Virus record (IMG/VR): IMGVR_UViG_3300045988_105328
Coordinates: 1 to 41,884 of that record
From: a virus
Length of the DNA stretch: 41,884 bases
Strand: one strand, 5' to 3'
The notes under the pieces: model-generated
What the model was told of the DNA's origin: nothing
The model's database searches: none
Seen by the model: the letters and a program-made list of their open reading frames with translations, nothing else
In this document: piece by piece, positions 1-41,884 of the stretch
How positions within the stretch are numbered: the first letter of the stretch is position 1
Layout: each line of letters starts with the position of its first letter
Made by a program: the position numbers and the translations under genes

Positions 1-55
1 AAACACGCCTATAACGCGGCGTTTGAATGGTACTGCCTAAACCAGGCGGGGTATG
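1..55. repeat. Terminal direct repeat identical to 41830..41884, marking circular closure or assembly overlap
   Basis: nt 1-55 (aaacacgcctataacgcgg...ggggtatg) match the last 55 nt of the window base for base, giving a unit length of 41829 bp. Confidence 0.95.
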
Positions 56-1767
56 AGACCCCGCTGGAACAATGGCGCTGTACCATGGTCCATGGCCTAT
101 ACTGCGGCTATACCGCGGGTTTGGAGGCCACAGGGAAAGCGATGGGACTGCCGCAGGATAAGCGGAAGCTGACCACTGGGAAGGCTCTGATCCGATATTT
201 TTGCGTCCCCTGTACGCCGACGAAAAGTAACGGAGGCCGGACCTGGAACCTTCCACGGCACGCGCCGGAGAAATGGGAGCTGTTCAAGGAATACTGTGGA
301 CAAGACGTAGTGACAGAGCATGAGATCCTAAAGCGGCTGTCCGCATTCCCGGTACCGGAGGAAGAAGAGGACCAGTGGAGGTTGGACGTTCAAATGAACG
401 CCTATGGCGTCCGTGTAGATACCGATCTAATCGAAGGGGCGCTGGAGCTTGACGCCAGGAGCACTCTGGAGTTGACGGAGGAAGCTCAGAAGATCACTGG
501 ACTTTCGAATCCAAACAGCACCAGCCAGCTTTTGGACTGGCTGATGGAAAAAGGGACAGACCTGCCGAATCTGCAGAAGGCTACTGTGGCGGAAACATTA
601 ACGCAGACCGATCTCTCAGAAAGCGTCCGGCGGGTGCTGGAGATCCGGCAGCAGCTTGGAAAGACATCCGTCAAAAAATACACAGCTATGCAGACCGCAA
701 AGTGCGAGGATGATCGGGTCCGGGGACTGACTCAGTTCTACGGGGCCAACCGGACGGGGCGGTGGGCGGGACGGCTGGTGCAAATGCAGAACCTTCCAAG
801 GAATTACCTGAAAACCTTGGACAGCGCAAGAAAGATCGTAAAGAAGAAAAACTACACTGCCATAAAAACGCTGTATGGAAATGTACCGGACACGCTTTCC
901 CAGTTGATCAGGACCGCTTTCATCCCTTCCCAGGGGCATAAATTCGTGGTAGCGGATTTTTCTGCCATTGAAGCGCGGGTGATTGCCTGGCTGGCCGGAG
1001 AACAGTGGGTCAATGAAGTGTTCGCAACTCACGGTAAGATCTATGAGGCTACCGCCTCCCAGATGTTCCATGTACCGATCGAGAAGATCACAAAAGGGAA
1101 TCCGGAGTATGCACTGCGGCAGAAAGGAAAGGTTGCCACCCTTGCCCTGGGGTATCAGGGAGGGACTTCCGCACTGATCCAGATGGGGGCTCTAAGCATG
1201 GGGCTGTCCGAAGAGGAATTGCCCGATATTGTCCAGCGGTGGAGGAACGCGAATCCAAGGATCCGAGATCTATGGTATGCGGTAGAGGAGGCGGCCCTAC
1301 AAGTGATGTACACCGCTCAGCCTCAGGGGATTAACGGGCTGATCTTTCGATTGGAAGGGGATGTGATCTATGGGCAGTCGTTCCTGACGATCCAACTCCC
1401 CAGCGGCAGGAAGCTGTTTTATCCAAAGCCATTCTTGAGCGAGAATCAGTTTGGAAAACAGGCGATCCATTACTATACCGTTGGCCAGCAGACCCACAAA
1501 TGGGAGGTGACCTCCACCTACGGGGGGAAACTTACCGAGAACATTGTCCAGGCTATTGCGCGGGACTGTCTAGCAGAGACTCTGAGACGGATTTATGGTC
1601 TGGGATTACAGGTAGTATTTCACGTCCACGATGAAGTAATTGTGGACGCGCCTATGGACGTGAGCGTGGATCAGATCTGCCGGCTTATGGGGGAACCGAT
1701 TTCTTGGGCGCCAGGTCTGATTTTGAGAGGGGCTGGATTCGAAAATGATTATTATATGAAAGATTAG
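1..1767 (+). CDS. Family A (Pol I-like) DNA polymerase, C-terminal part; the gene starts at 41623 and continues across the circular junction
   Basis: Frame 1 is open from nt 1 (KHAYNAAFEWYC...), the same frame as at the window end. Pol A motifs are present: DFSAIEARVIAW (motif A), RQKGKVATLALGYQGG (motif B) and HVHDEVIVD (motif C). Confidence 0.93.
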   Translation, partial: KHAYNAAFEWYCLNQAGYETPLEQWRCTMVHGLYCGYTAGLEATGKAMGLPQDKRKLTTGKALIRYFCVPCTPTKSNGGRTWNLPRHAPEKWELFKEYCGQDVVTEHEILKRLSAFPVPEEEEDQWRLDVQMNAYGVRVDTDLIEGALELDARSTLELTEEAQKITGLSNPNSTSQLLDWLMEKGTDLPNLQKATVAETLTQTDLSESVRRVLEIRQQLGKTSVKKYTAMQTAKCEDDRVRGLTQFYGANRTGRWAGRLVQMQNLPRNYLKTLDSARKIVKKKNYTAIKTLYGNVPDTLSQLIRTAFIPSQGHKFVVADFSAIEARVIAWLAGEQWVNEVFATHGKIYEATASQMFHVPIEKITKGNPEYALRQKGKVATLALGYQGGTSALIQMGALSMGLSEEELPDIVQRWRNANPRIRDLWYAVEEAALQVMYTAQPQGINGLIFRLEGDVIYGQSFLTIQLPSGRKLFYPKPFLSENQFGKQAIHYYTVGQQTHKWEVTSTYGGKLTENIVQAIARDCLAETLRRIYGLGLQVVFHVHDEVIVDAPMDVSVDQICRLMGEPISWAPGLILRGAGFENDYYMKD

Positions 1768-1779
1768 GAGGACCAAGGT

Positions 1780-4185
1780 ATGCAGCATAATCGAAAATTG
1801 ATGATCAGTACGGCGGGAAGCCGGAAGTCCATCCAATGGCCGAAGAGCGAGATTCTGTGGTCCGATTTTGTGGAGCGGCTACGGACGCCAGTCCGAAGTA
1901 CGGAGACCCTAGAGGAATATCTGGCACTGCCCAAGAACCGACAGGCGGAACTTAAGGATGTGGGTGGTTTTGTGGGTGGCATATTCGAGCATGACCGCCG
2001 GAAGAGCGCTTACGTCCAAGGGAGGGATCTGCTGACCCTGGATCTGGATGATATCCCCGCTGGAAAAACAGAAGACCTTTTGAAACGTGTGGCCGGGCTA
2101 GGGTGCGCCGCAGCCGTCTACAGCACTCGGAAGCACACCGGATATGCGCCCAGGCTCCGGGTAATCGTTCCGCTAGATAAGACAGCCACCGCGGACGAAT
2201 ATGAACCGGCGGCACGGAAGCTGGCGTCTTTGATCGGGATGGAGTTCTGTGATCCTACCACTTTTGACGCCTGCCGGCTGATGTACTGGCCGAGTTGCTG
2301 CAGGGACGGAGAATATGTTTATGAGGCCTACGATAAGCCCTTCTGTAGTCTGGATGGCCTGCTGGCTATGTATGGGGACTGGAAGGACATCGCTGAATGG
2401 CCGCAGGTACCAGGGAGTGAAGCAATCCAGAAACGCCGGCTGGCCCGTCAGGAGAATCCCACAGAAAAGAAAGGGCTGATCGGAGCTTTCTGCAGGACCT
2501 ACAGTATTACCGCAGCCATGGAGCATTTTATCCCTGGGATGTATGAACCTACGGATATCCCTGGGAGATACACCTATACCGGAGGCACAACGACCGGAGG
2601 AGCCGTGATCTATGATGGGGATTTATTCCTATACTCCCACCATGCCACAGATCCCTGTTCCGGTCAATTGGTCAACGCATTTGATCTGGTCCGTCTACAT
2701 CTGTATGGAGACCAAGACCAGGAAGCGAAAGAGGATACCCCAACCAACCGTTTACCGTCTTTTGTGGCCATGTCTAAACTGGCAAATGCAGACCACGAGG
2801 TCTCAGGCCTACTAATCCGGGAACGGTACGAAGAGGCAAAAGCGATTTTCAGTACACAGACATCGGAGCCAGTGCTAAAAGAAGAAGTGGACTTGGAATG
2901 GATGCGCGGACTGACCAAAGATGGAAATGGGAGGATCGAGAAAACGATCAGCAACGTTACTCTTGCCCTGGAACATGATCCTTTGCTAAAAGGTCGTATC
3001 GTAACAGATGAGTTTGCCAGCCGGGGGATGGTGTTGGGTGCCCTGCCCTGGGATCGGAGAGAGGAAAAGAGGTTATGGACAGATGTGGACTATGCTGGGT
3101 TTTATCGCTATATGGAGACGCTCTATAGCATTACCGGGAGGGAAAAGCTGGACGCAGGACTATTGATCGTCAGCACCCAGAACAAGATCAACGAAGTAAA
3201 AGAGTACCTGACATCCTTAAAATGGGATGGCGTAAGCCGGATAGATACTCTGCTCGCAGAGTATCTGGGAGCTGAGGACAACGCATACTCCAGGGCAGTC
3301 ATGCGAAAATCTTTGTGCGCCGCTGTGGCCAGGGCGGTTGTGGGCGGGATAAAGTACGACTATATGCCAATCTTTGCCGGGCCTCAGGGGATCGGGAAGA
3401 GCACCTTCCTGGCCACGCTGGGAAAGGACTGGTTTTCAGATTCCTTGACGACTTTTGAAGGCAAGGAAGCGGCAGAATTGATCCAAGGAACATGGATTAA
3501 CGAGATCGGGGAACTGACGGCGATGACGAGACAGGAGACCAGCGCAGTAAAGCAGTTTTTAAGCAAGACACACGATATCTACCGGGCAGCCTACGGAAAG
3601 ACCACGAACAAATATCCCCGGCGCTGCGTTTTTTTTGGAACGTCCAATGACAGCGAGTTTCTGAAGGATACTACAGGAAACCGGCGCTTTTGGCCAGTGG
3701 ATGTGGGATTGCATAAGGCGAAAAAATCTATCTGGGAGGATCTCCCGGAGGAAGTGGATCAGATTTGGGCGGAGGCCTATTGTCGATGGGTGCTGGGAGA
3801 GCCGCTATACCTCTCAAAAGAGGTAGAAGCACTGGCAGAAGAACAGCAGGAAAATCACCGGGAAGCTTATGCCAAAGAAGGGGCGATCCGGGAATTTTTG
3901 GACCGGGAGATCCCACAGAACTGGGATTCCATGGGCCTTCTGGAGCGGCGGCAGTATTATAACGGGACGCTGCGTCTTCCGGAAGGAGTTGAACTAGTAC
4001 CCAGAGAAAAAGTCTGTGCAGTAGAGATCTGGCAGGAGTGTCTTGGTGGAGAATTAAAATATATGCAGCGGAGAGACAGTACGGAGATCAACAGTATTTT
4101 AGGAAGCCTGAAAGGGTGGAAAAGGAATAAAAATGCGAGGAGGTATGGGTTTTATGGCACGCAGAGAGGTTTTGAAAGGGTGTAA
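1780..4185 (+). CDS. Primase-helicase: N-terminal AEP/prim-pol-like region fused to a VirE/P4-type NTPase
   Basis: 801 aa with RBS aggagg upstream. The N-terminal region has the acidic motif LLTLDLDD (DxD-like). Walker A GPQGIGKST and a following hydrophobic-acidic block (WINEIGEL) are typical of VirE/D5-class phage helicases. It lies directly after the polymerase gene. Confidence 0.8.
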   Translation: MQHNRKLMISTAGSRKSIQWPKSEILWSDFVERLRTPVRSTETLEEYLALPKNRQAELKDVGGFVGGIFEHDRRKSAYVQGRDLLTLDLDDIPAGKTEDLLKRVAGLGCAAAVYSTRKHTGYAPRLRVIVPLDKTATADEYEPAARKLASLIGMEFCDPTTFDACRLMYWPSCCRDGEYVYEAYDKPFCSLDGLLAMYGDWKDIAEWPQVPGSEAIQKRRLARQENPTEKKGLIGAFCRTYSITAAMEHFIPGMYEPTDIPGRYTYTGGTTTGGAVIYDGDLFLYSHHATDPCSGQLVNAFDLVRLHLYGDQDQEAKEDTPTNRLPSFVAMSKLANADHEVSGLLIRERYEEAKAIFSTQTSEPVLKEEVDLEWMRGLTKDGNGRIEKTISNVTLALEHDPLLKGRIVTDEFASRGMVLGALPWDRREEKRLWTDVDYAGFYRYMETLYSITGREKLDAGLLIVSTQNKINEVKEYLTSLKWDGVSRIDTLLAEYLGAEDNAYSRAVMRKSLCAAVARAVVGGIKYDYMPIFAGPQGIGKSTFLATLGKDWFSDSLTTFEGKEAAELIQGTWINEIGELTAMTRQETSAVKQFLSKTHDIYRAAYGKTTNKYPRRCVFFGTSNDSEFLKDTTGNRRFWPVDVGLHKAKKSIWEDLPEEVDQIWAEAYCRWVLGEPLYLSKEVEALAEEQQENHREAYAKEGAIREFLDREIPQNWDSMGLLERRQYYNGTLRLPEGVELVPREKVCAVEIWQECLGGELKYMQRRDSTEINSILGSLKGWKRNKNARRYGFYGTQRGFERV

Positions 4186-4331
4186 ACAAAGCACGTAAAC
4201 AATCCGCCGAAAACGTGAACAAAGGGTAAAAATCGGTTTTGTTTACGTTTACACAAATGTTTACAGGCTATGTTTACGCTTGGAACCTTGAAAATAAAGG
4301 CATTATTATCATACGTAAACAATGTAAACAA
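4182..4331. repeat. Iteron array: 8 perfect GTAAAC hexamers plus 1 variant, in both orientations (putative replication origin or replication-protein binding region)
   Basis: Forward GTAAACAA at 4182, 4195, 4315 and 4324, with variant GTGAACAA at 4215. Reverse GTTTAC at 4241, 4247, 4259 and 4272. An AT-rich spacer lies at 4285-4312. Confidence 0.7.
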
Positions 4332-4373
4332 ACTTTATATATAAAGGTAAAAATAAATAAATAGGGGTATATA

Positions 4374-4419
4374 TATACGCCCTATACGCCCTATACGCAG
4401 GTATATATACGCGCGCGCG
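4374..4419. repeat. TATACGC short tandem repeats followed by an alternating (CG)n tract
   Basis: TATACGC occurs at 4374, 4383 and 4392 (9-bp register) and at 4406, followed by cgcgcgcgcg at 4410-4419. The tract is flanked by alternating TA runs. Confidence 0.8.
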
Positions 4420-4452
4420 AGGATGTTTGCGGAGCAGGAAGGAGGTATAGTT

Positions 4453-4740
4453 GTGCGAGAAAAAGAAATCGAGAGGATATTGGTGAATTGGGTGAAAATG
4501 AAAGGGGGAAGAGCCTATAAGTGGGTGAGTCCGGGGAATGCTGGAGTACCGGATCGGATTGTGATCTTCCCGGATCAGGCTCCTGTTTTTGTAGAACTGA
4601 AATCTGAGACCGGAAAACTAACGGAGCTGCAGAAGGTACAGATCCAACGTTTGCGAGATTTAGGGCAGGAAGTGATGGTCTTGCGAGGACAGGATGATGT
4701 GTGGGAATTCCTGGAAAGGTGTGGACATTATGGAGTTTAA
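4453..4740 (+). CDS. VRR-NUC domain nuclease (PD-(D/E)xK superfamily)
   Basis: GVPDRIVIF...VFVELKSETGKLTELQKVQI matches the VRR-NUC pattern (G-PD ... E-K ... Q). The GTG start at 4453 is preceded by ggaggtatagtt. The gene is paired with the SNF2 helicase, as is typical in phage replication modules. Confidence 0.8.
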   Translation: MREKEIERILVNWVKMKGGRAYKWVSPGNAGVPDRIVIFPDQAPVFVELKSETGKLTELQKVQIQRLRDLGQEVMVLRGQDDVWEFLERCGHYGV

Positions 4741-6115
4741 GCCGCACGCCTATCAGGAGCATTGTATCCAAAAGATTCTGGAGATTCCAAAGCTAGGGTT
4801 GTTTTTGGATATGGGACTAGGAAAGACAGTCACCACCCTGACCGCAGTGAAGGAACTGAAATATAACCGGTTTGCCGTCCGCAAGATACTGGTGATCGCC
4901 CCGAAAAAGGTAGCGGAAGGAACCTGGAGCCGTGAGAAAGACAAGTGGGAGCATACAAAGATGCTACGGATCTCCAGGGTCTTGGGTAGTCAGACCAAAC
5001 GAATCCGAGCACTGAATACGCCGGCAGATTTATACATCATCAACCGAGAAAATGTGGTGTGGCTGGTAGATTATTACCGGAATGACTGGCCGTTTGATAT
5101 GGTGATTGTTGATGAATCATCGTCATTCAAAAGCCACAAAGCAAAACGGTTCAAGGCCTTAGCAAGTATGGGACCTCATATCCTCCGGATGGTGGAGCTG
5201 ACCGGAACCCCATCCCCCAACGGCCTGGAGGATCTGTGGGCGCAGATTTATCTCCTAGACGGAGGTGAACGCTTGGGAAAGCGATATACTCAGTTCCGGG
5301 AGAGGTATTTCCAACCTGATAGAAAGGGGCCAAATGGTATGGTCTACAGCTACGAGGCTAAGCCAGGAACTGAAGGAAGCATCTTGGAGAAGATTTCTGA
5401 TATCTGTGTTTCTATGAAGGCGGAGGATTATCTACAGTTACCGGATATCAGCTATCACGAGATACCGGTTGAGCTGGATGAACAGGCAAGGAAGGCCTAT
5501 TTGGAGCTAGAACGAAAGATGGTATTGGAGCTTCCGGAGGACGAGGAAGAAATCAGCGTTACCAGCGCTGCGGCTTTGAGCAATAAACTCTTACAGCTTG
5601 GCAACGGTGCAATCTATGACGATGATCGGCAATATCACGAGGTCCATAACTGCAAGATCGAGGCTTTTTTGGAACTGATCGAATCCCTTCAGGGGAAACC
5701 GGCCCTGGTGTTCTATAATTTTCAGCACGATCGGGTCCGGATTTTGAAAGCCTTGGAGAAGATGCATCTGCGGGTGCGCGAGCTAAAAACGACTACGGAT
5801 GAAGATGATTGGAACGCCGGAAAAGTTGATATCCTTTTGACCCATCCAGCCAGCAGCGCCTACGGGCTGAACTTACAGCAGGGAGGAAACCATGTGATCT
5901 GGTTTGGATTGACCTGGAACTACGAGCTGTATACGCAAGCAAACAAGCGTCTGCACCGGCAGGGTCAACAGGGGAAGGTGATTGTCCATCACCTGATCTG
6001 CAGTGGGACAAGGGATGAAGATGTGATGGAAGCATTACACCGGAAGGATGATATCCAAGGATGGGTGATGGAGAGCTTGAAAGCGAGGATCCGAGCGATC
6101 CGCGAGAAACGATAA
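4730..6115 (+). CDS. SNF2/RAD54-family helicase
   Basis: Motif I LDMGLGKT, motif II IVDESSSFK, motif III LTGTPSPN, and C-terminal helicase motifs GLNLQ and QANKRLHRQGQ. The ATG at 4730 (MEFKPHAYQ) overlaps the VRR-NUC stop. Confidence 0.9.
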   Translation: MEFKPHAYQEHCIQKILEIPKLGLFLDMGLGKTVTTLTAVKELKYNRFAVRKILVIAPKKVAEGTWSREKDKWEHTKMLRISRVLGSQTKRIRALNTPADLYIINRENVVWLVDYYRNDWPFDMVIVDESSSFKSHKAKRFKALASMGPHILRMVELTGTPSPNGLEDLWAQIYLLDGGERLGKRYTQFRERYFQPDRKGPNGMVYSYEAKPGTEGSILEKISDICVSMKAEDYLQLPDISYHEIPVELDEQARKAYLELERKMVLELPEDEEEISVTSAAALSNKLLQLGNGAIYDDDRQYHEVHNCKIEAFLELIESLQGKPALVFYNFQHDRVRILKALEKMHLRVRELKTTTDEDDWNAGKVDILLTHPASSAYGLNLQQGGNHVIWFGLTWNYELYTQANKRLHRQGQQGKVIVHHLICSGTRDEDVMEALHRKDDIQGWVMESLKARIRAIREKR

Positions 6116-6137
6116 ATTAAGATTTAAGGAGAAAAAC

Positions 6138-7499
6138 ATGAATGACCTTATTATAGACTGCTTCGCCGGAGGCGGAGGGGCAAGTGTAGGAATAGAGATG
6201 GCGCTGGGACGCCCAGTAGATATAGCGATTAACCACGATCAAGACGCAATTTTGATGCATAAAACCAATCATCCTAACACGCTGCATCTGACGGAGGACA
6301 TCTTCCAGGTGGATTTGAAGAAGTATGTCAAATGTCAGCATGTGGCGCTGATGTGGGCGTCGCCGGACTGCACCAGTCACAGCAAAGCGAAAGGAGGGAA
6401 GCCGCGGGAAAGAGGGCTCAGAATCCTACCGTGGGCGGTGTACAAACATGCGAAGGCTATCTTACCGGATGTAATCCTGATGGAGAATGTGGAAGAAATA
6501 CAACAGTGGGGGCCGCTTGACAGCAATGGTCATCCGATCAAAGAACGTCGTGGAGAGGATTACCAGAAGTTCATAACAGCAATGAAAAGCCTCGGATATA
6601 TATTTGACAGCCAGGAACTTGTGGCGGCGGACTACGGAGCACCAACAACGCGAAAACGCTGGTATGCGATATTCCGCCGCGATGGACGGGAGATCGTCTG
6701 GCCGGTACAGACACATTTTAAGGATCGGGAGCCGAGATGGAAATCCTGTGGAGATTACATAGATTGGTCTGATTTTGGGAAATCCATATTTGGACGAAAA
6801 AAACCACTGGCGGACGCAACTATGAAGCGGATCGCGAACGGAATCAGGAAATACATCATTGATAATCCAGATCCGTATATCGTGAGAAATAGAGAGGCGG
6901 TTGCATTCCTGATCCAGTATCACGGAGAAACGAAGGCAGGAGATTCCCGGGGACAGTTCCTGACAGATCCGATCAAGACGATAGATACCAGTAACCGGTA
7001 CGGGCTTGTGACCGCGTTCGTGACGAAGTTCTACAAGAGTAGCATCGGGCAGGGATGCGACGAACCGCTGCATACAATAACAACCTCGCCGGGACACTTT
7101 GGATTGATATCCGCATTCCTGATCAAGTATTACGAATCGGGCAGCGGACAAGAGCTGATGAAGCCACTTGCAACGATTACTACAAAGGACCGTTTTGAAC
7201 TGGTTAATATGGTGATTGATATTGGCGGCGGAAAATATATTCTGAGAGACGTTTTTCTGAGGATGCTGAAGTCGGAAGAGTTAAAACTGATGCAGGGATT
7301 TCCAAAGGATTACATCATAGAGCGGGATTACCGTTGGAAGCCATATCCAATCGCAAAGCAGGTGGCACGAATCGGGAACAGCGTGGTGCCGATTATGGCG
7401 CAGAAACTTGTTGAAGCGAACTGTCCGTATCTGAAAGTCGGTGAACGGTCACCAAGTTTGAGAATTGACCAAAGCGGTGAGCAATTAAAATTTGCATAA
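6138..7499 (+). CDS. DNA (cytosine-5) methyltransferase
   Basis: Motif I DCFAGGGGAS, catalytic SPDCTSHS (PC-type motif IV), motif VI LMENVEE, QGFPKDY, and motif X RIGNSVVP. Confidence 0.9.
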   Translation: MNDLIIDCFAGGGGASVGIEMALGRPVDIAINHDQDAILMHKTNHPNTLHLTEDIFQVDLKKYVKCQHVALMWASPDCTSHSKAKGGKPRERGLRILPWAVYKHAKAILPDVILMENVEEIQQWGPLDSNGHPIKERRGEDYQKFITAMKSLGYIFDSQELVAADYGAPTTRKRWYAIFRRDGREIVWPVQTHFKDREPRWKSCGDYIDWSDFGKSIFGRKKPLADATMKRIANGIRKYIIDNPDPYIVRNREAVAFLIQYHGETKAGDSRGQFLTDPIKTIDTSNRYGLVTAFVTKFYKSSIGQGCDEPLHTITTSPGHFGLISAFLIKYYESGSGQELMKPLATITTKDRFELVNMVIDIGGGKYILRDVFLRMLKSEELKLMQGFPKDYIIERDYRWKPYPIAKQVARIGNSVVPIMAQKLVEANCPYLKVGERSPSLRIDQSGEQLKFA

Positions 7500-7536
7500 T
7501 TAAACTGATTAGGATTTAACGGAGGTGTGAAGGGGA

Positions 7537-7737
7537 ATGAGCGAAATTAAATTAAAGCCGTGTCCTTTCTGCGGAGGGACAGCAACCTTTAAGCGTGACA
7601 GAATCGCAGGCATATACTGCGTAAAATGTACAAATTGCAAATGCATGACGACTTTTCAGTTTGATTTTGGAGAGGGCGAAGAAGTAAGTAAGAAGAAGGC
7701 GGCGGATGTATGGAACAGGAGGGACGGGAATGAGTGA
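7537..7737 (+). CDS. Lar-family restriction-alleviation-like zinc-ribbon protein
   Basis: KPCPFCGG ... CxxC ... AADVWNRR is the Lar-family signature as I remember it. It lies immediately downstream of the methyltransferase. Confidence 0.7.
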   Translation: MSEIKLKPCPFCGGTATFKRDRIAGIYCVKCTNCKCMTTFQFDFGEGEEVSKKKAADVWNRRDGNE

Positions 7738-7993
7738 TGATTTAATCAGCAGAAAATATCTTTTAGAATGTGCAGAATATGACAATAACGGGAGACTGAT
7801 TATTCCGTATAGATATGTTAAAAATGCGCCGACAGCCTTTGACAAGGAAAAGATGATTGAAGAAATTAAAGAAAAATACGGGCAATCTGCACATTGGGAA
7901 ACGATTAATGGGATTTGTGAGATTATTGAAAAAGGCGGGTTAACTGATAGAGGAGGAATGTATCGTGCTTACGGTAGGAGAATGGGTGGATAA
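7730..7993 (+). CDS. Hypothetical early protein
   Basis: ATG at 7730 (MSDDLISRKYLL) overlaps the previous stop. No motif recognised. Confidence 0.5.
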   Translation: MSDDLISRKYLLECAEYDNNGRLIIPYRYVKNAPTAFDKEKMIEEIKEKYGQSAHWETINGICEIIEKGGLTDRGGMYRAYGRRMGG

Positions 7994-8147
7994 GGTTCAT
8001 GAGATTACAGATACACTTGAACATAAAGCTACGGAAAACTGTGATGAATATATCAGAAAGGCGCAGTCATATCGGGATGGATACATCCAAGCGTGTGAAG
8101 ATTTTGGGCGTGAGATGAGGCGTGCCATAAGCCGAGAGCAAGGCTAA
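7965..8147 (+). CDS. Hypothetical early protein
   Basis: 60-codon ORF with a non-ATG start after aggagga. No motif recognised. Confidence 0.4.
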   Translation: MLTVGEWVDKVHEITDTLEHKATENCDEYIRKAQSYRDGYIQACEDFGREMRRAISREQG

Positions 8148-8183
8148 ACTGATATTTACAGAACAAACGAAGGAGGTATAGCT

Positions 8184-8435
8184 GTGAGAAAACATGCAGT
8201 AAAAATAGACCAGCAGGCCCACATGGACGAGCTGGAAAGAAAAGGGCCAGACAAAAAAGCAACAGAGCGTTTCCAACGGCCGGCTTACCAGGCAGCTAGG
8301 CTGATCCAGATCCAGGGAAGACAGATGGAACATAAGTCTGTAGCAGAGTACATGGCAGAGAAGCTTGGAGTAGGGGATGGCGGAGAGAATGATAAATCTT
8401 CTGAAATTTCTGATATTGATATTCTGGATTCTTGA
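8184..8435 (+). CDS. Hypothetical early protein
   Basis: GTG start 8 nt after aaggagg. 83 aa, charged. No motif recognised. Confidence 0.5.
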   Translation: MRKHAVKIDQQAHMDELERKGPDKKATERFQRPAYQAARLIQIQGRQMEHKSVAEYMAEKLGVGDGGENDKSSEISDIDILDS

Positions 8436-8553
8436 TATCACAAATATGCCCTTTATGGAGATGTTCGATACTGCATACCCGATGAATGGTCTATTTTGGT
8501 GGTTGATATGGATTTTTTTTTGGGTTTTAGAATTCAAGTGGAGAGTGATGACG

Positions 8554-9024
8554 ATGGATAATTTTGAAGAGAAGACAATGAATGAGAATGACAAGAAAAA
8601 GGAATACCTGCGGAGTTATCGGCAGCATGTGCGCAGAATCCGCCGGATCAATGCGGAGATAGCTGAGCTGAGATCGATGAAACTGTATCCGGCATTGAAA
8701 CCGGATGATGGGATGCCGCACGGTAGTGGCGGTCAGGGGGATCTGTCCGGGTACGCCGCTGAATTGGACGAGATGATCCAGGAGCTGATCCACGAACGCT
8801 ATCTCAGGATCAAGACATATCAGGCAATTGCACGGCAGATTAAGCACATGAAGAGCCGGAATGAGTCGGACGTTTTGTTCTATCGGTATATAAGTGGGCT
8901 TGGCTGGTGGGAGATTGCGGAAAAGATGGGATATTCACAGAGACATATCACAAGGATTCACGGGAAAGCATTGGCCCATTTTGAACTTCCGAAAGATGTC
9001 CTAGAATGTCCTATTGAATCGTGA
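8554..9024 (+). CDS. Sigma-70 region-4-like HTH protein, probable late-gene activator (DUF1492/ArpU/RinA-type position)
   Basis: The C-terminal sequence FYRYISGLGWWEIAEKMGYSQRHITRIHGKAL looks like a sigma r4 HTH. It is the last conserved gene before terS. ATG 8554 follows ggagag by 8 nt; the start is uncertain because the ORF is open from 8377. Confidence 0.6.
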   Translation: MDNFEEKTMNENDKKKEYLRSYRQHVRRIRRINAEIAELRSMKLYPALKPDDGMPHGSGGQGDLSGYAAELDEMIQELIHERYLRIKTYQAIARQIKHMKSRNESDVLFYRYISGLGWWEIAEKMGYSQRHITRIHGKALAHFELPKDVLECPIES

Positions 9025-9040
9025 TAATATGGTATCATCA

Positions 9041-9120
9041 AGAAGAGGAAATAAAAAACCTCTTCTCCACGAGCCAGATGGCTCGAAGAAAAGTGGATGA
9101 CAGATGGTTTCTCACTTTTC
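9041..9120 (+). other. Three consecutive perfect hairpins without U-tracts
   Basis: agaagagg/cctcttct (9041-9066), cgagcc/ggctcg (9070-9085) and gaaaagtg/cacttttc (9088-9120). Confidence 0.6.
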
Positions 9121-9144
9121 CCTCTCAACCTTACATAAAACCTG

Positions 9145-9181
9145 AAAAGAGCGCCCTATAAAAATATGGGGTGTTCTTTTT
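9145..9181 (+). terminator. Rho-independent terminator closing the early/middle operon
   Basis: 12-bp stem aaaagagcgccc / gggtgttctttt (two G-U pairs), 12-nt loop, and a T-run. Confidence 0.7.
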
Positions 9182-9264
9182 GTGCAAAATGCGAATTGAA
9201 AAAACAGAACAAATGTTCTATAGTAATTATTACCTTAAAACACAGAAAAAATGTGGGGTATTTG

Positions 9265-9293
9265 TTGATAATTGTCAGAAATTGGTATATTAT
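9265..9293 (+). promoter_or_regulatory. Sigma-70-like promoter of the AT-rich cassette
   Basis: TTGATA (9265-9270), a 17-nt spacer, then TATTAT (9288-9293), about 48 nt upstream of ATG 9341. Confidence 0.5.
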
Positions 9294-9340
9294 TGTGGCA
9301 GGTTTTCAATGTAAGGTTATTGTGTTTTGGGAGGGTATGT

Positions 9341-10279
9341 ATGAAAAAGTCGTTTGTTGCAAATTTTAATTTAGTATTTTATGGAGATGATGAAGAACCG
9401 CTGTTAACGTACTTTGATTCCATTTTAATGCCAGCATTGACTTCTGGCATTAAAAGAAAAACGGGAGATGCAAAGTATTTTTTGATGGATATTGGTGTAG
9501 AAGAAGTAGAAGATGGTGAGTATGTTTTAAAGGGATTGATTATTAAACAGACAGTGTTAGAAGTTAAATCAGATCTTGATGAAAATGGAAAGTTGATAGA
9601 AAAAGACGAGAAGTATCCCACCGCACCATTTTCTATGTTTGTAATATATTTAAAAAATCATAGGATGTTATATGTACAGAACCAAAAGGGTAGCCCTTCA
9701 CTTGAGAATTTTAAAGCAACCATCAAATATATTTTAAATACATATGTTAATAAAAAAATGCAGGAAGAGAAGAAAGAATTGCCAATTCCTATTTTAAATG
9801 TAGTTGGTATCCCCATGCACAAGATGTTGAAACAAGCGTTAGAGGAAGTAGAAAAGATAAATCGGTTATGTTTACGATTCTATCCATTAAATGGAGATCT
9901 TGATTATAGCGGTCTATTTGGCGAAATTTCTAAAGATATTAGGAAAGTTGCTAACTGCAAAAATGCTGATTTAATCTTAAAATCTCCTAAAAATATTGAT
10001 GGAGTAATAAACATTATAGAAAAATCTGGAGGAACAGTTAAACCGATTTTCAATGTTACCTATAAAGATAAGAAAACCGGGAAGAAAAGAACGGGAAAAA
10101 TAAAAGATGATCAAATTTCAGAAAGCATGGATATTGATGTGTCCGGAGAAACATTAGAGGAGGAAATGAAAAATATTATAAAGGAAGGAAAAACTCGTTC
10201 TAGTATAACATATACAAGTAAAGATAACGAAGCTATATATGAAAAGAATAAACATAAGATCATAAAATTTTTTAATTGA
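9341..10279 (+). CDS. Unknown soluble 312-aa protein (cassette gene A)
   Basis: ATG 9341 after gggaggg. No hydrophobic segments, and the C-terminal third is K/E-rich. I recognise no catalytic or NTP-binding motif. The coding sequence is strongly AT-rich. Confidence 0.75.
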   Translation: MKKSFVANFNLVFYGDDEEPLLTYFDSILMPALTSGIKRKTGDAKYFLMDIGVEEVEDGEYVLKGLIIKQTVLEVKSDLDENGKLIEKDEKYPTAPFSMFVIYLKNHRMLYVQNQKGSPSLENFKATIKYILNTYVNKKMQEEKKELPIPILNVVGIPMHKMLKQALEEVEKINRLCLRFYPLNGDLDYSGLFGEISKDIRKVANCKNADLILKSPKNIDGVINIIEKSGGTVKPIFNVTYKDKKTGKKRTGKIKDDQISESMDIDVSGETLEEEMKNIIKEGKTRSSITYTSKDNEAIYEKNKHKIIKFFN

Positions 10280-10300
10280 TAGTTTAAGGAGGTGTGTCGA

Positions 10301-10939
10301 ATGAAACAAATTAAAACAAAATTATTAGAGAATATGTTTCATCCAGTAACCTCTAGACAAATTATTAAACAAGCCTTAAAAATGTATGTACCTACGGGAA
10401 AATATAAAAAAAGATTCATTTTTGCAAACATTGTATGTATTATTCCAACAGTAATGATGGGAATATCCATTGATACGTACACACTTTTTCTGTCGGGATG
10501 TGAAAAAATAAATAATACAGTTATTGCAATATTTGGAATTGTTTTTACTGGATATGCCTTGTTCCAAGCACTCATAAATAATGAGTTATTGATTCGGATG
10601 GTCAATGACGATTCTAATAATGAATCAGGGAAGAATAAATTGCAGGAAACAAATGAAACTTTTACGGAACTGATGATGTTGTGTGTTATTTCTATTATGG
10701 TTAACATTTTTTTGGGGTTATTAATTGCTAGCCTTTCGTCAGATTTTGTAATATTTGATAAAAAAGAATGTAACGATATTATTGCTATAGTTCTTTTGCA
10801 AATATATTTTGTATTTCATGCAAATATTCTTTTAGAACTTAAAAGTTTTATTTTTAATACTTTTCAGTTATTTAATTTGCACGCAGGGACTAAGATAATA
10901 GAAATAATAGAAGATTCTAAAAAAAAGAGTGAAGAATGA
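10301..10939 (+). CDS. Unknown 212-aa integral membrane protein with about 4 TM segments (cassette gene B)
   Basis: ATG 10301 lies 8 nt after aggagg. Hydrophobic stretches are FIFANIVCIIPTVMMGISI, TVIAIFGIVFTGYALFQALI, LMMLCVISIMVNIFLGLLIASL and IIAIVLLQIYFVFHANILL. Confidence 0.75.
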   Translation: MKQIKTKLLENMFHPVTSRQIIKQALKMYVPTGKYKKRFIFANIVCIIPTVMMGISIDTYTLFLSGCEKINNTVIAIFGIVFTGYALFQALINNELLIRMVNDDSNNESGKNKLQETNETFTELMMLCVISIMVNIFLGLLIASLSSDFVIFDKKECNDIIAIVLLQIYFVFHANILLELKSFIFNTFQLFNLHAGTKIIEIIEDSKKKSEE

Positions 10940-10944
10940 CTTAT

Positions 10945-10970
10945 AAAAGGCACCCTCCGGGGTGCTTTTC
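10945..10970 (+). terminator. Rho-independent terminator closing the cassette
   Basis: gcaccc-tccg-gggtgc stem, extended by flanking A/T pairs and followed by ttttc. Confidence 0.65.
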
Positions 10971-11002
10971 TAATGCAATAAGCCCAGAATGAAGGTGGTG
11001 AA

Positions 11003-11731
11003 GTGAGTGAAACACAGAACTATATTTTAGCCGAAAAAGATTACATGGCTGGAATGAAATATAAGGACATCGCTGCAAAGTATGGAGTGACTTTGAACAC
11101 AGTGAAATCCTGGAAAGTCCGCTATGGATGGAATAAAAAAAGTGTGCACACAAAATCAGAAAAAGTGTGCACACAAAAAAAGAAGCACGGAGGCCAGCCT
11201 GGAAATAAAAATGCTGTTGGGCATGGTGCTCCAAAAGGGAACCAGAACGCTGTGAAGCACGGGCTTTTCTCTCGATATCTTCCAGAAGATACTCAGGAGC
11301 TTTTCTTTTCTTTGGATTTTTCAGATCCGCTGGAATTATTGTGGGATCAGATTAAGCTGGCTTATGCGGCCATCCTACGAGCGCAGTCAGTTATGTATGT
11401 AACTGGAAAAGAAGACAAAACAGTTGAGAAAATTGAGGAGAAGAGAGGAAAAATTATTGGAGAACGGTGGGAAATCCAACAGGCGTGGGATAAGCAGGCT
11501 ACGTTTCTGCAAGCTCAGGCCAGGGCCCAAGCAGAATTACGGTCTCTGATTAAGCAATATGATGAAATGCTACACAAGAACTGGAAATTGGCGACAAAAG
11601 AGCAGAAAGCCAGAATTGCACAGTTAAAGGCCCAAACACAGAAAATCACGGGAGAGGGGCTTGAAGTAGAAGATATGTCGGAAATCGAGGCGGAGATCTA
11701 TGAAGCAGATCAGAAAAAAGAAAACGCTTAA
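11003..11731 (+). CDS. terS: Terminase small subunit
   Basis: N-terminal HTH (YKDIAAKYGVTLNTVKSWKVRYGW) and repeated GxPxGNxNAVxHG motifs, both typical of Firmicutes phage TerS. It lies directly upstream of terL. Confidence 0.8.
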   Translation: MSETQNYILAEKDYMAGMKYKDIAAKYGVTLNTVKSWKVRYGWNKKSVHTKSEKVCTQKKKHGGQPGNKNAVGHGAPKGNQNAVKHGLFSRYLPEDTQELFFSLDFSDPLELLWDQIKLAYAAILRAQSVMYVTGKEDKTVEKIEEKRGKIIGERWEIQQAWDKQATFLQAQARAQAELRSLIKQYDEMLHKNWKLATKEQKARIAQLKAQTQKITGEGLEVEDMSEIEAEIYEADQKKENA

Positions 11732-13070
11732 TTATGTGTTTTCTGAAAAGCATAAAGATTATATCCGGGCCTGTCGTGATTGCGAATTCAATGTGGCGGA
11801 AGGAGCTGTCCGGGCTGGGAAGACGGTAGACAATGTTTTTGCATTTGCTCAAGAATTGAAAACGACACCTGACAGAATCCACCTTGCGACAGGATCCACA
11901 GTTGGAAATGCCAAGCTAAACATTGGTGTCTGTAATGGACTTGGTCTGGAGAATATATTCAGGGGACAATGCCACTGGGGGAAATTTAAGGATAATGAGG
12001 CTCTGTTTGTGAGAGGGCCTGATACCGGATGGCGACAGAGGATTATCATATTTGCGGGCGGGGCAAAAGAAGACAGCTATAAACGTATCCGAGGAAACTC
12101 TTATGGTATGTGGATCGCTACTGAAATAAGCCTCCATCATGATAAAACGATCAAGGAGGCCAATAATCGTCTGCTGGCGGCGCGGCGATTAAAGATATTT
12201 TGGGACCTAAATCCTGATAACCCGAAACATCCAATATACACAGATTACATAGACAAGTACAGGGATATGGCCGCCGCGGGCAACTTCCCTGGGGGCTACA
12301 ACTATATGCACTGTACGATCTATGATAATAAAACTATCACTGCTGAGCGCCTGAAGCGGATAGAGAGCAGATATGACAAAAACAGTATCTGGTATATGCG
12401 GGATATCAAGGGTATGCGTGTTGTGGCGAGTGGCCTTATCTACCGTAGATTTGCGGATGACGTTAGCGCCCAGCAATATACATTCCGTCTGGTGGATAAG
12501 CCCAAAGATATCATGGAGATTATCCTTGGGATAGACTTTGGCGGATCTGCTTCCGGCCATTCTTTTTCTGCAACCGCCATTACCAGAGGATACAGATTTG
12601 TTGTTGCTCTAGCGTCTGAGCTGATTCCTTGTAAGGACAGGAGCGGTAATCAGATAGAGATTGATCCAGAGCTATTAGGTAGCATGTTTTGTGATTTTGT
12701 ACAGCGGATATTAAGCGTATATGGTTTTGTCACAGCCGTATATGCGGATTCTGCAGAGCAGACGTTGATCGCTGGAATCCGCAGCAGCCTCAGAAAGCAT
12801 GGCCTTGGATGGATCAGAGTGGAAAATGCGCTCAAGACGGAGATCAATGACCGGATAAACGCGCTTGCTATCTTAATGGCGCAGAGAAGATTTTTCTATG
12901 TGGAAAATCAATGCAACAGTCTGGAAACAGCGCTGTGCACGGCTGTATGGGATCCAGATGAGATTACGAAAAATGTCAGGTTGGATGATGGAACGAGCGA
13001 TATAGACAGCCTGGACAGTTTTGAGTATACATTTGAGCGGCGGATCAGCCAGCTCATCAAATATGGATAG
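11700..13070 (+). CDS. terL: Terminase large subunit
   Basis: 456 aa with the Walker A-like motif EGAVRAGKT and a C-terminal nuclease-like block (LGIDFGGSASGHS). It lies between terS and the portal gene. Confidence 0.85.
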   Translation: MKQIRKKKTLNYVFSEKHKDYIRACRDCEFNVAEGAVRAGKTVDNVFAFAQELKTTPDRIHLATGSTVGNAKLNIGVCNGLGLENIFRGQCHWGKFKDNEALFVRGPDTGWRQRIIIFAGGAKEDSYKRIRGNSYGMWIATEISLHHDKTIKEANNRLLAARRLKIFWDLNPDNPKHPIYTDYIDKYRDMAAAGNFPGGYNYMHCTIYDNKTITAERLKRIESRYDKNSIWYMRDIKGMRVVASGLIYRRFADDVSAQQYTFRLVDKPKDIMEIILGIDFGGSASGHSFSATAITRGYRFVVALASELIPCKDRSGNQIEIDPELLGSMFCDFVQRILSVYGFVTAVYADSAEQTLIAGIRSSLRKHGLGWIRVENALKTEINDRINALAILMAQRRFFYVENQCNSLETALCTAVWDPDEITKNVRLDDGTSDIDSLDSFEYTFERRISQLIKYG

Positions 13071-14447
13071 GTGAGGCAAATGAGATATACGAAAATGTAT
13101 GAGGCGATCGCAAAGATCCTAAAAACTGAAGAGCAGATATCTTTTGTGATGTCAGATATCATGGCTAAGCGTATCGAGCTATGGTCTATGCTTTTCCAAG
13201 ATAAGGAACCTTGGCTCAGTGATACGGTAAAAAGTTTGAATCTCCCCGCCTCTATTGCTGGAGAGATTGCAAGGCTTGTGACCCTTGAGATGGACACTAA
13301 AGTGGAGGGAAGCGCAAGAGCGGCGTATATAGATAAAGTCTATCAAAAGACAGTTAAAAAATTGAGGCTCTATGTAGAATTTGCCTGTGCAAAAGGAGGT
13401 CTTATCCTAAAGCCATATGTGACAGACTCTGGGATGTGTACAGAATTTATACAGGCAGACAGTTTTTTTCCTCTTTCCTTTGATGACGATGACAATATAA
13501 CACGCTGCGTCTTTCTGGACCAGTTTCGAGATGGGAATTCCATCTATACAAGGATTGAATATCATAAGCTTGATGGAGGATTTCTGACGATCAGGAATAG
13601 GGCTTTTGTATCTATGACAGATGGAGTTTTAGGATCGGAGATACCACTTCATACCGTACCCAAATGGGGCGGGCTTGAGAGCCAGATGATATTTGAAAAT
13701 GTTCAGAAACTGCCGGTTGGATATTTTAAGGTCCCGATGGCGAATCAGGAAGACAATACCAGCCCCCTGGGGGTGTCCTGCTATAGTCGAGGGGTTGGTC
13801 TCATTAAAGAGGCCGATGAAAGATATTCTCAGATTAGCTGGGAATACAAAGGGAAAGAGGTCGCGGTACACATAGCGGAGAGCCTGCTATCCAGAAATCC
13901 CCAAACCCAAGAACTTGAGTATCCAGATGGAAAGAAACGGTTATATCGTGAGCTGGATTATAACTCTGGAGCTGTAGATAAACCGCTGTTAGATGTGTTT
14001 TCTCCAGATATTCGTGATCAGTCCCTGTTTAATGGACTGAACCAGCAGTTGAGGCGAGTAGAGTTTGCGTGTAATCTGGCTTATGGGACATTGTCAGATC
14101 CAAACAATACGGACAAAACAGCGGAAGAGATACGGGCCAGCAAGCAAAGATCCTATTCCTTCGTGGAATCCTGTCAGAGTGCGTTACAGGACGCTCTGGA
14201 CGATTATATCACAGCCATTGATTTCTGGGCTACAATATATAACTTGGCGCCATTCGGGAACTATCACACATCCTACAAATGGGATGATTCTCTTGTGGTG
14301 GATACAGAGAAAGAACGCCAAACAGATCGAGCGGATGTTGCGATGGGGGCAATGCAGCTATGGGAATACCGTGCAAAGCACTATGATGAGGACGATGAGA
14401 CCGCCAAGCGGATGGTGGCGCAACCGGCCGATCTGATCGAGGAGTAG
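13071..14447 (+). CDS. Portal protein
   Basis: About 455 aa, immediately after terL and before the MuF-like gene. The start is ambiguous (GTG 13071 or ATG 13080). Confidence 0.75.
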   Translation: MRQMRYTKMYEAIAKILKTEEQISFVMSDIMAKRIELWSMLFQDKEPWLSDTVKSLNLPASIAGEIARLVTLEMDTKVEGSARAAYIDKVYQKTVKKLRLYVEFACAKGGLILKPYVTDSGMCTEFIQADSFFPLSFDDDDNITRCVFLDQFRDGNSIYTRIEYHKLDGGFLTIRNRAFVSMTDGVLGSEIPLHTVPKWGGLESQMIFENVQKLPVGYFKVPMANQEDNTSPLGVSCYSRGVGLIKEADERYSQISWEYKGKEVAVHIAESLLSRNPQTQELEYPDGKKRLYRELDYNSGAVDKPLLDVFSPDIRDQSLFNGLNQQLRRVEFACNLAYGTLSDPNNTDKTAEEIRASKQRSYSFVESCQSALQDALDDYITAIDFWATIYNLAPFGNYHTSYKWDDSLVVDTEKERQTDRADVAMGAMQLWEYRAKHYDEDDETAKRMVAQPADLIEE

Positions 14448-14457
14448 GTGATACCGA

Positions 14458-16020
14458 ATGATGAGCCAAGGAGAAATTGAGGCGCTGACCATTACAATGG
14501 AGCAGGCAGCGGCACGTCTGGAGCGAGACATCATGCTGGATATCGTCCGCAGGATCAAAGCCAATGCCGGAATGACATCTACGGCAGAGTATCAGATCAA
14601 TCGCCTGCGGCAACTTGGGCTATCAGATTCATACATACAGGAGCAGATCCAGACCTATCTCAAAGTGTCCAACGATGAGATGGAGCGGATTTTTAAGGAG
14701 GTCGTCGAAAATCAGTATGAGAAACTTAATAGCGCCTATGACGCCGCCGGAGTATTGCAGAAGCCCTTTGGGGATCATGTGGCAATCCAGACGATGATTT
14801 CTTCCGCACTTACCCAGACGGATGAAACATTCAAGAATATCTCTCAGAGCATGGGGTTTTCCGTCAAGAATGGCGGGAAAACGGAGTTTCTGCCGGTGGC
14901 TGAATATTACCAGCAGACATTGGACAATGCCATTCTTGGGATAGCAACAGGGGCTTTTGATTATAATTCCGCGCTGAACAGAGTGGTCAAGCAGATGACT
15001 ATGAGCGGTCTCAGGACTATTGATTATGCCTCTGGGAGGTCCTATCGGATAGAATCCGCTTCCAGGATGGCACTCATGACAGGTTTCTCTCAAATCACTG
15101 GCCATATGAATGAACAGGTGGCCGCGGAGTTAGGAACAGATGATTATGAGGTGTCCTACCACATGGGTGCCAGACCTACCCATCAATGGTGGCAGGGAAG
15201 GGTGTACAGCTACCAAGAGCTGATCTATACTTGTGGACTTGGCACTGTTACAGGATTGTGCGGGATCAACTGCTATCACTGGTATGAGCCCTTCATCCGT
15301 GGCGTATCCGTCAGAAATTATACGGACCGTGAACTGGACGCAATGATCCGGGAAGAGAATCGCCCAAAATCCTATCAGGGAAAGGAATATACCACTTACA
15401 CAGCCCTGCAGAATCAGCGAAAGATGGAGCTCCTAATGCGAAAGCAACGCCAGGATATTATGCTGTTGAAAGAAGGAAGTGGAAGCTCCCTTGATATTCT
15501 GGCGGCACAGGCCAGATATAGGTACACGATGAATGACTATGTATCATTCTCCAAGGCCATGAACCTACCACAGCAGACGGAAAGGGTGTATATGGATGGA
15601 CTTGGAAAGGTAGGAAGGAGCGGAACGATTCCAAGGCCAAAACGCAGAGAGAAAAATACGGGGGCTTTTTCTGTACTTGAAGTTCCCATGCAAAAAAGAA
15701 CCGTTGACCGTATTGCTAAGAAATATGGAATAACTATATCCGATTTGCAGATAAAAATACAAAGAGACGAGGAACATTTGCGGCGTCCGATGATGGGATG
15801 TGCTGATTATGATAATATCGGAAGGATTGACTTGTTTCCAAATTCTTTCAAAAATGAGGAAGCGCTGATCAGGACACTGATACATGAGCGATGCCATGTG
15901 CTGCAGCTTAGAAAATATGGTAAGAAATATACGCAGGAGCATATCAATAAGATGGAGGAAGTTGCATACAAGTTCGAAGATTTCTGGTATAATATAGTCA
16001 GAAAGAGGGTGCAGCCATGA
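14458..16020 (+). CDS. MuF/SPP1 gp7-class minor head protein with a C-terminal HExxH extension
   Basis: It lies after the portal gene. ARPTHQWWQGRVY matches the MuF RPxH...G+V block. The C-terminal ~125 aa carry HERCH (nt 15883-15897). Confidence 0.75.
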   Translation: MMSQGEIEALTITMEQAAARLERDIMLDIVRRIKANAGMTSTAEYQINRLRQLGLSDSYIQEQIQTYLKVSNDEMERIFKEVVENQYEKLNSAYDAAGVLQKPFGDHVAIQTMISSALTQTDETFKNISQSMGFSVKNGGKTEFLPVAEYYQQTLDNAILGIATGAFDYNSALNRVVKQMTMSGLRTIDYASGRSYRIESASRMALMTGFSQITGHMNEQVAAELGTDDYEVSYHMGARPTHQWWQGRVYSYQELIYTCGLGTVTGLCGINCYHWYEPFIRGVSVRNYTDRELDAMIREENRPKSYQGKEYTTYTALQNQRKMELLMRKQRQDIMLLKEGSGSSLDILAAQARYRYTMNDYVSFSKAMNLPQQTERVYMDGLGKVGRSGTIPRPKRREKNTGAFSVLEVPMQKRTVDRIAKKYGITISDLQIKIQRDEEHLRRPMMGCADYDNIGRIDLFPNSFKNEEALIRTLIHERCHVLQLRKYGKKYTQEHINKMEEVAYKFEDFWYNIVRKRVQP

Positions 16021-16250
16021 AGTGGTTAGAAAATTTAGACAATATTGTAAAAGAAAAAAAGCCGGGGAAATGTCCACATTGCGGAAGCGAAGATACAGAC
16101 TATAGTTGCACGATAGTCATACCGGAAAAGAGATTGGGGCATATGACAATCTGGTGCAACGACTGTATGAGAGGATATCACATATCACGGATGGAAGTTC
16201 CAGAAGGATTTAAAACGGATGGGAAAATCCCGGAGGGTTTGAAATACTAA
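16017..16250 (+). CDS. Small zinc-ribbon protein, translationally coupled to the MuF-like gene
   Basis: ATGA overlap with the upstream stop. CPHCGS ... WCNDC forms two CxxC pairs. Confidence 0.6.
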   Translation: MKWLENLDNIVKEKKPGKCPHCGSEDTDYSCTIVIPEKRLGHMTIWCNDCMRGYHISRMEVPEGFKTDGKIPEGLKY

Positions 16251-16284
16251 TACCGCTCATTCTTTGGAGTGAGTGGTATTTTTA
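16250..16284 (+). terminator. Rho-independent terminator
   Basis: 10-bp stem ataccgctca / tgagtggtat (one G-U pair) followed by tttt. Confidence 0.65.
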
Positions 16285-16462
16285 TACCCATTTTTAGGAG
16301 GTGATCCGATATCTCCCTTGAGGCGCAGGGTTATGCGTCTTATTTTTATGCCCTGCCATATGGCTCTAAACTGGACAAATTGGCAGCTATGCCGGAAATA
16401 GCGACTCTGTGGGTGGATGGTTACACACCGAAAATAACCGAATGCAGAGAGAAAGGATAACG

Positions 16463-17005
16463 ATGATTTTAAAGACAGAAACCTTGAAAGAAAAAGGTAT
16501 GACGCAGGAGCAGATTGATTTTGTGATGGCGGAAGTGGGGAAAGAAATTAATTCCATTACCGCCGAGCGAGACACCTATAAATCCCAATTGGAGACAGCA
16601 CAGGCATCTCTGAAAGCTATGGAAGGAATTGACGCTGCTGGATTGCAACAGAGCGTGAAAGACCTGCAGACGAAATTATCTGGAAAAGACGCAGAGATTG
16701 AGAGAATCAAGTCTGATTATGCCTTTAATGATTGCCTGAAAGAAGCTGTCCGGAAATCAGGAGCAAAGAACAGTACGGCAGTCATGGCTCTGTTGGATTT
16801 GGAGACGCTGAAAAAGAGCAAGAACCAGACGGCAGATATCGAAGCAGCTTTAGAAGTCGTCAAGAAAGAAAACGACTATCTATTTGCAAGCGACAAGCCG
16901 GTGCCTAGGGTAGTCTCCACGACATCTGGAATCGATCAAACTGCGCAAACCAAAAAGGAACAGGCTAATGAAGCACTGAGAAGCCTGTTTGGAAGATCAG
17001 AATAG
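16463..17005 (+). CDS. Scaffolding protein (GP20-like)
   Basis: MILKTETLKEKGMTQEQIDFVMAEVGKEI followed by coiled-coil sequence. It lies directly upstream of the major capsid gene. Confidence 0.8.
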   Translation: MILKTETLKEKGMTQEQIDFVMAEVGKEINSITAERDTYKSQLETAQASLKAMEGIDAAGLQQSVKDLQTKLSGKDAEIERIKSDYAFNDCLKEAVRKSGAKNSTAVMALLDLETLKKSKNQTADIEAALEVVKKENDYLFASDKPVPRVVSTTSGIDQTAQTKKEQANEALRSLFGRSE

Positions 17006-17020
17006 AAAGGAATGTAAATT

Positions 17021-18208
17021 ATGGCAGTAAATATTGTAAATCGGGCGGATGTGGAAGCTCTCATCCGCGAACAAGTTGTATCTACAGTGTTCCAGGACGC
17101 GCCAAAGCAGTCTACATTTTTAGGGATGGCCAGGAAGCTCCCTAATATGACCAGCAAACAGACTCGAATCAGGGTACTTGATTTCCTCCCGACCGCTTAT
17201 TGGGTCAATGGGGATACCGGAATGAAACAGACCACCAGGCAGGCTTGGGACAATGTGTTTTTGACCGCTGCAGAGTTGGCTGTGATTGTACCTATCCCGG
17301 AATCTGTTTTTGACGATGCGGAAATCGACATCATGGGCGAAATTACCCCTAGAGTAAATGAAGCCATTGGACAGCGAGTCGATGGAGCCGTTATTTTTGG
17401 CGACAACAGACCAGCAGAATGGGATGCGGATATTATCACTCGTGCAAGACAGGCGGGGAACAATGTTGCGCCGGCAGAGGGAAAAGACTGGTATGATCTG
17501 ATTCTTGGGGAAGATGGCGTTTTTGCGAAGGTTGAAAATGATGGATACGGTGTAAATGGAGCTATTGCGGCTATGAATTTCAAGTCCAAGCTCCGTGGCT
17601 TGAGAGACGCAAATGGAGTTCCGATTTTCATGAGAACTATGCAGGAGTCCGCAAGATATACCTTGGATGGTGCTGCAATGACTTTCCCAGAAAATGGAGG
17701 TTTCTTCTCGAATATCGCACAGCTTGTAGTAGGGGATTTCTCCCAGGCGGTGTATTCTATTCGTCAGGATATCACAGTTAAGATTTTGGATCAGGGCGTT
17801 ATCCAGGATCCAGAAACGAAAGAAATCGTCTACAACCTGGCACAGCAGGACATGATCGCATTGCGTGTAGTCTTTCGTATGGGCTGGGCGCTTCCGAATC
17901 CTGCTACGCGAATGAACGAAGACAGAACCGGTTGTCCATTTGCGTACATTGAACCTGGAACGCCTGTAACAACTCAGACAGTTACTTTTACTGTGCAGGA
18001 TAGCGAATCTACAGCGATTCAGGGCGCACGGGTAAACGTAGATGGAGCAATTTTAACTACAGACGATTCTGGTCAGGCTGTATTTAACCTGCGCAAAGGA
18101 TCTTACAAAGCTAAAGTTTCCGCGAAAGGCTATGTGTCCTCTACCCAGACTGTGACTGTTGACAATGCAGCAGTACCGCTTACCGTAAAGTTGGCTGAAC
18201 AGGCGTGA
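17021..18208 (+). CDS. Major capsid protein with a C-terminal carboxypeptidase-regulatory-like (Ig-like beta-sandwich) domain
   Basis: 395 aa, placed after the scaffold gene. The last ~78 aa (TVTFTVQDSESTAIQGARVNVDGAILTTDDSGQAVFNLRKGSYKAKVSAKGY) fit the CarboxypepD_reg-like pattern. Confidence 0.8.
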   Translation: MAVNIVNRADVEALIREQVVSTVFQDAPKQSTFLGMARKLPNMTSKQTRIRVLDFLPTAYWVNGDTGMKQTTRQAWDNVFLTAAELAVIVPIPESVFDDAEIDIMGEITPRVNEAIGQRVDGAVIFGDNRPAEWDADIITRARQAGNNVAPAEGKDWYDLILGEDGVFAKVENDGYGVNGAIAAMNFKSKLRGLRDANGVPIFMRTMQESARYTLDGAAMTFPENGGFFSNIAQLVVGDFSQAVYSIRQDITVKILDQGVIQDPETKEIVYNLAQQDMIALRVVFRMGWALPNPATRMNEDRTGCPFAYIEPGTPVTTQTVTFTVQDSESTAIQGARVNVDGAILTTDDSGQAVFNLRKGSYKAKVSAKGYVSSTQTVTVDNAAVPLTVKLAEQA

Positions 18209-18223
18209 AAGGGGGCTTAACGC

Positions 18224-18472
18224 ATGGGAACGATTGAAGCTTTAAAAAAGCTGGCCGTTGCAATTAAAGGCAGCGGCCAGGTATCCGATATTTCTGGGGA
18301 TAAAATCCCAGAAGTGATTGAAGAAATCACAGAAGCTTACGAGGAATCTGGAGCTTCCAAAATGTCGCAAGCGGAACTGGTTCCTGAAGCTGTTGGCGAT
18401 CAGGTATCAAAAGCAGAGTTTAAATCCCTGCTTGATTCCTTAAAAGCAGCCGGGATTATGAAATCATCATAA
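18224..18472 (+). CDS. Small head-associated protein (possible head fibre or decoration)
   Basis: It lies after the capsid gene. The C-terminal FKSLLDSLKAAGIM resembles the tail motif of proteins annotated as head fibre; this memory is weak. Confidence 0.45.
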   Translation: MGTIEALKKLAVAIKGSGQVSDISGDKIPEVIEEITEAYEESGASKMSQAELVPEAVGDQVSKAEFKSLLDSLKAAGIMKSS

Positions 18473-18487
18473 GGGGTAAAGTATTAT

Positions 18488-18886
18488 ATGTATGCGGATT
18501 ATCAATATTATGTTACCGATTACCTCCTTGGCAGAGATCCAGAGATTACAGAAACTGATTTTCCATTCTTCGAACGTCTTGCCGAGAAGGAAGTCAATAA
18601 CCGAACCTATGGGCGCATCGTAGCTGATCAGACGTTACTTACAGATGACGTGAAGAACTGTATCTGTGCGGTGACGGAGTTTTTGTGGGAGGCAAACAGT
18701 CTGGACAAAGACAATTTCGCGAATGGTGGGGGACAACTGGTATCTTATAGTAATGATGGAGATAGTGGGTCCTATGATCTTTCGCAGTCGGATTACTCTT
18801 CTTTAGCGGCAAGGCAGACTAAGATTAGTAGTCTTGTATCCTTCTATTTGAGCGGTACAGGGCTGCTCTACAGAGGGGTTGATTAA
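18488..18886 (+). CDS. Head-tail connector/adaptor (gp6-like, by position)
   Basis: 132 aa, the first of four small genes between capsid and tail tube. Confidence 0.55.
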   Translation: MYADYQYYVTDYLLGRDPEITETDFPFFERLAEKEVNNRTYGRIVADQTLLTDDVKNCICAVTEFLWEANSLDKDNFANGGGQLVSYSNDGDSGSYDLSQSDYSSLAARQTKISSLVSFYLSGTGLLYRGVD

Positions 18887-18888
18887 AA

Positions 18889-19314
18889 ATGAATCCAAAT
18901 TACATCCACACGATCACGATCTACAACCGTCTACAAGCCAATGATAATCCGGACAGCATGAAAGACACTTGGCAAAGGACGGTCCTGCATGATTGCTATT
19001 ATAAAAATGTGATAGGGCGTGTGGAATCTGATAAGACTGCGAAGATGGCCAATGTATATACGGCCAGAATCCCGGAATCAGAAAACTATCGTCCCTATCA
19101 CGAGTGGGCGGAGCAAGAAGACCGGTCAGGTCTTTTTACGGCAAGCCTTGGGGATATCGTGGTAAAAGGAGAGTGCCAGGAAGAGATTACCGGAAAGTCG
19201 CCGTATACAGCAACGGAACTCCTGAAGCGATATAAACCAGACGCCTTTGTGGTGACAGCAGTCTCTGATAATACGTCCCACAAGATGGCTAAGCATTATA
19301 GGGTAGGTGGATAG
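18889..19314 (+). CDS. Neck / head-closure protein (by position)
   Basis: 141 aa, tightly packed in the neck gene cluster. Confidence 0.5.
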   Translation: MNPNYIHTITIYNRLQANDNPDSMKDTWQRTVLHDCYYKNVIGRVESDKTAKMANVYTARIPESENYRPYHEWAEQEDRSGLFTASLGDIVVKGECQEEITGKSPYTATELLKRYKPDAFVVTAVSDNTSHKMAKHYRVGG

Positions 19315-19319
19315 ATAGT

Positions 19320-19742
19320 ATGAAAACAGAAGTGAAATGGAATAAGCCAATCCCAACGATCGTCAATGGGGCGACAGGCGGGAACCGGACCCTGCTCTTT
19401 ATGGCCCAGGAGGCAAGACGGCTAATGCAGCCATACGTCCCGGCCAGAAACATGGTGTTGTCCCGAAATGTAAGAACCTACGTGGAAGGCGACCACGGAG
19501 TTGTGCACTATCTATCTCCTTATGCCCGTTTCCAGTATGAAGGATTTCTGATGGTTTCGAGGCTCACTGGCAGCCCTTGGGCAGCGAAAGGGGAGAGTAA
19601 AGTGGTCACGGGGATAAGGCTGAATCACAGCGGGGCCAGACATCCCTTGGCTACATCGGAATGGGATAAGGCCATGAAGACCGCAAGGATGGATGATTAC
19701 CTTCAGGCTGTGCAGAACTATGTGAGGGGGCGCGGACGATGA
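19320..19742 (+). CDS. Neck / tail-completion protein (by position)
   Basis: 140 aa. Its stop overlaps the next start (ATGA). Confidence 0.5.
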   Translation: MKTEVKWNKPIPTIVNGATGGNRTLLFMAQEARRLMQPYVPARNMVLSRNVRTYVEGDHGVVHYLSPYARFQYEGFLMVSRLTGSPWAAKGESKVVTGIRLNHSGARHPLATSEWDKAMKTARMDDYLQAVQNYVRGRGR

Positions 19743-20176
19743 CAAAGCATGACGCTATGGTGGTCTATGTGACGCCGAAAGTGGAGGAGCTGGCCGGCCG
19801 TCTTTTGAACTTTAATGTTTCATCGGACCAGGAAGGAGATATATCCTTTTTGACTAATTACTCCGCAAAAGTCCGGCGGAAATATATCCGTGTTGGGGCT
19901 GAGAAAGAGTATGGATTTACGATCGTGATCACGAAGTATTTTTCTGACGGCACGGACGATCTGAATATTGGGGCGATGAATTTCGCTCAGGAATTTATGG
20001 ATTGGATTGATGAGCAGGATCGGAAGAAAAGCTATCCTGATTTTGGCGATAAATGCCAAGTAAAGAAAATAGAAAACTTACAAAACATGCCGAACCTTGC
20101 CACAGTAGACTGGGAAAATATGCTTGCTCAGTACATGCTGCAGTGCAGGGTTATTTATTTTGAAAAGGAGATGTGA
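19739..20176 (+). CDS. Tail terminator-like protein (by position)
   Basis: 145 aa, immediately upstream of the tail tube gene. Confidence 0.45.
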   Translation: MTKHDAMVVYVTPKVEELAGRLLNFNVSSDQEGDISFLTNYSAKVRRKYIRVGAEKEYGFTIVITKYFSDGTDDLNIGAMNFAQEFMDWIDEQDRKKSYPDFGDKCQVKKIENLQNMPNLATVDWENMLAQYMLQCRVIYFEKEM

Positions 20177-20179
20177 GAT

Positions 20180-20686
20180 ATGAAATTAAGCGAATTGATG
20201 GCAAAGCATACACCGGATCCAGAATATGAAGGATGGGTGACAAATGATGATTACGTGTTGGCGATTGACACAGATCCGGGCGCATCGGAAGCGACTACAG
20301 AAGCTAATTTTGCTGTGGTAGAAATGGGCATTTCAGGTTTGGATTCGCAGATGAACCCTGTTACGCAGGATAAGCAGTATATCCGCGCTGGGCAGAGTAC
20401 AACAAAAACTGGAACGCAGAGAACCTTTACTTTGTCTGGTGACAGGTATGTTGGGGACGAGGCACAGGACTATATCCTGTCCCATGCGATGAAGTATGGA
20501 ACTGGAAATAGCGTGGTAACCAACTATGTATACTTTAATATCTTAACAGGAAAAGGAGAAAAGGGACAGTGTTCGATCATTGTAAATTCTGACGGGTCTG
20601 GAAACGCAGGAGAATCGTCCGCGGTAGACGTGGAATTTCGTAAAATCGGGGCCAATCCAACAGAATATACATACTCGGCGGCTTGA
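20180..20686 (+). CDS. Major tail (tube) protein
   Basis: 168 aa, placed before the chaperone pair and tape measure gene. Confidence 0.7.
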   Translation: MKLSELMAKHTPDPEYEGWVTNDDYVLAIDTDPGASEATTEANFAVVEMGISGLDSQMNPVTQDKQYIRAGQSTTKTGTQRTFTLSGDRYVGDEAQDYILSHAMKYGTGNSVVTNYVYFNILTGKGEKGQCSIIVNSDGSGNAGESSAVDVEFRKIGANPTEYTYSAA

Positions 20687-20753
20687 ACTGAGCCTGTGGC
20701 AGGACCACAAATCACTGAAACAGATGTTGTAGATGATAAGGAGGAGATTGACA

Positions 20754-21128
20754 ATGAAATTGATAACAGTGAAGCTCCAGGGGAAGGAAGTACAGGCAGA
20801 TCTGCTGAATCCGAAAGTAACGAAGCGATTTGAGGATGGATTTGACGAAGTCCTTGAAAAATTTAAAGCTTCTACGGGAGATGAATCGATATCGGGATCT
20901 GAAGGAATCCGAATGCAATGCCAGGCTGTGATCGATTACGTGACAGACATCTTTGGCGAAGATGGGGCCAAAGAGGTATTTGGGGATAAAACAGATCTCC
21001 TTACTTGCTTGGATGTGTTGAAAGAAATGCAGGAACTGTATCCTTCCCAGGTTAATCCTCTGGTACGGGAAAAGAGCAATGCACTGAAAAGAAAACTGTC
21101 CGGGAAGCCAGAGGCTGGTGAAGCGTAA
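20754..21128 (+). CDS. Tail assembly chaperone (by position)
   Basis: ATG 20754 after aaggagg. Acidic, 124 aa, lying between the tube and tape measure genes. Confidence 0.6.
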   Translation: MKLITVKLQGKEVQADLLNPKVTKRFEDGFDEVLEKFKASTGDESISGSEGIRMQCQAVIDYVTDIFGEDGAKEVFGDKTDLLTCLDVLKEMQELYPSQVNPLVREKSNALKRKLSGKPEAGEA

Positions 21129-21742
21129 TGCATTTTAACCTGTTATCAGAAGCCCTCCCGGAAAGTGTGACTATCGGCGGAAAGAATTATCCAATCCGAT
21201 GGGATTTCCGGGTGGGAATCCAGGTGGAGGCGATTGTCCGAAGTGAGAAATCGGACATTGATAAATACGAGGAAATCCTCCGGCTGTATTACCCAACAAT
21301 CCCCTCTGACCTACAGGCGGCAATGGATCGAGCTATGTGGTTTTACCGCTGCGGAGAGGATAAAGACCCAGAAGAGAAAGACCGGGGGCGGTATATGCGC
21401 CGCAGCTCGAAAGGGCCGGCTTGGGTATTTACCCAGGACGCGCCATACATCTATGCCGCATTTAAGGAGCAGTATGGGATGGATTTGACAACGATAGAAT
21501 CCTTGCACTGGTGGAAGTTTATGGCATTGTTTGAATCGCTGGGAGACGGAACGAAGATGAGTAAGATTATGTATTACCGACAAGCGAACACAGCAGGAAT
21601 GTCAAAGGCTCATCGGGCATTTATTAATGAGATGAAAAAGCATTTCCAGATCCGGGATTCCGGGAAGAAAATGACGCTGGAACAGAGAAACCAGCGTTGG
21701 ATGAAGTATATCGAAGATAGATATGCACAGAGGAAGGCATGA
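21128..21742 (+). CDS. Gp15-like tail assembly protein
   Basis: The N-terminus LPESVTIGGKNYPIRWDFRVGIQ resembles the phage Gp15 family as I remember it. It is the second gene before the tape measure gene. Confidence 0.6.
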   Translation: MHFNLLSEALPESVTIGGKNYPIRWDFRVGIQVEAIVRSEKSDIDKYEEILRLYYPTIPSDLQAAMDRAMWFYRCGEDKDPEEKDRGRYMRRSSKGPAWVFTQDAPYIYAAFKEQYGMDLTTIESLHWWKFMALFESLGDGTKMSKIMYYRQANTAGMSKAHRAFINEMKKHFQIRDSGKKMTLEQRNQRWMKYIEDRYAQRKA

Positions 21743-21837
21743 CGGGGTGTGTTCCCGTCCCTCTGTGGATATGGAGCAATTAGGGCATCGCGAAAGGCGG
21801 TGCTCTTTTTGCGTCATAACGGACAGGAGTGTGACGC

Positions 21838-24800
21838 ATGGCAAGCGACGGAACAATAAAAATCACTACAGAACTTGATAATCAAAAAGCAGAGCAGGCC
21901 CTATCAAAGTTTGGGAGCATTGTAAAAAAGGGCGTTGCCGCTATCGGAATCGCTAAAATCACCTCTGAAGTGGCGCAATTGGGAGCTTATGTTGCCCAGA
22001 CCGGGATCCAGTTTGAATCCGCCTTTGCTGGTGTTCAGAAGACGGTAGACGCTACCGATGAAGAATTGGCTGGCTTCCGGGAAGGAATCCGGGATATGGC
22101 GAAGGATATCCCACAGACAGCCTCCGAGATTGCTGGAGTTGCGGAAGCGGCTGGACAATTAGGTATTAAAAATGAAAATCTCTTGGATTTTACCCGGACC
22201 ATGTCTGATCTGGGTGTGGCCACGAATATGTCTGCGACAGAAGCAGCGACATCCCTTGCGAGGCTTGCAAATATCACGCAAATGCCGCAGGAAAATTTTG
22301 GCCGCCTTGGGTCTACGATCGTTGCTCTTGGTAATAACCTGGCGACAACAGAATCCGAGATTACAGAGATGGGCCTGCGCCTTGCAGGAGCCGGAAAACA
22401 GGTCGGAATGACAGAAGATCAGATCCTGGGCCTGGCCGGAGCGATCTCTTCCGTCGGAATTGAGGCGGACGCTGGAGGATCTGCGGTGTCTACGGTCATG
22501 ACAAAAATGCAGTTGGCCGTAGAAGAGGGCGGAGAATCCCTGGAGCAGTTTGCAAACGTGGCAGGCATGTCGGCGGAGGAATTCCAGCAGGCGTTCCGGC
22601 AAGACGCCGCTCAGGCTCTTGTGGCGTTCGTGGAAGGTCTTGGGACAATGGAATCCAGAGGGCAGAGTGCGATTGCCACATTGTCCGATATGGAGATCAC
22701 GGAGATCCGCCAGAGGGACGCTCTTTTGCGTCTGGCGGGGGCCGGAGATACGCTGTCTGAAGCTCTGGGGATTGCCTCTCAAGCATGGGACGAAAATAAT
22801 GCCCTTACCAATGAGGCAGAACAGAGATATCAGACACTGGAAAGCCAGATTCAGATCCTGAAGAACAATGTGGACGATTTTGCGATCAGCCTCTATGATG
22901 GAATCCGAGACCCTATGGCTGAGGCGGTCACGGAATCTATTGGCTACGTACAGCGCCTGCATGACGCATTTAACACAGGCGGGGTCACTGCGGTGGCGTC
23001 TGAAATGGGCGCAGTTTTTAATGATGTGGCTGACGATATCGCAGGGACCAGCCAGGCAGCCGCTGGACTGGTGACTCCGCTGAAAGATGTGGCGAACGTA
23101 GGCGGGAATCTGGCCAAGGCAGTTCTTCCAGTGCTGGGAGATGGGGCGAAGTTTACGGCTGAGAATTTTGACGCGATTCTCCCGGTATTAACGGGAGTGG
23201 TCGCAGGATATAAGCTGTACAATACCATAGGCCAGAAGACGGCCACTGTACTCAAAGCCAGTGCCGCAGCGACAGCGGCGTTGAATAAAATGGAAAAAGC
23301 CAACGCCCTGCTACTGGTAGCGCAAGAAGGTGGGTTGACCACAAGGCAGACGCTCCTGGCTTTATATAATAAACAGATCCCCATTACAACAGCGGCAACG
23401 GGATTATGGACCAAAGCTCAGACTGCCCTCAACACTGCCATGAATGCCAACCCAATCGGAGTGGCAGTGGCAGGGGCAACAGCCTTGATTGCAGTTGGGA
23501 CGGCGATCAAAAGCGTTGTGACCCGTGAGACGGAGGCAGAGCGGGAACACTCCCAGGCGCTGAAGGAATCCGCTGAGGCAGCTACCGAGAATCGGAAAGC
23601 GGCTGAGGAAAGAAAACAGGCTTATGAGGAACTGGTAGAATCCCAAAACACCCAGGCGGCGGGAGATGTCGCACAGCTTGATCGATTGAAAGGCTTAAAC
23701 GATGAGCTAAATTCGATCGTGGACGCAAATGGCCGGGTAAAGGAAGGGGAAGAGGATAGAGCCGCTTTCATTACCTCCCAGTTATCCAGTGCCCTTGGTG
23801 TGGAAATCTCCATGACCGATGGCGTGATCAGTAATTACCAGGAGCTCCAGGGAGAGATCCAAAGCCTGATCCAGCAGAAACGGGTCGAGGCTGTCATGTC
23901 TGCACAGCAGGCCAAGTATGAGGAGGCTGTGGCGAACCAGATGCAGGTGGCGGCGGAAGCCTCCGCGAATCTGACGGCCATGAAGCAGGCTGAGAACGAT
24001 GTGAAGCGGGAAAGCGCAGAACTGTCTCAGTTAGAGGAAGAATATAATCAGGCGGTACTTGACGGGAATAAAAAACAAGTTAGTGTCTTGGGCGAAAAGA
24101 TTAAGCGCCAGGAAGAAGACGTTGAGAAAGCCAAAGAAGCCTACGAAGAAAATAAGAAGGCTTACGAAGGAAATACGGAACTGTTGGCGCAGTATTCCAA
24201 TGATATCGACATGTACACCGCTCTCGCGGAAGCGGCGGCTACAGGGAACGCAGAAGCGATCGAGGCGGCGATCAGCCAGATAACGGCTGGTATTAAAACG
24301 GCCAGCAATGCCACCAGCGAAGAGCTTCAGCAACAGGTAGTCAATGTCTCCAACATGGAGAACCTGATCCGTCAGGAAGTGGAAAAGGGAACACCTGGAT
24401 TTACCCAGGCCATGTTAACCCAGGCGCAAGATGCCACGACGGCCGCATTGGAAGAATTTGCGAAGGCCGCTCCTCAGACGGCCGCGGAGTTGGCGAAAGT
24501 CCCTCCAGAGGCAGTAGCCGCATTGGTGGCCGGTGATATGCGAGGCCAGCTTTCCGCCGAGGCCAGTGGGGCCGTGGATGGAATGCTGGAGCAGTTTGAT
24601 GGACTGGACGCGGAGACGCAAGAAGCGTTTGCGCAGGCGATCTACGGCGCCCTGGAAGGCCTGGAGGGATTCGAGGATCTGAAAGACCCCGCAGAAGAAG
24701 GGGTGGAAGCGTTTCTTGAAACTCTCAGAACCGCATTGGACGAGCACTCTCCATCCAAAAAGACGGAAGAAATCTTCCGGCTTGCGATGGAAGGAGCCGC

Positions 24801-25845
24801 CCAGGGAATCGAGAGTGGGAAAGAAGGCGTCCTAACGAAAGGCGGGGAACTCATTTCCGCGTTTCTGGCATTGTTTTCCGGCGGCGAAGAAGGCGGGGGC
24901 CTTGGCGGAAAACTGCAGGGCATTGGCTCCACTGTAATGAGTATGTTTGGGATTGGCGTGTCCTCCCAAACGGAGAATTCCCAGGCCGCTGGGAAAGCCA
25001 ACGCTGACGCCGCAAACGCAGGAGCCGGATCTGTGGACCCAACCGGGACTGGTAGCAAATTTGGCGGCCAGTACAACGCCGGAGTTTCCGGGATGTCTGG
25101 AGCGGCAAGAGGTGTGGGTAGTGTCCTTGGAAGCAATGCAAACGCAGGTGCTGGATCTGTGACAGGAACAGGAACCGGCGGAAAGTTTGGTTCTCAGTAC
25201 GCCTCTGGAGTTGGCGGGAAAAGCGGAGAAGCACGATTGAAAGGTGAAGCTCTTGGTGACAGCGCGGAAGCAGGAGCAGATACCGCAGATGGAAGCAGTG
25301 CTGGATCAAATTTTGGATCAGGATTTGTAAAAGGGATTGGGGACTGGATTAGCGATGCTGCAAGCAAGGCTGCTGAGTTAGCAAAAAGTGCTTATAATGC
25401 GGCAAAGAGCTGGCTGGATGAGCATTCTCCATCTCGAAAAACAAGGCAATTAGGTAGGTGGTTTGACCAAGGCCTTGCCGGCGGAATCGAGGATGAAAAG
25501 AGTGCGGTCGAGAAAGCGTCTCAAGATGTTTCTCAGGCGGCTCTGGATAACCTGAAAGGGCTTGATATCGAGGCCGCAATGGCTGATGTGTACTTTTCCG
25601 TGGACGCGAATCAGGCGAAAGTGGCTGATAATATCGTGAGTGCGGTAGGGGCAAGGGAAGCGCTTGCCTGGAAGGACAGGGAAAAGAATCTTACCGTGTC
25701 CCTATCCGATGAGGACATAAAGAAACTGGCAAGAGAATTTGCGGCGATTGTTTCTACGTCTATCGCAAATGAGATGGACGGAATGGGAATCTATGCGAAG
25801 AACCGAGAGTTTGCGCGCGTGGTGAGGGAGGTTGTAGGACAGTGA
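21838..25845 (+). CDS. Tail tape measure protein
   Basis: 1335 aa, A/E/Q-rich and helical, with a TP901-type N-terminal core. It has G-rich C-terminal repeats and two LDEHSPS(K/R)KT motifs. Confidence 0.92.
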   Translation: MASDGTIKITTELDNQKAEQALSKFGSIVKKGVAAIGIAKITSEVAQLGAYVAQTGIQFESAFAGVQKTVDATDEELAGFREGIRDMAKDIPQTASEIAGVAEAAGQLGIKNENLLDFTRTMSDLGVATNMSATEAATSLARLANITQMPQENFGRLGSTIVALGNNLATTESEITEMGLRLAGAGKQVGMTEDQILGLAGAISSVGIEADAGGSAVSTVMTKMQLAVEEGGESLEQFANVAGMSAEEFQQAFRQDAAQALVAFVEGLGTMESRGQSAIATLSDMEITEIRQRDALLRLAGAGDTLSEALGIASQAWDENNALTNEAEQRYQTLESQIQILKNNVDDFAISLYDGIRDPMAEAVTESIGYVQRLHDAFNTGGVTAVASEMGAVFNDVADDIAGTSQAAAGLVTPLKDVANVGGNLAKAVLPVLGDGAKFTAENFDAILPVLTGVVAGYKLYNTIGQKTATVLKASAAATAALNKMEKANALLLVAQEGGLTTRQTLLALYNKQIPITTAATGLWTKAQTALNTAMNANPIGVAVAGATALIAVGTAIKSVVTRETEAEREHSQALKESAEAATENRKAAEERKQAYEELVESQNTQAAGDVAQLDRLKGLNDELNSIVDANGRVKEGEEDRAAFITSQLSSALGVEISMTDGVISNYQELQGEIQSLIQQKRVEAVMSAQQAKYEEAVANQMQVAAEASANLTAMKQAENDVKRESAELSQLEEEYNQAVLDGNKKQVSVLGEKIKRQEEDVEKAKEAYEENKKAYEGNTELLAQYSNDIDMYTALAEAAATGNAEAIEAAISQITAGIKTASNATSEELQQQVVNVSNMENLIRQEVEKGTPGFTQAMLTQAQDATTAALEEFAKAAPQTAAELAKVPPEAVAALVAGDMRGQLSAEASGAVDGMLEQFDGLDAETQEAFAQAIYGALEGLEGFEDLKDPAEEGVEAFLETLRTALDEHSPSKKTEEIFRLAMEGAAQGIESGKEGVLTKGGELISAFLALFSGGEEGGGLGGKLQGIGSTVMSMFGIGVSSQTENSQAAGKANADAANAGAGSVDPTGTGSKFGGQYNAGVSGMSGAARGVGSVLGSNANAGAGSVTGTGTGGKFGSQYASGVGGKSGEARLKGEALGDSAEAGADTADGSSAGSNFGSGFVKGIGDWISDAASKAAELAKSAYNAAKSWLDEHSPSRKTRQLGRWFDQGLAGGIEDEKSAVEKASQDVSQAALDNLKGLDIEAAMADVYFSVDANQAKVADNIVSAVGAREALAWKDREKNLTVSLSDEDIKKLAREFAAIVSTSIANEMDGMGIYAKNREFARVVREVVGQ
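25012..25340 (+). repeat. Tandem ~126-nt (42-aa) glycine-rich repeats inside the tape measure gene
   Basis: ANAGAGSVDPTGTGSKFGGQYNAGVSGMSG... and ANAGAGSVTGTGTGGKFGSQYASGVGGKSG..., plus a partial third copy (GSSAGSNFGSGFVKG). Confidence 0.8.
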
Positions 25846-26678
25846 AAGACATATACTATGTGAATAACCGTGGTGTAAAGTTGGACTTGCTGAAGACTCC
25901 CTATCTTTTGCAGACTGCAGAATTATTTGACTATGAGTGGAAATATGAAAGTGTTGAATCATCCGCTGTGTCGGGACGGATTACAAGTTTTGCGAAGGAG
26001 ATCACAGAGAGGCCTTTCACGTTGAGTATTTTGAATTATTCCCGCGAATCATATGAAGCGGCCATCAATCGATTTTTTGAAACCGTAGAATACGACGTGC
26101 TAAACAAAACGCCTGGCAAGCTGTATATAGGAAATCAGTATCAGCGCTGCTATTTTATCGCATCTGAAAAGACAGGATGGGAATATGATATCGAACTTTT
26201 GGATGTTGACGGCACTTACGTCGCAGAACGCCCGTTTTGGATCACGGAACAGAATTATACCTTTAATCCCAGCTCTGGGGAGCCTATGGGAGAATATCTT
26301 GATTTCCTGTTTGATGTTCCCTTTGATCTTACGGGAGACGCGGCAGGGATTGGAAATATCCAGATAGATCACTATGCCACTTGTAACTTTTTGCTGACTG
26401 TCTATGGTCCGTGCACCAACCCAAGAATCTCGATTGGTGGAAACATCTATGAAATTGAGACAAAACTCGACACTGGAGAATACCTACAAATTGATTCCCT
26501 GGCTGGAACGGCGATACGAACAAAAGTCGGAGGTCAGAGGGTCAACGAATTAAATAACCGGGCCAAGGAATATGAGTTGTTTTCCCTGATTCAACCCGGA
26601 TACAATGTCGTGTCTTGGGATGGTAGTTTTGGGTTTGACCTTGTGATCTATATAGAGAGGAGTGAGCCGGAGTGGTAA
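25842..26678 (+). CDS. Distal tail protein (Dit, by position)
   Basis: 278 aa, overlapping the tape measure stop. Confidence 0.65.
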   Translation: MKDIYYVNNRGVKLDLLKTPYLLQTAELFDYEWKYESVESSAVSGRITSFAKEITERPFTLSILNYSRESYEAAINRFFETVEYDVLNKTPGKLYIGNQYQRCYFIASEKTGWEYDIELLDVDGTYVAERPFWITEQNYTFNPSSGEPMGEYLDFLFDVPFDLTGDAAGIGNIQIDHYATCNFLLTVYGPCTNPRISIGGNIYEIETKLDTGEYLQIDSLAGTAIRTKVGGQRVNELNNRAKEYELFSLIQPGYNVVSWDGSFGFDLVIYIERSEPEW

Positions 26679-27667
26679 CCATGATGATGACTGACGCGAA
26701 TGGCAGAGATGTTGGGACTCTTGACTATAGCATATCTCTTGATATGGACCTTGGCGATACCAACGATTTTGAGTTTGAAGTTGATCAGTCTATTTGGGAC
26801 TCAGAATTAATGGGGTATGGCTGCCGGCTATATATACCAGAAACAGAGTACGGAGGGATTATCGGGGATATAGAGGTAGTCACTAAAACCGCAACGGCCA
26901 CATTGACGGGAGATACCTGGCGGGGAATGCTTACCAAGAAGATCATCGAGCCGCCCTCCGGGCAAGACCATAAGACAGTATCTGGAGAGCTTAATACTAT
27001 TTTAAGAAGTCTGATTGAGCCTGAATTTTCTGGACTATTTGTCGTTCCGCAGGAGGATACTGGCGTTGAGGTGTCCAATTTCCAGTTTGATCGCTTTTGC
27101 ACCTTGTTGGACGGTCTGGAAGACATGCTGACTAGTGTCGGGTATCGCCTGGACATACGCTATAAAAGCGGAGACGCCGGAGAGTCTGGATGGGTGGAAA
27201 TCCAGGCCGTAGAGGCTGAGAATTATTCAGAAACCATAGAATACAACCGGGACAATAGAATCAATTACGATGCCAGGGACTACCGGCGTGGAATTAACCA
27301 TCTAATCTGCGCAGGAAACGGAGAGGGCACGGATCGGACGGTATTACACTTATATGTGCAGTCAGACGGCAGTGTAGGATCTACGAAATATTATACCGGT
27401 CTGGAAGAACGTGTAGCTTTATACTCTTATACGTCACAGTCGGATGTGGAGCAGCTCAGGAAGGATGGGACAAAACGTCTCCAAGAACTGATGAACTACA
27501 AGCAATTTGAAATGTCTGTAGAGGATGTGGATTTGGAAATTGGGGATACGGTTTCTGGAAGGGATTTCACAACTGGGATCCTGGTGCAAAAACCGATTGT
27601 ACAAAAAATCCTAAAAATTGAAAAAGGGAAAATCCAGGTTGAGTACAAACTGAAGGGAGATGATTAG
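26672..27667 (+). CDS. Tal-position baseplate/tail protein (Gp37-like)
   Basis: About 330 aa after Dit. The start is ambiguous (GTG 26672 or ATG 26681). Confidence 0.55.
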   Translation: MVTMMMTDANGRDVGTLDYSISLDMDLGDTNDFEFEVDQSIWDSELMGYGCRLYIPETEYGGIIGDIEVVTKTATATLTGDTWRGMLTKKIIEPPSGQDHKTVSGELNTILRSLIEPEFSGLFVVPQEDTGVEVSNFQFDRFCTLLDGLEDMLTSVGYRLDIRYKSGDAGESGWVEIQAVEAENYSETIEYNRDNRINYDARDYRRGINHLICAGNGEGTDRTVLHLYVQSDGSVGSTKYYTGLEERVALYSYTSQSDVEQLRKDGTKRLQELMNYKQFEMSVEDVDLEIGDTVSGRDFTTGILVQKPIVQKILKIEKGKIQVEYKLKGDD

Positions 27668-28459
27668 ATGGAACTGGTAACAGGATTTAAGGGAGAACCG
27701 CACATATCCGCAGAAAATTGGGCCGACCTGAATAGGGGGATTGTAGGAGAGGGATCTTATGTCCTTCCCGGCGGTGAAAAGTTCCGGGCCGAGTTGGTGA
27801 CAAACAATTTGCTAAAGATATATGATGGCTGCGGAATAATGCAGGGACGACAGATAGTAATTCCAGCGGGCCAGTCGGATGAAATTACGATTGACAACGG
27901 GACCCAAGGCGAAAAGAGAATTGATCTTGTGGGGGTGCGTTATACAAAAGATGACTCCTCCAAAATAGAATCTACAGCTCCTTTTTATCTAAAGGGGACG
28001 CCAGCAGAAAGCGATCCAGTAGCCCCAGCATACACAGAAGGAGATATCCGGGCTGGAGATTTGACCGCAGACTGGCCGCTCTATGAGCTTGAATTAGATG
28101 GGCTTAATGTTGTATCGGTTACCCCGCTGTTCGAGACTTTATTGACCGGTGCGGATGTGAAGGCGGAGCTTGAAGCACTAAATGACAATAAAGTAAGTGG
28201 ATGGGGCGACCTAGAAGAAGTATCTAATCCATACACACCGGGAGAAGATGGTTCCATTCGCATATATTACAGGCCGAGCGGGAATACAAACGCAACTGTA
28301 TATGCTACACAAGATGGAAACGGCTGTTTTTACGGTACATCTGCTGGCGGTTCGAGTTTAATGCAATATTTCCCGGCAAAATCCGGACACACATACCAGG
28401 GGCAAGCTTCGCAACCAGGTACTATTCAACTCGCTTTCATGCCGCTCCAGAAGGAATAA
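27668..28459 (+). CDS. Tail fibre / receptor-binding protein (currently expressed C-terminus)
   Basis: 263 aa after the baseplate genes. Its last 90 codons lie inside the putative invertible segment. Confidence 0.65.
   Translation: MELVTGFKGEPHISAENWADLNRGIVGEGSYVLPGGEKFRAELVTNNLLKIYDGCGIMQGRQIVIPAGQSDEITIDNGTQGEKRIDLVGVRYTKDDSSKIESTAPFYLKGTPAESDPVAPAYTEGDIRAGDLTADWPLYELELDGLNVVSVTPLFETLLTGADVKAELEALNDNKVSGWGDLEEVSNPYTPGEDGSIRIYYRPSGNTNATVYATQDGNGCFYGTSAGGSSLMQYFPAKSGHTYQGQASQPGTIQLAFMPLQKE
28174..28188. repeat. Left inverted repeat AGCACTAAATGACAA
   Basis: Perfect reverse complement of 28762..28776. It lies in the fibre reading frame and encodes ALND. Confidence 0.9.
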
Positions 28460-28460
28460 T

Positions 28461-28793
28461 CTACTCAGCCGCCCAATACGAGAACGGAATTGCAAAATAA
28501 GTGGCTGACGTTGTCCCAGCACTGGAAAGAATCATCTGTCCTTGTGTATTGATTTGGACGATTCCAAAGGTGGAGTCTCTTAAAGCGATTGTTCTTGGCG
28601 GGGCTGGCAGACCACTTGCAATCGTCCGGCCTTGTACTGGAGTCCCGATAACATAAGGATATACCTTTACTTCTCGACCGATTCTTTGGGCCCATGTGTT
28701 GTTTGTTGCAAAACCAGAAGTATTAAGAGTTAGAGGTATATCTTCTGGATCGGCTTCCAATTTGTCATTTAGTGCTAAAAACCTACAGAAAAT
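28461..28793 (-). other. Silent alternative fibre C-terminal cassette (open frame, no RBS, no ATG)
   Basis: The minus frame is open from 28793 (IFCRFLALNDKLEADPEDIPLTLNTSGF...) to TAG at 28461-28463. The only start candidate is TTG 28760, with no Shine-Dalgarno sequence upstream. The sequence is beta-rich, like a fibre tip. Confidence 0.6.
28762..28776. repeat. Right inverted repeat TTGTCATTTAGTGCT
   Basis: Reverse complement of 28174..28188. On the minus strand it also reads A-L-N-D in frame with the silent cassette. Confidence 0.9.
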
Positions 28794-28820
28794 TTAAAAA
28801 ACGAAAGGAGAGTGATCTAT

Positions 28821-29555
28821 ATGAAAATTATTTTTAATGACGCCACAGAGCTGCAAGTCCAGCAGGTGCAGCAGCATGGTGATTATCTTAGGATCCTTAC
28901 AGTCTCCGCCACGCCGGAACAGCTCAGAGGAATTTTTGAAGACCCGGTAAAAACCAAAAGCATGACTGTAGAGGAACGTGGCCAGCGCGGAGAACCCCTG
29001 GAGGGGTACACAACCTTTTATCGGACGGAAGAATACACCGGGCAGATTTATGGCGTGGTAATGTACAAGCCTGATCGGACCCCGGAGGTACAGACGGAAA
29101 AGGCCCAGGCGGCGGTGCTGGTTGCCCAGATCCAGGCCCAGGAGCTGACGGATGAGCAAGCGATCACCGTCAAGGCAATCTATCCAGAGTACGATCCAAA
29201 TGGCGTACTATACCCATCATATTACAAGGTCCAGCACAATGGAGATCTGTATAAATGTCTCCAAGAGCACACATCCCAGCCAGGCTGGGAACCCGGTGCT
29301 GCTCCAAGCCTTTGGGTATTGGTAGAGACAGGTGAGCAGGCCGGAACGATAGAAGACCCAATCCCCGTCCCGGACACGGTGACAACGGCGGGAATGGAGT
29401 ATGAATATGGGAAATATTATCTAGAAGGAGAAACTATCTATCTATGCCGGAGACAGGGCGTAGAAGATCCAGAGTCTATGTACGGGCAGAAAGTAACCCT
29501 AACCTTCCCGCCGTCCGTGATGGTTGGACAGTATTTCGAAATTGCGGAGGAATAG
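28821..29555 (+). CDS. Tail-associated protein with a CBM5/12-like carbohydrate-binding motif
   Basis: ATG 28821 after aaaggagag. YKVQHNGDLYKCLQEHTSQPGWEPGAAPSLW fits the aromatic CBM5/12 pattern (Y..C.Q.H....W.P......LW). Confidence 0.6.
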   Translation: MKIIFNDATELQVQQVQQHGDYLRILTVSATPEQLRGIFEDPVKTKSMTVEERGQRGEPLEGYTTFYRTEEYTGQIYGVVMYKPDRTPEVQTEKAQAAVLVAQIQAQELTDEQAITVKAIYPEYDPNGVLYPSYYKVQHNGDLYKCLQEHTSQPGWEPGAAPSLWVLVETGEQAGTIEDPIPVPDTVTTAGMEYEYGKYYLEGETIYLCRRQGVEDPESMYGQKVTLTFPPSVMVGQYFEIAEE

Positions 29556-29558
29556 ATA

Positions 29559-29870
29559 ATGTACATAGACGCACAGACAATCATTACGGCAGCGGCTTTG
29601 ATCGGAGCTTTGGGCGTGATTGGGGGAATGTTAATCACGGCGTATAAATTTGCAAAGAAGCCGGCTGAATTGGAAGAAAAATTAAAGAAAATCAGGGAAA
29701 CTCACGAAGAGGATATCAGGAAAATAAACGAAGAGCAATGCCTGATCACCTATGGGCTGCTTGCTTGCCTGAAAGGTCTTCGGGAACAGGGGTGTAATGG
29801 CCCGGTAACAGACGGGATTAACCGGATTGAGAAACACTTAAACAAACAAGCTCACGATATGGAGGAATGA
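29559..29870 (+). CDS. Lysis-cassette membrane protein (N-terminal TM plus coiled coil)
   Basis: Hydrophobic segment IITAAALIGALGVIGGMLITAY followed by charged helical sequence. It lies directly upstream of the holin gene. Confidence 0.5.
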   Translation: MYIDAQTIITAAALIGALGVIGGMLITAYKFAKKPAELEEKLKKIRETHEEDIRKINEEQCLITYGLLACLKGLREQGCNGPVTDGINRIEKHLNKQAHDMEE

Positions 29871-30199
29871 TTATGAATGTAGAAATGTTAATGCAGTATG
29901 TAACTTATGCACTGATCGCCATCGGTGTTTTGGCGTTTTTTGTATCGTTGATCACGCAGGTAATTAAAGAAATGCCAGGATTGAAGAACATCCAGACGAA
30001 TGCGGTCGCCCTAGCGGTATCTGTAATTCTTTGCCCGCTGGCGGTGATTATTGCCTGCCAATATTTTAATATTGTAATCACATGGTATTATGTGTTTGCC
30101 GCTTTTATTGCAGCATTTATTGTATATCTCGTTAGCACAGGCGGTTGGGAAAAAGTGGCGGAAATGTGGCAGAGGACAAAATATAATAAATCCAAATAA
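29867..30199 (+). CDS. Holin
   Basis: 110 aa with three hydrophobic segments and a basic C-terminus (RTKYNKSK). It lies upstream of the endolysin gene. Confidence 0.75.
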   Translation: MIMNVEMLMQYVTYALIAIGVLAFFVSLITQVIKEMPGLKNIQTNAVALAVSVILCPLAVIIACQYFNIVITWYYVFAAFIAAFIVYLVSTGGWEKVAEMWQRTKYNKSK

Positions 30200-30206
30200 T
30201 ATTTAC

Positions 30207-30235
30207 AGGGGGCGGGAGACTGCCCCTTTTTGTTT
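30207..30235 (+). terminator. Hairpin plus T-run between holin and endolysin
   Basis: aggggc ... gcccct stem with an 8-nt loop, followed by tttttgtttt. Confidence 0.45.
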
Positions 30236-30268
30236 TGCGCCGGCGTAAGCCGGAGAAAGGAGAATATC

Positions 30269-31318
30269 GTGGCGGTATTGATAGGACATGCAAGCATTAG
30301 CGAAAAAGGGACTATTAACGGGACAAAGGGAGACAGCACCGGGAAAGAGGTGTATACCAGAAACTGGTACAGCAAGCCTTGGGACTACATGGCCATCCAT
30401 CCAGACCCGGACGTACGGGAGCGGCACGCGCGGGCAGTAGAAGCGGCGTGCGCCAACAACTATATCGGATACGGGCAGAGCGACCGGAATACACTCAACA
30501 CACGAGCCAAGGCTGTAGGGTACGATCTGTCCAAGATTAAGACCAAGTGCAACTGCGACTGCTCCAGCCTCCAGAACGTGGCGGCGGTGGCGTCCGGAGC
30601 GCAGGGAATGACATACGGCAGCAATGGATGGACCACATCCTCCATGCGGGCAGCATTGGAAAAAGCCGGTTATAAGATCATCACGGCCAGCGCATACCTG
30701 AAGAGCTCTGCCTATTGCGTACGCGGGGCGATCTATGTCAAGCCAGGATCGCACACGGTCTGCGGACTGAGTAACGGATCCAAGGCCAGCCAGACCCTGA
30801 AAAAGGCTGGGGCCTCCGGAAGCACCACATCCGGTGCGGACGAGGCTCGGATCCTGAAGCGGGGGATGACCGGGGAGGATGTCCGAGATATGCAGCAGGA
30901 TCTGATCGCGGCGGGGTATAGCTGCGGACCGGATGGGGCAGACGGAGATTTCGGCGCCAATACCGAGGCGGCGCTTAAAAGCTTCCAGGCAGATCACGGA
31001 CTGGAGGTAGACGGCGAGTACGGGCCGCTCAGTAAGGCCAAGTTGGAGGGGGCCGGCGGGAGCACAGGAGGAAAGGCGGAGGCGGCTAAAAGTTTTGACA
31101 AGTCTCTGGCCGGGACATACACAGTAAATACTAAGACAGATCCGCTTGTCTTGCGTGCTGGAGCAGGAACAAGCAAAAAAAGACTGACCAGTATGCCCAA
31201 GGGGGCAAAAGTGCAGTGCTATGGGTATTATACGGACGCCGCTGATGGCCGGTGGCTGTATGTGGTCTATGACGGCGTGACAGGATTCACGCACTCAAAG
31301 TACCTTAAAAAGCAGTAA
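30269..31318 (+). CDS. Endolysin: N-terminal Cys/His (NlpC/P60-like) domain, PG_binding_1 domain and SH3b domain
   Basis: GTG 30269 after aaaggag. GDFGANTEAALKSFQADHGLEVDGEYGP fits PG_binding_1. The C-terminal sequence AKVQCYGYYTDAADGRWLYVVYDGVTGFTHSKYL is SH3b-like. The catalytic fold call (CDCSS ... GSHTV) is inference. Confidence 0.8.
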   Translation: MAVLIGHASISEKGTINGTKGDSTGKEVYTRNWYSKPWDYMAIHPDPDVRERHARAVEAACANNYIGYGQSDRNTLNTRAKAVGYDLSKIKTKCNCDCSSLQNVAAVASGAQGMTYGSNGWTTSSMRAALEKAGYKIITASAYLKSSAYCVRGAIYVKPGSHTVCGLSNGSKASQTLKKAGASGSTTSGADEARILKRGMTGEDVRDMQQDLIAAGYSCGPDGADGDFGANTEAALKSFQADHGLEVDGEYGPLSKAKLEGAGGSTGGKAEAAKSFDKSLAGTYTVNTKTDPLVLRAGAGTSKKRLTSMPKGAKVQCYGYYTDAADGRWLYVVYDGVTGFTHSKYLKKQ

Positions 31319-31322
31319 AAAT

Positions 31323-31352
31323 CACCCCGGAGTTACGGCTCCGGGGTGTTTT
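31323..31352. terminator. Bidirectional terminator between the convergent endolysin and recombinase genes
   Basis: Perfect 10-bp stem caccccggag / ctccggggtg, flanked by A-run and T-run. Confidence 0.8.
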
Positions 31353-32196
31353 AGGCCTCTGGAAGGATGTATATTTTTCCTTTTCGATTACGGCCCATAA
31401 TTTTCCCTTGCCTCTTAATGAGTCTCTGAACCCTGTTGAATTGTTGGATAGTTATGATCCGGGGGTGAATTCCCTTATACAGTTCTCCGTGGAATAGGTT
31501 CCAGCCCGCATAGATAGGGCGGGTCAGTATCTTTTCGATGTGCCAGGCAGTCAGATATCCACCGCGTTTTCCACGTATGTCGAGCTGGTCGCAGATGTGC
31601 TCAAGTTCGATAAGGCTTTTCCTCGCTTCATAAGAATCGTATAGATAGCGGACTACTTTGGCTTCTGCGGCATTGATCTTGAGTGAATCCTTACTGTCCA
31701 GATCATAGCCAAGAATATAGCTGCAGGTCCGTTTTCCCTGTTTGGCGCGCTCTGCCATAGCGAGAATGACATTTTCGGCTATGACCTCACGCTCAAACTG
31801 CGCGACTGTCCCAAGCATGGATCGGATCATCCTTCCGGCCGGTGTCGTGCTGTCGAAAGCCTCAGAATAGCTGATCAGGGATACCCCTTTCTTATCGAGC
31901 AGATCACACGTGGCTGTAAGATCGGCAAGGTTGCGGGAAAATCGAGTGAGCTTCCAGACCAAGATTCCGTCAAACTTTCCAGCCATTGCGTCATTGATCA
32001 GAGATATCATTCCGGGCCGGTGGCAGATATCCTTGGCGCTTATGCCTTCATCCCGATAGATGTCATAGATCATATAATTTTTTGCCTTGCAGTAATCTGT
32101 GAGCAGCCGTTCTTGCGCGGCGAGAGAGTGCCCATCCATGGCCTGTTCGATTGTGCTCACTCGTATGTAGAGGGCTAATATTTTCAGATACTTCAT
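31351..32196 (-). CDS. Short serine recombinase (resolvase catalytic domain plus recombinase domain; no zinc-ribbon or coiled-coil)
   Basis: LALYIRVSTIEQ (catalytic Ser) and ILVWKLTRFSRN. 281 aa counted from ATG 32196 (aggtg lies 6 nt upstream). The protein ends after the large-serine-recombinase 'recombinase' domain. Confidence 0.85.
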   Translation of the reverse strand: MKYLKILALYIRVSTIEQAMDGHSLAAQERLLTDYCKAKNYMIYDIYRDEGISAKDICHRPGMISLINDAMAGKFDGILVWKLTRFSRNLADLTATCDLLDKKGVSLISYSEAFDSTTPAGRMIRSMLGTVAQFEREVIAENVILAMAERAKQGKRTCSYILGYDLDSKDSLKINAAEAKVVRYLYDSYEARKSLIELEHICDQLDIRGKRGGYLTAWHIEKILTRPIYAGWNLFHGELYKGIHPRIITIQQFNRVQRLIKRQGKIMGRNRKGKIYILPEA

Positions 32197-32282
32197 GGGC
32201 GTCACCTACTTTCTTCTGTCCTCTGCATTTTCCGGGCTTGGAACCGGCTTCGGCTGCATTACAGCGCCGGATCGTGTCCGGC

Positions 32283-32429
32283 TTAATCGTCATAACATTC
32301 AATGTTTACGATTTTCCTGTTTCCTTTTCTTTTTCTGAATATTTCAATCGCCTTTTCTTTGTTCTCGGCCTTTATGTATAGCTCTGTTATAACAACATTG
32401 AACCAATACACAAACCTATATGTCTTCAT
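32283..32429 (-). CDS. Small basic ORF (48 aa) upstream of the short recombinase
   Basis: ATG 32429 after gggagaaaggaaaag (MKTYRFVYWFNVVITELYIKAENKEKAIEIFRKRKGNRKIVNIECYDD). It is below the ORF-track size cutoff. Confidence 0.45.
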   Translation of the reverse strand: MKTYRFVYWFNVVITELYIKAENKEKAIEIFRKRKGNRKIVNIECYDD

Positions 32430-32474
32430 ATCTTTTCCTTTCTCCCGGCTTTACCCGGCCGGGGCGGGATGAAT

Positions 32475-32639
32475 CTAACAGAGTGTAGATAACTCAAACA
32501 CTTCTTTTACGGTTACCGTTTTAGGTGCGGCGAGCCTGAGAGCATTCTGGGCAAACACCTTTTTACTTTTAATCTGTCCTAAGTGCGGATATGCTTCAAC
32601 GTATTTTCTTCTGATTTCCTGGTATCTGTTTTCTTTCAT
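32475..32639 (-). CDS. Small ORF (54 aa), first gene of the leftward recombinase operon
   Basis: ATG 32639 lies 8 nt after ggagg (MKENRYQEIRRKYVEAYPHLGQ...). Confidence 0.5.
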   Translation of the reverse strand: MKENRYQEIRRKYVEAYPHLGQIKSKKVFAQNALRLAAPKTVTVKEVFELSTLC

Positions 32640-32769
32640 TTCGTTTTCCTCCGTTCCTTTGATGATTATATGATACACCTAAAATAATGTATTTTCAATT
32701 AGCAAATACACCGAAAATAAAGCAACAAAATATAGGGCTAATTGTGCATTATTTATAATGTAAATAATC

Positions 32770-32798
32770 TTGAAAATGATTTATTAATAATGTATAAT
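32770..32798 (+). promoter_or_regulatory. Near-consensus sigma-70 promoter for the 72-aa HTH gene
   Basis: TTGAAA (32770-32775), a 17-nt spacer, then TATAAT (32793-32798). Confidence 0.65.
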
Positions 32799-32825
32799 AG
32801 TAAATAATAGAATGGAGGTATTGGA

Positions 32826-33044
32826 ATGTTTGTCTATAAATTTGACGTGCTGGAAGCACTTAAAGAAAGTGGATATAATACGACAAAGTTGCGTAAAGAT
32901 AAGTTGTTGGGAGAAAATGCGATCCAATCTTTACGCCGTGGAGAAATGGTCGGGATTATTGCGCTTGAAAAGATTTGCAGATTATTAGATATGCAACCCG
33001 GAAACATTATAAAATATGTAGAAAACGATGATGAAAAACATTAA
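32826..33044 (+). CDS. Small Cro/C1-type HTH regulator
   Basis: 72 aa. TTKLRKDKLLGENAIQSLRRGEMVGIIALEKICRLLDMQPGNI fits short XRE/HTH_26-like regulators. RBS ggagg. Confidence 0.7.
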   Translation: MFVYKFDVLEALKESGYNTTKLRKDKLLGENAIQSLRRGEMVGIIALEKICRLLDMQPGNIIKYVENDDEKH

Positions 33045-33062
33045 AAATAATGTAAAAATCTA

Positions 33063-33091
33063 TTGACAATACACTGAAAATAATGTAATAT
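33063..33091 (+). promoter_or_regulatory. Sigma-70-like promoter with an operator repeat in its spacer
   Basis: TTGACA (33063-33068), a 17-nt spacer, then TAATAT (33086-33091). The spacer contains ACACTGAAAATAATG. Confidence 0.55.
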
Positions 33092-33146
33092 ATAATTGTC
33101 CAAAGGGAACAGAGGACAATAACCCGGAAGGGAGAAAGGAGAAAAA

Positions 33147-33290
33147 ATGGAAGCTATGAACATGAGCGAGACGGCGAGACTGATAATCGGGCTCCGGGCG
33201 GCCGGATGGGACGAAAAATCAATTAACGATTTTATTCTCTACATCGAGACCGGAGAAGATCAGTACAAGCCAAAAGAAAAGGCTGACTAA
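33147..33290 (+). CDS. Small ORF (47 aa)
   Basis: ATG 33147 after ggagaaaggag (MEAMNMSETARLIIGLRAAGWDEKSINDFILYIETGEDQYKPKEKAD). It is followed by a hairpin at 33314-33334. Confidence 0.5.
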   Translation: MEAMNMSETARLIIGLRAAGWDEKSINDFILYIETGEDQYKPKEKAD

Positions 33291-33313
33291 ACAGCCAGCC
33301 AAAACACACAAAA

Positions 33314-33334
33314 GGGGCGGACGATAACCGCCCC
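33314..33334. terminator. GC-rich hairpin (ggggcgg / ccgcccc)
   Basis: Perfect 7-bp stem with a 7-nt loop. The T-rich tract lies on the minus-strand side (cttttgtgtgtttt), so it may terminate int transcripts as well as the small + ORF. Confidence 0.5.
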
Positions 33335-33557
33335 GCATAAAAATAATACCATAAAAGCGATAATAAATCAAACAGGGGTTGAATCCTCTGTTTTTTGGAT
33401 TAAATTAAATCTATATCCTCTGGGTCTGCCAAAAGTCCTTGTAATTGTCATTTAATATAGAAGAAACTACTTTATCCGTTCTGACAAAAAGGTCAACCTT
33501 TCTGCTATAACGTATAAAGTGCCTAAAAGCCCCATAAATAGAGGGGTTCAGGCACTT

Positions 33558-35039
33558 TTAGCAATAGTAAAAATAATAGATTTTTAGCGTATCCGTTTCT
33601 CGGTCATATATGATCCGGTCAATAATCTGTTTCAGGGATTCGTTTTTCTGAGCGTCAGTATAGGAGGCAGATATTAAAATATCATAGACGCCGCGGACCC
33701 GGTCAAGCATATCAGATGAGCTGGGGCAAGCATGATCACTTTGGATCGCCTCTAAATCCTCAAGTTGTTTTTGGAGTGATTCCCGCTCTTTTTGGATCAG
33801 ACGCTTGTTCTCCCGGTATTCTTCCAGAGTATCGATTCCTTCTCGGTAGGAGGCTTTGATTCGCTGCTCCTTGGAGGCGAGTCCTTCCAGCCGGTCAGTG
33901 AGCAGGGCTTTTTCATTCACGATCTCCACAGGCTGATAGTTGCGTAACTCAAATTCCATATCCCCGGAGGCCAGGACTTTTTCGAGGCTGGCCAGAACTT
34001 CTCGCTCAATGATCCTGGAGCTGACGCCATGCGGTTTCTTGCATTTCCCTTTGTTATAGCCATAGCATTTAAAGTAGGCATAGGGCTCTCCATTGCGCCG
34101 GTGCAGGGTGGTTGCAGTCATTGTACGGCCGCAGGCAGGGCATTTTAGCAGCCCGGAAAGCCAGTGCCGATAAGTGGAAGAGGGGCGGGAGCCTGCGGGC
34201 CTGTAGGTAGATTTATAGACCTCTTGGGCGGCCTCAAATAGTTCCTTGGAGATGATTGGCTGCTGTGCCCCTTCCGTGATGATCCATTCATTTTCATCTT
34301 TTTGTTTCTTTGTAGTATTGTCCGTTTGATTCCATCGGATCATGCCGCAGTAGGTTGGATTTTGAATTATGTATTCAATGCTGCGGCGCTCAAATGGTTT
34401 CCCGTGTGACGTCTTTAATCCTAGAGAATTTAGATAGCGTGCTATGTCAAAAAAGCTCATCCTTTCATTGACATATTTCTGGAATATAGTCTGTACGATC
34501 TGGGCTTCTTCTGGGACGATCACAGGCGGTTCCCCATGTCGGTCAATGCGGTAGCCGAGAGGAGGTCTTGCCTGGTAACCACCTCTGAGCGCCTTTTCCG
34601 TCATTCCTCTGGTAACTTCACCGGAGAGGCGGATAGAGTAGTATTCATCCATCCACTCTATGATTCGTTCGATCAAGGAGCCAAAGGGACCATCTATTAG
34701 GGGCTCAGAGACAGAGATAACGTCCACATTGCTCTGCTTCTTTAAGAGGGACTTGTAGACAATGCTTTCCTCCTGATTCCGGGCGAACCTACTGAACTTC
34801 CATACTAGGATCACGTCTACAGGGTGATCTTTGGACTTGGCAGAAGCAATCATCTTCTGGAACTCTGGCCGTTTGTCTGCCTTCCGCCCAGATATCCCGA
34901 TTTCTTGATAAATGGAAAGAAGGACGATATGATTTTTCTTAGCATACTCCCGGAGCAACTTTTCTTGGGAATCTGGTGATAGTTCCTCCTGCTTATCTGT
35001 GGATACGCGGACGTATCCGTAGCCATATCGTTGCTTCAT
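33558..35039 (-). CDS. int: Large serine recombinase (phage integrase)
   Basis: ATG 35039 after aaggag. YGYVRVSTDKQE and VWKFSRFARN are present, along with a recombinase domain, a zinc ribbon (CPACGRTM...CYGYNKGKC) and a C-terminal coiled coil. 493 aa. Confidence 0.92.
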   Translation of the reverse strand: MKQRYGYGYVRVSTDKQEELSPDSQEKLLREYAKKNHIVLLSIYQEIGISGRKADKRPEFQKMIASAKSKDHPVDVILVWKFSRFARNQEESIVYKSLLKKQSNVDVISVSEPLIDGPFGSLIERIIEWMDEYYSIRLSGEVTRGMTEKALRGGYQARPPLGYRIDRHGEPPVIVPEEAQIVQTIFQKYVNERMSFFDIARYLNSLGLKTSHGKPFERRSIEYIIQNPTYCGMIRWNQTDNTTKKQKDENEWIITEGAQQPIISKELFEAAQEVYKSTYRPAGSRPSSTYRHWLSGLLKCPACGRTMTATTLHRRNGEPYAYFKCYGYNKGKCKKPHGVSSRIIEREVLASLEKVLASGDMEFELRNYQPVEIVNEKALLTDRLEGLASKEQRIKASYREGIDTLEEYRENKRLIQKERESLQKQLEDLEAIQSDHACPSSSDMLDRVRGVYDILISASYTDAQKNESLKQIIDRIIYDRETDTLKIYYFYYC

Positions 35040-35276
35040 GGTATCATCTCCTTGTGTATGATATGTAAAAAAGAGTATAAAAATAACAGCCAGAGAGTGT
35101 TTCTCTTGCGTGGCTGACCAGGAGATGATACAATATTTTTGGTCGAGCTGTAACATCTCCGGAGGTGTTATAGTAAAAACTCCCGACTGTATGTCTGCTG
35201 TGCGGACAGGGAGTAGTTTTGCCGTCCTGGTGTTGGCGCACCGGGGCGGTTTTGTATATAGATAGAAACATCTAGT

Positions 35277-35657
35277 TTAATCTAATTCTAGTGTTTCCGC
35301 CAAGTCTTCCATAACCTCTTCTACTCCGTAGGTCTCTCCTTCATCCATTGTTTTCAGTTTTGCTAGGGCAAGATTGACATCGAGTGCAATAGATCCATCG
35401 GTAATATAGTCAAGGCTTGTGTCATTTTTTTCATGATCTTCTTCTATTTTTTCTAAATCATCGTAAATTCTGGAAAGTTCTTCTTCCAGAGTATCAGCGT
35501 TCATAGATCCATTGCAGAAATCTTCCATACACTCATAGGCTTCCACACCTAAATCATAAGCCTCTTGTGTCGTGAAATCCGGTAAACTATCCCCGCAAGC
35601 ACATAACCCGGCTGATAAAATACAAATCATCAAAATCGCCACAATTCTTTTTCTCAT
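35277..35657 (-). CDS. Secreted acidic lipoprotein (candidate superinfection-exclusion moron)
   Basis: Signal peptide MRKRIVAILMICILSAGLCAC with a lipobox-like L-C-A-C. Strong RBS gaggaggg. It lies between int and immA. Confidence 0.7.
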   Translation of the reverse strand: MRKRIVAILMICILSAGLCACGDSLPDFTTQEAYDLGVEAYECMEDFCNGSMNADTLEEELSRIYDDLEKIEEDHEKNDTSLDYITDGSIALDVNLALAKLKTMDEGETYGVEEVMEDLAETLELD

Positions 35658-35710
35658 AGGTATTTTCCCTCCTCATTCGTACCTTAACATTGAGAATCTA
35701 TATAATCCGC

Positions 35711-35893
35711 CTAGGCGGTTATATCATTTTTCGTACGTTTCAAACGATATATATCCTCCAGACACACCATTAGAAATTCCTCGGATAGATATACTTCATC
35801 CCTAAAACCCTCTGGAATTACGTTAATTCCCATCTCTCTAGTAATTGTATAATATAGATTCAGCGCTGTTTCGTTCTCAAAAATATATTTCAT
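35711..35893 (-). CDS. Hypothetical 60-aa protein
   Basis: ORF between the ImmA and lipoprotein genes. No motif recognised. Confidence 0.4.
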   Translation of the reverse strand: MKYIFENETALNLYYTITREMGINVIPEGFRDEVYLSEEFLMVCLEDIYRLKRTKNDITA

Positions 35894-35914
35894 AATTCTT
35901 ACTCACTTAGATAT

Positions 35915-36631
35915 TTAGATATCATAGAGCCATTTTTGGTGTAATGCGGTTAATCGCCGTTCATTATCGTCATAGATATAAAGAGAGGGAGTTGGCGGAT
36001 TTTCTGGGATAGCGCAAATTTCGCAGTGATCAGACAGAGTATTATATAATACGCTTCCGCATAAGCAACATTTTTTCTTGCTCCAGATAAAACATTTTTT
36101 TTCTTTACTGTAAAAATGGGCATACATGGCCTTGTCAGTTGCCGACATTCTATACATGATAACATTCCTGTGCCACTTTCGATAATCAATAAAAGCGTTG
36201 TCAGCCGCCTCAAAAGACATGTCGAATATCTTTGCTACATCATTGGCGTTTTTGCACTCTGAATAGTGAATTGCCATCCGCGGAGCCAGTATATGACTGG
36301 CAAAAGCATTTGCTTCTTTTTCATTTTGTTTGGATGAACCGATGTGTCTCAGGACATGGTGTCCAAGTTCATGCATTAACGAAAACCGGATTCGGCCATG
36401 AGGCCGATCTGGATTATATGCTACAATTTTTGACGTACCTGTGCAGAAGGCATCCTCTGAGTATTCCATGCAAAGAGAATATAAATCGGGATTTTTTTCC
36501 TGTAATTTTCTATAAGTAAGAACTCTATACCCATAATGCTTGAGTAATCCCCCACAATCAATGGGGAATGAGTAGATATTACATTCCTGGAAAACTCTAA
36601 TGGTGGCAGCGACTATTTTATTGTAATCCAA
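35915..36631 (-). CDS. ImmA/IrrE-family metalloprotease (anti-repressor protease)
   Basis: HELGHHVLRH (HExxH) and a C-terminal Cys cluster CCLCGS...CEIC. TTG start 17 nt after the XRE stop. This is the classic XRE-ImmA pair. Confidence 0.85.
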   Translation of the reverse strand: MDYNKIVAATIRVFQECNIYSFPIDCGGLLKHYGYRVLTYRKLQEKNPDLYSLCMEYSEDAFCTGTSKIVAYNPDRPHGRIRFSLMHELGHHVLRHIGSSKQNEKEANAFASHILAPRMAIHYSECKNANDVAKIFDMSFEAADNAFIDYRKWHRNVIMYRMSATDKAMYAHFYSKEKKCFIWSKKKCCLCGSVLYNTLSDHCEICAIPENPPTPSLYIYDDNERRLTALHQKWLYDI

Positions 36632-36647
36632 ACAGATCAGTCCTCTA

Positions 36648-36971
36648 CTAATTTATTTCGGACAAAAGTTTGATTAAACGCATTTTTTGTTCTGTCGAAA
36701 AGTCCTTTCCGTTACGAGCGATAAGCTGTTCTACATCCTCGTAAGAGGGTTCGTGTGCAGAAATTTCCCCTCCAGCTATATTCTCAAGCTCTTCTATCGT
36801 AATTCCGAGAGTTTTGCATATTTGAATAACATTGTCCACACTCGCTCTGCCGACTCCATTTTTCATAATTCCATATAAGGTGGTATAAGGAATTCCACAT
36901 TTTTCTGCAAATGCCTTAAGGCTGTATCCCTGGTTTTTTATCAATTGTTCTAGAATTCTCGCTTTTTCCAT
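36648..36971 (-). CDS. XRE-family HTH repressor (CI-like)
   Basis: ATG 36971 after aaggagaggtgg. The HTH is SLKAFAEKCGIPYTTLYGIMKNGVGRASVDNVIQICKTLG. It is divergent from the cro-like gene. Confidence 0.88.
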   Translation of the reverse strand: MEKARILEQLIKNQGYSLKAFAEKCGIPYTTLYGIMKNGVGRASVDNVIQICKTLGITIEELENIAGGEISAHEPSYEDVEQLIARNGKDFSTEQKMRLIKLLSEIN

Positions 36972-37037
36972 TAGGTCCACCTCTCCTTCTATATGCATTT
37001 ATTATATACGAAAATGGATACTTTGTAAATATAAAAT

Positions 37038-37137
37038 ATTCGTAAAAACGAATAAATACGGAAATCGGAATATTTTATATTGACAAAATACTGAATAAAG
37101 AATATTATGTTATTAAGAAATTCGATATTACGAATTT
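37038..37137. promoter_or_regulatory. Lysis-lysogeny switch region with two TTCG-N-CGAA palindromes flanking a rightward promoter
   Basis: ATTCGTaaaaACGAAT (37038-37053), AAATTCGatattaCGAATTT (37118-37137), and TTGACA-17-TATTAT (37080-37108). Confidence 0.65.
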
Positions 37138-37166
37138 ATGAAATTTGTAAAGGAGGTAGATAAAGC

Positions 37167-37370
37167 ATGTACGGTAACCTGCTTAATGCAATGAAAAGCG
37201 AAAAGGTCACTTTTTCGCAGATGGGCGAGTTATTGAACTACAGGTATCAAACAGTTAGCGATATCGCAAATGGAGAGACTAAAAAAGGTTTTTACTATGA
37301 AGATGCATGTAAAATTCACAAAGTATTTTTTCCAAAGTACGATATGGAATATCTGTTTGAACGCACATAA
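37167..37370 (+). CDS. Cro-like small HTH regulator
   Basis: 67 aa with FSQMGELLNYRYQTVSDIANGE. It is the first rightward gene, opposite the repressor. RBS aaaggagg. Confidence 0.7.
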   Translation: MYGNLLNAMKSEKVTFSQMGELLNYRYQTVSDIANGETKKGFYYEDACKIHKVFFPKYDMEYLFERT

Positions 37371-37483
37371 ACCAAACATTTGTTCGATAAAATTACTATA
37401 GCATTTCTACTATATGAAATCAATTAGTAATTATCACCAAAGAACAACTTACTTATTTGTAACTGACGAGGAGGTGAGGTAGG

Positions 37484-37681
37484 ATGTGGATTCGTAGTAA
37501 CAAGTTTCTGGAGCTAGAAAAAAAGATAGCTATCCTCGAAAAAGAACAGCTATCAATAAAGGAATATGTGAAAGAGGCTATCAAATCAGATGAAGAACTG
37601 ATCAAAATCGTAAAAGAGTTTAGTGCTGACATTAAGACATTAGAATCCATCAATGCAAATAGCACGAAACTGACTTCCTAA
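37484..37681 (+). CDS. Hypothetical coiled-coil protein
   Basis: ATG after gaggaggtgagg. 65 aa. Confidence 0.5.
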   Translation: MWIRSNKFLELEKKIAILEKEQLSIKEYVKEAIKSDEELIKIVKEFSADIKTLESINANSTKLTS

Positions 37682-38449
37682 AGTAGTGACGGTTATACAT
37701 TTCCGATAAATATGTATATGCTCGGCTCTGGTCTCAAGTTGATTAAGCTTTTGAAATTTTGCAGAGGCTTCCAGGTAAATTTTAGAGGATTTTACGAAAG
37801 AGTAGGACGTTCCATCTCTCAATTCAAAATCATTTAGCTTGATTAATCCTAGCCGCATTAGATTATCAAGAGATACGCGAACCTGTTCTTCTGAAGTAGA
37901 TGGGATATTTATATCGGTTATAAGATCTAGAGAAAACTGTTCTTCTTGAGCGCCTCCGGCTAGATGTAATCCATTTAGTTGCATTACGATGCTCAAAGTT
38001 GCAGCGGGGGTTGTTTGGCGTATAGAACAAGCTTTAAAAACTAGCGCATCATTAGGAGAAAGCTGTTTAATTATTTCAACAAAGCAAGGATGAACCTGAT
38101 CTTTGGTATCTAAAAACATGGCCTTCGCTAAAAGATTCGCATAAAGATCGTGCAATTCGTGATTGGTTATGCAGTATGCAATTGATTGGAGTGCTGGAAC
38201 AGCCACATATGGTTCTGGAGAAATTATTTTATTAGGGTCAGAAGAGGCAAGTTTTTCTTCAAGAGATTTTTTGGTTTCCTCAACATTGAATTCCCTTTTA
38301 AGAATCCAGCAGTCCAAACGAGAAAGAGCAGCATTTATAGCGCGAGGAATACGACCTATAAATTTTCCGGTTTCTGATGCCGCTGGGTGAGCAATATCAT
38401 CATATACTTTATCAATAGTTTCGTTTGGAAGTTCAAAATTATCAAGCAT
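37640..38449 (-). CDS. Abi-alpha (DUF4393)-like abortive-infection protein
   Basis: The N-terminus DKVYDDIAHPAASETGKFIGRIP and the central LHDLYANLLAKAM...VHPCFVEIIKQLSPNDALVF resemble the Abi_alpha family as I remember it. ATG 38449 lies 8 nt after aaaggaa. The gene is opposite in orientation to its neighbours. Confidence 0.55.
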   Translation of the reverse strand: MLDNFELPNETIDKVYDDIAHPAASETGKFIGRIPRAINAALSRLDCWILKREFNVEETKKSLEEKLASSDPNKIISPEPYVAVPALQSIAYCITNHELHDLYANLLAKAMFLDTKDQVHPCFVEIIKQLSPNDALVFKACSIRQTTPAATLSIVMQLNGLHLAGGAQEEQFSLDLITDINIPSTSEEQVRVSLDNLMRLGLIKLNDFELRDGTSYSFVKSSKIYLEASAKFQKLNQLETRAEHIHIYRKCITVTTLGSQFRAICIDGF

Positions 38450-38481
38450 GATAATCATTCCTTTCATCATTTGATAGGAAA

Positions 38482-38513
38482 ATTATACCAGATATCGGCA
38501 ATCCGGACAATCG
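38482..38513 (-). promoter_or_regulatory. Extended -10 promoter for the Abi-like gene
   Basis: The minus strand reads TTGTCC, a 17-nt spacer (ending TGG), then TATAAT (TGGTATAAT = plus-strand 38482-38490). Confidence 0.5.
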
Positions 38514-38544
38514 GTAAGGAATACATATTAAAGAGGTGGTGCAG

Positions 38545-38688
38545 TTGAAATATATCAACATTGTGATTGTGGACGGCGTAGAAAAGGAAATTAAAGATCT
38601 ATCCACAGAGCAGAGAGAGCGGCTAGTAGAGGAATGGAATAAGCGAGCTCTGGCCGTGATCGGATACGAACAGATTAAAACCGCCTGA
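38545..38688 (+). CDS. Small ORF (47 aa)
   Basis: TTG 38545 after aagaggtgg (MKYINIVIVDGVEKEIKDLSTEQRERLVEEWNKRALAVIGYEQIKTA). Confidence 0.4.
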   Translation: MKYINIVIVDGVEKEIKDLSTEQRERLVEEWNKRALAVIGYEQIKTA

Positions 38689-38713
38689 GGGCGGTAGAGG
38701 GGAGGGACAAGCT

Positions 38714-38926
38714 TTGAAGAGAGATGATGGTCTAAAAATCATCAAACCTTGGCCGTTGAAGCCGGAGACACCCTGGTACATCCGGCGGCGGATCAGAAAG
38801 CTGGAGCATGAGATTGATCGCTGTTGGGTGTGGGTATACCGGGCGTCACTGGCTCTGGAGATGGTTATAGCGGTCTTGGTGGTCTTATGTATCGCACACT
38901 GCACGGGGCTGCTGCAGATGATGTGA
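38714..38926 (+). CDS. Small protein with a C-terminal TM segment
   Basis: TTG 38714 lies 8 nt after ggggaggg. The hydrophobic tail is LALEMVIAVLVVLCIAHCTGLL. Confidence 0.4.
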   Translation: MKRDDGLKIIKPWPLKPETPWYIRRRIRKLEHEIDRCWVWVYRASLALEMVIAVLVVLCIAHCTGLLQMM

Positions 38927-38940
38927 AGGAGGTGAGAAAG

Positions 38941-39150
38941 GTGGATATGCGAGAAATCCCAACGATCATCCCAGAGGATGAGTTCCAAGAATACTTGGAA
39001 GAGATAGGGGAAATGGTGGACATGTGGAAGGATGATGGGCTGGGATATGTATCAGTCAAGTGCCAGTTGGCAGATTTTATTTGTACCCTGAACACCGGTA
39101 TGGTTTTCACCGTTGGTCAGATCAGAAGAATCTTTGAGTTGGCAAGATAA
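38941..39150 (+). CDS. Hypothetical acidic protein
   Basis: GTG 38941 lies 8 nt after aaggagg (VDMREIPTIIPEDEF...). It is followed by a hairpin at 39153-39198. Confidence 0.5.
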   Translation: MDMREIPTIIPEDEFQEYLEEIGEMVDMWKDDGLGYVSVKCQLADFICTLNTGMVFTVGQIRRIFELAR

Positions 39151-39260
39151 AATGAGCGCCCTTATGAGGCGGCAACCTCAGGCGCTCAGGTAATCAACCA
39201 ATTATATTTTAGCAGACATTCAAAAAGATTAAAAGAATAAAAATTAGGAGGTACTAGCAA

Positions 39261-39758
39261 ATGGATGTAAATGTAACGATCAAAATCAGCAAAGAGGCAT
39301 TAGGGGAAGCCGTCGAAGTTTTCCGGCAGTTTCTGAATTCTCCGCAGGTTGCCACGGACACCAGGACGGTCGCAAAGACCACAGAGGATCAGCAGGCTGC
39401 AACCCCATACGGACAACAGATTGCAAATCACTTTCCTCAGGCTAACACAGGAGTAGTCCCGACAACACCGGTACCGCCAATGGCTCCAGTAACCCAGCCA
39501 GATGTTCCGACTCGCACGGAAGTAGAGACCTCACCGGTACAACCGCCTTCCCAGATGCAGGCGCAAGTTCCGACCACGGAACGTACCTATACGGCGGAAG
39601 AACTGCAGGTAGCTGCAGTGACTCTGGTGGATAAAGGAATGATGGCCCAACTCCAGGAACTCCTAAACAGGTTTGGGGTAAATGCCTTACCAGAACTTCC
39701 AAAAGAACAGTATGGGGCATTTGCAACAGCACTGCGGGGAATGGGGGCTCAGATTTGA
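39261..39758 (+). CDS. Hypothetical protein with a P/Q/T-rich linker (first gene of the replication module)
   Basis: 165 aa, RBS aggagg. It has a low-complexity central region and a helical C-terminus. Confidence 0.6.
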   Translation: MDVNVTIKISKEALGEAVEVFRQFLNSPQVATDTRTVAKTTEDQQAATPYGQQIANHFPQANTGVVPTTPVPPMAPVTQPDVPTRTEVETSPVQPPSQMQAQVPTTERTYTAEELQVAAVTLVDKGMMAQLQELLNRFGVNALPELPKEQYGAFATALRGMGAQI

Positions 39759-40945
39759 TGGAACATGAACAGAGGAATCACGCATTATTGAGCGCTTCCA
39801 GTGCGCACCGGTGGCTTTTGTGTACGCCATCGGCAAAGCTGGAGGAACAGTTCCCTGATACCACATCCGAGGCGGCCAGAGAGGGAACGCTGGCCCATGA
39901 ATTGGCAGAACTGAAGGTCAGGAACTATTTCCAAACAAAGGAGTTTGGCAAAAGGAAATTAAACGCCGCCATCAAAAAACTGAAGACAGAACAGGAAGAC
40001 CTTTGGCAGGAAGAGATGATGGGATATACGGATCAGTACCTAGACTATATCAAAGTTGTTGCCCTTTCAGAAAAGGTGAAGCCTTATGTAGCGATTGAAA
40101 AGAGAGTTGATTATAGCGATTGGGCGCCGGGTGGTTTTGGCACAGCAGACTGCATCCTGCTCCGGGGGAACCGGGTCCATATTTTTGACTTTAAATATGG
40201 GAAAGGTGTTCCAGTATCATCGGAAAAGAATCCTCAGATGATGTTGTATGCTCTTGGGGCTTTTCATGCTTATAACATGCTGTTTTCAATTCAGGAGATT
40301 CATTTACATATCATCCAACCCAGGATTGATAATGTCTCTGAGTGGACATGCTCCGTGGATCAGCTTCTTGAGTTTGGAGAGTATGTGCGAAAGCAGGCGC
40401 GACTTGCCAGTGACGGAGCTGGAGAGTTTTGTCCAGGGGAAAGTCAGTGTAGATTTTGCCGGGTGCGCGCCAGGTGCCGGGCAAGGGCGCAGGAAAATGC
40501 GCGTTTGGCATTCTCACCGGACAAGGGGAAGCTTCCGCCCTTGATCACCGCCGCGGAAGCGGGGGCCTATCTGACCCAGGGGGAGGACGTAGAGCGGTGG
40601 TTGAGCGACCTGAAGGAATGGGCGCTGTCTGAGTGTTTGGCCGGAGGAGAAGTTCCCGGCTGGAAAGCCGTGGAGGGCAGAGGCTCGCGGAGTTGGACAG
40701 ATATGGACGCTGCATTTGACCGGCTGATCAAGACCGGGATCACCCCGGAAGAAATGCTCTATGAAAAGAAGCCGCTTACGTTAGCTCAAGTAGAGAAGCT
40801 GATAGGAAAGAAGGACTTTGCGGAAGCGGTTGGTGAGTATGTCACGAAGACTCCAGGGAAGCCGGCTCTGGTAAAAGAATCCGACAAGCGTGAAGCGATC
40901 ACAAACAAAGTAACAGCCGCAGAGGCTTTTAAGGAGGTAAATTAA
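39755..40945 (+). CDS. PD-(D/E)xK, Cas4-like nuclease (DUF2800-type)
   Basis: N-terminal LSASSAHRWLLCTPS and GTLAHE, a D...DFKYGKG core, and the C-terminal Cys cluster CRFCRVRARC. It is syntenic with DUF2815 and PolA. Confidence 0.75.
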   Translation: MMEHEQRNHALLSASSAHRWLLCTPSAKLEEQFPDTTSEAAREGTLAHELAELKVRNYFQTKEFGKRKLNAAIKKLKTEQEDLWQEEMMGYTDQYLDYIKVVALSEKVKPYVAIEKRVDYSDWAPGGFGTADCILLRGNRVHIFDFKYGKGVPVSSEKNPQMMLYALGAFHAYNMLFSIQEIHLHIIQPRIDNVSEWTCSVDQLLEFGEYVRKQARLASDGAGEFCPGESQCRFCRVRARCRARAQENARLAFSPDKGKLPPLITAAEAGAYLTQGEDVERWLSDLKEWALSECLAGGEVPGWKAVEGRGSRSWTDMDAAFDRLIKTGITPEEMLYEKKPLTLAQVEKLIGKKDFAEAVGEYVTKTPGKPALVKESDKREAITNKVTAAEAFKEVN

Positions 40946-41584
40946 ATGGGATTTGGAGATCTGACAAATGTAACGACAGGGGAAGCGAGATTATCTTATG
41001 TACATCTGTTCAAGCCGCACGCGCAGCAGATAGGATCAGAAGAGAAATTTAGCTGCACCGTGCTGGTGCCGAAATCTGACACGGCGACCAAGGCTAGGAT
41101 CGATGCAGCCATCGAAGCCGCAAAGCAAAAAGGGGTAGCCGGGAAATGGAATGGTGTGTGCCCGCCTATGGTCCCGACACCGGTATATGATGGGGACGGG
41201 GTACGACCGTCTGATGGTATGCCTTTTGGACCAGAGTGCAAAGGCCACTGGGTATTTACAGCCAGCTCTAAGGCGGATCAACCGCCAGAGGTCGTAGACC
41301 AGAATGGAAATCCGATGATCAACCAGTCGGAGATGTACAGTGGTGTATACGCTATGGTAAACGTGGAGTTTTTCCCCTATGCTTATGGCGGCAAAAAAGG
41401 AATCGGTTGCGGACTGGGACCAGTCAAGAAAGTGAGGGACGGTGAGGCCCTGGCAGGAAGAGCCCCAACAGCAGCAGAAGCGTTTGGCACCCCAGCGGCG
41501 GTTAGTCCAGGGGCCACGGGCTACGCACAGCCGCAATCAGCACAGGCCCCAGCGATCAACCCAATCACGGGCCTTCCGATGTAA
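40946..41584 (+). CDS. DUF2815-type ssDNA-binding-like protein
   Basis: RLSYVHLFKP at the N-terminus and a low-complexity A/P/Q tail. It lies between the DUF2800 and PolA genes. Confidence 0.7.
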   Translation: MGFGDLTNVTTGEARLSYVHLFKPHAQQIGSEEKFSCTVLVPKSDTATKARIDAAIEAAKQKGVAGKWNGVCPPMVPTPVYDGDGVRPSDGMPFGPECKGHWVFTASSKADQPPEVVDQNGNPMINQSEMYSGVYAMVNVEFFPYAYGGKKGIGCGLGPVKKVRDGEALAGRAPTAAEAFGTPAAVSPGATGYAQPQSAQAPAINPITGLPM

Positions 41585-41587
41585 TAT

Positions 41588-41609
41588 TGAGAGGGGATTT
41601 CCCCTCTCA
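41588..41609 (+). other. Perfect 9-bp hairpin upstream of the polymerase RBS
   Basis: tgagagggg-attt-cccctctca, with no U-tract. Confidence 0.6.
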
Positions 41610-41622
41610 GAAAGGTGAGAAA

Positions 41623-41884
41623 ATGAAGCATTTGAGTATCGACATCGAGACGAAGAGTGGCGCGGAGATCGGGAAGACAGGCCTGTATCGCTATGCGCAG
41701 GATCCAGACTTTGCGGTACTGCTGTTCGCCTATATGGTGGATGATGGCCCGGTTCACGTGGTGGATTTGACTGCCGGGGAGCAGATTCCAAAAGAAGTCC
41801 TCTCGGCATTGCAGGATCCGAATGCCACAAAACACGCCTATAACGCGGCGTTTGAATGGTACTGCCTAAACCAGGCGGGGTATG
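41623..41884 (+). CDS. Family A DNA polymerase, N-terminal 3'-5' exonuclease part (continues at nt 1)
   Basis: ATG 41623 after aaaggtgag. MKHLSIDIETKS is an ExoI DxE motif. The frame runs into the 55-nt terminal repeat and on to 1..1767. Confidence 0.9.
   Translation, partial: MKHLSIDIETKSGAEIGKTGLYRYAQDPDFAVLLFAYMVDDGPVHVVDLTAGEQIPKEVLSALQDPNATKHAYNAAFEWYCLNQAGY
41830..41884. repeat. Terminal direct repeat identical to 1..55
   Basis: Base-for-base identity with the first 55 nt of the window. Confidence 0.95.

What the first reader, a model, noticed from the sequence alone, without database searches (positions are those of the whole stretch)
9143..10970. AT-rich, promoter- and terminator-insulated two-gene cassette (unknown soluble protein plus 4-TM protein) between the late activator and terS: candidate novel prophage defence/exclusion system
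Seen in the sequence:
- The cassette is compositionally foreign. Sampled 60-nt lines give 19/60 G+C (10681-10740) and 9/60 (10801-10860), against 35/60 in the tape measure gene (22381-22440).
- It is bracketed by a strong terminator (9145-9181) and another terminator (10945-10970).
- It has its own TTGATA-17-TATTAT promoter (9265-9293) and good Shine-Dalgarno sites.
- It interrupts an otherwise contiguous late-activator to terS junction.
- Gene A (9341-10279, 312 aa) is soluble. I could match it to no nuclease, NTPase, protease or structural motif.
- Gene B (10301-10939, 212 aa) has four clear hydrophobic helices.

Inference: this is a horizontally acquired moron that can be expressed from the prophage independently of the late operon. 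A cytosolic partner paired with a small multi-pass membrane partner is the outline of several membrane-anchored anti-phage systems. One example is Kiwa, where KwaA is a 4-TM protein and KwaB a ~310-aa DUF4868 protein. Here the gene order is reversed, and I cannot assert homology by eye.
Basis: partly seen in the sequence, partly recalled or inferred. Interest (0 to 1): 0.82.

Follow-up and report, generated by a model that had tools for sequence, protein, structure and literature searches.

The report
Rex-like prophage exclusion gene pair
A self-contained, AT-rich two-gene insert in a gut-bacterium prophage encodes a cytoplasmic protein with the fold of phage lambda's RexA plus a four-helix membrane protein; it is most likely a very distant relative of the RexAB exclusion system, and the family is widespread in Bacillota prophages.

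Summary
Positions 9144-10970 form a 30% G+C island in a 47% G+C prophage. Two real hairpin terminators bracket it, and it carries a soluble 312-aa protein (A) and a 4-TM 212-aa protein (B).

Pfam, PADLOC, PHROGs and NCBIfam find nothing for either protein. The AlphaFold model of A (pLDDT 89) has only three PDB matches at E<=1e-3: two chains of lambda RexA and one of E. coli RdgC. The B model's third-best viral match is Sbash gp31, a validated RexB-like protein, but that match is not significant.

- A and B are adjacent in 75 of 77 loci.
- The same cassette, with its own promoters and terminators, sits in unrelated phage backbones.
- It is absent from 51 of 54 close terL relatives. Their equivalent slot holds other cargo, including TIR, SLATT and HD-domain genes.
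- A proteobacterial family member lies as cI-A-B-int in P2-like prophages, like lambda cI-rexA-rexB, and PGAP names it DUF4747.
- About half of the cassettes, this one included, carry a Gram-positive LexA box inside the promoter.

Verdict: a divergent Rex-like (DUF4747/CarolAnn-type) system, not Kiwa. Function is inferred, not tested.

The parts
8377..9024 (+). Flank, not part of the cassette: phage transcription regulator (sigma-70 region-4-like, phrog_36). It is the commonest upstream neighbour of the cassette.
   Evidence: PHROGs phrog_36 E 2.7e-25 and Pfam Sigma70_r4 E 1.4e-4. The upstream neighbour is phrog_36 in 24 of 55 loci. PDB sequence hits are to sigma factor region 4.
9144..9181 (+). 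Upstream intrinsic terminator: a 17-bp hairpin followed by a U-tract. It marks the left edge of the cassette.
   Evidence: RNA fold -22.6 kcal/mol, z = -6.3. Hairpins and a terminator travel with the cassette in other backbones.
9196..9224 (+). Promoter-like site P1 (TTGAAA-17-TATAGT).
   Evidence: Consensus scan. The same -35 / LexA box / -10 arrangement recurs in 29 of 61 distinct upstream regions.
9207..9218 (.). Gram-positive LexA (Cheo) box GAACAAATGTTC, lying in the P1 spacer and abutting the -10 hexamer.
   Evidence: It is the only GAAC-N4-GTTC site in the 41.9-kb window. It is found in 29 of 61 cassette upstream regions, against 0.009 expected per 330 nt, plus 3 regions with one mismatch. 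The consensus is given in PMC4234289.
9265..9293 (+). Promoter-like site P2 (TTGATA-17-TATTAT; TGgTATATT read as an extended -10). It is probably the basal promoter.
   Evidence: Consensus scan. An extended -10 element about 35-50 nt upstream of the A start is visible in most cassette loci, including those without a LexA box.
9341..10279 (+). Gene A: a 312-aa soluble protein with a RexA/RdgC-like two-domain fold. Predicted role: cytoplasmic DNA-binding sensor.
   Evidence: AF2 pLDDT 88.8, pTM 0.86. Foldseek PDB: lambda RexA 8twq E 6e-7, RdgC 2owl E 2.9e-5, nothing else at E<=1e-3. The family has 662 clusters at 50% identity.
10301..10939 (+). Gene B: a 212-aa membrane protein with four TM helices, N- and C-termini predicted cytoplasmic. 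Predicted role: membrane effector, RexB-like in architecture.
   Evidence: Hydropathy. AF2 pLDDT 87 with four long helices. A B-family gene lies immediately downstream of A in 75 of 77 loci. Rank-3 BFVD match is Sbash gp31, E 0.22.
10946..10969 (+). Downstream intrinsic terminator: a 10-bp GC hairpin that is also terminator-like on the minus strand. It marks the right edge of the cassette.
   Evidence: -16.3 kcal/mol, z = -3.4. The scan found it on the minus strand. Homology between backbones ends right after the equivalent terminator.
11003..11731 (+). Flank, not part of the cassette: terminase small subunit. It starts 33 nt after the cassette terminator.
   Evidence: phrog_509 E 1.3e-84.

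Best explanation
The cassette is a divergent RexAB-type (DUF4747/CarolAnn-type) two-component prophage exclusion or abortive-infection system, carried as a mobile moron in the cargo slot between the phage regulator and terS.

**Proposed mechanism**
- The cassette's own promoters give basal expression in the lysogen (P2). They also give SOS-inducible expression, because the host LexA box occludes P1.
- B sits in the membrane as a latent four-helix pore or channel subunit.
- A is a cytoplasmic, probably dimeric, RdgC/RexA-fold DNA clamp. It senses an infection cue such as foreign DNA or a DNA-protein intermediate.
- A then activates B. Membrane integrity or potential is lost, growth stops, and the superinfecting phage fails.

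**Shown here:** gene structure, composition, terminators, the fold of A, the topology of B, strict A-B synteny, mobility between backbones, the hotspot context, the conserved LexA box, and the cI-A-B-int arrangement of a proteobacterial family member.

**Inferred:** expression in the lysogen, DNA binding, A-B signalling, membrane damage and protection.
For: 1. **Fold of A.** The confident AF2 model has only three PDB matches at E<=1e-3: RexA chains 8twq_B (6e-7) and 8twq_A (1.8e-5), and RdgC 2owl_A (2.9e-5). Its secondary-structure order matches the published RexA architecture: an N-terminal beta-rich domain (1-143), a central strand-and-four-helix domain (149-265), then C-terminal helices.
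2. **B partner.** B is a 4-TM protein encoded immediately downstream on the same strand in 75 of 77 loci. This is the defining Rex-like layout.
3. **B fold hint.** The third-best match of the B model among BFVD viral structures is the only 165-aa protein of phage Sbash, which is gp31, an experimentally validated RexB-like protein.
4. **Shared C-terminal motif.** The most conserved B motif, FQLFN after TM4, coincides with the conserved C-terminal QL[YF]N of the RexB family.
5. **Proteobacterial family members.** These match the A HMM at 160 bits and the B HMM at 23 bits. They lie as CI repressor-A-B-integrase in P2-like Klebsiella and E. coli prophages, like lambda cI-rexA-rexB. PGAP names the A homolog 'DUF4747 family protein'. 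DUF4747 is the weak HHpred motif shared by RexA, Sbash gp30 and CarolAnn gp44. About 30 of the 120 listed A homologs carry a precomputed faint PF15931 hit.
6. **Moron behaviour and hotspot.**
7. **Regulation.** The LexA box in the promoter parallels the DNA-damage control reported for DUF4747/CarolAnn operons.
Against: - There is no significant sequence similarity of A to the RexA family (hhalign E 0.08-0.5) or to the actinophage RexA-like proteins (E 0.041).
- There is none of B to RexB either, beyond a 9-residue motif (E 0.029).
- Accepted Rex-like proteins fail the same test against RexA (E 0.76), so this test has little power.
- Global TM-scores to RexA and RdgC are low (0.25-0.28). That is expected if domain orientation differs, but it was not checked domain by domain.
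- B has no significant structural match (best E 0.016).
- The faint PF15931 hits could not be reproduced with hmmscan.
- There are no expression or phenotype data.
- The RexA authors themselves question whether exclusion is the primary function.
- In the Butters system the roles of the two partners are reversed.
Confidence: 0.6

Rival explanations
1. The pair mainly serves the prophage's own life cycle. A is an SOS-induced DNA-binding protein that biases the lysogeny-lysis decision or stabilises commitment to induction, as reported for lambda RexA. B modulates it. Any exclusion of other phages is a by-product.
For: - A LexA box lies inside the promoter in about half of the cassettes, including this one.
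- The cassette sits next to a phage regulator here and next to CI in P2-like phages.
- Lambda RexA acts on the bistable switch independently of RexB, and its authors raise exactly this possibility for homologs.
Against: - The identical cassette works in phage backbones with unrelated regulators and replication modules. That is hard to reconcile with a specific switch partner.
- About half of the cassettes lack the LexA box.
- Most close relatives of this phage do without the pair.
- A is strictly coupled to a membrane partner.
Confidence: 0.15
2. It is a membrane toxin plus regulator that acts as an addiction module, or as a superinfection-exclusion device that blocks DNA entry at the membrane. 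In this reading there is no DNA sensing and no abortive infection.
For: - The pairing of a small multi-pass membrane protein with a soluble partner fits such modules.
- Several loci carry degenerate copies with a truncated A or B, which suggests a fitness cost.
- Two contigs have a B-family gene without a detectable A.
Against: - The fold of A is that of DNA-binding clamps (RexA, RdgC), not of known antitoxins.
- Known Sie proteins are usually single genes.
- A-B coupling is nearly absolute.
Confidence: 0.1
3. A is an RdgC-like recombination or replication modulator used by the phage for its own DNA metabolism. B is an unrelated membrane protein that merely shares the operon.
For: - RdgC is the second PDB fold match (E 2.9e-5).
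- A BFVD match is annotated 'Recombination-associated protein' (E 4.8e-4).
Against: - RexA scores better than RdgC.
- There is no sequence match to any Pfam family, RdgC included.
- The cassette lies outside the replication module, is insulated by terminators, and is dispensable in relatives.
- Co-inheritance with B is obligate, with -20 to +35 nt between the genes in most loci.
Confidence: 0.08
4. It is a Kiwa-like system, with a KwaA-like 4-TM sensor and a KwaB-like effector in reversed gene order.
For: Only the outline matches: a protein of about 310 aa paired with a 4-TM protein.
Against: - PADLOC gives no hit for A, B or seven A and two B homologs at E<=1, apart from one spurious Cas10 match.
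- No DUF4868 hit appears in Pfam.
- The only PDB fold matches of A at E<=1e-3 are RexA and RdgC.
- The gene order is that of rexA-rexB.
Confidence: 0.02
5. It is an integral part of the packaging or late module, for example a packaging accessory factor.
For: Its position is immediately upstream of terS in most loci.
Against: - It is absent from 51 of 54 contigs with a 75-83% identical terL.
- It is found next to many unrelated terS, terL and portal families.
- It also occurs after endolysin genes and next to CI and integrase.
- Its composition is foreign.
Confidence: 0.02

Closest known systems
Phage lambda RexA/RexB exclusion system (Pfam PF15969 / PF15968; PDB 8TWQ)
   Same: - The gene order is the same: a soluble protein of about 300 aa, then a 4-TM protein.
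- RexA is the top PDB fold match of A, and the two-domain order is co-linear.
- Both systems are prophage-borne.
- A proteobacterial member of the A/B family sits directly after the CI repressor, as rexAB does.
- B and RexB share a conserved QL[FY]N motif after TM4.
   Different: - There is no significant sequence similarity.
- B is 212 aa against 144 aa, with a basic N-terminal cytoplasmic extension and a long C-terminal helix.
- Here the pair is not in the immunity region. It lies between a regulator and terS, with its own promoters, terminators and a LexA box.
- The host phylum is Bacillota. The RexA family proper comprises only 36 clusters; those named by a source are Enterobacterales apart from one partial sequence labelled Mycobacterium tuberculosis.
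Actinobacteriophage Rex-like systems: Sbash gp30/gp31 and CarolAnn gp44/gp43 (the 'DUF4747/CarolAnn prophage system')
   Same: - The architecture is the same: a soluble protein plus a 4-TM protein. Both are prophage-expressed defence systems, and Sbash uses its own promoter.
- Sbash gp31 is the rank-3 structural match of B.
- There is a DUF4747 link, through the PGAP naming of the enterobacterial family member and faint PF15931 hits.
- DNA-damage-responsive regulation has been reported for this type.
- hhalign pairs the ANFN motif of A with PANFNG of gp30, but the score is not significant.
   Different: - There is no significant sequence similarity (E 0.041 for A, 0.4 for B).
- Their A partners are longer (about 370 aa).
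- Their triggers are specific phage proteins. Nothing is known here.
Pseudomonas putida RexABpp (PP_5643/PP_5644)
   Same: It was identified in the same way: BLAST was uninformative, the fold is RexA-like, and the partner is a 4-TM protein with no detectable homology to RexB. It was shown to bind DNA and to cause RexB-dependent membrane damage.
   Different: HHpred linked PP_5643 to RexA at 98% probability, whereas gene A shows no such sequence link with the tools available here. The sequences could not be compared directly because they were not in any accessible collection.
E. coli RdgC (PDB 2OWL), recombination-associated DNA-binding ring
   Same: It is the second-best PDB fold match of A (E 2.9e-5). 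It has the same superfold as RexA.
   Different: RdgC is a chromosomal housekeeping protein with no membrane partner, and it has a two-helix tip domain. There is no sequence match.
Kiwa (KwaA/KwaB)
   Same: Only the pairing of a 4-TM protein with a soluble protein of about 310 aa.
   Different: There is no profile match and no fold match, and the gene order is opposite.
Mycobacteriophage Butters gp30/gp31
   Same: A soluble protein with a weak DUF4747 match plus a 4-TM partner, in a prophage variable region.
   Different: In Butters the soluble protein is the effector and the membrane protein restrains it. Which polarity applies here is unknown.

Membership tests
RexAB-type two-component exclusion systems | The cytoplasmic partner has the RexA/RdgC two-domain fold: a split globular domain with an inserted dimerisation domain. 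| tested here: met
   AF2 pLDDT 88.8. Foldseek PDB gives RexA at E 6e-7 (prob 1.0) and RdgC at 2.9e-5, with nothing else at E<=1e-3. The domain order is co-linear with the published description. Caveat: global TM is 0.25-0.28, and no per-domain superposition was possible.
RexAB-type two-component exclusion systems | A small membrane partner with four TM helices is encoded immediately downstream on the same strand. | tested here: met
   Four hydrophobic segments and four long helices. A B-family gene follows A in 75 of 77 loci, usually -20 to +35 nt away.
RexAB-type two-component exclusion systems | The system is carried by a temperate phage and expressed from the prophage. | tested here: inconclusive
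   The element is temperate: it has a large serine recombinase at 33558-35156 and the loci are prophage loci. The cassette has its own conserved promoters. There are no transcript data.
RexAB-type two-component exclusion systems | The soluble partner dimerises and binds DNA non-specifically. | not testable with these tools
   This needs SEC-MALS and EMSA, or at least an AF-multimer or AF3 dimer:DNA model.
RexAB-type two-component exclusion systems | Both genes together protect against phages through membrane damage or depolarisation caused by the membrane partner. | not testable with these tools
   This needs plaque assays and membrane-potential or permeability assays.
Pfam RexA (PF15969) / RexB (PF15968) | A significant sequence or profile match. 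| tested here: not met
   hmmscan finds the two models in lambda (E 1e-97 and 8.5e-92) but not in A or B at E<=1, nor in A-family homologs at E<=10. hhalign A versus RexA gives E 0.08-0.5, and B versus RexB gives E 0.029 over 9 residues. Control: Sbash, CarolAnn and Sejanus proteins versus RexA give E 0.76.
DUF4747 (taken from memory to be Pfam PF15931) / 'CarolAnn' system | A match of the soluble partner to DUF4747. | tested here: inconclusive
   No hit for the window protein or for 61 homologs with hmmscan. However, about 30 of 120 homologs carry a precomputed faint PF15931 hit. The enterobacterial family member (160 bits to the A HMM) is named 'DUF4747 family protein' by PGAP in 2 of 11 E. 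coli genomes.
Kiwa | KwaB (DUF4868) and KwaA profile matches. | tested here: not met
   PADLOC and Pfam give no hits for A, B or their homologs.
RdgC family | A sequence match to RdgC and a chromosomal, stand-alone context. | tested here: not met
   No Pfam, NCBIfam or PDB sequence hit. The context is a mobile prophage cassette with an obligate membrane partner. Only the fold is shared.
LexA (SOS) regulon of Bacillota | A GAAC-N4-GTT(C/T) operator overlapping the promoter. | tested here: met
   Window 9207-9218 lies between the -35 and -10 hexamers and is the only such site in the window. It is conserved in 29 of 61 upstream regions, plus 3 with one mismatch, against 0.009 expected. The consensus comes from PMC4234289. 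LexA binding itself was not tested.

The most novel reading that the evidence does not exclude
The family is not simply 'Rex in Firmicutes'. It would be an SOS-wired DNA-clamp and membrane-effector module whose main job is at prophage induction, for example committing the cell to lysis or protecting the induced cell. It would ride in a cargo slot that late transcription must read through by antitermination. Anti-phage exclusion would then be secondary or absent.
Probability: 0.15. Interest if true: 0.75.

Novelty: new variant of a known kind. Interest (0 to 1): 0.55.

Why it matters
Rex is the oldest known abortive-infection system, and its trigger and effector mechanism are still unresolved.

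- According to a 2026 paper, only five Rex-like systems have been described. All are in Proteobacteria or Actinobacteria.
- This cassette would add a large, sequence-undetectable clade: 662 clusters at 50% identity. Members are mostly in prophages of human-gut Lachnospiraceae, with an outlier branch in P2-like enterobacterial prophages.
- Current profile libraries leave it unannotated, so it is likely uncounted in defence-system censuses that rely on such profiles.
- The deep alignment, the conserved motifs (NFN, NHRM-x4-NQKGSP and FYPLNGD in A; FTGY-x2-FQA and KSFIFN-x-FQLFN in B) and the E. coli homolog give tractable handles on how a RexA-fold protein talks to its membrane partner.
- The conserved LexA box gives a concrete, testable link between DNA damage and Rex-like immunity.

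Tried and rejected
- **Profile libraries.** Pfam, PADLOC, PHROGs and NCBIfam were run on A, B and many homologs. Nothing useful came back.
- **Weak Pfam hits.** TCAD3 matched 24 of 44 members over about 15 residues. DMAP1_like and DUF3915 also appeared. All were judged spurious.
- **PDB sequence search.** A profile of the A family found nothing.
- **hhalign comparisons.** A against lambda RexA (single sequence, a 22-sequence family, and a 40-sequence extended family), B against RexB, and both against the actinophage proteins were all insignificant.
- **PF15931 hits.** I tried to reproduce the precomputed hits and failed. A literature search for 'PF15931' found nothing, so the equation PF15931 = DUF4747 rests on my memory.
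- **Kiwa.** Rejected. A literature search for a KwaB-RdgC link found nothing relevant.
- **Packaging-module reading.** Rejected because the cassette is absent from relatives.
- **Rfam.** No known RNA family lies in or next to the cassette.
- **megablast of 7500-13070 against cultured phage genomes.** No match.
- **Sbash gp30 relatives in IMG/VR.** The scan found only Sbash itself.
- **A wrong accession guess for Sbash** cost one call.
- **Promoter consensus alone.** Not above shuffles.
Full report
**1. The observation**

The region is as described. G+C is 0.298 over 9143-10970 against 0.474 elsewhere, and GC3 is 0.26 (A) and 0.23 (B) against 0.43-0.55 in neighbouring genes.

Both terminators are real hairpins followed by U-tracts. 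The first, 9144-9181, folds at -22.6 kcal/mol with z = -6.3. The second, 10946-10969, folds at -16.3 kcal/mol with z = -3.4.

Gene A (9341-10279, 312 aa) and gene B (10301-10939, 212 aa) both have good Shine-Dalgarno sites. A has no hydrophobic segment. B has four, preceded by a very basic N-terminus with 10 K/R in 38 residues. That predicts both termini are cytoplasmic. The AF2 model of B (pLDDT 87) shows four long helices.

The upstream neighbour (8377-9024) is a phrog_36 sigma-region-4-like regulator. The downstream neighbour (11003-11731) is a phrog_509 small terminase. The element is temperate, with a large serine recombinase at 33558-35156.

As a bare consensus match, though, it is no better than chance in this AT-rich DNA: 15 sites against 12.2 +/- 4.3 in shuffles.

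**2. What the proteins are**

Pfam, PADLOC, PHROGs and NCBIfam recognise neither protein, nor a sample of their homologs. Both nevertheless belong to large families.
- A has 276 clusters at 90% identity, and B has 193.
- The exhaustive profile search found 662 clusters at 50% identity for A.
- Named members come from Dorea, Blautia, Enterocloster, Roseburia, Sporofaciens, Faecalimonas, Oribacterium, Allofournierella, a Clostridium and a Bacillus.

AlphaFold2 with a 44-sequence alignment gave a confident model of A (pLDDT 88.8, pTM 0.86). Against the PDB, the only matches at E<=1e-3 are lambda RexA (8twq_B at 6e-7, 8twq_A at 1.8e-5, probability 1.0) and E. coli RdgC (2owl_A at 2.9e-5).

The global TM-scores are low (0.25-0.28). 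The RexA paper explains why this is expected. RexA crystallised in a closed state, whereas AlphaFold and RdgC show an open one, and the two domains swing about a hinge.

The order of elements in the A model matches the published split-globular plus inserted-dimerisation-domain architecture:
- a beta-rich N-terminal domain with two helices (1-143);
- a central domain of strands and four helices (149-265);
- C-terminal helices (272-308).

Against viral predicted structures, the best matches are five uncharacterised proteins of uncultured, mostly human-metagenome phages (E 1e-7 to 5e-12, TM up to 0.57). One weaker match is annotated as a recombination-associated protein.

The model of B has no significant structural match. 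Its third-best hit of the whole viral library is the only 165-aa protein of mycobacteriophage Sbash (E 0.22, probability 0.80, TM 0.42). By length that protein is gp31. gp31 is the experimentally validated RexB-like partner of the Sbash gp30/gp31 defence system.

**3. Sequence-level tests of the Rex link**

Profile-profile comparison finds no significant similarity.
- A family against the lambda RexA family: E 0.08-0.5. The best alignment is co-linear over 127 columns but not significant.
- A family against Sbash gp30, CarolAnn gp44 and Sejanus gp46: E 0.041. This alignment pairs the invariant ANFN of A with PANFNG of gp30.
- B family against the RexB family: E 0.029.

The B-RexB match is exactly the strongest motif of each family. 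In B it is KSFIFN-x-FQLFN, just after TM4. In RexB it is the C-terminal [VIL][FIL]Q[LI][YFL]N[LF][ST]. It is suggestive but too short to count.

A control matters here. The accepted actinophage Rex-like proteins score E 0.76 against the RexA family with the same tool. The published links among them are themselves weak HHpred hits to DUF4747. Failing this test therefore lowers the claim 'member of Pfam RexA', not the claim 'RexAB-type'.

**4. An independent bridge**

tblastn of gene A against cultured phage genomes hit only P2-like Klebsiella phages, at 25% identity and E 2e-10. In phage 4LV2017 the hit is a 349-aa hypothetical protein. An unannotated 201-aa membrane ORF follows it after 1 nt. 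The A-family HMM scores the first at 160 bits, and the B-family HMM scores the second at 23 bits over its full length.

The arrangement is CI repressor, then A, then B, then integrase. That is the layout of lambda cI-rexA-rexB.

The same pair, 98-99% identical, is in 11 of 5426 complete E. coli genomes. In two of these, PGAP names the A homolog 'DUF4747 family protein'.

DUF4747 is the motif that the Hatfull-lab papers report as shared by RexA, Sbash gp30 and CarolAnn gp44. A 2026 paper treats the 'DUF4747/CarolAnn prophage system' as a recognised immune operon.

About 30 of the 120 listed homologs of A carry a precomputed faint PF15931 hit. I could not reproduce these hits with hmmscan. That PF15931 is DUF4747 is from my memory.

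**5. Comparative genomics**

*Synteny.* I collected 71 loci with an A homolog from GTDB genomes and IMG/VR, plus 7 from the assembly index, and the window itself. In 75 of the 77 with an intact A call, a B-family gene lies immediately downstream on the same strand, usually -20 to +35 nt away. One exception is a contig end. The other is a locus with only a fragment of A. Five loci hold degenerate copies.

*Composition.* The cassette is 24-34% G+C everywhere, while its flanks range from 24 to 53%.

*Neighbours.* The large gene downstream is a terminase large subunit or a portal protein of many different PHROG families. The upstream neighbour is a phrog_36 regulator in 24 of 55 loci. In a few loci it is an endolysin, a terminase or an integrase.

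*Mobility.* The identical A protein (P0104) sits in at least four backbones with different replication modules and terS types. Aligning those backbones places the left boundary about 265 nt upstream of the A start. The shared stretch includes hairpins, a terminator and two promoters. The right boundary lies directly after the T-tract of the downstream terminator.

*Dispensability.* Of 54 IMG/VR contigs with a terL 75-83% identical to the window's and at least 2 kb upstream of terS, one has A+B, two have a B-family gene alone and 51 have neither.

*Hotspot.* The same slot in these relatives holds 67 different protein clusters of 120 aa or more within 2.4 kb. These include a CAP12/Pycsar-type TIR, a SLATT_5 2-TM effector, a SocA/Panacea antitoxin, an HD phosphohydrolase, Mom, an SPFH/Band-7 protein, ParA-like ATPases and integrases. 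The regulator-terS junction is therefore a cargo hotspot rich in defence-type genes. The cassette is one interchangeable occupant.

**6. Regulation**

In the shared upstream region, the first promoter (TTGACA-17-TATACT) has GAAC-N4-GTTC in its spacer, abutting the -10 hexamer. This is the LexA operator of Bacillus and the clostridia.
- It occurs in 29 of 61 distinct upstream regions of the cassette, and in 3 more with one mismatch. The expected number is 0.009 per 330 nt.
- It always lies in the same place relative to the -10 hexamer.
- In the window it is GAACAAATGTTC at 9207-9218, inside TTGAAA-17-TATAGT (9196-9224). It is the only such site in 41.9 kb.

A second promoter with an extended -10, about 35-50 nt before the A start, is present in most loci, including those without the LexA box.

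The likely pattern is basal expression from P2 and SOS-induced expression from P1. This parallels the DNA-damage control reported for DUF4747/CarolAnn operons.

One thing remains unexplained. terS begins 33 nt after the cassette terminator, here and in other loci. Late transcription must therefore cross the cassette and its terminators. The regulator has weak Q-antiterminator-like hits. A conserved hairpin also marks the upstream edge of the cargo slot in many relatives. Together these hint at antitermination, but I did not test it.

**7. Mechanism and rivals**

The best-supported reading (confidence about 0.6) is a RexAB-type system. In it, A is a dimeric DNA-binding clamp that senses infection. 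A then activates B, a latent membrane pore, which causes loss of membrane integrity and arrest, as shown for lambda, Sbash, CarolAnn and P. putida RexABpp. Only the anatomy, the fold and the context are shown here.

The main rival (about 0.15) is that the pair serves induction or the lysis-lysogeny decision, as lambda RexA can. The LexA box favours this reading. Portability between unrelated backbones and dispensability in relatives argue against it.

The remaining readings are weaker or refuted: a toxin, addiction or Sie-type module; an RdgC-like recombination factor; Kiwa; and a packaging accessory.

**8. Novelty**

The kind is known. A 2026 paper counts five described Rex-like systems, none from Bacillota. 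This cassette is a distant member of that kind.
- No profile library that I could query detects it.
- It has a larger B partner.
- It occupies a different genomic niche.
- It has a conserved SOS operator.

I rate it a new variant of a known kind. The conservative reading would be a new member. It is of moderate interest, mainly because of the family's size in gut prophages and because the E. coli homolog makes the old Rex problem more tractable.

Noticed in passing
L001-L006 and L045-L054 (263-506 nt upstream of gene A); L087-L160 (379-3318 nt upstream of terS); absent from the window: A conserved plus-strand hairpin element, about GCCAGG(Y)GTYAYANCCTGG(Y)GGCTGA, occurs at 37 places. It always lies at the upstream edge of the variable cargo slot, both in cassette-bearing phages and in cassette-less terL relatives. 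It could be a late-promoter or antitermination site. That would explain how terS is transcribed through cargo terminators.
   Followed up: partly
window 10970-11003 (also L002 9650-9720): terS starts only about 33 nt after the cassette terminator, which leaves no room for its own promoter. Late transcription must therefore read through the cassette and two terminators. The regulator at 8377-9024 has weak Q-antiterminator-like hits (Pfam E 0.075, phrog_79 E 0.0013).
   Followed up: partly
L087 3448-4128 and L088 1156-1836: A B-family gene (226 aa, HMM E 1.5e-66) lies upstream of terS with no detectable A-family gene. It is an apparent orphan membrane partner.
   Followed up: no
L016, L027, L030, L034, L039: These loci hold degenerate cassette copies. 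A is truncated to 200 or 212 aa or reduced to a fragment, or B is truncated or split. This suggests turnover or a fitness cost.
   Followed up: no
L207 5025-5630 (Klebsiella phage 4LV2017, NC_047818, between gp02 and the integrase gene): An unannotated 201-aa membrane ORF in the GenBank record is a B-family member. It completes a CI-A-B-integrase arrangement. The same pair is in 11 of 5426 complete E. coli genomes.
   Followed up: yes
window gene A residues about 172-186 (DNA about 9854-9898): 24 of 44 A-family members give a weak, short Pfam TCAD3 (PF19972, ternary conflict-system domain) match on the INRLCLRFYPLNGD motif, with best E 0.004. It is probably spurious.
   Followed up: no
L003 7662-7735; L041 upstream of the cassette: tRNA genes sit in the same cargo slot, just upstream of the cassette.
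   Followed up: no
L002 and L003 14945-15041; L001 15848-15912: Rfam finds skipping-rope RNA and GP20-b RNA in the head-gene regions of related prophages.
   Followed up: no
window 6138-7499 and 7537-7737: The 453-aa ORF looks like a C5 DNA methyltransferase. The 66-aa CPFCGG...WNRR ORF looks like a Lar-type restriction-alleviation protein; L001 has PF14354 at the equivalent place. I judged both by eye and context and did not run them against profiles.
   Followed up: no
window 32500-33500 and 35500-38500: Further low-G+C islands (0.30-0.40) flank the serine recombinase gene (33558-35156, minus strand). They may hold other morons or the lysogeny module.
   Followed up: no

Follow-up and report, generated by a model that had tools for sequence, protein, structure and literature searches.

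The 603-bp segment described here probably (a likelihood of roughly 60% in our estimate) descends from a tyrosine-recombinase shufflon that varies the head of a siphophage receptor-binding protein (RBP), with two cassettes left and the recombinase lost. It lies in the genome of a Lachnospiraceae-type gut phage (IMG/VR record IMGVR_UViG_3300045988_105328), and the 41,884-nt stretch that was analyzed, hereafter the window, is the entire circular genome, its ends overlapping by 55 nt. The reading builds on the anatomy of the segment and its homology, on inversion in relatives, on the recombinase embedded in the loci of relatives and on the absence of that enzyme here. The features are collected in Table 1; L-numbers denote related loci and P-numbers natural homologous proteins.

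Table 1. Features of the RBP locus and the serine recombinase genes of the window
Feature	Position	Strand	Remarks
Dit gene	25842-26678		Upstream of the minor tail gene and the RBP gene
Minor tail gene	26672-27667		Directly before the RBP gene
RBP gene, 263 aa	27668-28459	+	Constant shoulder and neck helix, then head "tip A"
RBP constant shoulder domain and neck helix	27668-28186 (aa 1-173)	+	Neck helix holds the left repeat arm
Putative invertible segment	28174-28776	n/a	603 bp, both arms counted; layout that of 65 related loci
Left recombination-site arm	28174-28188	+	AGCACTAAATGACAA; encodes (E)ALND(N/K), neck helix
Tip A cassette, expressed	28187-28459	+	90 codons (aa 174-263) and TAA stop
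Tip B cassette, silent, start-less	28461-28761	-	100 codons after the repeat; stop TAG 28461-28463; tail to tail with tip A
Right recombination-site arm	28762-28776	-	Exact reverse complement of the left arm
Conserved right-flank gene (MKIIFND..., CBM_5_12 domain)	28821-29555	+	Also follows the last site of the full shufflon of relatives
284-aa serine recombinase	31351-32205	-	Resolvase and Recombinase domains, no zinc ribbon
Large serine recombinase, 532 aa	33558-35156	-	Probable integrase; not expected to act on the segment

The two arms had been put forward in a preliminary description of the sequence as a perfect 15-nt inverted repeat, and they are indeed exact reverse complements of each other. 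They form the only perfect inverted repeat of at least 15 nt in the window at a spacing of 50-1000 nt, and the 12-mer core of the repeat has no further occurrence in the 41.9-kb genome. The two arms agree over only 15 nt in the window and over about 20 nt in the family as a whole, with no internal dyad visible by eye. First-order Markov shuffles of the window (n = 1000) gave an expectation of 0.037 such pairs per window, in agreement with the earlier estimate of about 0.04, and at least one pair was present in 2.7% of the shuffles. This last frequency is what speaks for a mere coincidence, that is, a chance inverted repeat beside a spurious antisense open frame, to which we give practically no credence: the architecture recurs in 65 loci with arms that co-vary, and the reading is refuted by full-length natural fusions, by nine groups of inversion isomers and by the presence of tip A as a silent cassette in L034/L035, all described below.

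Within the RBP gene, the repeat comprises the third base of Glu169, the codons of Ala170, Leu171, Asn172 and Asp173, and two bases of codon 174. The minus strand reads L-A-L-N-D-K-L-E-A-D-P... in the same phase up to its TAG, and codon reading of both strands thus agrees with the proposal that ALND is encoded in one phase on both sides. The 1-nt gap between this TAG and the plus-strand stop is likewise as first described. The convergent frame that carries tip B begins after a TAA (28794-28796) and comprises 105 codons with no start: neither ATG nor GTG precedes an internal Met near the C-terminus, and the first possible start, TTG at 28760, has no Shine-Dalgarno sequence, as had been noted for the ATG and the Shine-Dalgarno sequence alike. 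Judged from the reading frames, the inverted segment would yield an in-frame protein of 273 residues with head B; the fusion by inversion that had been proposed therefore stands, with the trivial correction that the constant part comprises residues 1-173 rather than 1-168.

The matches of the RBP to PHROGs 9994, 25635 and 13141 cover residues 1-174 only and stop exactly at the repeat. Since the N-domain is poorly modeled in the window protein itself (alignment A3, pLDDT < 50), its fold was assigned through the close homologue P0001, 74% identical, whose model has a confident N-domain and a helix at residues 161-179. The top Foldseek matches of the P0001 model are the RBPs of lactococcal phages p2 and 1358 (4l92), with a probability of 1.0. 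By its predicted fold, the gene product is a siphophage RBP, with the repeat placed within the modeled neck helix. Structure modeling of the tips, suggested in the preliminary description, thus returned an RBP fold for a fusion homologue (P0001) and a confident beta-sandwich for tip A (pLDDT about 90), the latter weakly similar in fold to C1q/TNF-like heads, carbohydrate-binding modules and tail-fibre tips. A PDB sequence search with the protein returned nothing useful; a blastn search of positions 27000-29600 against GenBank phages gave no match, and at the protein level distant relatives only were found among them. Of the relatives with a cultured host, C. scindens phage phiCs5676-1 is the nearest.

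Tip B also occurs as an expressed head. The natural protein P0001 is the family N-terminus fused to a head of tip B type and aligns to the hypothetical fusion of the window at 74% identity and 99% coverage, and P0014, P0027 and P0029 represent the same fusion at about 50-55% identity. Against an expressed copy in L001, tip B has a dN/dS of 0.26. As these natural fusions indicate at the protein sequence level, tip B is evidently a real second tip.

The architecture of the window, with an in-frame, start-less minus cassette placed tail to tail with the gene, is shared by 65 of 115 related loci, with segments of 546-1136 bp (median about 700) and perfect repeats of 9-22 nt. A minus frame without coding conservation in related phages had been named as an argument against the switch, and the cassettes of these 65 loci point the other way. 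The repeat sequence varies between lineages, yet the two arms agree within each genome. A search of related phages for both orientations, also proposed beforehand, identified nine independent groups of inversion isomers with breakpoints at the repeats. Between L004/L009 and L008/L050, the collinear flanks are 98% and 89% identical while the 666-nt segment is reversed at 91% identity, with the breaks at the arms; the segments of L165 and L071 (99.5%, flank 99.9%) and of L104 and L162 (98.6%, flank 99.5%) are likewise reversed relative to each other. Judged from these genome alignments, homologous segments have clearly inverted in related phages. We also noticed that contig ends cluster at the junction (22 of 193 within -22 to +94 nt, none in the next 200 nt), which reflects heterogeneity within samples. 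A blastn test for fold-back contigs gave no matches. Three contigs, each with a convergent pair of RBP genes, appear to be chimeric assemblies and were excluded as evidence.

Full-length relatives have four sites and four cassettes. Downstream of the constant part, heads a/b lie between sites 1 and 2, a tyrosine recombinase between sites 2 and 3, and heads c/d between sites 3 and 4, with the MKIIFND gene after site 4. The embedded tyrosine recombinase is of the XerC/D type (Phage_integrase and SAM_4 domains), and in at least 16 loci its gene begins directly behind the right repeat. L182 matches L186 except for the loss of 1.8 kb between sites 2 and 4; in it, a deletion derivative of such a locus is seen directly. 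The origin of the window version by deletion would be analogous, as suggested by this pair from a different sub-lineage. The likeness of the window site to those of recombinase-bearing loci is confounded, as the site encodes a conserved peptide.

The window genome contains two sites and two cassettes only, and no tyrosine recombinase was found in this complete genome by tblastn (best E = 0.28) or by Pfam and PHROG searches with those large ORFs that were tested. Where relatives bear other cassettes (L220, L221 and L034), identity to the window restarts exactly at position 28762. The flanks of L034/L035 are 100% (1190 nt) and 99.8% (1238 nt) identical to those of the window. The expressed head in these loci is tip D; tip A lies inverted and silent there, encoding a protein identical to tip A of the window with five synonymous differences. 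A flip alone does not account for the differences between the window and L034, which have different partner cassettes and a dS of 0.08 in tip A next to identical flanks. The cassette pairs A/B, D/A, A''/D and E/C' all occur among almost identical phages, which requires cassette replacement beyond flipping.

The identical downstream protein is encoded by ten contigs. Wherever a near-identical contig with the A/B pair was read through (the window scaffold, L222 and places reported as similar), the expressed tip was A and the silent one B. A database search with the fused protein yielded no N-terminus-plus-B form of the window lineage, and exact-protein look-ups of the flanking genes found neither a B-expressed isomer nor a four-cassette parent of this lineage. 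Contig breaks in L223, L224 and L226 were considered as proof of inversion and rejected, as they lie off the exact repeat ends and can be explained by strain mixtures. The proposed tip-switching segment is therefore upheld by its cassette anatomy and by inversion in relatives and not by the A/B contigs of its own lineage, which are all in one orientation; with no tyrosine recombinase in the genome and this single orientation, the segment is to be called a putative switch here.

The same observations raise the question of whether the segment is a frozen relic, in which no inversion has taken place since the loss of the tyrosine recombinase and tip B, a silent spare, would be expressed only when co-infecting relatives recombine, homologously or illegitimately. 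The missing cognate recombinase, the uniform orientation of the near-identical contigs and the cassette replacements needed among near-identical phages are all in line with it. However, arms of 15-16 nt are still perfect in several recombinase-less lineages of differing sequence, the silent frames are open (105 sense codons would arise by chance in about 0.6% of cases, a rough figure from (61/64)^105), the cassettes are under purifying selection, and the recombinase-less L004 and L008 became inverted relative to each other after their divergence. We therefore regard a frozen relic as unlikely. In the ATTTGTC site class, to which L004, L007 and related loci belong, there is no adjacent tyrosine recombinase, yet the segments are inverted, and another enzyme or route must therefore exist. 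Perfect repeats and open silent frames in recombinase-less lineages, together with the ATTTGTC-lineage inversions, are compatible with a switch that has lost its own invertase and is still being flipped, a possibility that we put forward tentatively. The enzyme could come from co-resident prophages or from the host, or it could be the approximately 280-aa protein with Resolvase and Recombinase domains.

That last protein is represented in the window by the 284-aa serine recombinase, whose gene lies 2.6 kb from the segment and which is the only encoded candidate besides the integrase for acting on it, the link being weak. Its best NCBIfam matches, CcrB and CcrC, are far below the cut-offs, and the match to Mpi reaches only 28 bits. 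In the integrated copy L220, host-like genes replace the large serine recombinase beside the small one. The 284-aa protein had been proposed as the invertase, which would make the segment an active, self-contained switch inverted in cis. Besides its standing as the sole non-integrase recombinase of the complete genome, this is favored by the stable conservation of its family of approximately 280 aa with no truncated pseudogene, by its company with a separate integrase-type recombinase in the window, L033, L039 and L220, which implies some non-integrative role, by the presence of cassettes in all four loci that combine it with this RBP family, and by related recombinases that adjoin other repeat-bracketed segments. 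The proposal is not borne out by the wider distribution, however, as the RBP family is found within 10 kb in only 2 of 27 viral loci carrying this recombinase family, and the cassette-bearing L036, L001 and L002 have no such recombinase beside their lysis genes. A cassette-embedded tyrosine recombinase is present alongside it in L195, and in L039 a related tyrosine recombinase lies 7 kb away. The 15-bp repeat, read by eye, has no dyad-symmetric half-sites around a central dinucleotide, and the near-identical read-through genomes that encode the 284-aa recombinase are all in one orientation. A self-contained switch thus appears improbable. As a separate observation, a repeat of sequence TAATAACGCCCCA, located beside some homologues of the 284-aa recombinase, brackets a complete Dam-like methyltransferase gene and no tail gene.

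Under the preferred reading of a derived tyrosine-recombinase shufflon, heads A and B share one entry point, the 15-bp sequence that codes for the last part of the neck helix, and conservative site-specific recombination between its inverted copies would flip the segment to produce the protein with head B. Expression of this head would direct the phage to a different host surface structure, with a presumed effect on host range. Recombination of directly oriented sites would remove the recombinase together with one head pair and leave the layout of the window. The switch would then depend on a recombinase acting in trans and turn only when one is supplied from elsewhere, by a co-resident related prophage or by the host, the 284-aa serine recombinase of the phage itself being a less probable source of flipping. 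The segment may also keep heads in reserve that can be exchanged with related phages.

The closest known system is the Rin shufflon of Bifidobacterium (and Eggerthella) prophages (Mavrich et al. 2018, PMC6109161; PMC8778435). As in the window family, the constant RBP N-terminus of Rin is related to the RBP of lactococcal phage 1358, a short crossover site heads each variable, start-less C-terminal cassette, and inversions are visible between related genomes; as in the relatives of the window, an armless XerC/D-like tyrosine recombinase is embedded in the array. The constant part of the protein of Bifidobacterium phage PMBT6 aligns to the window N-terminus by tblastn (29% identity, E = 1e-10, 83% coverage). 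The gene of this protein stands at the start of a bona fide Rin-type array, and the PMBT6 locus contains three direct and one inverted site of TTCCGTAACCC type and a 290-aa tyrosine recombinase. The systems differ in host clade (Actinobacteria for Rin, Lachnospiraceae-type Firmicutes for the window), in the site core (TAAAT[G/A][A/G]CAA in the window family, TTCC[C/G]TAACCC in Rin) and in cassette arrangement (convergent pairs in the window family, tandem arrays in Rin), while the window itself has two cassettes only and no recombinase. The tyrosine recombinase of the relatives is not detectably close to that of PMBT6 by BLASTP (E = 0.1). A second locus in bifidophages 689b-1 and Bb423phi2 comprises the 3′ end of one gene and a small convergent gene, with no assigned function, in a segment of approximately 500 bp that is inverted between relatives at an 8-bp repeat; there is no recombinase on either side of it, and an invertase acting in trans was suggested by the authors (PMC6109161). 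The likeness here is one of layout, and the 15-bp repeat of the window is longer.

The window family also shares with Mu Gin/G, P1 Cin/C, e14 Pin and p15B Min the logic of a constant N-terminus joined by inversion to start-less C-termini. Those systems use serine invertases of the Hin/Gin family of approximately 190 aa, 26-bp dyad sites and a Fis-dependent enhancer, and their segments, found in phages of Gram-negative hosts, also carry a tail-fibre assembly gene. The likeness to Mu G and P1 C drawn in the preliminary description therefore holds for the constant N-terminus and the start-less opposite cassettes; it does not extend to a Hin/Gin-type invertase or to an assembly gene in the segment. 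We consider the locus a genuine further example of an established type, whose mechanism resembles that of Rin and not that of Mu because the recombinase embedded in the cassettes of its relatives is an XerC/D-like tyrosine recombinase.

The RBP family is abundant in gut metagenomes, with relatives in 383 metagenome and 528 viral stretches, and flip-cassettes are present in over half of the informative loci. The host range of human-gut phages is mostly unmapped, and the finding would extend Rin-type RBP shufflons from phages of Actinobacteria to Lachnospiraceae-type phages. Self-deletion between direct sites provides a simple model for orphan switches that lack a recombinase. The family also provides a natural catalogue of exchangeable heads joined at a defined neck helix, which may be of use in host-range engineering, and a caution that in assemblies of such phages, breaks and chimeras arise at the RBP cassette locus. 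If the segment is flipped by recombinases of co-resident prophages or the host, the switch would be shared across prophages; if it is flipped by the approximately 280-aa protein, this would represent a new class of mid-sized serine DNA invertases widespread in phages of gut Clostridia.

The arms of the 603-bp putative invertible segment, at 28174-28188 (AGCACTAAATGACAA) and 28762-28776, are exact reverse complements, as the preliminary description stated, and they form the sole perfect inverted repeat of at least 15 nt with a spacing of 50-1000 nt in the window. First-order Markov shuffles of the window gave 0.037 such pairs per window, with at least one in 2.7% of 1000 shuffles. The left arm spans the last base of E169, codons A170-L171-N172-D173 and two bases of codon 174 of the receptor-binding protein (RBP) gene. 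In the same phase the minus strand reads L-A-L-N-D-K-L-E-A-D-P...; this frame, which opens after TAA 28794-28796, is uninterrupted over 105 codons and terminates at TAG 28461-28463, leaving a gap of 1 nt to the stop codon of the RBP gene on the plus strand. TTG 28760 is the sole codon at which it could start, and no ribosome-binding site precedes it. Judging from these frames, the gene would after inversion encode an in-frame protein of 273 aa composed of aa 1-173 and 100 new residues. The shared ALND codon phase, the 1-nt tail-to-tail gap and the start-less minus cassette of the preliminary description are all reproduced here, and its account of the segment is correct except that the constant part comprises aa 1-173 rather than 1-168.

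Positions of selected genes in the window
Feature	Position	Strand	Remark
Tape measure	21838-25845		
Dit	25842-26678		
Minor tail protein	26672-27667		
RBP gene	27668-28459	plus	263 aa; contains left repeat arm
CBM_5_12 protein	28821-29555		MKIIFND... gene
Endolysin	30230-31318		
Serine recombinase	31351-32205	minus	284 aa
Large serine recombinase	33558-35156	minus	532 aa
Abi_alpha (abortive infection) gene	37640-38470	minus	within lysogeny module

The window corresponds to ENA ERZ28577864 scaffold_735 (100% over the region compared), and the exact direct overlap of its terminal 55 nt (1-55 and 41830-41884) identifies it as a complete circular assembly of ~41.8 kb. The phage is a temperate siphophage, which also encodes a minor head protein, a head scaffolding protein, DNA polymerase A, a VapE-like protein, an SNF2 helicase, a C5 methylase and regulators, with two small ORFs between the CBM_5_12 and endolysin genes. 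The 131-kb contig L220 contains an integrated copy in which host-like genes, beside the small recombinase, stand in place of the large one; the 532-aa enzyme is therefore the probable integrase. In the lysogeny region, a perfect 14-nt inverted repeat (37028-37041/37068-37081, 26-nt spacer) is probably a hairpin or operator. Relatives were found in the Lachnospiraceae chromosome LR698958.1 and in a [Clostridium] scindens phage, and many matching records are labelled as human-gut metagenome assemblies.

PHROG families match only aa 1-174 of the RBP, which, at the level of these profiles, is the signature of a conserved N-terminus and a variable C-terminus. When the hypothetical fusion of the N-terminus to tip B, the silent head, was searched against the protein collection, full-length natural proteins were returned, the best being P0001 (275 aa, 74% identity, 99% coverage), together with P0014, P0023-P0029, P0033 and P0034 (~47-55% identity, 92-100% coverage). 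The anticipated joining of the constant N-terminus to an alternative tip of ~100 aa thus has natural counterparts, and on this homology the silent minus frame is a real alternative head. Other heads sit on 98-99% identical N-termini (tip E in P0002, tip D in P0003, tip A' in P0004), and the cassettes are under purifying selection (dN/dS ~0.1-0.5 where measurable). In the structure model of P0001 the N-domain is confident (pLDDT ~90), and the helix behind it, formed by residues 161-179, includes the junction; its best PDB fold matches are the RBPs of lactococcal phage p2 (2x53, 2wzp, 1zru, 2bsd) and of 1358 (4l92), with a probability of 1.0 each. Tip A, the expressed head, is modeled in the window protein as a confident beta-sandwich (pLDDT ~90); trimeric heads of the C1q/TNF type, carbohydrate-binding modules and the tips of phage fibres match its fold weakly. 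On these models and fold matches the gene encodes an RBP built of a shoulder, a neck helix and a head, and its neck is where the repeat lies.

Among 193 loci gathered with the N-terminal alignment (A1), 115 were informative, having 700 nt or more of downstream sequence and an N-terminal identity of 40% or higher. The layout of the window, for which the junction had to carry a perfect 9-22 nt inverted repeat and the minus strand a start-less cassette, in frame and 60 codons or longer, was found in 65 of them, in most of which the minus cassette ends 0-13 nt from the RBP gene stop. Segments span 546-1136 bp in the family, and the repeat varies by lineage (e.g. AGCACTAAATGACAA, CTAAATAGCAA, CTGAATTAAGTAGCAATTT, AATAAGTATTTGTC) with arms that match within each genome; identity between arms covers about 20 nt. 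Three side observations were made. In the Clostridium phage phiCs5676-1 (OR574845.1, 12878-14556) gene 0015 encodes the RBP homologue and gene 0016, behind it, a convergent cassette; an IS200-like Y1 transposase (14128-14556) occupies the expected position of the right repeat, an insertion that seems to have disabled the switch. In locus L002 the 11-mer CTAAATAGCAA recurs as a further inverted pair (at most 1 mismatch) at ~10683 and ~11341, 660 nt apart, located towards the end of the prophage and at a large distance from the RBP gene. Three contigs (L062, L147, L094) each carry two complete convergent RBP genes (in L147, 10001-10885 on the plus and 10889-11794 on the minus strand) with diverged N-termini and a shared cassette region, and probably represent chimeras in which the assembly joined two co-occurring phages via that cassette.

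Homologous phages, where the preliminary description had suggested looking for either orientation, do hold both: expressed and silent heads are swapped in 20 pairs, representing nine independent groups. Between L004/L009 and L008/L050 the left side is collinear at 98%, 666 nt are reversed at 91% identity and the right side is collinear at 89%, with breakpoints at the repeat arms (10493-10506, 11125-11138). L104 and L162 are collinear on the left at 99.5% and reversed in the segment (98.6%), with no similarity detected on the right. For L165 and L071 the left side is collinear at 99.9% and the segment is reversed at 99.5%; the next 1.2 kb (~+720 to +1900 nt from the junction) is also reversed in place, which puts the tyrosine recombinase gene that it bears on a second invertible segment. 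Inversion in the family is, as these alignments indicate, repeated. Contig ends fall between -22 and +94 nt of the junction in 22 of the 193 contigs, a strong enrichment: the adjoining 200 nt contain no contig end, and beyond them the rate is ~2 per 100 nt. Since repeats as short as these do not by themselves break assemblies, within-sample heterogeneity is indicated.

Closer to the window, L222 is identical over the stretch compared, with A expressed and B silent. In L034 and L035, whose flanks match the window at 100% (1190 nt) and 99.8% (1238 nt), the expressed head is tip D, while tip A lies inverted and silent; this copy of A encodes the identical protein and differs at 5 synonymous positions. 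Tip D is also silent in L036 (A' expressed, flanks about 92-94%) and in L220 and L221 (A'' expressed, right flank 100% from exactly 28762), and L033 pairs expressed E with silent C' (left flank 96.5%). Cassette shuffling in the window lineage is evident from these comparisons. The identical downstream protein occurs in ten contigs; A is the expressed tip in every one of them that has the A/B pair and was read through, and the protein search with the fusion returned no B-expressed form of this lineage.

The 284-aa serine recombinase, initially proposed as the invertase, belongs to a conserved ~280-aa family (531 homologues at E <= 1e-10, two with organism names, Lacrimispora sp. and [Clostridium] symbiosum). 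The RBP family lies within 10 kb of it in only 2 of 27 viral loci, and both of these have a tyrosine recombinase, inside the four-cassette array in L195 and 7 kb from the segment in L039 (55% identical to the L041 enzyme); the cassette-bearing L036, L001 and L002 are without this serine recombinase beside the lysis genes. Given this weak co-occurrence, the tyrosine enzymes and these absences, it is unlikely to be the invertase. The family has Resolvase and Recombinase domains and no zinc ribbon; its members (window, L202, L205, L206, L208, L209, L212, L213) in several phages adjoin genes for an HTH protein and a Dam-like methyltransferase, the latter gene bracketed by a perfect 13-nt inverted repeat, TAATAACGCCCCA (e.g. 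L208, 11118-11130/11974-11986).

The right repeat is directly followed by a gene for a tyrosine recombinase of 325-370 aa in at least 16 loci, among them L041 and L121, whose RBP N-termini are 63% identical to that of the window; the enzymes have Phage_integrase and SAM_4 domains, with XerA, XerC and XerD as best NCBIfam matches. Four sites are present there, sites 1 and 3 in forward and sites 2 and 4 in reverse orientation; heads a/b lie between the first two, the recombinase between sites 2 and 3 and heads c/d between the last two, and a homologue of the window's CBM_5_12 gene, MKI[I/T]FND..., comes after the array. L182 equals L186 without the 1.8 kb that separate sites 2 and 4, a pair of direct repeats, so that the recombinase and one cassette pair are taken out; what remains has the architecture of the window, and the genes on either side are the same. 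In the complete window genome there are two site copies only and no tyrosine recombinase. In lineages of the ATTTGTC site class an adjacent recombinase was never seen, yet inversion occurred, so some enzyme must act in trans in the family.

Compared to Mu and P1, to which the segment was first likened, the logic is shared but not the machinery as judged from gene content, with neither a Hin/Gin-type serine invertase in the genome nor a tail-fibre assembly gene in the segment. Mavrich et al. 2018 (PMC6109161) reported, in prophages of Bifidobacterium, the Rin shufflon, in which a constant RBP N-terminus akin to the phage 1358 RBP is combined with variable C-terminal cassettes; its sites are 11 bp long and its invertase is an armless tyrosine enzyme. 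A simpler bifidophage locus inverts ~500 bp at an 8-bp repeat with no flanking recombinase (PMC6109161), and an array of the Rin kind was later reported in Eggerthella prophages (PMC8778435). The gene heading the Rin-type array of PMBT6 is a 29% homologue of the window's RBP N-terminus, and that array has three direct copies and one inverted copy of TAGCTTTCCGTAACCC and a 290-aa tyrosine recombinase. Tail-fibre genes are among the programmed-inversion targets in a bacteria-wide survey (PMC9881135), in the consulted passages of which no mention of this RBP family was found, and a full-text literature search found no report of this system in Lachnospiraceae-type phages. The finding is real, and by sequence comparison the segment is a member of the Rin-like class of RBP shufflons. 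The window is, on its gene content, a minimal form of such a shufflon without its recombinase, its present flipping being putative, and the class, as its relatives indicate, is here in a new host clade.
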